Shown here in pieces: positions 1 to 64,000 of a stretch of 64,000 bases of DNA; the first letter of the stretch is position 1, and each line of letters begins with the position of its first letter. The notes beneath the pieces were generated by a model. It was not told the DNA's origin. It was given only the letters and a program-made list of their open reading frames with translations, and did not search any database. Position numbers and translations under genes: made by a program. Origin of the DNA: Takakia lepidozioides (taxonomy: Eukaryota; Plantae; Bryophyta); assembly GCA_030704615.1 (NCBI GenBank), contig CM060734.1:43896001-43960000 (forward strand), given 5' to 3'.

Positions 1-291
1 ATTGTTCAGCACATACAAAATTTGTGCTGCATCTCTCCTAACTCCAGTCATGTCCCGCTTTTTGCCGACACCTTCGAAGACCTCATCCTCAACCCCTTCC
101 TCCGCATTTGCATCCCAAGTCCGCCGTTGAGTTGTATCAAATGATTGCATATACTCAGTCATGAACCCCATGGCCTCATCCAGAACATACCCTGCAACCG
201 TACTCCCTTCTGGCTTTGCGTAATTCCTAACGTATCCCTTAAGATCTTTCATGTAACGTTCCATGGGATACATCCACCGTGAAGACACCGG
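1..291 (-). pseudogene. CACTA/En-Spm Tnp2-type transposase fragment (DUF4218-like region)
   Basis: Minus strand reads PVSSRWMYPMERYMKDLKGYVRNYAKPEGSTVAGYVLDEAMGFMTEY, the typical CACTA RWMYPxERxM..LK.YVRN...PEGS motif. Similarity stops near 291 and the fragment runs off the window start. Confidence 0.85.
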
Positions 292-589
292 ATGAATAGT
301 TTTGTTTATCTCCATGGAATACATCTATGTGCTCACTTGTAACCACTAAAATGAATTAAAAATAAATAAATCAAAGTGCAAAAGATTTAAAAAAAGCACA
401 TCGGCTGGTAAGTGCAGAGTGTGTCGCCCTGGTGGTTCAGGGTTCAAACCCGCTGTATTACCCCATGTGTGGGATTGTTTGTGGCGACGGTATGTCTGGG
501 CGTTGATCCTCCTGTAGGTCTCATGGCCCATAAATGAAAGGGGGTTAATTTTTCCCCCTCCTCAAGGGCCTGAGGTTTCCTTTAAAATT

Positions 590-1465
590 TATTAAAAAAA
601 ACAAAAAGTTGCTTATAGGGTTTGTAAAAAGGTTAAAAAACTTTAAAAGTTGCCCATCTATGTACAATATATATATACTTTTGGGGGGAAATTTTAAATG
701 TGTGCATGTAGCGTACTGGTAAGGGCTCATCCTGCGTGTCGCGGGGTCGCGGGTTCAAACTCCTCGCGTTGTTTTTTTCCCCCTCATGCACTAAGCCCCA
801 CTAAGCCCTATCGTTGCTGTGCACACTAAGTCCTCGTGCAGGTTGGTCTTAGCAGGTCGCGTTTCAATCTCTGCTCGCTCAGCTGCACCGTGGTGGTTCT
901 CATGGACAATCCGATATTACCTGACTACAGACACAAGGAGCACACACACGAGGTCCGTTTGGGTTCATGGTCTGTCAAATCCTCCATGGGTCATGACACA
1001 AGGTCGACGACAATGTGGTTAGGGCACCTTCTTCTTCGACCTATTTCAGCTTGTTTTGCCCTCTCATCAGACTCGGCCCTGAAATTGCAGCACGGAGCAG
1101 ATCTCGCATGAGTTTTTTACAGATCCTTCATGATGGTGGGACAATCGCAATCGCAAGGTGTGGCTTTTTCTTAATGTAGGATGTGAAGAAGTTTGTCCAT
1201 CCTGCAAATGTGGGCTTTTGGCTCCTGTTAGTACCATGATTTGGTATTCTTCCTGATGTTTACAAGGTTCTTGGGAGAGTCAGCTTGGTCTTAGCAGGAA
1301 CTGTCTCAATCTCTGGTCGCTTAGCTGCACCATGGTGGTTCTCATGGACCAATGCGATGTTTTTTTTTTCCCCTCAAGCACTAAGCCCCACTAAGCCCTA
1401 TCGCTGCTGCGCACTTAAGTCCTCGCTGATGTTTACAAGGTTCTTGGGAGAGTCAGTTTGGTCTA
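590..1465. repeat. CACTA-associated internal repeat, homologous to ~55000-55520, with a local duplication
   Basis: The AAAAAGTTGC..AAAAGTTGCCCAT tract and the 840-1080 block (ttggtcttagcagg...cagactcggcc) recur at 55000-55520. gcactaagccccactaagccctatcg occurs at ~788 and ~1378. Confidence 0.65.
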
Positions 1466-2570
1466 GAGTATGCACGGCAAGGATGTGGGATGGAGGCTTT
1501 GGAGACCTATGAGCAAATGATGGGGAAAGCACATCGTGTTTGTGTGCATTTGCAATGCTTGTGCAAGCCTGACAGCCCTGGAGCAGGGCAAGAGGTGCAT
1601 GGGGATATCATCAAAGTTGGAATTGTGCCAAATGTCAATCTGAACACTGCCCTGGCAGCTTTGGAAAAGGGGAAAGAGGTCCATGGCGTCATCTTCAGAA
1701 CTGGAATTGTATCAGATGTCATTCTGAACAATACCCTGGTGAACATGTTTGCAAAATATGGGTGCATCTAGGATGCAAAGGGAGTGTTTGACACTATGGC
1801 TGAACGAGATGTGGTGTCGTGGAGTGCGATGCTTGCAGGGTATGCACGGCAGGGATGTGGGATGAAGGCTTTGGAGAGCTATGAGCAGATGATGGGGGAA
1901 GCACATCATGTTTGTGTGCGTTTGCAATGTGAGTGCAAGCCTGGCAGCTTTGGAAATGGGGAAAGAGGTGCATGGCGACATCTTCAGAGCTGGAATTGTA
2001 CCAGATGACATTCTGAGCAATACCCTGGTGGACATGTTTACAAAATGTGGGTGCATCTAGGATGCAAAGGGAGTGTTCGACACTATGGCTGAATGACATG
2101 TGGTGTCGTGGAGTGCGATATGATGTGTTTGCAGGGTATGCACAACAGGGATGTGGAATGGAGGCTTTGGAGAGCTATGAGAAAATGATGGGGGAAGCAC
2201 ATCATGTTTGTGTGCATTTGCAATGCTTGTGCAAGCCTGGCAGCCGGCCTGGAGAAGGGCAAGTGGTGCATGGGGATATCATCAAAGCTGGAATTGTGCC
2301 AAATGTCAATCTGAACACTGCCCTGGCAGCTTAGGGGAAAGAGGTCCATGGCGACATCTTCAGAGTTGGAATTGTACCAGATGTCATTCTGAACAAAACC
2401 CTGGTGAACATGTTTGCAAAATGTGGGTGCATCTAGGATGCAAAGGGAGTGTTCGACACTATGGCTGAACGAGATGTGGTGTCGTGGAGTGTGATGCTTG
2501 CATGGTATGCACGACAAGGACGTGGGATGGAGGCTTTGGAGAGCTATGAGCAAATGATGGGGGAAGGGGG
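1466..2570 (+). pseudogene. PLS-class PPR gene fragments, tandemly duplicated
   Basis: Repeated ..ALVDMYAKCG.I.DA..VFD.M.ERDVVSWSAMLAGYA.QG.G.EALE.YEQM motifs with frameshifts. The same TAG stop appears at 1769, 2058 and 2434. Confidence 0.88.
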
Positions 2571-2599
2571 GCCACCTTCTTCAATAGCACAACGACTAT

Positions 2600-2860
2600 G
2601 AGTGGGTAGATGGTCAACTGGAAACAGCAATGGCAGCAGCGCAATTGATAGAACAAGGCCCACTGCTAATGAAGGTACCTTCTTCAACATATTTCACCTG
2701 AATCCCCTGCTATCAGAGTTGTCCCTAAGTATCCAAAAACGGGTAACAGATATGAGAAGAAGCTATGGGATGAATACTTTTCTGACCCCAGTAATTGGTG
2801 GGACAACCGAGGCAAAAAGGTGAATGCCTGTCAGATTACAGGGTGTAGCAGATGCAATTG
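2600..2860 (+). repeat. Recurrent degenerate coding-like module (WVDGQLE.A.AAAQLI...EGTFFN..MRRS.GMNTFLTPV.GGTTEAK)
   Basis: Near-identical nucleotide copies at ~15740-16055, ~55540-56300 (two in tandem), ~56500 and ~58260-58465, always next to PPR fragments. Confidence 0.6.
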
Positions 2861-3181
2861 ACCATAAGAACTAGTGTGATAAGTTGAGTTGGGTGCAATT
2901 GCACTCTCCCTTTCCTCTCTGCTTCTGTTTGCTATTCAAAGGTAGGATTCCTGCCCTTAGTTTAAATTTCCGTCTGGTGCCGAGAGTGGGTAGACCCTTG
3001 AGGTCATCCACGATGTCCTCCCCCACGTCACAGACTGGAAACAAGTCCAGGGAAGTTTTATGCCTAATTTCATTTTCATCAGACAATTTTCTAGAAACGG
3101 ACATGGCTTTGGACACTACAGCCTCTAAGTCAGTAGGGTTGGGGCATCTGCTGGAACAATTCTAAAAGGAGAATGTTTGTC

Positions 3182-3320
3182 AGATTACCAGATGTCATTC
3201 TGAATACTGCCCCTGCCCTGGTGGACATGTATGCCAAATGTGGGTGCATTGGGGATGCCAAGGGAGTGTTCAACACTATGGCTGAACGAGATGTGGTGTC
3301 GTGGAGTGTGATGCTTGCAG
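3182..3320 (+). pseudogene. PPR fragment interrupted by MULE insertion
   Basis: DVILNT..ALVDMYAKCGCIGDAKGVFNTMAERDVVSWSVMLAG. The PPR sequence resumes at 15233 (tgcttgcagggtatgca). Confidence 0.85.
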
Positions 3321-3728
3321 GGGGGGGGGGGTGCTATTCCGTGAGCCTGGAGGCGTGAGCCTATGAGCCCAGGAAAGCGTGAGCCCAGCACAGGCTCACG
3401 CCACGTCAGCATGCAAACAATGCCTATTTCCGCGGATGTCACCTATTTCCGAGTGGTGTCACCTATTTCCGCGGGTTGATGTGGGGAGAATTGACAATTG
3501 AGAACAAAGTGGTTTGTTTGTTTTTGCAATGTACTCAAGTCTGTGAGGTCCACAAAACAACAAATATATTGAAGGAACAATCCGGGCAGTCCATGCAACC
3601 CCCATCTCCAACAATAGTTTGGAACCATGAATGTGAATTCCACGCACACATTGCAAAGAGGACAATAAGGACACACAACCATCCCATTTCAAATTTGTCC
3701 CAGAATTAAACCAAAAGAATACTTCATA

Positions 3729-6700
3729 TCAAGTGTCGCAGTCATCACAATCAGTGTCCACCTCCTGTGCTATGTCATCTACAAAGATTCTGGCCCCAAC
3801 ACCACGTGTTCTACGAAGGCCATCGCAAGGTGGACTCTGAGTGCCATGAACGGACATGCTTGCTGCGAGTGCCTCCGCATAGACAGGTAGCACACAAGAC
3901 CGAGGAGGACTGAAAACAAGTCCAAATAGGTGTGATAGCCCAGGAGGGCAAGTGGAAGCACGCGGACTCCTACACATGTCCACAAAATCCCATTTTTAAC
4001 ACAATGATGCAATGCACAAGTCCAACGAAGAGGATGTCTCCCATGTGCACTTTGCCTCAAGAACAGCGATTCTCGATATTGAAACAACAATGCAAGCATG
4101 CACAGGTTGAACTTACTCACAGGCAAAGTCGGAGTCCAGCTCCTTGTCAGAAGTCTCCTCTGTACCAGTATCAGCGGGACGGGGCTTCGGAAGGACCTGA
4201 GAAGTGTGTCCACCCAAACCCATCAGGAGGTTCTTGTAAATCTCAGCATCCCCTTCAATCCCAAAGACATGTCGCGCACTGGCCTTGCAAGCGTGGTACG
4301 AAGCACCTGCAGTGGAATAGAATGAAGTAAGCAGACATTGAAGACACATTCGGAACGGTGGAAAGTGCTGAAAGTGCAAGCTCAATCAAACCTCATGAAA
4401 TGTGAATGTTGAAGAGACGAACCTGTGCCCATCGACAAATCCAGAACTCTGGCGTCTGTGTAGGTGCAGCACTCCACAATCGTTTGAATGAAAGCCGGGC
4501 TCCTCTCCCTCGCCCCTCTCCAAGGAACCCCATTCCCCCTTCGCAAGCACAAGTTGCTGTCGACGTAGTTGTGATGCATGTCATCCGTGGGAGGATCTGT
4601 CCTGTCATCTATGAACTTGCCCCCGTGAGTGATGGCAAACTCCGTAATGCCGGCCGGAGTCGTTGGTGGATGCACCCGGATGAGACAAACAGCTTCAAAC
4701 AGACGAGTCTGCGAACATGACATCCACAAGGAACTAAGAACCAAAATAAAATCGGGCCCCTACATATGAGTTCGAGCGACCTATACAACACAATCCCAGA
4801 ACAAAAAAGAAGAGGAAGAAGAAGGGAAACTCACCATCTCTCCCGGACGATCCCCCTTCGTAAGGTACATGCTGTTCACACAATTCCATGTCTTCACGAC
4901 TCTCATGCCCAAGGCTTTCAAATAGCTGGCAAGGGCACGGCGACACCGAACATCGATGGACTGGATGAGAACCAAAACACCTGCATCGGAAAGGAAGAAG
5001 TTGCAAAAGGAAAAAACCCACCGCCAGTAGCGCTCATCAAATGCATTCCAACCCGGACAAGCACCCGATGGAGGGATATCCGGGACTGCCAACCCATCAG
5101 GGATGTCCAAGATGATGAGTTCCGCTGCATATGGCTTCTCCTTCCCGTTCACCCACGATTTGGTCATTTTAGCCTGCAAACAAAAATACAATGGAATTCT
5201 GACAAGTTTATAAACGATCCATGCCCACAGCAGACAAAGAGAGCAGAAGCCACAGACCCAAAGAGAACACGCACCGTGCTGAGGAACTCGACAATCCTCT
5301 CCCACACTGGTGATGGCTCGCCCTTGTAATCAGATTTCTTCGACTCCATCATGGCAAGGAACCTGACGTTGGCAATCTCCAACCTGGTTGGACGAATGAC
5401 CCTCGTGGGATGTTCCACTGCATGGTACGGGTCCTTGGGATCAACCACCCCCTTGTTTTTTCTCCCGGATCCCCTACCATGCGGTGGAGTCTGCTGGACA
5501 TGCTCCACAGGGCCAATAGCTGCAACACTTCCCTGCCCTTGTGCCACCTTCCCTCTACCCCTTCCCTTCCCCACAACACCAGCAACATCTTTTCCCTTTG
5601 CCTTTCTTCCTCTACCCGGGGTATCCTGAGCGGGAGGCTCCTTCTCTGCAAGAGTCCTCAGATTACGCTCATGAATGTCGAGGTCCGCTGCTGCGGCAGT
5701 GGCTGCAATACGGTCATTCTCTCTCCTCAAAGACAACTCTACAGCTGGGGTCTCTGAAGGAGGGCAATCCAAATACCAACCACAAGAAGAAAGATGGTCT
5801 GGGCCCCAGTCATGCAAGATCCCAGCAGTGAACATGGTCTGGTTGCCAGCAGGGACAAGCCAAAGGTCCACGAAATCTGGATGTTTGTCCAAGCAATTCT
5901 CTTCCAAGAGAACAAACCTAATGTACCTGCAGGAACAGACACAGCCTCATTTTCCAGTGCACATATTGTGTCCCAGCTTTTTCAACACACCAGGAAGACC
6001 CCCTTAAACAGTATGCCACACAACACATTGCAACCACAACACAAGTAAAGAGTGCAAGGGTGTGCACCTGTAAAGGCATCGTTTCCAGGCTTCCTCTCCT
6101 TTTTCCTGCTGGTCAAGCTCATTTGTTCGACTGATGCCACCCTCCTTGCTGAACTCTCTAAAGAAACCAGAGTGCCACACTGTGGCTCTCCATTTCCTCA
6201 TGTAAGCTTCGAAGGAGACCTTCGGAGCTGTCATAGTGATGCCATAGTCAGCCAGCTGAGTATGCAGAACCGATCGGGCCCTTTCTTCCAACTGCAAAAC
6301 AATTGAAATGGAAGAATGAACCCAAAAACAGTCACAGCAAATGTAAGAGGCAATGGGAAGAGAAGGACAGGAAAAGAGAAAAGAAAGTGAGATACGAGAG
6401 GACATCACACCTGGCTCCAGTAAGTGGCCTTGTGAAGCCAGGTGTCCAGCACATTGTCACTGACAGGAACGACACGCTGGGTCTTCTTCTCTTTCTCTGG
6501 CCTTGGGAACATGTGGGTATCCCTAATTGTGGGATCGGAGTTCCATATCTGTAGCCACTTCACCTTCTGTTCAGAAGACACGACGGCGGTAGACAACCTG
6601 TGCAACTTCTCCTGGGCCATCTCCGGCTTGCCTGGCTTGTTATAATGGTTTTTTATCTCCAGGAGAAACTGCGGCCCGAATGATGGGTCGGCCATTCTCA

Positions 6701-7841
6701 ACTGCTTCCCAAAAGCACTCATTATTGTCCTTCTTGTAGCGTTCATCTCCTTCTGGATGTGACTTTCAACCCCCTTTGCTGTCCTTCTCTCCTCAGGGGT
6801 AGAGCTATAGTATTCCAGTTTGCCACGCTCCCCTGCATCTGCAATGTCTTGCTGCAAGGGAATGCAAGAGAGTTGCATCAATCCAAGGTCAAGGGAGACA
6901 GACAGAAACAAACATGTGGAAGCAGGAATATGGAAAGGCCAGATGAAGGAAGATGTATCTCACCGTGTACATGTACTCCATGAAAGCCTCACGGGTCAAC
7001 GAGTACCATGTTTCCGAAGTCTTGGAGCTTTCGCATTTCTTATACATCTCTGCCGAAAGGATGGTCTTGAAGTTGGTCAAGGGCATCTGCCCGATCCTTT
7101 GTATCCTATACAGTGTGTGAACCAGACTCGTTTTGACATGCGATGTCTCCGTCCCTCTGCAGAATGATATCTGAATTTCAGAATGTAATTCAAGGACTTG
7201 AATCAAGGAAGAACGGAACCAGAAGTGCAACATGTACAATGAGAAACCAACCTATTCACATCATTCATTGTCGTCAGAAGACCCATCATGTTGTCGTCAC
7301 AATCAAGCACCATCGATCGAACAGAGTAATGCCACTCTTCCTCCTGTGAGTGCAGCCTCCCAATGACAGCCATCCATGCAAGCAACCGGTGGTTGCCATC
7401 CCAAACGTGAAACATCTTCCCCGAGAATACCTGGGTGGAAGGTTTCCTGGAGAGAAGAAGTTCGAAGGATTCGTTCACCTGTCTCCAAATGGGGTCCCAG
7501 GAGTCGACGATTGACTCATCCACAAGGAGCTCGTTACCTCTAGAATCCCTAGTAGAAACGTAAAAGACTGCGGATCCATCCAAATACCCATGAACAAACT
7601 CGGCCTCCAGCTTGAGAATGTCTTTGACAAGGGGTGGACGAACGACGGGCATGGAAACCAACCTACACATGGGAATCTTCAACCTCCCACCAGGAGCAAG
7701 CATACTTTGAACCACAAGCTGAGAGTTCACCTTTTGACCCCCCAGCATCTCAGCGGCTTTGCTTTCATAAAACTCATCGTCAACATCAACTATGGTCTCC
7801 TTCCCCTGACCCTGAGGGACCTCATCCGCCACACTTTGCAT
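3729..7841 (-). CDS. Transposon-encoded protein, ~1051 aa: ParB/Srx-like N-terminal domain, unknown middle region, beta-class DNA N6-adenine/N4-cytosine methyltransferase-like domain
   Basis: Nine predicted exons (7841-7252, 7156-6964, 6851-6411, 6291-6068, 5926-5275, 5173-4835, 4708-4423, 4306-4117, 3969-3729), all GT-AG, with consistent phases and no stops. Motifs: FHVWDGNHRLLAW (core at 7386-7400); ELIILDIPDG (motif IV-like, core at 5093-5107); RERSPAFIQTIVECCT..DARVLDLSMGTG|ASYHACKASARHVFGIEGDAEIY (motifs X/I/II). Intron positions are mirrored in the second copy. The start codon and last acceptor are uncertain. Confidence 0.82.
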
Positions 7842-7989
7842 TTTCTCCTGCAAGGTTGTTCACTCAAATTCTTATAAGAGAGGAATGAAACGTCGACTAA
7901 TGCATGAAAAAGTGGGATCAAACAGGTAAGTGTTCTTTGAGCTGCTAGATAAGTGTTCATTGATCCTCACGGACCTGCCCTATGTTCCC

Positions 7990-10657
7990 GATTTTCACAG
8001 GGAAAGAACATTGAAAAGTTCTGCTCAAACAGTGTGCATTGCCGCACACTATTTGAGCTGGCAGTAAAGGATTCATTTCATCCTCAGATATGTGCCCATG
8101 AGGGCCGAAGGTTGCGCCCTTCAATATTGATATGTTCTGCCTAAACAGTGTGCGGTTCCGCACACTGTTTGAGCTGACAGTGAAGGGTTCATTTTATCCC
8201 CAGAAATGTTACACTGAAGACCAAATTTTGCACCCTAAAACATTGAAATGTTCAGCTCAAACAGTGTGCGTTGCCGCACACTGTTTGGGCTGACAGTGAA
8301 GGGTTCATTTCATCCTCACATAGGTGCCCCTGAAGTCCAAATTTTGCACCCAGAAACATTGAAATGTTCTTCTCAAACAGTGTGCGTTGCCGCACACTGT
8401 TTGGGCTGACAGTGAAGGGTTCATTTCATCCTCAAACAGGTGCCCCTGAAGTCCAAATTTTGCACCCAGAAACATTGAAATGTTCAGCTCAAACAGTGTG
8501 CGTTGCCGCACACTATTTGGGCTGACAGTGAAGGGTTCATTTCATCCTATTATAGGTGCCCCTGAAGTCCAAATTTTGCACCCTGAAACATTGAAATGTT
8601 CAGCTCAAACAGTGTGCGTTGCCGCACACTGTCTGAGCTGGCAGTGAAGGGTTCATTTCACCCTAAGATAGGTGCCCCTGAACTCCAAATTTTGCACCCT
8701 GAAACATTGAAATGTTAAGCTCAAACAGTGTGCGTTGCCGCACACTGTCTGAGCTGGCAGTGAAGGGTTCATTTCACCCTCAGATAACAGACAGCAAGAC
8801 CAAATTTTGCACCCTAAAACATTGAAAAGATCTGCTCAAACAGTGTGCGTTGCCGCACACTGTTTCAGCTGGTTGTGAAGGGTTCATTTCAACCTCAGAT
8901 AACATACCCTGAAGACCAAATTTTGCACCCTAAAACATTGAAATGTTCAGCTCAAACAGTGTGCGTTGCCGCACACTGTTTGGGCTGACAGTGAAGGGTT
9001 CATTTCATCCTCAAACAGGTCACCCTGAAGTCCAAATTTTGCACCCAGAAACATTGAAATGTTCAGCTCAAACAGTGTGCGTTGCCGCACACTGTCTGAG
9101 CTGGCAGTGAAGGGTTCATTTCACCCCCAGATAACAGACAGCAAGACCAAATTTTGCACCCTAAAACATTGAAAAGATCTGCTCAAACAGTGTGCGTTGC
9201 CGCACACTGTGTGAGCTGGTTGTGAAGGGTTCATTTCAACCTCAGATAACAGACAGCAAGACCAAATTTTGCACCCTAAAACATTGAAATGTTCAACTCA
9301 AACAGTGTGCGTTGCCGCACACTGTTTTGGCTGACAGTGAAGGGTTCATTTCATCCTCACATAGGTGCCCCTGAAATCCAAATTTTGCACCCTGAAACAT
9401 TGAAATGTTCAGCTCAAACAGTGTGCGTTGCCGCACACTGTTTGGGCTGACAGTGAAGGGTTCATTTCATCCTATTATAGGTGCCCCTGAAGTCCAAATT
9501 TTGCACCCTGAAACATTGAAATGTTCAGCTCAAAGAGTGTGCGTTGCCGCACATTGTCTGAGCTGGCAGTGAAGGGTTCATTTCACCCTAAGATAGGTGC
9601 CCCTGAAGTCCAAATTTTGCACCCTGAAACATTGAAATGTTCAGTTCAAACAGTGTGCGTTGCCGCACACTGTCTGAGCTGGCAGTGAAGGGTTCATTTC
9701 ACCCTCAGATAACAGACAGCAAGACCAAATTTTGCACCCTAAAACATTGAAATGTGCAGCTCAAACAGTGTGCGTTGCCGCACACTGTTTGGGCTGACAG
9801 TGAAGGGTTCATTTCATCCTCAAACAGGTCACCCTGAAGTCCAAATTTTGCACCCAGAAACATTGAAATGTTCAGCTCAAACAGTGTGCGTTGCCGCACA
9901 CTGTTTGGGCTGACAGTGAAGGGTTCATTTCATCCTCAAACAGGTGCCCCTGAAGTCCAAATTTTGCACCCAGAAACATTGAAATGTTCAGCTCAAACAG
10001 TGTGCGTTGCCGCACACTGCTTGGGCTGACAGTGAAGGGTTCATTTCATCCTATTATAGGTGCCCCTGATGTCCAAATTTTGCACCCTGAAACATTGAAA
10101 TGTTCAGCTCAAAAAGTGTGCGTTGCCGCACACTGTCTGAGCTGGCAGTGAAGGGTTCATTTCAACCTCAGATAACAGACAGCAAGACCAAATATTGCAC
10201 CCTAAAACATTGAAATGTTCAGCTCAAACAGTGTGCGTTGCCGCACACTGTTTGGGCTGACAGTGAAGGGTTCATTTCATCCTCACATAGGTGCCCCTGA
10301 AGTCCAAATTTTGCACCCAGAAACATTGAAATGTTCAGCTCAAACAGTGTGCGTTGCCGCACACCTCTTGGGCTGACAGTGAAGGGTTCATTTCATCCTA
10401 TTATAGGTGCCCCTGAAGTCCAAATTTTGCACCCTGAAACATTGAAATGTTCAGCTCAAACAGTGTACGTTGCCGCACACTGTCTGAGCTGGCAGTGAAG
10501 GGTTCATTTCACCCTCAGATAACAGACAGCAAGACCAAATTTTGCACCCTAAAACATTGAAATGTTCAGCTCAAACAGTGTGCGTTGCCGCACACTGTTT
10601 GGGCTGACAGTGAAAGGTTCATTTCATCCTCACATAGGTGCCCCTGCAGTCCAAATT
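7990..10657. repeat. Tandem array of 23 units of 115-116 bp, each containing a ~40-bp palindrome
   Basis: The AAACAGTG arm segment starts at 8027, 8143, 8259, 8375, 8491, 8607, 8723, 8838, 8954, 9070, 9185, 9300, 9416, 9532, 9648, 9763, 9879, 9995, 10111, 10226, 10342, 10458 and 10573. Consensus CAGCTCAAACAGTGTGCG-TTGC-CGCACACTGTTTGAGCTG (18-bp arms; most units have 1-2 mismatches). Confidence 0.97.
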
Positions 10658-11235
10658 CGAATGTGCCGTAGAAATGTAGTGCTTTTTCAATTCCGAGCAG
10701 TTCTTCTAGATTCGCAATAATTGTTATGCTTCACATATGCATCCACGTGTGTTGTACTGCATGCCCTGTGGTTTTTTTTATGCCGTGACCGTCCCCATGG
10801 GGTCATTCGGTATAAAGGATTTTGTCGGATATGACCATGTGTTGCACACATTCGTGCGAGGTATCTCTTGGAGTGTCAGTGTTTGTTCTGTGCTATTCTG
10901 GCGCAACACAATCTCATTACAATCGGATCTTCTTGTTTACTGCTCTCCAGGGTTGTTGCCGTCATTTCATAATGGATGGTTTCATGTCATTTTCAGGGTT
11001 TGTTTTCCATCCAAAAACAGCACGGCTTCTTGTGGCTCTGGTCTTTCAAAACGGTTTTTCTGGTTGGTGGGAGGTGAAGGTGCACGTCATCCCTACATCC
11101 TTGGCATGCATCGCCGGCAGCCTTTGGTTTGGTGCTACCCTTGTTGACCTTAGTTTGCTGGTGGTATTTCCACTTTCGATAATTACGGGCTCTCAGTTCG
11201 AGGATTCCGTTCTGAATCGCAAGTTTCGTTCAGTG

Positions 11236-14200
11236 ATGGAAAACATGTCGAGGGAGCGAGATGCACTCGCTCGATTCCATTCCAATGCAGGTACTCTTCC
11301 ACTGACTGCCACTGCAGACGACGATGGGTATGCAGTTGTTCATGAGGATGAGCTGGTTACAGTGTTCCCGCTGGAGTTGGGTTCTCTGCTTGTTCAGAAA
11401 GAGGTGTATGACGATGATGGGAATTTGGATTCTGGGCACTTGGAGAAACCTTTGGTTGGCGAGTGTGGAAGGAAGTGGAGAGTCCTTCCAGGAACATACC
11501 GTGTCCTTGGAAAAGAGAGAAGACAATCAGCAGGATCAGTCGTTACCCCTGGCACTGCAGCATCGGTCGTGCAACAGAAGGGCACAGTTCCTGTGAAACA
11601 AGAGGTGAGCACATCCACTACCTTCGTGACTCTTTCGGACTCGTCCTCGGAGGATGTTTCTGAGATTCCTCCGCCAGTGCAAACTCCCTTATTGCATGAT
11701 GACGAATTGCAAGAGATAACAAGTGTCATTCCAAAATTGAAAGCCCTCGCAGGTGTGCCTGGGTGCAAGAGCGAGCTACGTTTTGTTGATTGGGAGTCCC
11801 TTCCAGTGCAACGGGTTCAATACGTGCCAGCTCAGTTTGATGGGGACATCTTGTTTGAGCTCAACCCTCCCACGTCTTCCAGTGGACTGGCTGGGCTTCT
11901 GCAGGGCATGGACAAGAAACATGACGGACATCATTGGTGCAGGACAAAAACGTCGAACATCCATAACGACATTGGCTTGAAATTTCGGAGGTCGGTTTGC
12001 GTTGGGCATTGCAAGTGCCTGAATATTTCTTGCCCTCGGCTGAGAAACAGCGCTCAGCCAAACGAAAGTGAGTGGGAAGGTGTGCCCCTGAATCCTTTCA
12101 CCCCAGGGCTTGCACCTCCCAAGACCAATACTTTTGTGTGCAGGTTCTGCAAACTTTCCCCGTCCTGTGTTTCTGTTTGCCACGCTCGTATGTATCAGGT
12201 GGCACATCGATGCAAGACAATGACTCGTGCCTGCATTCATATGGGTGCACACGAGCATCTTGTGTCCAAAGGGAGTTGCAGGGATAGCGTGGACATCGCT
12301 AGAAATCTACTGAAGCAAGAGTTCCACAATGCCCCTTGTGCAACACCTTCTGCTATAGCGCTTGCAGCTAGCAAGGCATTCCTGGAAAAACACATACTGG
12401 GTGAAGGGGATGCGACACAGCCAATGCTGGATGCAGATTCCCTTGAGGCAGTCATGGACCATTTCTCCATGTTGAGCTCTCCCAATATTCGAAACCAGGT
12501 GAATGCACTCAGAATGGGCACAGGCACTGCTGGATTCATGGACAACATTATGGACCTCAAACGGAGGAGTCGCTATGAATTCATTCAAAACAGTATGTTC
12601 CCTGGCCAGGGCTCGTCCAAAGTGTATTTGTTCAAGATGTCCGCTGTGGGCCAAGGCAGTGGTGTGAGCATTGTCCGCCGAATGCAACCTGGAGGAGATT
12701 TGGCTAAATGTTGGTTAATGTTTGATCACTGCAAACGGGTGAAGGGTTGGACAACCATGGCGTGCCATGTGTATGATCCAGCGTACCAGCGTGTGCTCTC
12801 CATAGCAATTTGTGATATGCAGTCGGAGGACACTGAATCCCAGATGCTCATGTGGAATTCCCTCCTGGCCGTCATGCAGCGCAATGGAATACAGAACACA
12901 AATTTTGCGGGCTTCATGGCTGATAGTGCACAGGCAAATTTCAATGCAGTGCGGCGCGTGTTTGGTTCGGGGGATCCTAGGGTCCCAATGGAAAATAGGG
13001 AGCGCACATGCCTCTTCCATTGGAGTCAATCTCTGGCACGTCATACAAAGCGCTGCATTCGCCCTGACCTTCAGTTGGAGCATAGAAGGCTCTGTCTGAA
13101 GTACAAGAATGCCACCTCAATGGGAGAAGCTGAGAGCACTTACCAGGCAATCCGGGCTTGGTGGTTCTCCTCTGGTGCTGCTACAGGTATCCACCTGAAG
13201 GAGTTGGAGGACTGGTTGGTTTTCTGGCACTTCAGGTACAGACAGTGGGGAGCTTTCATGACGACGGTAAGCCTCACAAGTTTTCCTTAAACACAAATTG
13301 CACTTTGCATCGTGCCTGTTCATTTGGGGTTGTTCGATTGTCACTTGAAGAACCTCTACCATTTCTTTTCCTTCCTCACATTTCCATGCAATGCCTCCTG
13401 CAGGACATGTCCTTGGAGGACTTGGCCGACATGTCATCGTGTAATTTGGCAGAGACTGTTCACAATGCCTGGATGCAACAGTCTACCAAAGCAGGTCGTG
13501 ACTTGTATGTGGCCACTGCTGATGACATGGTGCGGGCACTTACACAACAAACCAGGTACCGCAATTTTCTGATGGGACGGGGTGGAGGGAAGGGCCCCGA
13601 TACGACTTTGTTGATGCTAAGGGCTGCGAGTAGGTCCGGAGACCCGTCAAAGATGGCCAGAGCTCTAAACAGGTGCACTGAAGGCTCCCCTCTGCAATCC
13701 AGGCTCCCCCATTTGGAAGGCGAGGAAAGATTTGGATCATGCAAAAGGAAATTAAACACTCTTCCAGGGTCAGATGGAGATTCCCATAGGCCAGACAGGT
13801 CAATTTCTCTGTGCCAAAGGTGTCTCCAGTGCAGACTAAGTCCTGTGCCGGCCCCTTCCCAGGTGGGTCCTCCTCCTGTGGAGCAGGTGCAGAACATGCA
13901 AGCATAGCAGCGGAAATCCCATTGGAGGAGGTGGTGGCCATGGTGCAGGAATCTGATTGCATTGATAGTGACTGGCATATAGAACGCACCCCACCGGGAT
14001 CTAGAGTGGCTTGCATGGCAATTCGGACCCCCTCATTCAAGAAATGCAAATCAAAAATATGCAAAGGCTCCAGGGGGAACTCCAGCTCCAACATTCACAG
14101 GGTTGTTCCGACCTTACCATAGTGGGGAGTCAAGAGCACAAGTTTTGGTTCTGCCCAGACGATATGGCACGATGCGTGAAGGGAACAGTTCGTCCTTCCG

Positions 14201-14814
14201 TGATAATGAAGCCCCCTCCCCCCGCAATTTGGCCTGTGAAAATTGGGACATCGCTGTCCTCAACCGAGATAAGCATGCTGGAGGAGGGAGGGTTTTGTCT
14301 TGCACGGTCCCGGGTGGTGCCCTTATGCACTGTCGGCACAGATGTGCCACATGCTCCGACAATGCCTCCACCCGGTGCCGACTCCCACCCAACAAAAAGA
14401 GATGGAAAAACAGTGCGCCGTGTTGCTTCGGGTGCAGATCACGAATGCAAGATGGAATCGGCTAGAATTTTGCAGGCTAGGGTGACTCGTATCACCGAAG
14501 TCCCTTCCCCGGGGTATGGACGGATTTACACAGTGCTGTCAATTGGCTCAGTTCTTCATGCCAAAGAATATCAGGTTACCATCGGGAATTTCCCATCGTG
14601 CACTTGTCCGGATTTTGTAACAATGCGTGAGGGCGCTCTCGGCATGAGAGGGAAGTGGGTCCCCTGCAAGCATCAATATTACATATACCTTGTAATTATG
14701 TGTTGCGACGGTAAGAGAGACCAATTCATTCACCAAGCCACACTAGGCTACGGAGAAGTCATCACCCTTCTGCAGCGGGACACCTCGCGTAGAGCTCCGC
14801 CAACTTCTCTTTGA
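11236..14814 (+). CDS. MULE (MuDR-type) transposase with GCM/WRKY-like zinc domain, DDE core and SWIM finger; C-terminal part frameshifted
   Basis: Long ORF with WLMFDHCK (D1), FMADSAQA (D2) and CLFHW (CxxH). Intron 13267-13403 is followed by CNLAETVHNAW (E). SWIM finger CTCPDF...PCKH lies at ~14600-14680. Apparent frameshifts near 13798 and 14070-14130. The start ATG is uncertain. Confidence 0.85.
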
Positions 14815-15232
14815 ACACATACGAGCCATGCCCGCTTCCCATGCTGGTTTCCAGGTTGCCGTGTGAAGACTTTTCATTTTATGACAAACATATACATTTC
14901 GTTCACGGAACCAGGGCAAATGCACTTGCGATTCATTGTAAGCGTCTCTCTGTGAATTGAAATAAACTGTGTCAATCATTCTGAGCTCAAATCTGCCATA
15001 TTTACATATTCCTCTTTTTTGGCACGCATTGCAGACATGGTGCATGGTGGCCTCCTTTGTTTTGTCCACGGTAATAGGCCCTCTTCCTGCAATCCTCGCC
15101 TATAGGACCTGCTTCTCCAGCAGATTCATGCCGCTCACGCTTCCCTGAAGCGTGAGCTCAGCTCACGCTTCAAAGCTTCAACGTGAGCTCAGCTCCCAGG
15201 CTCACGGGGCTGGGCTCACGCCGTAGCTACGC

Positions 15233-16055
15233 TGCTTGCAGGGTATGCACAACAGGGGTGCGGGATGGAGGCTCCAACCTATGAGCAAATGTTGGGGGAA
15301 GGGGTGAAGCCCGCCGACATAAGGTTTGTGTGTGTTTGCAGTGTGTTTGGCAGCCCTGGAAAAGGGCAAAGAGATCCCTGCAGGTGACATGATCAAATCT
15401 GCAATTGTTCCAGATGTCATCCTGAACACTGCTCTGGTGGCCATGTATGCCAAATATGGTAGCATTGAGGATGCAAGGGAGTGTTCAACACTATGGCTGA
15501 ATGAGATGTGGTGTTGTGGAATGTGATGCTTGCAGGGTGTGCAGAGCAGGGACACTGTATGGGGCTTTGGAGACCTGAAAGCAAATGATGGGGGAAGGGG
15601 TGAAGTTCGACCACATCATGTTTGTGTGCATTTGCAGTGCGTGTGCAAGCCTGGCAGCCCTGGAAAAGGGCATCGGAGGTGCATGATTGCATCACCAAAG
15701 TTGGAAATGTACTAGATGGATCAATAACTACAAGAAACCTGCATGGGTAGATGGTCAACTAGAAGCTGCAGCAGCAGTGGCACAATGATATACTCAGGCA
15801 CTGGTAATGAAGGCACCTTCTTCAACACATTTCACCCTGTTTTTCCCTCTTATTAGAATCGGCTCTAAATTTTCATGTTGAATTCTGCAAGTTAGCTGGT
15901 TGAGTGAGCCTTTGATAGTTTGGAGCGACTTTGACATGGTACTGCCAATGTGACAACAGGGAAGTATCCAGAAACAGGTAACAGCTGAGATGAGGAGAAG
16001 CTGTGGAATGAATACTTTTCTGACCCCAGTCAATGGTGGGACAACCGAGGCAAAA
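15233..16055 (+). pseudogene. PPR pseudogene continuation plus the recurrent WVDGQLE module
   Basis: LAALEKGKE..GDMIKSAIVPDVILNTALVAMYAKYGSIEDA with frameshifts; continues the 3182-3320 fragment. Confidence 0.82.
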
Positions 16056-16705
16056 ACTTCATGAACGTAAGGCATGAGTGGCTGATTGTTTCATTTCGAA
16101 CCTGATATGCTTTGAGCCTGGTTCCGGAGATTTATCTCCAGACCTGCAATATGCTTTTGTGATGAGTTTACAATCTGCATATATGGTGGTAATTGTTATA
16201 TATCAAACCAAGGTTCTTTCCTAAATGTGAATGACCTGGAAACCTTGTTAGAAAGATGAATGGCTTACGAATTGGACTATGTATGGCTTGACCCATGGAT
16301 TAGATTTCAAAGGATTAGAACATGTGTTAGGGCTTTAATACTGAATGGATGTGGGACATTGCTAGGGCGCCAGAGCATGATATTCCATGCATTCACGCCA
16401 TTGGATGCCAAACTTTTTTTGGCACGTTGGACCAAGGTTTGTATGCGTTCACGAACTGCCGACCTTGCTCGTTGCCCGGTTGACCTTATTTTCCGTAATT
16501 GCTAACTTTGTAGGATGGAGGGGCTTGTGTTAGGCTGCAACTGGATGCATTGATGGCAATGATGTTGGGAATGTCAGCAACCGCCCCTCCTCCAACTATT
16601 ATCCCAATATGTACTGTTATTGAACCTTGCGATTCCGACGCAGGCTTGGGAGGCAAGACTGCTACGGAGAAGGTGGTTTGTGCACCTTCTTTGTCCTTGT
16701 ATTAC

Positions 16706-19700
16706 CAGTGTTGTGCGGGTACCCGCTTAGGCGGGTTGGAACCGGCGGTTCTGGTTCCGGTTCCTGGGAATCAGTATTGGAACCGGAACGGCGCCCATGA
16801 ACCGGAACCGGAACCGGGGGAGCAGGGACGAGCCGGTTCCAGAACCGGAACCGGCGGGTGCGGGTTTTTCCAGGAACCGGCTTGGAACTGGAACTGGGGG
16901 TCAGTGGCGGTTCCGAATTCGGTTCCCGCACTAGGGTTTTTTTTTTTCCATGATCTGTCGTCTCTCACGCGCGATCTGTTGCAGTAACGCGACTTCAGTG
17001 CGGGGGAGGGAGCAGCGCGGGAGAAGGGATCACATCAGTGCACCAGCGCGTGGGGGAAGGAGCAGCGCATAACAAGGCGGGAGGAGGGATCAGATCAGCG
17101 CACGGGGGAGGGAGCAGTGTAGCAGCGCGGGGCGAGGTATCAACATTTTTTTTTTTTTGGTTTGTTTTGTTTGGTTTTCCTGCTTCTGTGGTCTCGCACC
17201 TTCCACCTACGGTATGTGCTGTGCACAATAGCGCGAGCATCAACGCGGGGGAGGGAGCAGCGCCTCAGCGCGTGGGGGAGACCGGAACAGTGCAGGGGGG
17301 GAGGTAGCAGCGTAGGCATCGGAGGTTTTTTTTTTTTGTTTTTTTTTCCCACGTTGTATCGTCTCTCACCTTCTCCTACTGCAGCAGGGCGAGCATCAAC
17401 GCGGGGGGGGGGGGGGAGGGAGCAGCCGGGTACGAGTATAGGGGAGGGAGCATCGCAGTCAGTACAGCAACCTCCGTGGAGGTTAGCCCTCCATTTTTTT
17501 TTTTTGGTCCTTTTATGGCAAAATTGTGCAGCCGAGAAGCTTGTGCTAGGGCCTTTAGCCCTCCCTCTCTCTCTCTCTTCTTCCTTTCATGGCAAGTTAA
17601 TGGAACCAAGTGCTAGGCCCTTTTAGCCCTCATTTTTTTTTTTTTCCTTGAATGGCAAAGTCATGCAACCAAGTAGCTTGGCTGTCTACTGTAGCCAGTG
17701 TCGTATGTTAGCATTAGGAGATCTGAAAATGGTCAATGTACATGCTCTCTTGGCTGGTCTACTGTTGCCAATGGCTTATGATAGCATTAGGAAATGTGAA
17801 AGAGGTCTACCTAGTGTGCATTTGATTGCCACTCATGACACCTGAAAACTGAATTTCCACATTTGAGGATCTGTCATGGTGCCTAAAGGGGGTGAATGAC
17901 TGAAATGACCTATCTTATATTTATATATATGTGTTCTACTTTGAATGTATGAGTGCTTGTGCCACCCAAGAGCTTGTATGTATGCCCTTGCTTTAATATT
18001 TGGCTCTACCTGCGGGATTGGGTATTTACTGTCATAAGACCAGCCCCCCTATTTAATGTCATAAAACCAGCCCCCCTATGTGCAGTGTTGTACAGTTAAC
18101 TAGGCTCTCACATTGGTATAATTATATTACTAATTTGCATTGTATGAATGTTTAAGCGTGAATTGGGTTGGATTGGGATTAATTTGATTCAGGGAGTGTA
18201 TCCAGCCATTTGCAACGTATGCAGCCCAATATCTTTGAAGAACTGGAGAGAGGTGTTGTTCATGACACCAATGTCAACAATGCGGGAGCTATGGAAGCTT
18301 GCCCTACGCTTGGAGGAGCTATATGTGCATCGTCTTCTTCATCAATTCCTCTCACTTCAGCGGTCGGTGGGTCTTCCACAATATCACAGTATTCAAGCAA
18401 CTCAATGTCCGAGGAAGAGCAGTTTTCCACCCTACGCAAGCAACGTGATTTTTGGAAACCTTACAATCGCACTGCTTCGTCATGGGCATTTTATGCAGTT
18501 GCCAGTGTTTTGTCATCCTGCTCCTGTGTTTGAAAAGATGTCAGGATGTATGACTTACAACAAAGACCATGGAAACTCTGTTCTTTACAAGCATGTGAAT
18601 CAGAAACATGGGGCTTTGGTTAGTAAGTGGATTGAAATGGAAAAAGATGGGCTGGATGCTTGTAGACCTGCGAAGAAGATGCTTGGCCCTACCCCAGGGA
18701 ACATATCTTCTTTCTTTGGCAGTCGAACTACATACAAGAAAGATGATGAACAGCAGAAAATGTTCAACGAGGATTTGGTCCTGTTCATTACAAAAGAGTT
18801 GTTGCCATTGTCTTTGGTCGAATCTCCATGGCTACGAAGGGTAGTGGGGAGACAAAATGATCGTCTAGTTTTTCCCTCTCGACGCACACATGTGAATGAG
18901 ACGCTCCCATCACTGGCAGCAAAAACACAAGACTTGTACATGTCCCCATTGATATCCAATTGTGTAACTTATACTGTCAGTTTTGATTTGTGGATGTCAA
19001 GAGGAGGAATAGATACTTTTGTCATCATAGTGCACTTTCTTAATGAGCAATGGGAACCATGTCATGTGACATTGGAAATGTTTGAGGCACCTGATACATC
19101 GAGGGCCTCGTGGACCCCCCCCAACCGCAACTCGGTGTGCGGGGCTCCACCTAGTGAGCGCCTCCGCCTCCTTGACAAGTGAATGACCTTTTGACTAAGT
19201 ATGGTTTGAATTCGCGCATCATAGCTTATGTCAAAGATGAAGGAGGTAATTTGGGTACTTTGACTGCAGCTTTGAATGCAGTTGTGTCTTGTGCCCTATT
19301 GGGACTGTCTGCACCATTTGTGGGAAGTTGCTTTGGACATGCAATGTCCAAGTGTTGTCAGTATGCCACGCGGACTGATGCAAAGGTGTGCATGGATATG
19401 AGGGTTGTGTCTATAAAGGATGCTCAATCAGAGTTGCAGAAGACCATCACTTGGACCAAGAATAGTGGAAAGGGAAGGCAAGAATGGAATGCAGCATGTG
19501 TTGATAGTGGCATTCATCCTCGCAAGCTGAAGACTCCAGTGAAAACCAGGTTTGCTTCCAAAGTGATCATCTTTCAAGAAACTTTGGAATTTTGGCAAGT
19601 CATCATTACTTGTTATTCTAGGCAAACTTCACTGTCTTTGCAATCTCGCATACCAAGCCCACAAGTGTGGGCAATTGCAAAGTCTATTTCCATGGTTCTC

Positions 19701-20911
19701 GGACTTGTGGTTCATGAGTGTGTTATGAACCGGCGGATACTGACTGTTGTCTGATGCTCTTGCTGCAGCCATTACAACTTGTGTACGCATGAGAGTGTTC
19801 GAAGGTTGGGTACAGTGGATTATCGCATTGGGGATTTTGATGCAGAGTTGCAATTGTGAGAATGGCGGATGGCTGAGGAGGTGGTGCATGTATTGGGGCC
19901 ATTTCTCTCATTTTTGGAAGGAGTTCAACCATTGAAAGCCCACAATATATTGGCGCTGATGCTTGATCCGCGTTTCAAGGGATTGTCCTTGGTGACACAG
20001 TATGTGGGCAGAGAAAAAAGACATATCATTGTTTGGCAATATGACACCTTGGTGTTGGAGCCTCTTTTGGTCAAATGTTTCAAGATCCTTCACCCAGATA
20101 CTACGACCTATCCGGAGCCAGATTCCACTCAGGATGACATGTCATTGTTTGAGGAGCCATGTGAGGATATGACAACACTTAATGGTGGTGAGAGATGAGC
20201 TTGCGCATTTCCGAAGGCAAAAGGTCACTGACACTGAGTGTAGTGCTTCTTTGAAATGGTGGAAAAAACATGAATCTGTATTTCCATGTGTGGGGTATTT
20301 GACACGTCTCCTGTTGGGCATTGTTGGGTCTCAGATTGAATGTGAGAGAGTTTTTAGCATTGCAGGTGTTATTACAAACTTGTGACGTTGCAAGTTAGGT
20401 GTTCAGAACCTTGATATGCTTGTGAGCATTGGCAAGAATTGGCCAAATGATGCTCGTGTTGGTTGCATGAACTCTTCCATGAATGAGTTTTTGAATAGTG
20501 ATGAAGTCCTCTTAGATAACAACGAGGAGTTGATTGTAGAGGCCGAGTTGTTTGAGATAGAATGATTTCTTTGTGTACTCTATACACATTGATTTATACT
20601 CGCTTACATTGCATTATTATTATTTCATAAATTTCATGGTCAAAATATTTGATATAACTAATGGGGATTCACAAATCATTTTCAGATTTATAAAAAAACG
20701 ATTAAAAAATTATATATATATATAAATTCAAAAAATAGAGAACCGGAACCGAAAACTGGAACCGGCAGATCCTTCCCAAAAATACCCGGAACCGGAACCG
20801 GAACCGCTTCATAAAAAAGAACCGGATTCGGAACCGGAACCGCCTCTTTAAATCTACCAAGGAACCCGGAACCGGTGGTTCCTTCAATATGGCAAGAACC
20901 GCAGAACACTG
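16706..20911 (+). mobile_element. hAT transposon, 4.2 kb, decayed autonomous-type copy
   Basis: TIR CAGTGTTGTGCGG / CCGCAGAACACTG, dense GGAACC/GGTTCC subterminal repeats at both ends, and an internal hAT transposase. The TSD is imperfect (tgtattac vs gtttttac). Confidence 0.9.
18190..20565 (+). pseudogene. hAT transposase pseudogene
   Basis: VSFDLWMS (D), YVKDEGGNL (D), CFGH, KTRFAS, ALMLDPRFK and the dimerisation motif LKWWKKHESVFP...SQIECERVFS. Several frameshifts and stops. Confidence 0.88.
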
Positions 20912-21589
20912 GTTTTTACCCCGCATACAAGTATTGCAGGGATGTTGCCTTTGCCAATACCAGCCCAGGTATTGCAAAGTGTGTGGGCTCTATTGTAGAC
21001 AAAGTAGGAGATGCATTGACACTCCTTATTAGCTCAACAAATTTGACGTGCCGCTAGATTTTGATATGTTTCATGGTCATGTAGGCAGCAAGCAACTGTT
21101 CAACCATCTGATTCCTCTCCCCACATGAGCATCCTGTTGTTGAAGTGGGCCACATGGGCCAGCAAGCCAAGTTGAAGAAAATAACTGCCCCAATGCGCAT
21201 TATACAGAACCTTTGGATGCCCCATGTTTGTAGTAATGTGGTTGGTGGCATGGCCCACGGTCCCCACGACGGCGCATGGGACCCCCCCAAAGCAGCCTGC
21301 CGTCCACCATCAACTACCCCCCTTCAATCATCTCATAATTGGGCACCCTCTTCTTTTGCTGTGAAAGTTGAGCGTGATTGTGGACATGCAGTACAAAGCC
21401 TGCCTGCTTTCCCTTATGTGTGCCTAAGCTCATACATCTATTCATTCGCTAAAGATGGTCCCTAGCTACACAGGGAGAGCCTTTGGGTCAGACAGGGTGT
21501 GGATACCGAGGCTGCACAACACTGAGCCTGCCTCAACATGTTTTGGATCTTCTCATTCACAAAAAGCTGAGGGTTCCCACATCTACTCA

Positions 21590-23177
21590 TAATTGAGTGT
21601 GTCCCCTTTTGAATACTCATTTCATAGTAGGGCTTGTCATTTTGTCAAACCTTGGGGCATGTGCAACAACGTCATGGATTGTGATTTGGGTCCGGGTATT
21701 CGAAGAAACTCACTTGTCTAGGATCCAGCGAGTTACAGAGTACACGTCGCACATCTCCTATCGAGTTGCCACTGGACGGATGTCTCACGAAGGTACCGTA
21801 GACTGCAGCTTTCTCGATTAGAGATTAGTAATCCTACAGGATCATGGTCACTGGCATGGCAGGCTGAGCTCTAAACCTGTCCAGTCCAGTCATTTACTCG
21901 TCGGGAAGTTGTGAGAAGGTTGGCTCTTTTACTCTGCCCACGTCCAGGTTGAACAACTAGACTTGATGAGCTCCACAGTCAAATCCCCTGCCGTGTGATT
22001 TCGTCTGAATTTGCTAGTGAGGATCCACCCAGGCGGGTTTATAGACGTTGTTGTTAGCTGCGCAGTTGGATACAATTCAAGTAGTCTCAGCGATGGTTTC
22101 TAGAATATGCAAGGGGGGCCGTTCGGAGAGGAGTTGTTAGGAAAGTGCAGGAGCCAGCCGGGTGGACAACATCTTTTTCTACCAGCGGTGGTGAGCTAAC
22201 TAGCCTAGCTGAGCGTCATGTGTTGTATAGCCATAGTTACTTGGTGTTAACTGGGATGGTCTGTATTACAGCAGTTAAAATCCAGGTGCCTGCCATGGAC
22301 TCGGAGGATGTCCCACCTGCCCTTTTCTGCATGTTCAATTTTATTACATAAAGCTGCCTGATATCCTTAACCGCAGGGTACCGTAGGTCTACTAAAATTT
22401 CGCACGCACTGCCCCACGAGGGCGAATGAGAGCAGCGCTCCCGGATGGCGAACACCAGATGCCCAATAATAGCTCTGGCAGATCTGACAGAAACGGCCAA
22501 ATCTATGCAAGCTAGGCCTGTTGATAGCCAGGCATCTCCTACTTCGGGTTTGGATTTGTGGCCTTGCACATACATCAAGGTTGGAATTCGTCAACGGTGG
22601 TCGTCCACCAGCACATGAACTCTGGCCTTCCGCCATTGTTAGTCTGTAGGAGAGCTCTAGGACTACACTCTGAGAACCCTCTCCTACACTCTGAGAAACC
22701 AGACCCTTCTGGAACTGGTCAGCTGTATGAGATAGGGTCCCATGTCATCGACATTGCTACACTGTCTGGAAGGCTGTCCTCCAATGCAATGACAACACCC
22801 ATTTTCCTCAAAAAGGCTGGAACTGAAGTCGACGAATGGGATTCTAGAGAGAGTTTTGTTCAATGTACCATTCACACCCAAAACATCGACCGTGCCAACA
22901 TGTGTCGCTTTTGAATTAGTTTTCGCGTCGGCGATGCTGAATCTACAGAATGTAGCGAGACTGAGTGGGATCCAAGCACACGCGCAGTTCTTCTCGCTGA
23001 TGCGTCTATAATGTATGGATCATCTCTGTGCTGTTGTTCCTGTCTACCACCTGCTGTGCTGCTTGGACGTGCACTGAGAAACCGCTAAAGACCCGACGGT
23101 GCTTCAGAGAAGCTCTCACCGATCCGACTGGCAGCGTATTTACAAGCTGGGATATTGGGGGAGAATACTGCTGCACA
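21590..23177 (+). pseudogene. Partial duplicate of the LRR gene's upstream region and 5' coding end (truncated)
   Basis: Homologous to ~27263-29108. 23008-23177 encodes LLFLSTTCCAAWTCTEK..FREALTDPTGSVFTSWDIGGEYCCT and then similarity ends. Confidence 0.82.
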
Positions 23178-26100
23178 GTGCGACGCTTGTGTGTCCAACT
23201 GCTCCCTCAACTCTTATCCTGTGATTGATTCATAGAGCATTTTCAACACGGCCGGTTCTCTACATCCTCTCGTTATTCGTGGCTTGTTCAGATCTTTTGT
23301 TCTCAACCACCGTACCTTATTCTCGCGGCTGTAGCAAATGTCTGCTTTCATCCTCGCCCAGTTCACCATTCATGCACTATTTTGGGAAGAAAATAAGTTG
23401 GAAGTGCCGCAGTCTAAGTTCAACTGCTGCATTCTCGCACTTCTAAAGGTACATGTACTTGTTTAGCACGCTCCTTATTCACACGGCTCCAGTGGTTCTC
23501 CAGGTCCTGGAAAAAGTTACCAGGGATGCTCTGACCAAAACCCCGAAAGCAAATCTTTAGTCTGCTCAGTGCTCACTGCTGTTGGTTGATAAATATAATG
23601 GGATCCGCCTTACTCACCCTGGCACTCATGCACAACCACCTCGTATATTCAACGGTGAAGGAATACTATTTGTTGCCAATCTCATGAAGCTGATAGAGGC
23701 AAGGTTGCTTGCTTAAGCTGGCCACCGACCCTACTAGTTACACTTCGTGGCACCAAATACTTGTCTTGATGTGTCTACAATACGGGTCTGATGTTTAAAA
23801 CGTGCATTTTTGAGTATCATTTCTTGCCCATTCTCAAACGAAGATCAGGCAATAAATTAGTTGTAAGGCTAGCTCTCTTTGAGGGTTTAGAGTGGGGCAC
23901 CAAGTTGCCTCTGATCACTCTATGGGCAACAACTGGAAATATCCAAAACCGACCCAATTAAGTTCTGTATGTACAAGAGACCAGAATTTTAGTAAAATCT
24001 ATTCAGCAGTAGTTATGATTTTACTCATACTACTGGAAATTACTACTGCTGAATGAAACACGACTGTCACCCTCTCCCCCACAGAAAGAGGCCATATTTT
24101 CGGCCGGCAACCTTTTTCTGTCGAGTCTCATGTGCTGTTGCAGTGAACTCCACAACATACTCGCGGCGACACAGCACTCAGCTACTAAAATTAAAAGATA
24201 TCCTGGAGTGGAATTCCCAAAAATGGATACACTGTTTGCAGTGAACCTCCGAATATTGCCAGTTGATTTTTTATTCTGTACATAGATTGGACAGTTTCAG
24301 TAATTTTCGCTTATCACACTTATCTGAATCTGCACGCAGGTCTTGGAGGCCAGGCCCGTGTTGTTTTCCGTTGCTCCTCCGAATTGATTGACACTGCGTG
24401 GTGAGAAGTGATAGCAACAACCCAGTGAGCCATCAAAGAGTCATAACTGCACATAGGAAGTTAACTAAGAGTCAAGACCCCTTCTCCAATTCGTCCCTTC
24501 GAACTTCTCCGTTGACTTGTCGGTGATGTTGGAGTTTGTGACTACTACTTTTCTACTAGTCCTCACCGATTCACTCAAACCTCAGAACCGAATATCCTAC
24601 GGCCCCTGTGCACTAGCTACAAACTCTGTGACATGGAGATTGGAGAGCTGCTTTACAGTGCGCGCTGCAGGCTCCCTTTTGAATGGGTCCGCTCGGATGG
24701 CCCACTGTCACATGGGACACAAATGTGGGACAAAGCAGCCTAATAAAGTCCACAATAAACGACCCCACTACAATCATCACTACTCCCTTGGATACCACAT
24801 ATCATTTCATATTTGGGGACATGACCCCACTAATCCCTTAACCAAAGCTGGCTTTTCACTTTCATATAACTTTCTGTTTTTTCTCCGATGGAGGTAATGT
24901 AAAAAGATGAAATGTAGCCCTGAATCCCAGGTTTCCAACGACTCGTACAGTGCTGCCGTCGGATGATAACAAGATTTGTAATGAAGAGAAGGAATCCAAT
25001 GCTGCCCAGATCTGCATACGTGGCCCAGACTGGTTTAGGGTACCCCGCTCTGGCAGCCTCGCAGTGTGGCAGACAGCGGGTTATATGAGGTGGCCCCCCA
25101 ATACAGCGGGCGAGATAAGGCATGTTCTGGCAGAATCTGACCATCAGCGGTAAGCAGGGATTCTCCATCCAAGAAACCCTAATGAAATCGAGGAGATTGG
25201 ACCCACAACAGATGAATAAGCATTGATAGTTCATCTAAATCAGCTGAAATCCCATCTACAATCCGTGTGTACCTCTAGGTCCTTTGCCGAAGAACAAGAA
25301 AGAAGAAGAATCGATAGAAAAGAAAAACCATCCAACTTCAGTAATTATAATCTTGGAATCTGTGCGGTCAAACTTTCTGGAATTTCTACCACTGACAGAA
25401 TGTGTGAGTGGGTCCCATTTTGTACGGTCAGATTCGCTCGATTCCTGTTGGTTCGCAGATATGGAATTTTTAGTGGGCAGGTGCCAAGATTGTGGACTAG
25501 GGTTTGGGCGCTTCGAGACTTGAAGAAAGAATTCCCATCGCGATGCAGACGGACAGACATGAGGGCAGCGATGGCGTCACGGGGCCCACGCAATACGACA
25601 AACGGCCACCCACTGCGCCGTGCGTCAGGCGCATCACACCTGCCGCCGCCTGCCCGCCCTCGTGAGTCCAGGAAACCACTCCAAACTGAAACGCGTAGGT
25701 ACCGAGTGCAATTGGAGTATGTAATATGAGTCCTGATGAGCGCAAGCTTTTGGATTTAGCGTCCATTTCGATGGCATTTGGCAAGCTTTTCGCGTTTGGA
25801 CGACATCTGAGAGTTATGTATTAAGTTACTACTGCTGTTGGAGGGAGGGGAGCCTGGGGCCTTTCTCTTTTTCAGATCCGTGTTAGGTGTGTGTACAGAG
25901 GATCGCATATCTACTCAAGTTTGAACTTGGTTGTTTGCCAGATACCCATCCAGAGGTGAAAAGGAGACGGGTTTGATGTAGTGTACCTAGTGGAGTTTGC
26001 TAAATTGTGTAAGCAAATTTCATGTGAGATGGGTACCTGTAGTACATTCTCTTTGTCATCTAATAATAATGTGAGTGAACGTGTGTAATCGTGCAAGAAC

Positions 26101-26431
26101 GAGCAGGTGGAGAATGAATGTGTATGGCACGAGACATTGGCAAGTGAGATTCGAGAACATCACAGGTTCATGAGTTGGGATACTTTCATTCTGCACAGAA
26201 TTCGAAAACAAGTTAGCTGTAGCAGAAAATTCATAGACCACATGGCAAAGTCTCAAATTCTATATTTGAATCCTACCTTCTCGGGTTTATCTGGCTTTAG
26301 TTAGTAGACACATCCTTGCGCGAGTCCTGCATTTGGTGTGAGCTAATCCAACAGGAGTTTGAGAGCCTACAAACTACAGGTAGATTCCAACACAAGCTGT
26401 TTTGGAATGTTCAAAAGCTCAGGGTTCACAC

Positions 26432-27248
26432 CAGTGTTGTGCGGGTACCCGCTTAGGCGGGTTGGAACCGGCGGTTCCGGTTCCTGAGAACCGGTACTGG
26501 AACCGGAACCGGCGCCCAGGAACCAGAACCGGAACCGGGGAAGCAGAGACGAGCCGGTTCCAGAACCGGTACAGGGGAAGCAGGGACGAGCCGGTTCCAG
26601 AACCGGAACCGGGGGGTCAGTGGCGGATCCGGATCCGGTTCCCGAACTAGGGTTTTTTTTTTTTTTTTTTTTTCCCGCGATCTGTTGTCTCTTACCTCCA
26701 ATCTGCGCGAGCGCGGGGGAGGGAGCAGCGCCTCAGCGATGGGGGAGGCCGCAGCAGCACAGGAGCGTAGGCAGTGGGTTTCTTTTTTATTTATTTTTTA
26801 TTTTACACGTTGGATCGTCTCTGGGCTGGTGTGCTCTTCCATGAATGAGTTTTTGAACAGTGAGGAAGTCCACTTAGATGACAACGAGGAGTTGATTGCA
26901 GAGGCCGAGTTGTTTGAGATAGAATGATTTCTTTGTATTAATTTATACTCGCTTACATTGCGTTATTATTATTTCATAAATTTGTATATGAATGTTGTGT
27001 TGTTTCTTTTCAACATGGTCAAAATATTTGATATAACTAATGGGGATTCACAAATTATTTTCAGATTTATAAAAACCGATCAAAGATTTAATATATATTT
27101 TTAAATTCAAAAAATAGAGAACCGGAACCGGAAGCTGGAACCGGCAGTTCCTTCCCAAAAAATACCCGGAACCGGAACCGTCTCTTTAAATATACCAAGG
27201 AACCGGAACCGGAGGTTCCTTCAATATGGCAAGAACCGCACAACACTG
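26432..27248 (+). mobile_element. Non-autonomous hAT deletion derivative of the 16706-20911 family
   Basis: Perfect TIR CAGTGTTGTGCGG and perfect 8-bp TSD GTTCACAC. The left part matches 16706 onward; the right part matches ~20473-20911, including the last transposase codons. Confidence 0.95.
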
Positions 27249-28796
27249 GTTCACACCTAATAATAATTGAGTATGTCCCCCTTTAAATAGTCATTTTCAT
27301 TGTGGGGCTTTTCATTTAGTCAAACATTGGGGCACGTGAAACTACGTCGTGGATGGGAAATAACTTGGACCGAGATGATAGGTCCGTGAAGGTGCGGAAC
27401 AAATTCACATGAGATTCATGTTTAGACTCCAGTAGTAGATTACCTGACCGCACTTTCTTCAAATATTTCACTCAAGGTCAGAGAACAGTTGTATTCTAGC
27501 ATCTAATGTGCTCTTGGCAGGCTGCACGTGCACTAATCTGTCCATTACCACGCGCTTTACAAGATTTAGCGAGTTACAGAGTACATATTACACATCTCCT
27601 GTCGAGTTGACTGCAGCTTTCTCGATTACAAATTAATCCAACAAGAACAGGCCCACCGGCATGGCAGCCTTTGGCAGGCTGCTAAACTTGTCTAGAGACC
27701 GAAAACATAGATATCACACTCTCTCTTTTGCTGATCAACTGTTCACTATCAATGGCCTACCTCGTTGAACAACCAGACTTGGTGGTCTCCACGTTGTTGT
27801 TAGCTGTCACCAAGTTTAATGCATCCAAGTAGTCTCAATGGTGGGGCCCAGGGTAGAGTGTAACCTCCTGTTCGGAGAGGAGTTGTTGTATGATTTTCAG
27901 GAATCGTCCAGGAGCCAGCGGGGTGGACAAGGTTTTGTTCCAACAGCGGGTGAGCTAGGTGACCCACAACTAGCCGAGCGTCCTGAGTTGCACAGCCATA
28001 GTTACTTATTAGACTAAGTGCTAACTGTCTTGGTTGGGATGGTCTGTAACTACAGCAGTTGACTCCAAGTCCGGAGCATATCCCACCTGGCAGGTTCTGC
28101 AACAATCTTATTACATAAAGCTGCCTGATATCCGGTGAGATTGGCAACCGCAGGGTAGACTCAAATTTCCCACTGCCTGCCCCACGAGCGCGAATGAGCA
28201 GAGCTGAAAGGGCGAACAGGATTCCAGACGCCCAATAATAGCACTGGCAGATCTGACAGCAAAGGCCACATGCAAGCTAGGCCTGTTGACAAGGAGGCCT
28301 CTCCTACTTCAGGTTTGGATTTGTGGCATTTGCATATACATCAAGGTTGGAATCCGTCAACGGTGGTCGTCCACCAGCACATGAACCGGCCTTCTTCCGA
28401 ACGTTGTAGTCTCTCCTCACAGACTCCCCAGTCTGAGCTACTTTTCTGTGAGAAACCAAACCCTTCTGGAACAGATCTGCTGTAAGAGATAGGACACCAT
28501 CTCGTCGACATTGGCTACACTGTCTCCAGATTGAATCCCATTTAGACGATCAATTGTGAGAGACTGTCACCCATAAAGTGCATCAGCGAGACGAACTCGA
28601 GACGAACTGCGTCTGTGCTTAGAACCCACTCAGTCTCGCACATTGTATACAGTCAGCATCGCAGACGCAAAAAGCTAATTCCAACGCGGCACATGTTTGG
28701 CACCGATGTTTTGGGTTTGAGTGGTACATTGAACAAGCCTCTCTCCAGACTCCGATTCGTTGAGTTCAGTTCCTGTTTGAAGCCATTTTGAGGAAA

Positions 28797-29732
28797 ATGG
28801 GGGTTGTCATTGCATTCGAGGGCAGTGCAGGTCCTGTGACCCATGGGAAGAAGGATCATACTCGCCTGGGGCTTTCACACGTCTCCTCATATGGACTGGT
28901 GAGGAGGACACAAATCGGCGGAAGGGGTACTAACTTCTATAATGTGTGCACCATTTCTCTGCTGTTGTTCCTGTCTATCACCTGCTGTTCTGCCTGGACG
29001 TGCACTGAGAAATCGCTGAAGGCCCTCCGGTCCTTCAGAGAAGCTCTCGACGACCCGACCGGCAGCCTCTTTACAAGTTGGGATAACGGGGGAGAATACT
29101 GCTGCACATGGAGCGGGGTGACGTGCGAAGCTGGACTTGTGACAATGCTCGTCGTCGTTGGGCCCTCAAGCTCAAATGGTCAATTGACACAAAATACGAG
29201 CTACCATGGAAAGGCCCTGGGCCAGTCGCTAGTCAGTTTGAAGGACCTTCAAACGCTGAAACTCCAGTACATCCCAATCAACTCCGCGATTCCGTCAGAG
29301 TGGGGGTCGTTCTCTGACAGCATGACTTCCCTCACCGTAAACGACTGTGGTCTACAGGATTCAATCCCATCGAACATTGGAAACATAGAAAAGCTGCAGC
29401 ATCTGGACTTCCAGTCCAACAGTCTTTCAGGGTCCATACCCAGTAGTCTTTGCAAACTCAAAGATTTGAACTACTTAGATGTCTCGTACAATAATCTTGA
29501 CACCAGTTCTCTCCCTGATTGCATCCAAAATATTTCCACTGTGTCATATGGACATCAGGGGAGTAGTCCGAGTGGCGGGGGTGGGGGCGGTGGTGGTGGT
29601 GGTGGCGGCGGCGGCGGTAACGGAAATGGTAACGGAAATGGTGGAAGTAGTGCTGCTGCATCATTGGGTTGCCCTTCACTTCCCCAGATGATAGGAACTT
29701 TAGCTTTTCTGATTTTTCTAGTCAGTTGTTGA
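28797..29732 (+). CDS. Small extracellular LRR protein (LRRNT cap, about 4 LRRs, Gly-rich linker, hydrophobic C-terminus; possibly GPI-anchored)
   Basis: Signal-like ISLLLFLSITCCSA; ALRSFREALDDPTGSLFTSW..CCTWSGVTC; plant LRRs such as LQHLDFQSNSLSGSIPSSLCKL; poly-Gly/GN tract; terminal LAFLIFLVSC. Intronless. The start codon is uncertain. Confidence 0.85.
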   Translation: MGVVIAFEGSAGPVTHGKKDHTRLGLSHVSSYGLVRRTQIGGRGTNFYNVCTISLLLFLSITCCSAWTCTEKSLKALRSFREALDDPTGSLFTSWDNGGEYCCTWSGVTCEAGLVTMLVVVGPSSSNGQLTQNTSYHGKALGQSLVSLKDLQTLKLQYIPINSAIPSEWGSFSDSMTSLTVNDCGLQDSIPSNIGNIEKLQHLDFQSNSLSGSIPSSLCKLKDLNYLDVSYNNLDTSSLPDCIQNISTVSYGHQGSSPSGGGGGGGGGGGGGGGNGNGNGNGGSSAAASLGCPSLPQMIGTLAFLIFLVSC

Positions 29733-31129
29733 CATCGGATGATCTGCAGGCCATTCTTTTTCGCTCTCCCGCTATTTCTTTGATGTTGTTCATGCTTATC
29801 CACTGGTCTGGACAGGACGTGCAGTCCTGGCCGGCTATCTGAGCTACGTCGAAGTGGGGAATTCGCTGGCCTCGATCTCGATAGTCCGAGCAGAACAAAC
29901 CAGTGCACGCATCCCTCTGTCTCTTTTCAAATTCGTCCTTGAGGTCTTCATTTCCAAAGGCAAGATGTACTCTTCGAGGGATTTCCCCGACACTTCAATC
30001 CAGTCTGGACAGCCTCCAGACTCACACTTTGTACATTGCTAGATCAGTGAATTCTTCCGCCACTGCCATCTCTCGAGATTTAAAAGTCCAAGCCATTTTC
30101 CCGGAAACACAGAATTAGTTCGAACAACCATTGACAGTAGTTGCCAATCAGGGGTCAGACTAAATCCTTAGAGGCACAAAATCTCAAATGTTGTAAACAC
30201 TGGACGCGCAAATATTGCCTGGTGGTGGAGGTGATATATGCATATGAAGTATGAATCCGGTCCAGACATGTCTCAATTTTTGGAGGTCTGCTTTACTTGA
30301 GGGTAGCATCTCACGTCTGAGCATGTTCGGTGGTCACAGCTGAAATGCAGTACTGTAGACCGGTGTATGTTGTGTGTGTGTTCATGATGATGATCATGAA
30401 ATAAAGCTTTTTCCACGCGCAGTCTCATTCCTCAATTTTCTCTCTGATCACCCTTCACTCATGGGCTTGTATATGTAGTTTCGATGTAGATTAGATGATC
30501 TTAGAGAACAAATTTGTTTCTAGAAACTGAAGTTACCTCCATGGATGTGTCTCCTCGGGCTTACGGCCTCAACTCCAAAACGGATCTGAAGGCTTAAACA
30601 GCACTACTCGCATAAGTGACCCGACTGATCGACTTGTCTAGAGGCTGGTAGAATCCACAGTTGATAGATACAGCTGCAGGAGACAAGTCTGGCGGAAGAA
30701 TATGAGGAATGTTAGCCCATCGTGCCAATTTCCAGGTTCTAGAAATGCTAGTAGAATAGTTGATCTGATCACTGGCCGAAGGTTAAACCAATTCACACCA
30801 TATCGGAGCTTGCATCTGGGCAAGTTCTCCGACCGAAGTATTCTAGCTTGCGTGACAAGTCGATAATTACCCAATTCAAGAGAGTGATTACCGACGAAGT
30901 TAACAACATCCGCAACCAACAGCTTCAATTCGGAAGTGCTTGTGGCTTTTTCCACGAGGATTGGAATCGATGAGGGCACAATTACAGCACTCTACTTCAT
31001 CTCTTGCTGCCTCTCAGCATGCCCATGATTGCACGACAATCATGCAGCAGCTGTGTCCGAGAGCGGACAGCTTCAGACACCCGCGAAGTACCTGAGCTGA
31101 AGTTTGGAAGGTAACACTTCGGTACAAAC

Positions 31130-31635
31130 CAGTGTTGGTCTGGTATATAGGTGAAGGTCTGGTATAAAATACTGGTATATGCACTGGTATCAGATACTAG
31201 ACCAGTCTGGTATCATTTGGGAGAATACTTGGTCTTATACCATACCAGGCTGGTATCAGTTTTTTCATACCAGCCACAATACCAGTACTTCCCCGCCGTC
31301 TTCCTCATTTACTCTGGTATGTATACTATATTAGTTTATGTGTATATATGCCTACATACTTATATTTATGTATATTTATTTATTTATGTATATTTTATTT
31401 GTTTTCATTTGATACATGCTAGTGATAAAATTGTAATTCAAGATGGCTTTGGAATGATACCAGAATTGATATCTCGTACCAGCTGGTATTGTGGTCATGA
31501 TACTCATACTCATACCAGTATGTAGAGAATTATACATCCACCATTATATAGACCAGACTGGTATAATTTTTTTGTGATACGTCTGGTACCAGGACCAGTC
31601 TGGTATGTCCTAACCCTGATACCAGAACAACACTG
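31130..31635. mobile_element. hAT-type MITE (506 bp)
   Basis: TIR CAGTGTTGGTCTGGTAT / ATACCAGAACAACACTG, perfect 8-bp TSD GTACAAAC, many CTGGTAT/ATACCAG subterminal repeats and an AT-rich core. Confidence 0.92.
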
Positions 31636-32381
31636 GTACAAACGACAGATGACCTGCGTCATAAAGTAACATTCCTGAAAGCCCTTATGCCCTTGACCCT
31701 TATCTTCTTTTCATTCCAGGATCTATATCCCCCATGGTGAGAATTCTATTACCAGGTCGGTCTAAAATTTCTGCCACCTCACCGCTGTCCAAGGTAGGTA
31801 GATCACCAACCACTGTTCTGTCAGAATACAATCCCCTCCTCAAAGCCACTGGATCCCATTACTTCTGCCAGTCAAGGTTGAGCATGATCTGTCAGCAGAT
31901 GGGAAGGTGGGAGGGGCACAGTGGAAGTCCTTGCATAGGCACTGTGCTATACATGATGTGGCTGCCACCAATGGCAAACACTCTTCTCCATAGCTGCAAG
32001 AGGATTCACTAAGCCAGCACTGCCACTATATATGCCCATGTAGTCATGTCAGGCCTTGAGGGGCTCATCATCTCTCAGAAATGCATGTAGCACCATCTGA
32101 TTTTGTTGAAGAATCTAAGGGAAGGACAAAGCTTGAAGTGGTCAAGTGCTGCTGGTAATCACACACATATAAACTGAAATTGTAAAAAATGATTCAAGAC
32201 CTCAGAGGGTCATAACAGAGCTCTAGGCTTTGGCACCATGGCCAAAAAACCCCTCATCTAATCCATGGTGAATGGATCGACTTTCTGGTATAAATGAAAC
32301 AGAAAGGGACTTTTCTATTTTTGTGCTTACTGAAGAATAGTGTTAGATAATGCTAACCTGTAGGAAAGCATCTTCAAATCT

Positions 32382-35300
32382 TTAAAGCGGATTACAATCT
32401 TTTAAAGGGAAGCTTTTTTCCCTGGAGTAGAATTTTCGTGTGCGAATTGTGAACCATATACTGGCAGCTGCACTAATTGCACACATGAATCCAATCAACA
32501 ACAATGCAAATCCAAAGCAACGGCGGCCATAACAAGTGTTAGCTTCAATGCTTTTAAACTGTCTTTGGTACAATGCTGCCTCTCTGTCGTATAGGAGACC
32601 CACCACCTTGGCAGAGAATACATATGCTCCAATAGGTGGGAAAGCTCTGTTTGAAAGCCACCGAGAGGAAATTATTAGAGTTTTATCACAGTATTCAGGA
32701 TAAATCTCAACAGGATTGCATGTTTGTCAACATGTGGGTACCTTGCCTTCTCATGGCAAAACAAAGAAGAGAGCTAGACACAATGTGAAAGCTGGACAGG
32801 ATATAAAAAGAGGAAATATAGACTAAGATTAATCAACTGACAGAAAGAACTGCAGAAAAGAGACATTCAGGAAGTTTTTTGAGTGTGGGGGTCTTTCGTT
32901 TATCAAGGGGTCGTTACCAAAATCTTCAAAGCCAGTTGTGGGGTATTGTGCAACTTAGCTAGACTGAAGGGACCAACAACAAGCAGGAAAGGGAAATGGA
33001 TTTCTATGCCCCAAAGAACAAAGAGAAATAGGTTTAGACTTACGAGTTAATTTTGTAAAGAGTCGCAAAGTGTTGCAAACCAAAAACTTCAGCAAGAATG
33101 GGCGGAGTTAGGCTCCAATGAGAGCCATAAGCTAGGCCCACCATAGCTGATCCGACATAAAGTATTGGTACCCCTGCATTCACATGACCTCCGGTCAACA
33201 AAGTTATCTTCCACAACACCATATGAACACAAAGAAAACTGAATCATCAGAGGATACCAGAACCTTTTTGCTAATGATAACTGGAGTACACCTCATTGAT
33301 GACATTGAACCTGCACGTGATTCAAAGAGGGTTACTCTAGATGATGCAAGTTTACCACTTTTAAGACAGCAAACAGTCTGAGACATCAGATTGGGCAACC
33401 TTAGTCAAATTTGGACATTGAGGATGAGCCCAAAACAACGGTCAAAGGGGACAGTCTTACAGCCAGTAGCAAGCAGTAGGCAGCATGTGCACATAACGAC
33501 CTGCACTATGCACAAACAAATAGGTCTCGGATATCCCAGCTTCATCACCAAATCTGAGCCATATCTGCAATACGAGGACATTGCCATTTCCTTCAGAAAC
33601 AACCAAATAGAATGGCCCACATTATCTCATTCCCACCAACAGGAATAAACTGCTGAAAAGATAGACATGCTACAAAACTGATCCTAAGCAGTTTGAGAGT
33701 CGACTGTAGCTGGCAATTGCTAGACTTTGACATGGTTGCTGGGTCCCTTACTTCCCCTTTTGTCGTAAGTTTTTTCTCCTTCCACTGCCTTTCATATACA
33801 GACACAGTTCATCTGTCCAAAAGGGGCAATGGATGTATGGCCTCAAGGCCACTTCCAGCAAAATTCAATGAGATAAAATGCATTTCCTCAATGTGAGTCC
33901 AGGCACAATTATGGACATCTGGACGGACCAATTTCCACATAAAATAGTCTTCATATCTCACACAACCAGTTAATTGCTCCAAGCATCCAAACCAATATAA
34001 TATATCTCACACAACCAATGAGTTCTGTTGCCATTTTGCTGGACTCACCAGGGCATACTGAGGTGCGACATAGAAGGAGAACTACATGGTCTCCTGAATC
34101 TCTCTACCTAGTCTCCCTACCCAAAACACTCTGGCCTAAGGATAGGGACAGAAACGAATACCCAGCAACAAGGCGGCCGAAGCAGCTCCAGATGCTAATA
34201 AGCCCAACATATACATCGACCGAATTGTCTCCTACTGCCTCCCCAATCTGCCCTTACATGTGTTAGAAGGAAGAGAGAACAAAAGAGAAGTGCTTGAAGA
34301 GAATATGCACTTACATTAGTACTATTTAGTGCGTCTTACAAGTGGTCGTGGGTAAAAGGGGTACCTGGGTCAACCGGTTACTTAAAGTGTGGGTACCTGG
34401 GGACTTCAGAGTCCTTGGGAGAGGGTTGGGCATGTTGCCTCCGTTACTGCCGTCAGGAAGGTGTTCCTAACGGAAGGCAGTAGCCCTTTGGGGTGAAGAG
34501 ACATCATAAGTTACACTTGCGTCGGCAAGAGGCTCCTTCCTTCTTTTGTTTTAATATTTGGTGCCGTGTGAATGGAGAAGGGGAAAAGAATGTACTCAAA
34601 AGATGTTGTTTGCCGTAGCATTGTGGCCATAGACCCGAGAAAACGGAACGAGTAGAACCTGGAGGCACCTCGATCTCCAAAGACTTCATATGGACAAGTC
34701 ATAATACGTAATATGCAAGCAGGGTTGATGCGTCATCTGAATTTCCACTGTAGAGGTCTACTAGAGCATTCTATGTCTTGCAGGAACATATATCATATGC
34801 TTCCAAAGTTTCATCTGGCAAGCCAGTGATGAAATTCTGAATGTGTAAACCCAAGAAAGTGTCATGGCACAAAAGGAAGCCAAATTATCTTGAAAGCTAC
34901 CCACAACCAAACTTGCGATTGAGTATCACGAACTTTTTGAGCAACCAATAGCACTTCCAAGTAGTAATACCAAATTGAGTCCAACATAGGAGTCAAAACA
35001 CTTTGCCAATTTCCGTGAGACTACATATTTAGCATACACCACCAATTTTCAAAGTCAGCCGTTTTATAGTCAACGTCTCAAAATCATCAACTATTAACTC
35101 ACCTGAGCAAAGTTGTTGATGATTGCAAGCCCAGTGCCACCCCCAATTAGTAACACCAGTGTCACCAACCTGCATTGACAAGGCATGAGTTCAATGCTGG
35201 GTCCAGTAATTACCCAGTCCAAAAGCGAACAACTTCTGCATTACCCTAGTTTCTATCCACAGAAAAGTTGTTGACATTAGTCAGCACAATCAGTGTGCAA

Positions 35301-38300
35301 ATTCTATCAAAGACTGAATGAGATGATTTCAATGATAGTTCAGCCTTCAATATCAAAAGAAGCCCAGTTTACCAAAAATCAATGCCCAGTAGGCTATCCT
35401 TTAGTGACGACTCAACAGGGATTTCATTTTCTGTCTCCATTTGGCCATTCTCTTCGAACACCACGTTTTCCGTGTCACTGTCCCACTCTGGTGACTCTTG
35501 TAAAGGGTCCTCATCCCCTTCATGGATGCCTTCAAGCTGGGGTTGGAAAGGTTTCCTTTTCCGGCGATGTCTCTTTCTCGAGAGCTCTGTGAGGACGATT
35601 CCATCATATGCTTCCCCTTCTCCCTCCCAGCTTATAAATTTTGATAGAAGATCAAGTGGTCTGTGGAGGACCTGTGTTTGAAAAACAAATACATTAATGC
35701 ACTCACCTTGCCAAGCCAGCACGCCACAAGACGTGACATCCAATTAGTTCATATGTCTGCAGGTCATCCCTGTAAAAGGAAGATGGAGGGATAGACCACA
35801 CTAGAATCCATCACATTGCAACAAATTACGGAATTGTTTGCTTCCTTAATTGTTTGCGGTGAAAAGATCAATTCAACTGACTTTACACTGGCGAATGCAC
35901 TTCAAAGCCTTTGTCAAGCTAAGTCTACACACTCTCCCATGGGCACAGCCCCCACCCCTGCATATTAAAAATACTTTCTTTCTCTCCAGGGCAACTTGGT
36001 GCAACAAAGTTTTTGCATGCATTTAGTTGGCTGATGGTGGTTAGCATCAACCACCAGTGTAGCTTAGTTTTGCTCAGAGACCAGGATTGTTCTGTGAAGG
36101 TGAATGAAGACTGTGAGAACATCAGGGAAAAAGTCAGGCAATTCTTACCGGGATAGCATACATGATGGATGCAATGAGAAGCATGGCAGTAGCAAGGACC
36201 ATGAGAATGGTTTCTCCCGGCCGTAGGATTCCCTGACCCACCCACAGTCCACTCTTTTTATTGAATGAAACTCAAGCAATCTGGTGAGGGGTGGCTTTAG
36301 GGCTGCTCCACTAACTAGTTTCTCCAAACACCTACTCTGACATGATCATCCATGTATGATAATTCTAGTTGATGCCTCCACAGGGTCATTAAACCTTGGC
36401 CTGCTGTATAAAATGGCCGCCACAAGGACATGTAATGCTCTCTCTCATCCTTAGGGCCCTCTGTGGACTTTAATAAAGTCTCTTTCTTTGCTTCATGAAG
36501 TCGCGTGGGCCCTCGGGTGCCCTTGTATCATACTTTCTTTTGTCCCATAAGCTCTTCGAGCTTCCAGTGGACATTACAAAGTTTCTCTCCTTTCTTACCC
36601 TTTTTCCTTCAAAAAGGGAAACAGCCCAGAACAAAATTCTGCGACTTCTGCATGCCAAGAAATGCCAACCCACGTAGGGTTGGCAAACAGAGAAAAAACC
36701 AAGTGCAGCCTAACCCAGTGGAGCTGGTAAACAATAATCAGAATGGCAGTGGAGCTGGATGACAGGGTTTTCTGTTTAAGGGGCTCTGAATATGGCAAGC
36801 TGCTTTGGCAGCTTCAGCCTCCTGTTTTTGCTCTGTGGCCTAGTTATAGCGCAGTGTTGGGTGGCAAGCCACCCCCTAATCTGTTTCCTGGTATGAATGA
36901 TCAGTTAAAGTGGTTTTCTCTCTTTCCAAAGAAAGAGGACAAATGAATATGCAAGCACCATTTCATTTCATTTCATTTCATTCTCTTTCCAAAGAAAAAG
37001 AAAGAACTGGAAAAACTGCAACCAGTGTGGAGATTGCATCACTAAACAGATCAGAAAGGAGAACTGAGACAGAGCTTATAGCATCACCTGTGGACAACAC
37101 ATAAACTGAAAGGGCACAAGCGGAGCCCTTAACAAGCTTGTTGACCTCCTAATAATGAAGCAGCAAAAGAGAATTAATAACGTCGGGTGTGACTACAAAG
37201 GAACCTGATGGTACCTCAACAGTGATCACCAGCATGAGGAAGACACCTAGAAACACAATTGCTCCCTGCATTCAATTGCACATAATAATAAGAGAAAACA
37301 ATCACAAGACCTCAAATATCTCTCCACCAGATCCCTTGATGGGTTAGTGGAGAGTCAAGAGGAAGCTCTATCACTCTTTCCACTGAATTTATACCATAGA
37401 TGTGGCCCCCTTCAATGCTGGTCCTACTTACCCTTCCCCTTTTCTCCTGCAACCAACATAGGTGTGATGTCTCACGGCCACAAATTCACTACAAGCACAA
37501 TTTAAATTATCTGTTCCACTGTCCTGTGCCCCGCCCCCCCAGGATATTATCTTTTCGCCCTTCTTGAAGTGATTATTCTCTTCTTCATCTTCATCCCAAT
37601 GATCCTTCCTTTGATTGCCCCTCTTTGTCTTTGTTCATACCTACTTTCATCCTTTCATTGGATTTTCACTGACCTTAGTCATTTGGAAGCGCTGTTTGAT
37701 GTCTTGAACATCTTTGTCCTGCTCGGAAGGGGGAGATGGTCTGACAAAATAAGCAAGCGCAAGAGTAATGATTGTAGGTGCCAGGCCCGCCAGCAATATA
37801 AATTTGTCCACATTGGGCTCTAAAAAGACTTGATATATCTGCCACATCAACAATATTACAAGCATTGGCGTCATTAATTACCAAGCATTTACCTTCATCC
37901 TTACATTACTAACTACTATTCTCGTCAATCCAAGCTTCAAAGGACAAATTTGTGTAATACTTATTACTACCTCTACTCATGCTACCCAGGCATTTCTTTG
38001 GCCACTGCTTCCAGTGAAGAGTTGTAAACCACCCACCAATACCTTTGATAAAAGTTGAGGGCACATAGTCAACTCATCCACTTTCCATTCCAAGAGACAA
38101 CAGGCTTTTAGGACATGACAAAGCAGTGATTACCAGGACAAACATGGCACCACTGAGTCCAACTTGGGCTTTCAATATGCCCATAGCAGTTCCTCGATGC
38201 TCACCGAAACTCTGCAGACTGGCCCAAACCCTCCAGCAATCAGTGCCTCCCATAGCTACCCTGACATCGAGCTGCAATGGAGGGAGACTCACACTATGGT

Positions 38301-40652
38301 TGGCAGTCGATGCCATATCAACCATTAATTACTGGCCTTAAAGACTACAACCGGGATGGAACTTGTATCTATGGACTAACCTGCTCTCAAGTTCAAACAT
38401 AAAATGATACACATGAAGTGACTGATTCCAGACAATCTCTGCATGAGTATGGAGGCCATCAACCCATAGAAGTCCTGGACAATGGGGCTCTATAGGAATG
38501 CAGGTGCCTTCAACATGTCTAGATGTTCGTGTCATCCTGAAGGGCTGAGCATCCATATCATCCATGGAAGTTAGGTTACCAGATTACTGGTCAGCCTGCT
38601 TGGAGGTTGCATAGGGTAAACCTCCATTATATATAAGCCAGTGCAGATTAGAAGACTGCCTAAGTCCGGCAGCAGTGCTCCATGCCGACAAAATTAAATT
38701 TACAGAGTACAAGAACTTTTGTTGGGAGGCTCAATCATCCCTCGTTATCCTTGTCCCTCATGTCACTTTTCCTATCTGTCCCTAACGCTCTGATAAGTAA
38801 TCTCTTGCCTCCTCTATATCTCCACTCACCTCAAGAAAGATCAGTGGCCTATACCTGGTGATGATACACGCCGTATCAATATAGCTGTCTCCTCCAACGC
38901 CCAAGGTAAAATATACACACAGCTACCTTTCCAGACCCAATGTGCCCCCAAGCCAGATCACAAAGCCAAGTCATGGCTTCCATTCCAGGACACATCACAA
39001 AATTAAAATGCCTTATTGCAATATCAAACCTCATCAGGTTCCCCTGATGGGTTGTGCAGTACTTAAAATAGAGTCATGCTGGCATTTCCATTGAGGAGCA
39101 GATAACCATAGTCAGATCTAATGTCTGCATGGGGCCTTTTTAATCCATAACAACGAAGTCTTGTAGGAGGTGGGAACTTATCAATGTCTAACTGCTGTGT
39201 TGCCAATCCTTCACTTTAAGAACCCAGAAGCCCGTATGTAACCAATGTGGGGAGCAACTTAGCTAGTGTCTCTTCCTGAAACTGTGCAAAACATGAAAAG
39301 TAACTTTCAACAAACGAAACCAGGACCACTTAAAGAGTCCCCGGTGCCTTAGCACTGAGCTATTCGTTGGAGGTTCTCAGGCAGATATATACTCAAGATT
39401 AAAGATCTGAGAGGAGGAAGGGTCATGACACGCAAGGTTAGAACTTACCAGCCAAAAGGATGGGGGAACTCTTCCAATGAGTGTCATCCAAACCTGCATT
39501 ACAAGGTGTGTCATCAATTGTGCGCCCCAGGTCATACCTGAGAAAACATAAATTCTCCTGTACCAGATGATTTTACCAGCAATCTGCGATCCTCTATCCT
39601 ACCCTCCTACAGGGCCAACGGGAAGCTTTGGATGCTTGTGTGAAGGGCTTTCTAGCGGATATCTGGAAAGCCTGAACTAAATGTTTACACCAGGGTTAAG
39701 TCCCACTACTTGAGTGAGATCCTCACAAAGTTAGTGTCTTTTCCCTCTCGTCCCACCCAAACTGGCGTGGGGTCCATGGCCACAAGGCTACGGCAAACCT
39801 CATATGAGTACATTCTCTATGGGATTGTATAAAGTTAATTTGAAATAGTATGAACGGTCAGTGGGACTATCAACAGTAAGCATTACAACTATGGTACTCA
39901 ACTCAATGCACAAGGCTGTGGTGGTATTCTTTAATAAATTCCCTGTTGTATGGCTCATATTTCGGGGATTGATTGTCATTCAGTTGGGAGGGCTTTAAGA
40001 CACAAATGTCTGCAGGAAATTCATCCTGGCAATGAGTACACTCTCTCGTGCCAAAAAGCACAGGGAATGCTCTCTCACCATGCTGTAGCCAAAGAAATGA
40101 AGGAGAGCACCAATGCAGACTGTAACCCAGGGTGGGTAAAAATTGTAGAAAAGGCCTGAAAGAAGGCCAAGAACGGATCCAAAATCCTTAGCAGCCCCAA
40201 TATCATCTGTTTGCTCTTGCGTATAATGTAGATTTTCCTTCAGATGCTCACTGTACACAGCATATGTATACGTAAGCCCTCCACACCCCTGCAACCTCGG
40301 AACAAAGAAAGGTACAAACTTATTACATCACGGGAAGCCCAGAGGAACAACTGCACAATAAAACCAAAAAGGAGAACAATACAGTGGAACCACTACCAAA
40401 GAACAAATCAAACCGTGTGTCACATGAAGACAGAGTTCCTCATGCACGAGTTGCTGATGTGGCTAAGTGTAGGGCAGGCACCACAAATTGTTTTTCCCCA
40501 AAGACTGAAATATCCTGTTTTGAAAGAAACTATACTCCCACTACAAGATGTAGGGGTCAGAAAGCGTGATTCCTGACCAGTATAATCATGTTTGCTGAAA
40601 GCACTAGCCATCGATCCAACCTTGGAGTACACTTTCTTCCTCTCCCTTCCAT
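32382..40652 (-). CDS. Nodulin-like / NFD4-family major facilitator superfamily transporter (about 14 exons)
   Basis: Exons read MEGRGRKCTPRLDRWLVLSANMIIL | GCGGLTYTYAVYSEHLK..AKDFG | VWMTLIGRVPPSFWL | LCVYFTLG.. | FGEHRGTAMGILKAQVGLSGAMF | ..GIDFW | GGGTGLAIINNFAQ | SIWSCFGRL | GLAYGSHWSL..EVFGLQHF | PIGAYVFS..LYDREA..CYGRRCF. Donors and acceptors are GT-AG. Confidence 0.9.
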
Positions 40653-41810
40653 TGTTGATCACTTGCGCCTTGATATGTTTTTCACATGGGGTGATTTGCT
40701 TGGCTACCGCTTTGGATGGAGAGGCGTGAAAAGAGAGGTGTAATTGCCATTGATGCCAGAACAGCATTCATTTGAGCATATGAGCTCCACAGCCCTCCGT
40801 CAAGCTTGTCCTGCATTTTGGATAGATTGCCGAGTCCATGTCATTGTCCTTCAGTGCTGTGGTGTACATATTCAAGCTGGAGCGGCCATCCATCCATCCT
40901 ACTCATTTCCATAGCCAATTCCTCCCTCTCATTTGCATCATTCAACTCAGAGCTTAAGAAGTGGGCACTCCATTAACTCCACACTCTGTAAATTTCCAAC
41001 TAGTGTAAAGATTGGATCGGAGCTATTTCACAGCCTTCTTGGTCTGGGCTGAGATTGAGGTATAAGAAGAACTAGGCACGTGGATGGGGACATAGGCAGG
41101 ACATTCAGTCCAATCTAGCAGCATAAAAACTCTTTGACTGACTTTCAAAACACAAACAGCTGGACGACTCTAATGGACGAAGACAAAGAGGTGTGCAGGA
41201 GTTCCAAAGAGAGACCTCGTATGCTAAGTGTGAGCTACTCATGATGACCTGCTATACCAGCCTTCGGACAATGCAAGACCAGTCTAATGGTCATCCAAAA
41301 GGACAGATCAGGATGTAACTTCATTCCACCAAATTGGCGTTGACCGAGTCCCCTATTTCTTAGGACCCTTCAGATCTGCGAACAGATCGAATCTCGCGCC
41401 CCCCTCAGCTCAGCTCTAGTCTCCTACTTCTCAAACACAACGAGTTCTATATGTGAGTTGGTGGATATTCTTCTGAATACTCGGTAGACCACATCTGTTT
41501 ACTGGATGTGGTCGAATGGTCCATCTTTGCTGAGATTCGTTAGGAAATGCGGGAGGAATTTCATTACCTTTACTGTATATGGCCACTTCTGCACTGACCA
41601 CTCATAAATGGACAACAAGCCATGCTAGATTTGGAGAGGTCGGCAATAGAACCACATCAGTGAGGAAAGGCTCTGATGTAATGAAGAGAAGAGCCCAACC
41701 CAGTAACAACGTGAAGAGCATAAGACATTAGCCGCATTTATAAAGGTAGAGAGAGATGTTTCACACATTGTCACAACGTGATGCAATGTCTGGAAAAAAG
41801 ACCGAGATGT

Positions 41811-41834
41811 GAGAGAGAGAGAGAGAGAGAGAGA
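41811..41834. repeat. (GA)12 microsatellite, probably in the 5' UTR intron of the MFS gene
   Basis: Direct reading. A minus-strand donor-like GAGGTAAGC lies at ~41922-41930. Confidence 0.8.
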
Positions 41835-44800
41835 GGAGAAATGAAATCTTCCAATTTACAAGAGTATAGTTAAAACACGAAAATCCGGATTCTCGAAGAG
41901 AAAGGGGGACGACATACTCCTGCTTACCTCAAAGAAGCACAGCGTCGAGAGAAACACAAAAGCTCAAGCTTCTGTGCGTAAGAAATGAAGAATTCAGTCA
42001 AGCACTTTCCCCCTCTCTACAGTGATGCCCTAGATGATGAGCTCCGAAGGCAGTGAGAGATGGCAGTGAGAGAAGCCGCAGACATTGAAGATGCTAGTGT
42101 GTATAAGAGTCGAGTGAAAGCTTGATGAATGTCGCGTGGCCATGAAGGGTAACACGGACGTATTTTTTGAGGACTACCATAGAATATAGAGGAAGGAAGC
42201 TCTCTTTTTCTCTCTCAACTGTTCTTGCGCAGATAGAGGCTCGGGCACAGCTGGTGCTGGAGAAGCAGCTGAACGATAACTATGACTCCACTGTTTATCG
42301 GTTCACATACTGTGAGGTCGTGGGTGAAGGGACCTGCATATTCAATTATATTCTCAAGTTCAGCTGCCGCCATCGTGGTCCTGTTTTGTAGGTAGAAAGT
42401 GCCATTCAGATTTTCGGGGACCACAGGCATGGAACAGTGCAAGGTTGAAGTGAGGATTGACACAATCAGATTGTCTAATACATTTAACCAAAGTTGTTGT
42501 CTTCATTCAGATTCTGCATCCAGTACTGGCAATTCTGACTGTGCAAGTTCTGAAGACCAGCAATTGCAAGTTTGATGCTTGAGCCACCTTCAGTAGCTTC
42601 AGACATCCACCAACCAGCAGGTCTTGCTTTGAGTGTCAGGTAGTCACCTGTGTGGTTTTCGCAATGCCACTATATACTGATGGTGATGAAATTGTAAAGG
42701 ATCGACATTGTAAGGATTCTCATGTCCTTTGTGAAGGTCAGAGATAGATGCAAAACTCCTATCCTCAAAAATGCAACTTAATTTCACTAGACAGATTTTG
42801 GGGTGGTCTGCATTGGGGATGCCACTCCATACACACATGCCAAAACATTTCAACCTGACTATGTAGTCTGCGACTCCACCTTGTAACTGACAATCTCCAC
42901 ATTCAGCTATAGCAATCTCTCAAAGTGTCACCAGTTGCCATTCTCAAAACTCACTTTAATGTTGCTATAGCTCTTCATGTATAGAGCTCAAGCTCAACTC
43001 CTTACATCTACCCGTGTTTGGATAATTTTTCCCCAGAGAGAGAGCTGAGTCTGAAACTAAGGAAAAAATATAGGCAGTGTACAATTCTGTACACTATTTG
43101 AACATTTCTTATACTTCTGCTCAAACATCTTCCTCTCTTCAGACACACTTCGATAGCAAATGATAGGTTTCAAAGGTGTGGGTTCAACCCCTGACATCTA
43201 TCATTTGCTAACAAGTTTGTCCAGAAGTTCACAAAAGTATAACAAGTGTTTTAGCATTGTGAATTTCACTGTGCCCTTACCCCATGTGGTACTTGGCAAT
43301 GCATATCCTCCTCCACAGAAGGAGATGACCATCCTAGAAAACCACTCACCTTAGTGTCCTACCCCTTCAAAGGAATTCTACAAACAAAAATGAGAAACAC
43401 TGGCCGGAGCCAGCCTCCTTGACCTAGTTCCTCACCAGCTTACATCTACGCCTCTCCTAGCTCGACACTTGCAGGCGAGTCTGTAGTTGGTACATTGAGA
43501 GATCGTCATCTGACGATGGTCCTCTGCCAATACGAGCCGAACCCTTGAATGGGATGCAGCCAGACTGTTGAACCTTTGATGTACCCAACCCTTCACAGCA
43601 GAAGAGAGAGCAAAACCCACAGTCAAAGCCCACCTAACCCCCCTAACTTAGTGTAACACTCCTCACATTGAAACCAAGTTCACAATGGACAGGGTAAGTC
43701 GCAATCAACAGACCACCAAATTAACCTGCCTATGCATCTAACAAAATCTCACAAACTGAGCTCAAAAATCAAACACTCAGTTCCTCATCAAAGCAGAGGA
43801 GTGATGGTCAACAGGCAGCACACTGACTAAAAACATTGAGCCCCGAGTCACTAGCAAATCACAAATTCACTCAAGGTAAGAATGTAATCGACAAATCTTG
43901 AAAAGTTACAATCAATACTTCAGATGAGAAAACATCCTGAAACAGGTGAGTGCTTGTCCCTACAGTAATTAGCTAGATGCTTCCATTCACAAACTTACTG
44001 GTTAAATATATATATGGCCAACTGCAGCTTACACTACACGTCTTCACCACCCGTGAAGTAAAGGACTACTCAAACGTAAGCCCAGTTCAATCAGATCCAA
44101 TCAGATCAGATAATATATCATATACTTAATATACTATCTTCATCTCAGTCAAACAGGGAAACATGGCTCAGTCGCTTCAGTGTTGCAGGGTGCAAAAGTT
44201 TGTAAAGCATAGCCCCAAGTTTGCTGAATATCAAGAGGAGGTGGAAGTGAACAATGATGATGCTGCTTAACTAAACCATTGCGAATAAGTCCCAAGGTAG
44301 TCCTCAAGACTACAGCACAACCCACCAGGTCATTTCTAACTGTGTATCCCACTGGGTATGTTTCAGTTAATCTACTACAAGCAGACCTGGTTATCTGTGT
44401 GCTCGGGCTAACATTTCTCTCAACACAATGAAAAACAGTAGCTTTAGAGCCAGAAATCTTCATTTTAGCGCTGTGTCCTCTGGTCACCATGCCCTACATT
44501 ACTAACTGGTAAGACCCAAGCTAAAAGATAGAAAGAAGCCACTGTAAGAAATTGTAGCTAAAAAGGGACCAGCCCCCACTGGCACCTGCCGACATGCACT
44601 GACAGGTGCATACCTGCAATGAGTACATTACATTTTCGAAAACAGACCGTGATTGCTTGATCAGATATCTCAAAAGTCTTAGACGTGGATCAGGCACCAG
44701 GATAATGAGCACAACATATGAGCTCGCACAAGTCAGTACGCTACCAAAAAGCCAGCCAGCCAGACCAACAAATGCTCCTGTATCAAGTAGAGTATAGGCA

Positions 44801-44994
44801 AGAAGCAAGTGAGCAAATTATTTCACTTTTATAAAGAGAGGAGTGGTCCAAATTCTCTCAAGTGACATCCCTATTGGAAAGGTCTCTTCGTACTGTTGGG
44901 AGGAGGAAAATCTGACCCTCCTTTCACAAAGATCAGGCCAGTAGCAGAACAACCAGGTTCAGTAATACTATTTATTAACCTCAAGATGCAATTC

Positions 44995-46230
44995 CTAAGC
45001 ATAAGTATCTAGTCTTGGTTCAAAAGAGAACCCCAGCAAGTGAAAATTGCGTTTACTGGGAAAAAGGGAATCTCTTGGCAGGCGATGCCACAAAGTCCTG
45101 GAAAGATCGAGCAAAAGTGCGTGCGGGCTCAAATGGGTGGTTAGACAAACCAGATCACTCAGGCCCACACAGACAAACGGCGTGAAAGGTGACAAAGGCT
45201 CCAAAAATTCGACGCACAACATACCCGGCAGTTTGTGAACCTCTATCCACTCCATCGTTGCAAGCTCCAGCTCCCATATCCGGATGCTCTCAGTCTTGGG
45301 GAGCGTACGTGGGACGCCTAAAACTCTTCCGACCATCAGTAGTCGGCCCCGACAGTGGACAAGAGAAGGAGACGCCAGGGAGGCAGGCATCAAAGCCCGG
45401 ACTTCAATCCAAACTCTTCTTTCGGGGTCGTACACAACTACTCCATACGGTAACTCTGTGATACAATAGAACAATCCATTGCACCAGACCCCGGGGTCCG
45501 AGCCGAACTTGGCCTCGGGCAGCGGGCTACCTGTTACTGTCCAGCGCATTGTCGAGGAATCATACACCTCAGTGGAGAGGTTGTAAACATAAGGATTCTC
45601 AGGGGGAATGCCATCCTCCCCTGCTACCATGATCTTGTACGACTTAGAGGCCGGGTCGGTCACCATGGCCACCTTGTGAATAAGCCGGATCTGCAGCATG
45701 GGTGGCAAGTCTCTCACTGACTTCACCAAAGGATTGCACACGGAGAGCACCGTGCACTCTCCAATCTGGTCTCCAAAGCATAGCAGGCTACCTCCCGCTG
45801 CAACCACGTGCATCATGGGCGCAATGGGAGGAAGAGGAACGTTGTGCCATTTGTCCAGGGCCGGGTTGTAAGTGCAGGCCATGTTGCCCAGAGTGGTCAT
45901 GAGAAACCAGGGCTTCATGCCCACATAAGTCTCTGCATGAAGAATTACAAAGCTCTCTGAATAGATGATAGAATTGAATCTCTTGTTCACCGACCGCAGA
46001 CGAAACAGGCTGTGCAATGGCAAGCGCGCCAGAACTCTGTCGACCAGATCCTCGGGTAACAACCTCCAGATGCGATCGTCCATCACCACGGGCCTCGTCT
46101 CTTCCAACATCTGGTCCAACATGGGTGCCTGGCCTTGTGGATCGTCCTGAAAGGAACAAGAGCTACTGCTACTTGAAGGAACTGACAAGATGGGTCTGGC
46201 CTGCCGCCTCGGCGATCCACGCTTTGGCAT
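44995..46230 (-). CDS. F-box/kelch-type beta-propeller protein, UFO-like
   Basis: Intact intronless ORF. F-box MDDRIWRLLPEDLVDRVLARLP..FRLRSVNKRF; VCNPL, VAGEDG..NLSTEVY, SPSLV..GRLLMV and terminal GFSFEPRL resemble UFO/LCR/HWS-type proteins (from memory). Confidence 0.9.
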   Translation of the reverse strand: MPKRGSPRRQARPILSVPSSSSSSCSFQDDPQGQAPMLDQMLEETRPVVMDDRIWRLLPEDLVDRVLARLPLHSLFRLRSVNKRFNSIIYSESFVILHAETYVGMKPWFLMTTLGNMACTYNPALDKWHNVPLPPIAPMMHVVAAGGSLLCFGDQIGECTVLSVCNPLVKSVRDLPPMLQIRLIHKVAMVTDPASKSYKIMVAGEDGIPPENPYVYNLSTEVYDSSTMRWTVTGSPLPEAKFGSDPGVWCNGLFYCITELPYGVVVYDPERRVWIEVRALMPASLASPSLVHCRGRLLMVGRVLGVPRTLPKTESIRIWELELATMEWIEVHKLPGMLCVEFLEPLSPFTPFVCVGLSDLVCLTTHLSPHALLLDLSRTLWHRLPRDSLFPSKRNFHLLGFSFEPRLDTYA

Positions 46231-48128
46231 ACCACTCACCCTCCACTGTGCAGTCACTGCAATCTTCTAGCACTGTAATCCGGCGCTATGTCTCCGCCAT
46301 ATCGCCATTTCCAGTACTTGCTATTAGCCATAGGATTACACACAAGCACAAACCTTTGCATCTTCAATTACAGCATGTAGGTCTCAAACAGATTCGCGAA
46401 AAAACAACCTCAGCAGAAGTAGAAGGATACCCAACCTAGACAAACACTGTTACGAATTGAAACAAGAGGCACATGCCAGGTCTGGCTCTTGTAGGCCAGA
46501 AAAGAGATGTCAGTCAATGCGATTGCAACACGCAGCAAGAAGCACCGCAGGCAGACGGAGATCAAATAGGAAATTTCAACCGGGAGAGGACGGCAGAGAC
46601 AGAAGTGTCCAACATGTCACCCTCCCTCCGTACACAGGGGTCAAGTAGTACACGAGGAGGGGAGCACTCGGATACATATAGAGAGGAACAGAGGCGATTA
46701 TCCAAGGGTTGAAATTGGGTAGCAGAGGTTGTGCATGGCGAAGCTTCAAAGCACTGGTGCGATGAATTGTGGAAGGCTGAAACACACAAACAGGAGACGG
46801 AAAGTGGGCAGTCGGAAGCGTAAAGATGAAGACAAAAAGAAGGCAATTGTGGCCAGAAGCCGAGAGCGTGGCGGCTCCCGGCATTCCTGGCAAGCGAGCG
46901 AGCGAGAGACATTATACAGGAAGAAATCGAGAGAGACGATGCAGGGGTCCGCCATCACCAAGGCACCAGGGGTTACACCCTCCACCCGCTGACGCCTTAA
47001 CACCCAAACCCCTTGGTTACACATTTTACTCGCTAGATACTCACCAGTATCCACCGGTCCAAAGAATCTCCTGTAAATTTTCCCCAACAGGTGCACATAT
47101 ACCAATGGACAACACTGAGACGCCTCTCCGGATAGAGCATCAGACTGCTGAATGACAACCCACAGGATAGAAGCTCAACCCCATGGTCTGTCCCTGTGAA
47201 ACCCTGTGGATTTACTCTTCATCCCCTAGGGAAAGGGAAACAGTGGTTGAGTACTGACCTGACCACAGTCAGATATTTCACAAACACATCACCCCAGGCA
47301 CTCCCTAGGGAGTCCCTACTATATAAAGAATCAGGAAGATGCAAAATGGTTAAATATATCAATGATCTCCGGGAAGAAAGGGAGGAAAGGGAGGAAAGTG
47401 TGAAACTTACTTATAGGGGCCCTGGTGGCCCCCCCCCAAACCCCTCTTAACACAAGCTTCCCTCTGGAAAGTCAAGCAGAAGTTGCATCAGGCTGCGCTT
47501 AATGCGCCTCTGCAGGCAACGTGTTGCACGGCATTGTTTGAGAGCAAGAAAAAGCAAAAGATGGTGGACTAGTCATCGTGGGGACCCATCCCCCCAATAT
47601 TGTCCTCATCATCCCAGCAGTGGGCAACAAGGAGGGTGGCCATATGGCCATCTCATCTCTTTCATTCATTCAATGGCCCGTTCTCTCAGTGTACCCATCT
47701 GTCTCTTGCCCACACACGTTACCCACTCACTACCACAGTCTAGTCATTGCCCAGTCCTTTGATGGAGATAGGAGCAAGGCTGTGGCCCCTTGGTGTCACA
47801 CTCGGGCCTGCCAGCACTGTTTTAATTGCAAGTCTGGCAAAGTGCAGTGACAAGCATGAATGAACCCGGCCCAGCCCAGCTCTACCAAAAGGACCGGACA
47901 CAAAAACCATGGTTCGGATAATTTTCCGTGTTTGTGAAAAAATAGCCAAGATGGCAGACTCGGCTGAGACCACGGAGCCTGCGAGCTACTATCATCACGC
48001 ACGTCAGTGCTGATGCAAGCAAGCATTGAATAGGTGTAGTGAGGAAATGAAGCATATGCCGGCAGTACATACCCAGCGGTACCTCCATTCTGCTGCCAGT
48101 ACAGCAGTTGGAACTTGGGCACCCCCTA

Positions 48129-48327
48129 GGGAATTCCAAAAAGGCCTTGATGTGAAATGCATCGCAATTCACTTGATCACCCCCTAAAAGTGTGCAATTC
48201 AATTGAATCGTGTGCCGACAATTCAATTGAATTGCAAATTAGGGTTAGTTCAATTGAATTGCGCACTTTTAGGGGGTGATCAAGTGAATTGCGATGCATT
48301 TCACATCAAGGCCTTTTTGGAATTCCC
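48129..48327. mobile_element. Foldback MITE (199 bp, ~80-bp inverted arms, TA flanks)
   Basis: GGGAATTCCAAAAAGGCCTTGATGTGAAATGCATCGCAATTCAC... is mirrored at ~48248-48327, with TA on both sides (Tc1/mariner/Stowaway-like). Confidence 0.85.
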
Positions 48328-51276
48328 TACACCCCCCACTCAGTACACACGTTACTTACTACATGCAGCTTCTTCAACAAGTCGCCGACGTTTTGTTCAA
48401 GCTTGTTGCAAGCAAGCAAGCAAGCTTCTAGCAGAGCCAAAGGTTGGTAATACCAAGGCTATGGATGACCTCTGTGTCCCTCAACTTGTCAACTGGCTTG
48501 CCATGTTCACCGCCGCGTGTTGAGCAAAGCTAAGTACTCACTCAACACACAGATATTTACAGTAAAATTCCACAAACAACCAACAAAACTCAGCTCCCAA
48601 GAATTTTCTTCACTATAGCCTCAGAATCTCCCGAGTATTCCTTGCATTTTCCCGCCATGGAAATGGGCATCTTTCAAGGAAGAAAACAGGACAGACAGTA
48701 AGTTAGAATATGATTTATCTCTGTAAAGCCTTGTAGCAGAGCCAATAGAGGTGCTAACTGTGAGAGTAGAATATTTGGCACCCAAGTTTCCACAAATACA
48801 CACCCATGCTGCCATGGCCCCACTGCAGCAGAGCAGCCACAGTGGGGATAGGGTTGAAAGTAGGGGCTCGTGCACAGGCCTTCGTGGCACCCTCTCACTG
48901 GCTGTCCTAGATTCATTTCACGTGGACTACAATTGAGATAAGATCGACCGGCCTCCTGCACTGCACCTGCTTAATCACTCTGCCCTAATTTAACCCTAAT
49001 CAAATCCTACAACAGACCCCATCCGTGCTCCCCCCAGACCCGCATCCCTAATCTGGCCTCACACGTGCCTGCAGGTTGGCGGCTGGCCCAGTCCACGCAC
49101 CACCTAACCGCGGTTAGGTAGCCCTAACCAGCGTACATAGTGGGCTCCCTCAGTACGTTGCGCCAAGTACAGGGGGTCGCACGGAAAAGCTGGGCCGGGC
49201 GGTGAAGCGCCCATCCCAATATTCAGAATCCCGGGACGGCACGGCCGCGCAGAGCACGTCTTCCGACATGCGTTTCCGACGCTCCGATCTCTCCCGGGAC
49301 AGTTTCAGCTTTTCCAGGCCCGTTCCATCGGCACGAGTGAACGGAACGGTTGAGGGGGACGGGAGGCGGGGCCTGAACCTGGTCGACTGCGCACAAGCGG
49401 CTGCGGTGGAGCCACGCCGCGGCAGGCGCGGCGTGCCCCGGTAGCCGCGCGGTGATCGGAGAAGCTTGTCTGTGTACGTGGCTCCCTGAGGTTGGTGGGA
49501 AAGTGCACAAAAGTGTGACGGCCGCCGGCAAAAGGAAACGGCGGCGACGATCGGGGCAAAATACGGGCGAGCGCGTTGCGGTGGCGCGTTGCGCACACGC
49601 GACGGCAGGCGTGCACACGCCCTCCCCCAATCACGTCCCCTGCCACGGACGCGTCATCTTCTCGTCGGCCTACGTCAACTTATCGTCGCCGGTTCTGCCC
49701 GACTGCGCCTCGTCAGCAGCAGCCGTTCCGGCAGAATGATGCATGGATGACGCCCGCCATCCCCCCAATCATGGTCGGAGGCAATCATTCGTTCCATGCA
49801 CACATCCATCCATCCGTCCATCCATCGCGTGTGTGGTCATTCATCCGTGATCGTCCGAGCTAATCAGATATGGATTAGGGCATCCGGCAGGCACAATAGA
49901 GTACACGCCAGCACAGTGTGCTTGGGTTCGAATATCGATTCGCTTCTCGCCTGCCCCGCTTGCAACCTGCACACTATTTTCGCCCTGTTGGCCCCACCCC
50001 CGACTGTGGATGGAGCTCATGGATGAAGTACATCGATCTACGTTCGTCGCTGCTCTGACGAAAAGTTGGGTCTGCTGACCTTCGATGGGTGACGTGGAGG
50101 GTTCTGTGGGGTGTAAGACATAGGCCAATGGGAGTGGGGCGTGTGGAGGGCTGTCGGCAACATGGCGACAGGATTGGCACCCGCGCCTGCCGCGCCTCCT
50201 CCAGTCCCTGCGTTGCCATGTTCCTCGCTCCTCCGCGCGTGCGAAGCGCCCTTTGCCGGATGTCGTTTCCAGCAGCCGGAAAAATATCGCGAGGTGATGG
50301 ATGGATGGATGGATTTCTCCACAGGGGGCCACCCTTGGAAACAGAGGGCTGCGGTGAGATTACATGGATGGATTGCGTCCATATTCTGCTTTGTGACCAT
50401 ATTCAAGTTAGCCAGCTTCTTCAGTCTGCAGCTCTGCTAAGGGCTGAATGTGTGCTGCTTCAAGTGCTATCAGAAGCCTCAAGAGTCCCACGAATTCGAA
50501 GCGGTTGTTTCAAGAGCTTGTAAGCACAATCACTCGATTGGGTTCAGACTTGGTTCATTCCTGCTCTCACGTCACTCTTCCAGCAACCCGAAGGTTCCAT
50601 AAATTACGAAGTAATTTAATCTGATGCACAACTGAGCTGCAACTATCAAACTACATCAGCTAATCATGCAATCTGCTCAGCTAAAATTCACATTTGAAAG
50701 CGGAGTTCTTAGGTGGGTAATAAGAGCTCGGTCTCTGGCTCACAAAAGGAAGCGTGAATCAAAGGGCCTGCAAGCTCAAGGTAGATGTGATAAGATTAAT
50801 GCACGACAAGACCTAAGTCCCTCTCTGATCGATGATCGAGCTACATACATGGACTTGCAAACACAATTTAATTGTTTTTACATGTGAATGTCTTTTCTCA
50901 TGGACAAACGGTCTGATTTGCAATGGGATCCGGAGTTAAATACCTTCCTGGTATAACAGGATAATTATGCAAATATGGACAATTTGAGGTCCAATTCCTC
51001 TGAAACTGTGGCGTAAAGAAGGTCTACTGACTTCAACTCACAGTTTGCCTATATCCAAGAATCCATATCAATTGTTACCAATGAATAAGCTAGTTAGCCT
51101 GCATCCAACCTCGCTCCATCCAGCTTCAGAGATATATAGAGATAGCTCTACTATGATCCAATGGGCACCAAAGTTTAATTAAATGCAAGGAAAATAATTT
51201 CACGTCTGATGTTTGTGGCTCAAAGTCTACCTTCAGTCCATTTGAAAGGAAGACTGGGCATGCCTCGAGCATCCCT

Positions 51277-51488
51277 CTAAACTGCATCCGAACCCTCGGC
51301 CTCAGGTACTTCCATAATTGGTGCTAATTTCAAGCCGGTGCAGAATGCGTACTTGGAGTCGACTTTCGGAACATAATGTTTCCAGAACCAGTGATCACTC
51401 CACACGAGGCCCATTTCCTCGATGGGCATGCCCTTTGTCTCAGGAAGCAAAAAGAACACAGCTAGCTGCATTACAATCACCCACCCGG
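51277..51488 (-). pseudogene. Sugar transport protein (STP/MST) terminal exon fragment cut by a Copia insertion
   Basis: [39 protein letters not shown], the STP C-terminal PETKG signature, directly abutting the LTR. Confidence 0.88.
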
Positions 51489-51764
51489 TGTTGAACGTAA
51501 ATGAATACTCACTAGAATAGAAAGAAAGAACAGTAGACCAGTTGTAAGAAACGGAGCAACGACATGCTCAAAAGATGCTCATACAAGGTTACAAGATAGA
51601 GAGTACACACGAGCATATATCTAACTACACCAGATCAGAGAGATGCCATAGCCAGTTAGGCGGAAACACACTTAGACGGAAACAGTTTGAATCCTATGAT
51701 CTGGCATACTAATTCATCTATGTGTCCAGCGAATCATTCATCGTATACACAATGAAATTCAACA
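51489..51764 (-). repeat. 3' LTR of the Copia element (276 bp)
   Basis: TGTTGAA...TTCAACA termini. A minus-strand purine-rich tract (AATGAGTGGAAG) lies immediately inside at 51765-51776. Confidence 0.85.
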
Positions 51765-54652
51765 CTTCCACTCATTGTGGATGCACCAACTCATGATCAA
51801 AGAAAAACTGATCAATGTAACGTGAACCTTCCACTCATTGATCGCAGGTAAGCCCAAGCAAAAAACGAAAACGATTGAACTTGTCTGCTGGTAGAGCTTT
51901 TGTAAGGATATCTACGATCTGGTCATGAGTGCCAATGTACGACAGTTAAACCAAGCGACGGATCTGAAAATCACGAATCATGTGATAGCGTATGTCGATA
52001 TGATTGGTTTGACGATGGTACTCGGGGTTGTACACAAGCCTTATAGCACTCTGGTTATCACCAAAAATCATGGTAGGAGCAGTCTATGGAAACCCAATGT
52101 CCTCCAACAGTCTCCTCAGCCACACAACTTCCTTTGATGTTAGTGATGCAGTGACATATTCTGCTTCGGTAGTCGATCCAGCTACACATGCCTGCTTATG
52201 GCTAATCCAAGTAACTGGTGCTGCGTTCAGAAAAACAAGGCACCCACTTCTCGACTTCCTGTCATCGACATCTCCTGCAAAATCAGCATCTGCGTATGCC
52301 ATCAAAGTGTTCTCCTTATCCCCAGCAGCATAATATAACTTGAAATGGGATGTACCTCGCAGATACTTCATGATCCTTCTGACAGCATTGCAATGTACAT
52401 GCTTGGGCTTGGTACAGAATTTTGCAACTGTTCCCGCAGCAAATGCGATATCAGGACGACTCCCTAGCATTGCAAACATGATGTTCCCAACAATCTCATA
52501 AAATGGAAAATCTGGTTCTTCATTTTCAAGATGAGCATCCAAGTTCAATTGCACATTGGAATCCATGGGTGTAGAGGCAGTGTTGGCTATATTAAAACCA
52601 TATTTCACAAGTATGCGCAAAATATACTGAGTTTGATCAATGAAGATCATCCTCTGCTCACGGTTTCGGGTGATATGCAGCCCAACATAACAATCCGCTG
52701 TTCCTGCTGTAACCTCAAAAACCTTGTTGAGATGATCAACCACATGATCCAGCCTCTGTTTATCTTTGCAACCTCCAAGCCCATCATCCAGAAAGATGGC
52801 AATTGCAAGCACAGGGGACTTCTTGTTATTGATGTACACACAAGGATCTGCTGTCGTAGGCTGCAGGTCATACTGGATAAGAAACTCATTGAACTTGGTG
52901 TTCCATGCACGACTTGCTTGCTTCAGCCCATAGATCCCTTTCAGCAGTCGACACACTAAGCCTGGGTTCTTTTTGTCCTCAAAACCCTGTGGCTGTTCCA
53001 TATAAATTTCTTCCTCCAAATCCCCATGCAGAAAAGTTGATTTCACATCGAACTATAGCAGTTCCATATCTTCCATGGAGTCACACTTGGCAACAGGTGA
53101 AAATTTTTGCTCATAGTCAATCCCATATTCCTGAGAATATCCTTTAGTAACCACCCGAGCCTTGAAGCGGTCAATGCTTCCATCATATTTACATTTCACC
53201 TTATATATCCATTTGCTCTTCACAGCCTTTCTTCCTTTGGGCAACTCACATAATTCCCATGTAGCATTCTTCATCAGGGATTGATACTCATTTGTCATTG
53301 CCTTATCCCACTCTTCTTTGTGGTCAGAAGCAATAGTTTGGTCATAGTTATGAGGTTCCTCCATTAATTGTTGTACTGCACATCCAATGGAAGTATATGT
53401 CCCTGGCTGGGCTACCCAGTCACCAAAACGATTTGGGGGTCCACGTGACCGTTTTCCAGGTACCTCAGTATCGATATTTTCATGCTCATGATGACTATTC
53501 TCCTCTTGATAAAAAAATAGAAGAACTTCCACTGCTCCCACTGTCTGCATCAACATGCTTTTGAGCGATTCCGAGATCAACAACCAACTTAATGGGGTAC
53601 ATCTTCAATGAGATGTAAAATTTGCATTGGCTGCTGTTGTGATACTGCAGCTTCTATATGGACATGTGTGTCATCATGAAAGATAACATCCCTGCTAATA
53701 ATAACCTTCTTCTTCACTCTGTCCCAGAGGCATGCACGTAAGCATCACTTCCAAAAACACGCATGTGTGCTACATCAGGCTTTCGCTTGCACCATGCTTG
53801 TAATGGAGTTATCCCCTCTAGGGTTCGTGAGCCAGTTTGGTTAAGAACATAAACTGCAGATTGAACAGCCTCTCCCCAAAATTTCAAAGAAATGTTTCGA
53901 CCATGAATCATGCACCTAACATTCTCAATAAGTGTCATATTCTCTCTCTCTGCTACTCCATTTTGCTCGGGAGTATAAGGTGAAGTAAGTTCATGTTTAA
54001 CGCCTTCTTGGTCAAGGAAAGATTTTACCACATTTCCAGTGTACTCTCCTCCTCTATCACTCCTTAGTTTGAGAAGCTTGTTGCCTGTTGCAGCTTCGAA
54101 GCAAATTGGATTCTAAGAGCAGCGAATGTATTTTTCTTGGATACAGTGCTGAAAGCAAAGCGTACCCTCATTGACTCAGCTATCATCTTCTTGAGACAAG
54201 AAAGAACCTCAGATTTCTTTTTAATACAGTACACCAACGTGTATCCACTGTAGTCATCCTTGAACAACACAAAGTATAAGGCTCCTCCTACCGAAGCTAC
54301 ACTCATGGGACCGCACACATCTGTGTGATAGAATTGTCCTGGCTTCTCAGCTCTCTGTCGCTCATGAGTTATAGGAAAAGATTGCCTATAATTTTTCTCA
54401 TGTGCACATCCAACACAGAAAAGATCATCGGAGTCTTGGTCTGTAAACTTCAAACCAGTAACCAAACCCTCTCTCTCCATTTTCTTAATCATATCAAAAT
54501 GGACATGACCCAAATGTTCATGCTATCTTTTGATAGTATCTCTTCCAATGTCAGTAGTTGCACTGGTGATTGCATTGGCTTGTCCTTTGGGTACATCGAC
54601 CTTGAACTGCATTCTCCAGAGTTGGCCATCTTTGATTCCAACCATCACTAAC
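51489..54652 (-). mobile_element. Ty1/Copia LTR retrotransposon, decayed; 5' part cut by a CACTA element
   Basis: GAG-pre-integrase (GHVHFD), integrase (HTDVCGP, SDRGGEY, TPEQNGVAER), RT (RFKARVV, FLHGDLEEEIYMEQPQGF, FLDD) and RNase H (YADADFAGD, TTEAEY) in Copia order, with frameshifts. Confidence 0.93.
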
Positions 54653-57600
54653 CACTACAAGATATGAGCGTTTTTAGGACTATGGCTTTGGCGGAGTCAT
54701 AAAAACTGCACTAGGTAGACGACTATAGAGCGTTGAAATGCGTTGCAGTCATAGTTTTATGACTCTGTAGTAATGGATATCACTACATGATTCCGGAAAG
54801 TTAGGGAGCATTGGTCAAACATTGTTGACCATGATGACAGGGATGATTTATGTGACTAGTGTGATATGTTTGACTACACGTGGACGACGTTTCATAGAAT
54901 CTTATGACTCCATGACTGAAGATGGTTTCACAGCTCTATTTATACGACGACATCACTACATGTGTCATTTTGAAGGCACATATAATGCTAATAAGGTTGC
55001 CCATTAGGCTTTAAAAAGTTAAAAAGTTGCTAATAAGGTTGCCCATTAGGTTTTAAAAAGTTAAAAAGTTGCTAATAAGGTATCCATTAGGGTAATCATG
55101 AACAGAGAGGAGGGCTGGGAATTGGCGTTTTTTTTTCTCATGCGCCACACCACCTAACCGAGGGATGGAACGCGATAATAGCAGGATATGTAGGGGCGTG
55201 GGATGGAGGCGTTGAGCAAATGATGCAGGAAGGAGAAGACGAGATGAGGAGAAGCTCGCCGTTCTTGGGAGAGTCAGCTTGGTCTTAGCAGGCATGTTTC
55301 AATCTCTACCTACTCAGCTGCACCGTAGTGGTTCGATCTCATAGACCAATCCGACATTACCTGACTACAAACACAAGCGGCACACACAAGAGGTCCTTTT
55401 GGGTCGATGGTCGGTCAAATCCTCCATGGGTCAGGACACGAGGTCAAGGACAATGTGGTAAGGGCACCTTCTTCTACCTATTTCAGCCTGTGTTGCCCTC
55501 TTATCAGACTCGGCCGCAAGATGCATATTGAATTTTGTAAGTTAGGTCGTTGGGTAGATCTGTGGTGGTTTGGAGTGACTTTGGCAAGTTACTGCCAGTC
55601 TTGCAGCAGGGAAGTATCCAAAAACATATAATAGAGGTGAGGAGAAGCTTTGGGGTGAACACATTCCGACCCCAGTCACAGTGGGACAATGGAGACAAAA
55701 AGGTGAATGCCCGTTGGATTACCGAGAGAAGCAGAGGCATTTCAGATTGTGATAAGTAGGGTTGGGGTGTTTTGGGGAAGAACTCCACACCAGTATGGTT
55801 GGGGTGTTTGCTGGTAGAATTCTAGGTTGTCAGAGGCATGATAGCTGAAGGAGCAGGGATAGAGTGTGGGTCCAGATTCATCCAAGAGGGCTGGATTTCA
55901 AGCTCCACATTACCTATGATTCCCTGTGGGAGGATAGCTACAAGAAACCTACATGGGTAGATGGTCAACTAGAAGCGGCAACAGCAGCGGCACAATTGAT
56001 AAAGTCATGCGCTTCTACTGAAGGCACCTCTTTCAACACATTTCACCATGTTTTTCCCTCTTATCAAAATCAGCCCTAAATTTCCATATTGAATTTTGCA
56101 AGTTAGCTAGTTGAGTGAATCTAGTTTGGAGTAAGTTTGACATGATACTGCCAATGTGACAACAGGAAAGTATGTAATAGAGATGAGGAGAAGTTGTGGA
56201 ATGGATACTTTTGTGACCCCAATCAATGGTGAGACAATCGAGCAAAAAATGTGAATGCCTGTTAGATTATAAAGAGTAGCAGACGCAATTCAGCATAGGA
56301 ACTAGGGTCATGAGCTAAGTTGGGTGTCTAGGCTGTTATTGTCAGCTGCTAGCAGCAAGGCAAGGATGAATGCATGATTTGTGCATACGCATGGATAGCT
56401 GAAGGAGAAGGGATAGAGAGTGGGTACTTCCAAGAGGGCCAGATTTCAAGCACAAGATTACCTATGATTCCCTGTGGATCAATAGCCACAAGAAATCTGC
56501 ATGGGTAGATGGTCAACTGAAGGCAGCAGCTGCAGCGACACAGTTGATAAAACCAGGCACCTCAACCGTGACCACAGTTTCTGGAAGCGGATCAAGAGAG
56601 GGAATCCACAATGCCTCTTCTGGCACTTATGGGCATGTGAAGATGCTTTGGGAGGCAGGCAGACTTACAGAGGCTCTACATACTTTAAACCAAGGAGGCA
56701 TTTCAGCAGATTCAGATACGTCTGTTTGTCTCTTGCAAAGTGCATCAAGGTGAAAGGCCTGGAAGCTAAAAAGCAGGTGCAAACTCACATTATCCAAAGT
56801 GGATTCACGCCAAATGTTATTCTTCTCAACACCCTTGTCAACATGTATGTTAAGTGCGGGAGCATCATGGATGCTCACCAAGTGTTCAATAGAATGCCTC
56901 AACGATCTTTGATCATGTGGAATATAATGTTGGGAGGATCTACCAAGCATGGGTGTGGTAGGAATGCTTTGGAGACCTATGAGCAAATGATAGGGGAAGG
57001 GGTGAAGCCCGAGCACATCACATTTGTGTGTGTTTGCAGTGCGTGTGCAAGCTTGGCAGCCCTTGAAAAGGTCAAAGAAGTGCATGCTGACATCGTCAGA
57101 GCTGGAATCGTACCAGATGTAATCCTGAACACTGCCCTGGTGGACATGTATGCCAAATGTGGGAGCATCGAGGATGCAAAGGGAGTGTTCAACAATATGG
57201 CTGAACGAAATGTGGTGTCGTGGAGTGCGATGCTCGCAGGGTCCATGGTGACATCATCAAAGCTGGATTTGTACCAGATGTCATTCTGAACACTACCCTG
57301 GTGGACATATATGCCAAATGTGGGTGCAGCAAGCCTGATGCGAAGGGAGAGTTCGACAATATGGCTGACCGAGATGTGGTGTTTTGGAGTGCCATGATTG
57401 CAAGGTATGTGCAGCATGGGTATGGGATTAAGGCTTTGGAAACCTAAGAGAAAATGATGTGGGAAGGGATGAAGCTAGACCATGTCATGTTCATTTGTGT
57501 TTATAATATGCATATGCGAGCCTAGCAGCCCTGGGAATGGTCAAAGAGGTTCACAGTGACATTATATCAAAGCTGGAATTGTACTAGATGTCATTCTGAA

Positions 57601-58465
57601 CATTCCCCTGGTGTACATCTATGCTAGTTAAGTGTTCAACAGAATGCCTCAACGATCTTTGATCACGTGGAATATAATGTTGGCAGGATTTACCAAGCAT
57701 GGGTTGGTAGGAATGCTTTGGAGACTATGAGTAAATGCTGTGCAAAGGGGTGAAGCCCAACCAGATCACATTTGTTTGTGTTTGCAATGCGTGTCCAAGC
57801 ATGGGAGCTCTGGAAAAGGGGAAAGAGCTCGAGGTCCATGGTGACATCGTCAAAACTGGAATTGTACCAGATGCCATTCTGAACACTGCCCTGGTGGACA
57901 TGTATGCCAAATGTGGGTGCATTAAGGATGCGAACGGAAATTTCAACACTGTGGCTGAACATTTTGTAGTGTCGTGGAACGCGATGCTTGCAGGGTATGC
58001 ACAGGGACATGGTATGGAGGCTTTGGAGACCTATGATTGAATGATGGGGGCAAGGGTGAAGCCCACTGACCACATCACGTTTGTATGCATTTGCAATGTT
58101 TTTGCAAGCCTGGCAGCCCTAGAAAAGGGCAAAGAGGTCCATGGTGACATTTTTAGAGGTGGTTTGTACCCGATGTCATTTTGAACAACACCCTGGTGGA
58201 TATGTATGCAAAATGTGGGTGCATCGAGGGGCGCGGGATGGAGGCCTTGGAGACAATTCGTAGATGGTCAATTGGAAAAGCAGCAAAAGTAGCACAATTG
58301 ATAGAACGAGGCACCGCTAACGAAGGTACCTTCTTCAACACATTTCAGTCTGTTTTCCCTGTTATCAGAGTCGTCCATAAATTTTCATGTTGAATTTTGC
58401 AAGTTAGCTGGTTGAGTGAACATTTGATAGTTGATTTTGACATGGTACTGCCAATGTGACAACAG
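54653..58465 (+). mobile_element. CACTA element (left end) carrying PPR-derived cargo, interrupted by the second MULE
   Basis: Begins CACTACAAGA exactly where Copia homology ends. Internal sequence is homologous to 590-3320 and 15233-16055, which sit next to a CACTA transposase remnant. The right end is not seen. Confidence 0.65.
56630..58230 (+). pseudogene. PLS-class PPR pseudogene
   Basis: LNTLVNMYVKCGSIMDAHQVFNRMPQR, GVKPEHITFVCVCSACASLAALEKVKEVHADI, NTALVDMYAKCGSIEDAKGVF, with internal duplications, frameshifts and stops. Confidence 0.9.
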
Positions 58466-59000
58466 GGGGGGAATGCTTGCGCGTGAGCCTGGCCGCGTGA
58501 GCCTGTGAGCCTGTGAGCCTGGCTAGGCTCACGCCACGTCAGCAAGCTTCCATGTGTTCAGGCCGTAATTCCGTGCTTACCCCCCCCTATTACCGCGGAT
58601 CAGCTGTCGCCTATGTCCTAATTTTTTATCCCTCTTCAAGGCCCCCACATGAATATTCTTTGTGGCCGAGAACAATGGCAGGTTTGCGGATGAATTATGA
58701 TTGAGGTCATGGCTTTGGAATGAGGAGATCGTCCACTAGAGAACTGAATATTAAAACCAAACATTTTTTTTGGGCAAAGCAGTACATTCATTCCAACACA
58801 CAATCATTTTTCAATTCCGCAATCCGAAGACCTATTTTAGGCAATCCCCAACTGTACTTACGGGAACGCGCAAAGAACTTGAAAAACAGTTTGGAGATGG
58901 AAGCAAAACCAAAATACAATTTATTGAGCCTCGGTACTTGAACCTAAAGAAATATTGGAGGTTTCAGAGGAACCACTTCCAGAGTGTACAGCAATATCAT

Positions 59001-62000
59001 CTATGAATACAGCAGCACATCCATGACGTTTTTTTTTTCCTCGACCTTCATGGAGATGCGAGTAGTACAGGTTTGTTCGGATAATACCCGTGCGCAAGCT
59101 TCCGCGTAAACCGGCAAGCGGTTGGATCTAGGGGGACTCGGGGACATGTAGTATCCTTGGAAACCGAAAGGTGTCTGCTGATTCGATGACTGGTGCTGAA
59201 CTCTGCAAAGCAAGAAGAGGAATGTGGTATATATTAACATCCAGATATAGACAACGGAAGCCCACTTTCTCGAATGGGAACGACACAAAATGTAACATAT
59301 TTTGCACACGTACACAAGAACTTACTCACACTCAAAATCGGAGTCCACGTCCAGATCCTCGTCAGGCGCTTCGGGCTCCTCCAGAAGTCCCTCTGTGGAT
59401 GGGGCAGAAGTAGTGCCCGACTCAAGCTGACGAAGCTCGCTTGAGAAGAGCTCTGTATCAGCTTCCATGCCGAAGAAGTGCCTTCCGGCGCTCTTGCAAG
59501 CATGAAAACATGCTCCTGCAAATCCAAAAAGAACGAGAAATAAAAACCAGGATTCCCTAAGGTCACTGCCCATATGTCAAACACAATGTGAAGGGCCCCA
59601 CTGTGCCCATAGACAAGTCAACCACTCGTCCACCATGACGGCTGCATGTCTCCACCAAAGTCTGCATGAAAGCTGGAGATTTCTCCCGTGCACCTCTCCA
59701 AGGGACACCATTCGTCCTTTTCATAGTCCGACCCGAGTCGACGTAATTGAAGATAACATCATCCTCCACAGGCTCGCAGGTGGGGTCAATGTGAGCTGCA
59801 AGGTCCCTCAACTGAAACTCAGCAACACCAGCAGGAAGAGTGTCCGTCCGCCTCACCAGGCACAAAGCTTCGAACACTCGTGTCTGTCATTAATCACGAA
59901 GAGGGAATGAGACAGAAGTCATAACCCACCATTTTGATTTACCGGAAAAAACACATCAATTGAAAGGAACCAACTCACTTTGCCCCGGGAACTCGCCCTT
60001 CGTAAGAGGCAGAGTATTGATGCATGTCCAAGTTTTGATGACACGAAACCCGGAAGCTTTCATGTAGCTGAAAAGAGTTCTTCGAGCCGACATGTCCTTT
60101 GACTGCATGAGAAGAAGAGCCCCCGAGTCCGAAAGGAACTTGTTGCTGAACGAGAAAGCCCACTGCCAGTAACGAGAATCCGATTTGTTCCAAGTCGGGG
60201 TCGAATTGGAAGGAAACACATCAGGGACAGCAAAACCGTCAGGAATGTCCAGCACCACAAGGTCAGTCGCGTATGCCTGTTGAACTCCATTCACCCATTC
60301 CGGACTTTTTGTGACCTACAGCCAAAAACATGAGACATTGTAAGAAGCCCAATCCAAATCTAACAGGAGATCAATCCCCTGGACAAGCCACAACAAGCTG
60401 CCAAACACAATTATTCATACAACAGTTTAGACATAAGTTTTCACCTGAGTGAGGAACGAAACAAGCATGTCCCACGATTTCGAGGGCACCCCTTTGAATG
60501 TGGACTTCCTCGACTCATCATTGAAAAAACTTTCATTCAGCACCTTACGATTGAACTGGCCCAAAACCCTGGAGGGATGTTCTCTCGCCTCGAAAACTTG
60601 CTCCCTGGACTTTGAAGTTCTCCTATCCCTCCTTGCAGGAGAAGGCTGTCTTTCAGGAACCTCTGACGGTCCCTGTCCTTGCGGAGCTGCACTTTTCCCT
60701 TCCCCTTCGGATCCCCGACAACCTTCCCTTTCTTTAGGTAGCTTTTTTGCTCTTTGCAGCCAAAGCCGAAATGATTTGTCCTGGATGTCTTTCTCAGCCA
60801 ATGGGGCAATCGCTGCGGCATTGTCGTTCAGGTTTCTCAAAACAACTTCATCATGTGTCCTGTTTGGCAGGTCGAGGTACCACCCACAGTCTCGGAAGTG
60901 CGCCCTGCTCCAGTCTTTGGCAATACCAGCCGTGTACATTGTCTTGTCATTGGAGGGGTCAGCCCATGAATAGATGAAGTCTGGGTCATCGCTAAGGTAC
61001 TTTCCCGGTATGAGGATATGATACATATACCTGAATCACACACAAAAAACCAGACAGTCATTCGATCGAAAACGAAAAAGAACACACATCCGGAAAAAGA
61101 TATTGAAATGCAGGAAGGCAACACTGAGAATTCTACTTTTGAAATCCCGAATCAACCTTGCGTTGACGCAATGTTCATTCGAGCAGAAATGGGGAACACC
61201 AAATGATAATGTTGTATTAATAGAGACAACGACTGAGAAGCGCAATTCAACATTGCTTCAACGCAAGGTTGTTTTTCATTCAGAGAGGAAATGGAAAACA
61301 CTGCCTGAAAACTACCATCAGACTATGTATGGGTGCGGATATTCAACATTGCGTTGGCGCAATGTTGAAATCCTCTGTTGAAAACACATGTCAATGCTAT
61401 CTCATAATCATAAGTTTCCTACAATTGTATTGAAATCGGGGGATGGCTACGGGGAATTTCCAGCAATCCATACCGCCAAACAACCTTGCGTCAACGCAAG
61501 GCTGTTTGTTGGTACAGTGAAAGTTGTAAATAGCATTTCAAACCGACTCCAAACAGTCTTATGTTCATCTTGGCAGCATTGGAACTGGATTTGAACTACC
61601 CAAAACAACAGGAAAAGCTACATAGCCTGCCACTTAATCAACCTTGCGTTGACGCAAGGCTGATTTTCCTATCAGTTTATCCCCTTTCACATTCAGAAAA
61701 ACGGCATTATGGGATACTTAGGTATAGGTAAGGGAAACCAGGACAAAAGGGAAACAACCTTGCGTTAACGCAATGTTGCTCGACTGCACATGCAGAGCCC
61801 TCAGAGATCTCGCAAAGCACTGCAAATTCGCAATTCTTTATGGAAAGAACGACACAAGATTGCAGAAACATTCCCTTCAAGCACCAATTTTGATTCAAGG
61901 AGGTCACACCTGTACAACACTCGCTTCATTGCTTGCTCGCTTGTACTGGTTTTTGAATTCGTAAGACTGGAGATTCCTTTCTCTTTCTCAAACTCCCTGA

Positions 62001-63615
62001 AGAAGCAGTTGTTCCAGACAGCGAGCTTCCATCTCCTGATATAGGCCTCCAGTGTGATCCGGGGGCAAGCCATCTGGATTTTGTAGTCTGCCATCGACTC
62101 AGCAAGTGCAGCCACTGCGCGTTTTTCTAACTGCAACAAGAAAGCTCGTAAGAATTTTCAGAGGTTACGGAGCATCAAAAATGTCTGAAAATGGTTTGGT
62201 TCAAACCTTACCTGGCTCCAGAATGTGGCTTTGTGTAGCCACTGGTCGAATGTATGGTCGCTAACAACTCTTATTGCTTGTGTCTTCGGGTCCCTCTCTG
62301 GAGTTGGGAACATGTTCGTGTCTCTCACAAGAGGATCCGAATTCCATATCTCCAACCACCTGATTTTGGTTGCATTGTCCACCATTGAAATGGAAAGGCG
62401 ATGTAGTTTCTCTTGAGTCATTTCTGGCTTGGAGCCATACTTATCATAGTGTGCTTTCACCTGTTCCAGAAATTCCGTGCCAAGACCTGGGTCTGCTATC
62501 CGGATCTGTTTGTCGAATGCACTCATGAGGTTCTTCCTTTGATTTTTCATCTCGAACTTCATAATGTCCTCAAGCCCAGTTGCAGACCGCTGCTCTTCTG
62601 TGTGGGAATCATAGTACTCTGCTTTCGCCTTCAATCCAGTTTCTGCTATTTCTTGCTGCATACATAACAGGTAAAAAGAATCAAAGACTGCAATTTCATC
62701 ACAAAATTTGCAGTATTAACAGGCAAAAGGTGTCAAAAAGCTTACAGTGTACATGTACTCAAGAAAAGCCTCCCTTGTCAAGCTGTACCATGTGCTTGTC
62801 TTCTTCTCAGCACACCTCTTCATCTGCTGAGGACTGAGCACGTTCGTGAATGACTCCAGTGGCATCAGCCCCTACCTTCTGGATGCGGAATAGAGTGTGG
62901 CACAGATTGGTCGTCACATGAGATGTTTCATTGGACCTGGAAAAAAACCTTCAACTCATAAGATGATTTCAAATTGTCGAAACAAGTAACAGACACAAAG
63001 TTGGAAACTTACTTGTTTATGTCGTGCATGGCTGTCAAGAGCTGCGTGACACGTCCTTTGTGATCGAGAACCATGGAAACCACGCTCCAGTGCCATTCGA
63101 TGTCGTCCGAGTGCAAGCTTGAAATGTAATCCATCCAGGCAAGCAGTCTGTGGTTCCCATCCCAGACAAAAAACATCTTTCCCATGAATGCTTTTTGTGG
63201 AGGCCTTTTTGGACAGCTTGAACTCGAACTCCCTGTTTACATCCCGCCAGCATGCATCCCAACCTTGCTCAATGTCCTCTGTTACAAGACACTCCTCTCC
63301 TTTCGTGTTCATAGTGGATACGTAGAACACTGCTGATCCCTTGACATAGCCGTGAACAAAGTCGTCTTCAACTTCGTTATATCGTTCCTCAAGCCGGTCG
63401 AACAGCGGGCATGGAGATCATCCTGCACAGCGGAATGACCAGGTTTCCGCCCGGAACCTCCATCGACAGAATCACCTTCGACGAGTTCACTTTTTGCCCA
63501 CCAATTATCTCTCGGCCTTGTCTTCATAGTTTCCCTCCAATGCATCTTCCTCACCTTCACCTTCTGACGCGGCCAAATCTTCCCCTCGGATTTCCTTTTT
63601 CTTTTCCTCTGCACA
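59001..63615 (-). pseudogene. Homolog of the ParB-MTase gene, with apparent frameshifts
   Basis: MFFVWDGNHRLLAW (~63135-63175), QEKLHRLS..WLEIWNSDP..WLHKATFWSQ, DLVVLDIPDG, REKSPAFMQTLVETCS..GGRVVDLSMGT|(G)ACFHACKSAGRHFFGMEADTELF, SPPRS..LPVYAEA. Intron positions match copy 1. Frameshifts occur in the ParB exon and at two splice donors. Confidence 0.85.
61152..61778. repeat. Six 24-bp palindromes CAAC(C/A)TTGCG-TTGA-CGCAA(G/T)GTTG inside an intron
   Basis: Copies start at 61153, 61248, 61344, 61481, 61639 and 61755, in both loop orientations (TTGA/TCAA). Confidence 0.92.
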
Positions 63616-63655
63616 GAATGAATTATCTGTGAGTGACAGATGAGCACCCATGGAT

Positions 63656-63967
63656 CAACATTGCTTTGACGCAAGGTTGATTGATGGGGATGTAGTTTAG
63701 ACTGAAAAGCATACAGGAAAAACTTTTCAAGCAAAAAAGTGCTTTGCGTTGACGCAGGGTTCTTTTGGGAGCTTCAACTAATCAACTTTCCCTACCTTAC
63801 ATTTCAGGATATGAGAGATCGGACGCCTCCATTGAACAAAAAACTCATCAAAACCAGCCTTGCGTCAACGCAATGTTGATTCCATGTGCGGCATCTGTTC
63901 GTTTCACTAGAAGTTCTATCATACACAATGGAGGTAGGCATCAACCTTGCGTTGACGCGCAAGGTTG
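63656..63967. repeat. Four more copies of the same palindrome upstream of the gene (probable start of the array of element 2)
   Basis: Copies at ~63656, ~63740, 63855 and 63942, spaced 85-115 bp. The position is equivalent to the 7990-10657 array. Confidence 0.88.
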
Positions 63968-64000
63968 ATTGCGAGCTCTCGGATCGGTGTTGAACAACAC

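Follow-up and report, generated by a model that had tools for sequence, protein, structure and literature searches.

A transposon cargo gene in Takakia lepidozioides with a predicted amino-methyltransferase fold and an altered motif IV

What does a protein resembling a bacterial DNA amino-methyltransferase, with an altered catalytic motif, do in a plant genome? The question is raised by a 64,000 nt stretch of Takakia lepidozioides DNA (GCA_030704615.1, CM060734.1:43,896,001-43,960,000, forward strand), which was analysed as a whole and is referred to here as the window. A first-pass annotation had placed a beta-class fold with the motif DIPD at 4117..5173, and had read it as an enzyme of altered chemistry or a dead SAM- and DNA-binding module. 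It missed the context, as the domain is part of the cargo of a transposon and is fused to a long N-terminal region. Few systems are known by which transposons defeat DNA-methylation silencing (VANC and TnpA), and the cargo family described here is an independent anti-silencing candidate built from prokaryotic parts; its candidate binding sites are visible in the DNA, and the question is directly testable.

The element and its cargo gene

Copy 1 of the element (3321..15232, ~11.9 kb) is a multi-copy plant DNA transposon with a cargo gene and a divergent, putatively Mutator-like transposase. It is inserted in a PPR-derived host repeat, and its flanks correspond to the empty site: in other copies of that repeat, contigs join ~3305 directly to ~15233 and the insertion is absent. 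A target-site duplication, present as an exact 9-bp repeat, lies to the left (TGCTTGCAG, 3312..3320, plus strand) and to the right (15233..15241, plus strand). The 5′ end is a run of G, so that the edge is uncertain by ~2 bases and duplication lengths of 8-11 bp can be read. No long terminal inverted repeat was found in copy 1, the ends of which bear only short subterminal GTGAGC repeats, with four copies in both orientations at 3341..3400 and six copies at 15130..15220.

The transposase gene (11236..14814, plus strand; 11236 is not a called start codon) has one intron near 13267-13403 and a frameshift near 13797, and forms a divergent pair with the cargo gene on the opposite strand. Its product has a D/D/CxxH/E pattern, which we take to be a Mutator-like DDE signature, and a C-terminal SWIM-like finger (Pfam E-value of 0.0019, 18.1 bits against a cut-off of 19.6); the Pfam MULE and KDZ families gave no match. 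The duplication, whether 9 bp or another reading between 8 and 11 bp, fits the 8-11 bp range of Mutator-like elements, among which MULEs without terminal inverted repeats exist (PMC6446971). Read as 8 bp, which leaves the element with a G run and CTG at its ends, the duplication is compatible with KDZ termini as well.

The cargo gene (3729-7841, minus strand) is intact, with nine exons, eight introns that are all GT-AG, and a joined frame without a stop over 1,051 codons, encoding 1,051 aa. Exon 1 (7252..7841; its ATG is a presumed start, and a further exon may lie upstream) encodes a putative ParB-like domain with VWDGNHR at 7406-7386, and is followed by exon 2 (6964..7156), exon 3 (6411..6851), a conserved middle region related to the N-termini of Ceratodon proteins, and exon 4 (6068..6291). 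Exon 5 (5275..5926) contains a conserved block and a low-complexity linker, and from ~5390 the methylase fold likely opens with its first strand and helix. Motif IV (DIPD, 5107-5096), an invariant W-N and the VI-like FLSDAGVLVL are all in exon 6 (4835..5173); exon 7 (4423..4708) has the motif X region WRGARERSP, with RGARERSP at 4519-4496, and motif I as far as a split Gly codon; exon 8 (4117..4306) completes motif I and continues with motif II (GIEGD, 4262-4248), an acidic tail and a GT donor. Exon 9 (3729..3969) includes the stop codon and an SPP..LP.YAE block that copy 2 and Ceratodon proteins share. The motifs quoted in the first-pass annotation are present on the minus strand where it had put them, within its span of 4117..5173, with DIPD, FLSDAGVLVL, RGARERSP, DLSMGTG and GIEGD all located; the limits of that span do not stand, since 4117 is a splice donor followed by exon 9 (3969-3729), and the fold likely begins in exon 5 (~5390) rather than at 5173, the span being the C-terminal part of a longer gene.

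The annotation had further proposed that motif I is completed only by splicing. DLSMGTG spans the 4423/4306 junction, which homology supports: a moss-like relative (L001) has the same phase-1 intron within motif I, and the Ceratodon gene models and the spliced relative P0090 read continuously across the site. Two sequencing runs tentatively taken to be RNA gave no splice joint across the cargo gene, their cover amounting to 7 + 6 short pieces. In these runs the ends of intron 7 are crossed unspliced by pieces of 62-69 nt inside unrelated contigs, which are probably scraps of other copies.

A second element, copy 2 (58466..64000), is represented by its left part, with a G-run end and GTGAGC repeats, and runs off the end of the window; it is inserted in the same host repeat family. 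Its cargo gene (58920..63600, minus strand) has the nine-exon layout of copy 1 with several frameshifts, and the two products are 49% identical over 914 codon pairs.

The label given to the N-terminus depends on VWDGNHR, which we take to be the DG-x-H/R-R signature of ParB/Srx-like domains and which is kept in copy 1, copy 2 and a relative of exon 1 that is 40% identical (P0001). Searches with the N-terminus found no ParB match in Pfam, PHROGs, NCBIfam or PADLOC and no sequence match in the PDB; tblastn against phages and plasmids gave E-values of 2 or above only, and P1 ParB gave no alignment (probability 0.1%). The predicted model of exon 1 has a pLDDT of 40, and the best hit of a structure search with it (Z 4.1) is meaningless. 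On this sequence signature, we regard the ParB-like domain as putative.

Fold and active-site residues

The fold was examined with a predicted model of P0090, which is 26-29% identical to the cargo protein in exons 6-7. This model matches M.BceJIV with Z 19.9 (rmsd 2.8 Å, 220 aligned residues), and matches CcrM (Z 19.7), MboIIA (19.2), PvuII (18.9) and N4CMT (18.9) almost as closely; a Foldseek search gave an E-value of 2.8e-12. The motif order IV ... X-I-II is the beta-class permutation, and the family profile aligns DIPE with the DPPY of CcrM. The C-terminal domain is thus predicted to share the Rossmann-type fold of bacterial beta-class DNA amino-methyltransferases, as the first-pass annotation had proposed from motif order. 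A total of 162 relatives were recovered at E≤0.001, which together with the Z of 19.9 argues that the motif resemblance is not due to chance. Clustered at 50% identity, the family comprises no fewer than 162 groups, and it has four gene models in the model moss Ceratodon.

The family is remote from known enzymes, with identities below 20% to those of bacteria or Marchantia. The best PF01555 score, that of P0090, is 20.8 bits and below the gathering threshold of 26.7, and single cargo exons gave no PF01555 match; when individual exons were used in word-indexed searches, almost nothing was retrieved (0/154 and 1/336 candidates). Viral contigs and bacterial genomes, scanned for sequence patterns, revealed no prokaryotic or viral relative, and the best phage match, a Gordonia phage methylase, has an E-value of 0.3 and covers motifs X-I-II only. 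Of three metagenome loci, two (L002 and L003) were dropped as relatives, as they match over only 16 residues. A homodimer prediction for P0090 residues 258-558, run without an alignment, scored 0.00, which speaks neither for nor against a dimer.

Canonical motif IV is (D/N/S)-P-P-(Y/F/W), and both copies have DIPD (LDIPDG in copy 2 also). The claim that this is a conserved family trait holds well beyond the two copies: among 140 complete motifs the fourth position is D or E in about 111 and aromatic in only four, the residues counted there being E (76), D (36), K (9), S (6), N (6) and others. As DIPD sequences were the basis of the search profile, an intact-DPPY sister group could be under-sampled. 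An aromatic residue is found here in none of the 50 best matches, and the four relatives that have one are scattered over three places, with neighbours that lack it. The first position is D, N or S in 118/140 (Asp in 109) and Glu in 15, Pro occupies the second in 0/140 and the third in 117/141, and W (142/147), N (143/146) and an RG-x-x-E are nearly invariant thereafter.

That the SAM-binding motifs are kept, as had also been claimed, is true in part. Copy 1 retains the G-x-G of motif I and the Glu of motif II, the latter being present in all eight sequences that reach motif II; the Phe of motif I and the His of motif X are absent from all 16 family sequences that cover these positions, copy 1 included, and the His position aligns to G-[PAS]-[RK]-E. 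The first Gly of motif I is kept in 6/16 and lost in 10/16, and the last is present in 15/15 readable sequences. Judged from these alignments, loss of the motif IV aromatic is a family-wide trait, along with that of two SAM-site residues. In amino-methyltransferases the aromatic is described as stacking the target base (PMC7544214), the Y107G change in the DPPY of HP0593 is reported to abolish activity (PMC3036652), and the motif X His is described as touching the cofactor ribose in N4CMT (PMC10406627). The G-x-G of copy 1, the motif II Glu, the first position of motif IV, W-N and RG-x-x-E would be equally in keeping with an active site that has changed.

The annotation had suggested comparing substitution rates between the copies. 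Over 218 codons of the methylase-fold domain dN is 0.40 and dS ~2.2, giving a dN/dS of ~0.18-0.2, which is not near 1, and the domain is under purifying selection.

Palindromes within the elements

Copy 1 contains a tandem array of 23 units of 116 bp (8007..10657), each with an imperfect palindrome of ~42 bp centred on TGCG-N4-CGCA. Copy 2 has six dispersed 22-bp palindromes with the same core and other arms in intron 4 of its cargo gene (61154..61777), and three further palindromes of the 22-bp type upstream of that gene (63657..63877). The spacers in copy 2 are mostly unrelated, with 2/21 spacer pairs similar at p<0.05. All 28 occurrences of TGCG-N4-CGCA fall in non-coding DNA of the two copies, and the 46.5 kb outside them contain none (0.47 expected). 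Element-specific motifs are likewise concentrated in non-coding element DNA in VANC-type systems. The palindromes are internal, within the array and intron 4, and lie kilobases from the element ends, where the different GTGAGC repeat is found. Selective conservation of the array palindrome was considered and rejected, with 25 distinct variants in its 42 columns versus 50 in the other 74, and no Rfam family matches the array. At codon position 3-1, CpG is less depleted in the elements (0.55) than in other repeats (0.33), against 0.72 in host genes (p=0.027); this comparison covers 13 reading frames of a single window, and element age is a confounder.

Possible roles of the cargo protein

Cargo that combines ParB-like and methylase domains has already been published for algal transposons, and these, rather than the 4mC enzymes of Marchantia and rotifers, are the closest analogues. 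The Ectocarpus element Sola1-1_Ec32, a large DNA transposon, is described as having an accessory gene that runs against its transposase gene and encodes a 1,104 aa protein with ParB-like and N4/N6 DNA methyltransferase domains; the proposal is that this protein binds the element that encodes it and modifies it (PMC12477816). The Takakia gene, likened to it by description only, shares this plan of a spliced gene for ~1,100 aa with a methylase-fold domain; the Ectocarpus case differs in being from a brown alga, with a Sola1 transposase and a methylase predicted to be active (PMC12477816). In the account of Bostrychia, the Plavaka cargo gene PAG2 encodes a PF01555 methylase and PAG3 has a ParB-like domain, inverted-repeat tandem arrays lie beside the ParB gene, and accessory genes move among Plavaka and Mutator elements; in these red algae, however, the two are separate genes, with a 2OG oxygenase fused to ParB and a SET domain to the methylase, and no loss in motif IV is mentioned (bioRxiv 10.1101/2025.02.11.637652).

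Bacterial beta-class enzymes (CcrM, M.BceJIV, M1.MboII, M.RsrI and M.PvuII) share the fold and the motif order IV...X-I-II, but with 11-19% identity, and the cargo domain has D-h-P-D/E for DPPY, lacks the Phe of FxGxG and the His of motif X, and is fused into a 1,051-aa spliced protein. MpDN4MT1a/b and N4CMT are likewise eukaryotic proteins of beta-class fold and probably of prokaryotic origin, although, as described, they are host genes that keep SPPY and have demonstrated activity. The rotifer N4CMT is reported to act on transposons and tandem repeats and to silence transposons (PMC10406627). There is no sign of direct kinship between the cargo family and MpDN4MT1a/b or N4CMT, the structural match to N4CMT having 12% identity. 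METTL14, MTA9 and the methylase domains of DIRS1 are described as amino-methylase folds kept with eroded catalytic motifs, those of DIRS1 being transposon-borne and judged inactive; METTL14 and MTA9 differ as host subunits with an active partner, and DIRS1 in its PCIF1-derived domain, from another group, and its place in retrotransposons. The cargo family is also a caution that a eukaryotic PF01555-like gene need not be a source of 6mA or 4mC. VANC, according to PMC5735166, is an accessory gene of Arabidopsis Mutator-type VANDAL elements without long terminal inverted repeats, and has family-specific motifs that arise from tandem repetition and are dense in introns and upstream regions; those motifs are short, asymmetric and in the same orientation, as opposed to the 22-42-bp palindromes here, and VANC is not described as having a methylase fold. 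We infer that the likeness of the cargo gene to VANC is functional.

The reading that we tentatively favour, although short of an even chance, is that the C-terminal domain is a pseudo-methylase serving as a DNA-binding accessory factor on the element palindromes and helping the element to escape silencing. With the aromatic gone, an A or C flipped out of the helix would probably be left unstacked for methyl transfer, and no 6mA or 4mC would be made. The protein could well bind the two-fold symmetric sites by means of its N-terminus, putatively ParB-like, and of the methylase scaffold that it has kept and, somewhat less surely, dense occupancy of 9-23 such sites may hinder host cytosine methylation or open the chromatin over the divergent genes, as for VANC. 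METTL14 (EPPL), the VANC arrays and the Bostrychia PAG3 arrays are named as precedents. As between the two readings first offered, erosion of the SAM pocket as well, and drift at the fourth position of motif IV (E, D, K, S, N), favour a dead DNA-binding module over altered chemistry. An active enzyme in which D-x-P-D/E, W-N and RG-x-x-E form a new site that methylates or otherwise modifies the palindromes, RNA or protein is unlikely on these grounds, with Glu at the first position in 15 motifs, the Phe of motif I and the His of motif X lost in 16/16 and the first Gly in 10/16, and no active amino-methylase with an acidic fourth position in the literature searched. It draws some weight nevertheless from what has been retained—Asp1 (109/140), Pro3 (117/141), the acidic fourth position (~111/140), W (142/147), N (143/146), the motif II Glu (8/8) and the last motif I Gly (15/15 readable)—as well as from purifying selection and from the algal analogues proposed to modify their own element.

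A dead methylase might instead be a transposition cofactor, acting in end synapsis, transposase loading or target capture, or the palindromes might be bound by the transposase. We consider this just as unlikely as the active enzyme: the cargo gene is always found here in an element context, TnpA is required for maize transposition and a Mutator transposase alone is reported to be able to activate its own copies (10.64898/2026.08.24.746577), but the palindromes are interior, kilobases from ends with a different repeat. One cargo relative adjoins an EnSpm transposase fragment and the analogues are described on Sola1, Plavaka and Mutator elements, a spread over differing transposons that argues for a role independent of the transposase. 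Recognition and catalysis can be split between beta-class subunits, and METTL14 has an eroded EPPL (PMC7544214), so that the cargo protein could be the non-catalytic half of a heterodimer of METTL14/MTA9 type, recruiting to the palindromes an active beta-class enzyme from a gene elsewhere; this is distinctly improbable, since the complete element (copy 1) has no second methylase and no well-supported aromatic-bearing subgroup occurs among the 140 motifs. Least probable by far is that the gene is a passenger in neutral decay, or that its exons were joined wrongly. Frameshifts interrupt the cargo gene of copy 2 and the transposase of copy 1, and splice signals and homology are the basis for the junctions, yet 1,051 codons are open across eight GT-AG introns, dN/dS is ~0.18, there are 162 relatives, and L001, the Ceratodon models and P0090 agree at motif I.

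An extended form of the favoured accessory-factor reading, itself improbable and ranking below the active-enzyme and cofactor readings, would have a bacterial DNA methylase remade throughout a land-plant transposon family, with a ParB-like clamp that loads at the palindromes and spreads, and the D-x-P-E/W-N/RG-x-x-E pocket capturing or chemically altering 5-methylcytosine, or melting the duplex as CcrM does, and so undoing host silencing over kilobases. If this were true, a protein that spreads from a defined palindrome and lifts silencing would give plant epigenome research a compact means of targeting.

Structure of the cargo gene and its element

The copy 1 element extends from about 3321 to 15232, with the cargo gene inside it, and is flanked by a 9-bp duplication (8–11 possible) within a PPR-derived repeat; contigs from other copies of this repeat join across the insertion site. 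Its left end is a G run, and short GTGAGC repeats are present at both termini, which also resemble the KDZ ends listed for Ectocarpus. The element additionally carries a tandem array of 23 × 116 bp (8007–10657) and a divergent transposase (11236–14814) that is frameshifted relative to contigs from two other runs. This transposase has a weak SWIM match in Pfam (E 0.0019, below cut-off), no MULE or KDZ match in Pfam, and a D/D/CxxH/E pattern that we take to be Mutator-like. Copy 2, a decayed relative, begins at 58466 and extends past the window end. The cargo family is multi-copy in the host, a land plant: in one DNA run, 8,456 contigs map on the cargo gene, of which at most 38 have a variant in common.

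The cargo gene comprises nine exons on the minus strand – 7841–7252, 7156–6964, 6851–6411, 6291–6068, 5926–5275, 5173–4835, 4708–4423, 4306–4117 and 3969–3729 – which, joined at GT-AG ends, give a single open frame of 1,051 codons. The motifs quoted in the first-pass annotation are all present in the six-frame translation of 3700–7900; its interval, 4117–5173, corresponds to exons 6–8, but 4117 is a splice donor and exon 9, conserved in copy 2 and in Ceratodon proteins, lies beyond. We infer a start codon in exon 1. An acceptor-like site lies immediately 5′ of the first coding exon in both cargo genes (7842–7860 and about 63605). A further exon could therefore precede it, which would place the palindrome arrays in a first intron.

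The predicted splice junction within motif I (4423/4306) is supported by homology to other members of the family. A metagenome locus with a related cargo gene (L001) has a phase-1 GT-AG intron within the equivalent motif I Gly codon; in eight further clusters, gene calls made without splicing end or diverge at the junction residue, and three Ceratodon gene models and the Logan protein P0090 continue past it into motif II. All relatives that carry a species name are proteins of Ceratodon purpureus. Four gene models of the family from this species (P0065, P0152, P0174 and P0175; 758–810 aa, with a DAPE motif) start level with exon 3, without the N-terminal domain, and are either truncated annotations or a genuine shorter form.

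Exon 1 encodes a VWDGNHR motif, presumably ParB/Srx-like, that is also kept in copy 2 and in the relative P0001. None of the tools applied to the N-terminus confirmed a ParB fold, so the label of this putatively ParB-like region is taken from the motif and from how published analogues are built.

Predicted fold and catalytic motif of the methylase domain

A structure was predicted for the relative P0090 from an alignment of 115 sequences (mean pLDDT 66.6; mostly 68–94 across residues 291–550). Residues 262–556 match M.BceJIV with Z 19.9 (rmsd 2.8 Å, 220 aligned), and the model matches other beta-class enzymes similarly (CcrM, Z 19.7; MboIIA, 19.2; N4CMT and PvuII, 18.9), with a structure match to M1.HpyAVI at E 2.8e-12. 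The beta-class amino-methyltransferase fold proposed at first pass is thus borne out in the predicted model of this relative. A language-model search returned PF01555 clusters at 0.95, and the family profile aligned to CcrM over the whole domain (E 0.0026), with DIPE falling on DPPY; the Pfam score for PF01555 is 20.8, below the cut-off of 26.7.

Searching 1.84 billion representatives with an exon 6 profile built from the two copies gave 162 matches at E≤0.001; 150 of these were listed, and excluding 10 without a complete motif IV left 140 for scoring. Among these listed relatives position 1 is D/N/S in 118/140, position 2 is never Pro (0/140), and position 4 is Asp/Glu in 111/140 and aromatic in four, none of them among the best 50 matches, although a search with a DIPD query would leave any remoter DPPY sister group under-represented. 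The suggestion that DIPD is a family trait therefore holds. In a midpoint-rooted tree of 142 rows (motif columns left out, no outgroup), the four relatives with an aromatic are spread over three positions, surrounded by non-aromatic neighbours, and parsimony places Asp/Glu at the root. The motif IV aromatic of canonical enzymes is described as stacking on the flipped base (PMC7544214), and a Tyr-to-Gly change in HP0593 is reported to be inactivating (PMC3036652). Loss of DNA amino-methylation, taken by itself, is predicted and probable. About 14 of the relatives listed in the exon 6 alignment form a subgroup with the motif E/D-Y-P-D/E/N, in which position 2 is Tyr.

Palindromes, selection and candidate roles

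The window contains 28 matches to the palindrome TGCG-N4-CGCA, of which 21 lie in the copy 1 array, five in intron 4 of copy 2 and two upstream of copy 2. None is in the exons or the transposase, and none is found in the 46,554 bases outside the elements (0.47 expected). Each element has its own arm sequences; the copy 2 spacers are mostly unrelated (2/21 pairs similar), which indicates that what is repeated there is the palindrome itself. The two CG sites of the copy 1 palindrome have 1 transition in 92 positions; when distinct variants are counted, the whole palindrome shows no greater conservation than the remainder of the unit. For CpG at codon position 3-1, the elements have an observed/expected ratio of 0.55, against 0.33 for other repeats and 0.72 for two host genes (p=0.027). 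This weakly suggests that the elements are less methylated, with element age an alternative cause.

We tentatively favour a putative role in which the methylase-fold domain would have lost DNA amino-methylation, the resulting pseudo-methylase would bind the palindromes of its own element, and the bound protein would hinder silencing of that element. Decay or a wrong gene model is very improbable: the cargo gene is real, intact and under selection. The two cargo proteins are 49% identical across 914 codon pairs; in the methylase domain (218 codons) dN is 0.40 and dS about 2.2, and the resulting dN/dS near 0.18 is rough, since dS is almost saturated and one of the two copies, copy 2, is a pseudogene. 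Bootstrapped pN/pS is 0.35–0.53. A dN/dS near 1, which the first-pass annotation would have counted against its reading, was not observed.

Near-invariant new residues comprise W-N (W in 142/147, N in 143/146) and RG-x-x-E. Alignment to CcrM and a phage methylase indicates that the claimed retention of SAM-binding motifs was overstated: the motif II Glu is kept (8/8), but the motif I Phe and motif X His are each absent from all 16 distinct sequences covering them, and the first Gly of motif I is kept in 6/16. Copy 1 belongs to the more canonical sequences, with G-x-G plus Glu, and so may have residual SAM binding, judging from these residues. The cargo protein could instead be an enzyme with new chemistry, which we consider unlikely; a transposition cofactor is equally unlikely, and a scaffold for an active partner considerably less likely still.

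Related accessory genes and neighbouring sequences

Such transposon accessory genes are already known as a kind in algal elements. Ectocarpus Sola1-1_Ec32 is described as carrying, on the strand opposite to its transposase, a gene for a 1,104-aa protein that combines ParB-like and N4/N6 methylase parts; the authors cite comparable proteins from green and red algae (PMC12477816; reference 50 there, Iyer 2011). Bostrychia Plavaka elements are reported to have two such genes, one methylase-SET and the other ParB-oxygenase, the latter accompanied by arrays of inverted repeats (bioRxiv 10.1101/2025.02.11.637652). Other related reports concern DIRS1 methylase domains (PMC4738411), VANC proteins (PMC5735166), Mutator-like elements (PMC6446971), TnpA and Mutator transposase activation (10.64898/2026.08.24.746577), rotifer N4CMT (PMC10406627) and the eukaryotic 4mC enzymes of Marchantia and rotifers (10.1101/2021.02.12.428880, PMC8885841). 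We found no published account of the land-plant cargo or its eroded motif, although subscription journals or supplements may hold one; what sets this family apart is that the catalytic motif has been lost throughout it and that the palindromes are element-specific.

A frameshifted EnSpm/CACTA transposase fragment (L001:1136–1553; PF02992, E 5e-11 and 2e-13) lies just 3′ of the related cargo gene of that locus and shares its strand. Either the cargo occurs on different transposon superfamilies or the fragment is a separate insertion.

The decayed-PPR high-copy repeat (1440–2570, 3186–3320, 15233–16060 and 55260–58465, with Pfam PPR matches at 56486–57286) harbours both element insertions, each at a CAG/GG junction, and is very abundant in two runs guessed to be RNA. 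Several related repeats with ends rich in GGAACC occupy 16700–27300; the reading frames at 18148–19754, with no Pfam match at E 0.01, look to us like hAT transposase. A broken copia-type reverse transcriptase is present at 52084–53604 (RVT_2, E 9e-31), and ordinary host genes are represented by a short LRR gene ending in a Gly-rich tail (28764–29732) and an intronless F-box/kelch-type gene (44995–46266).
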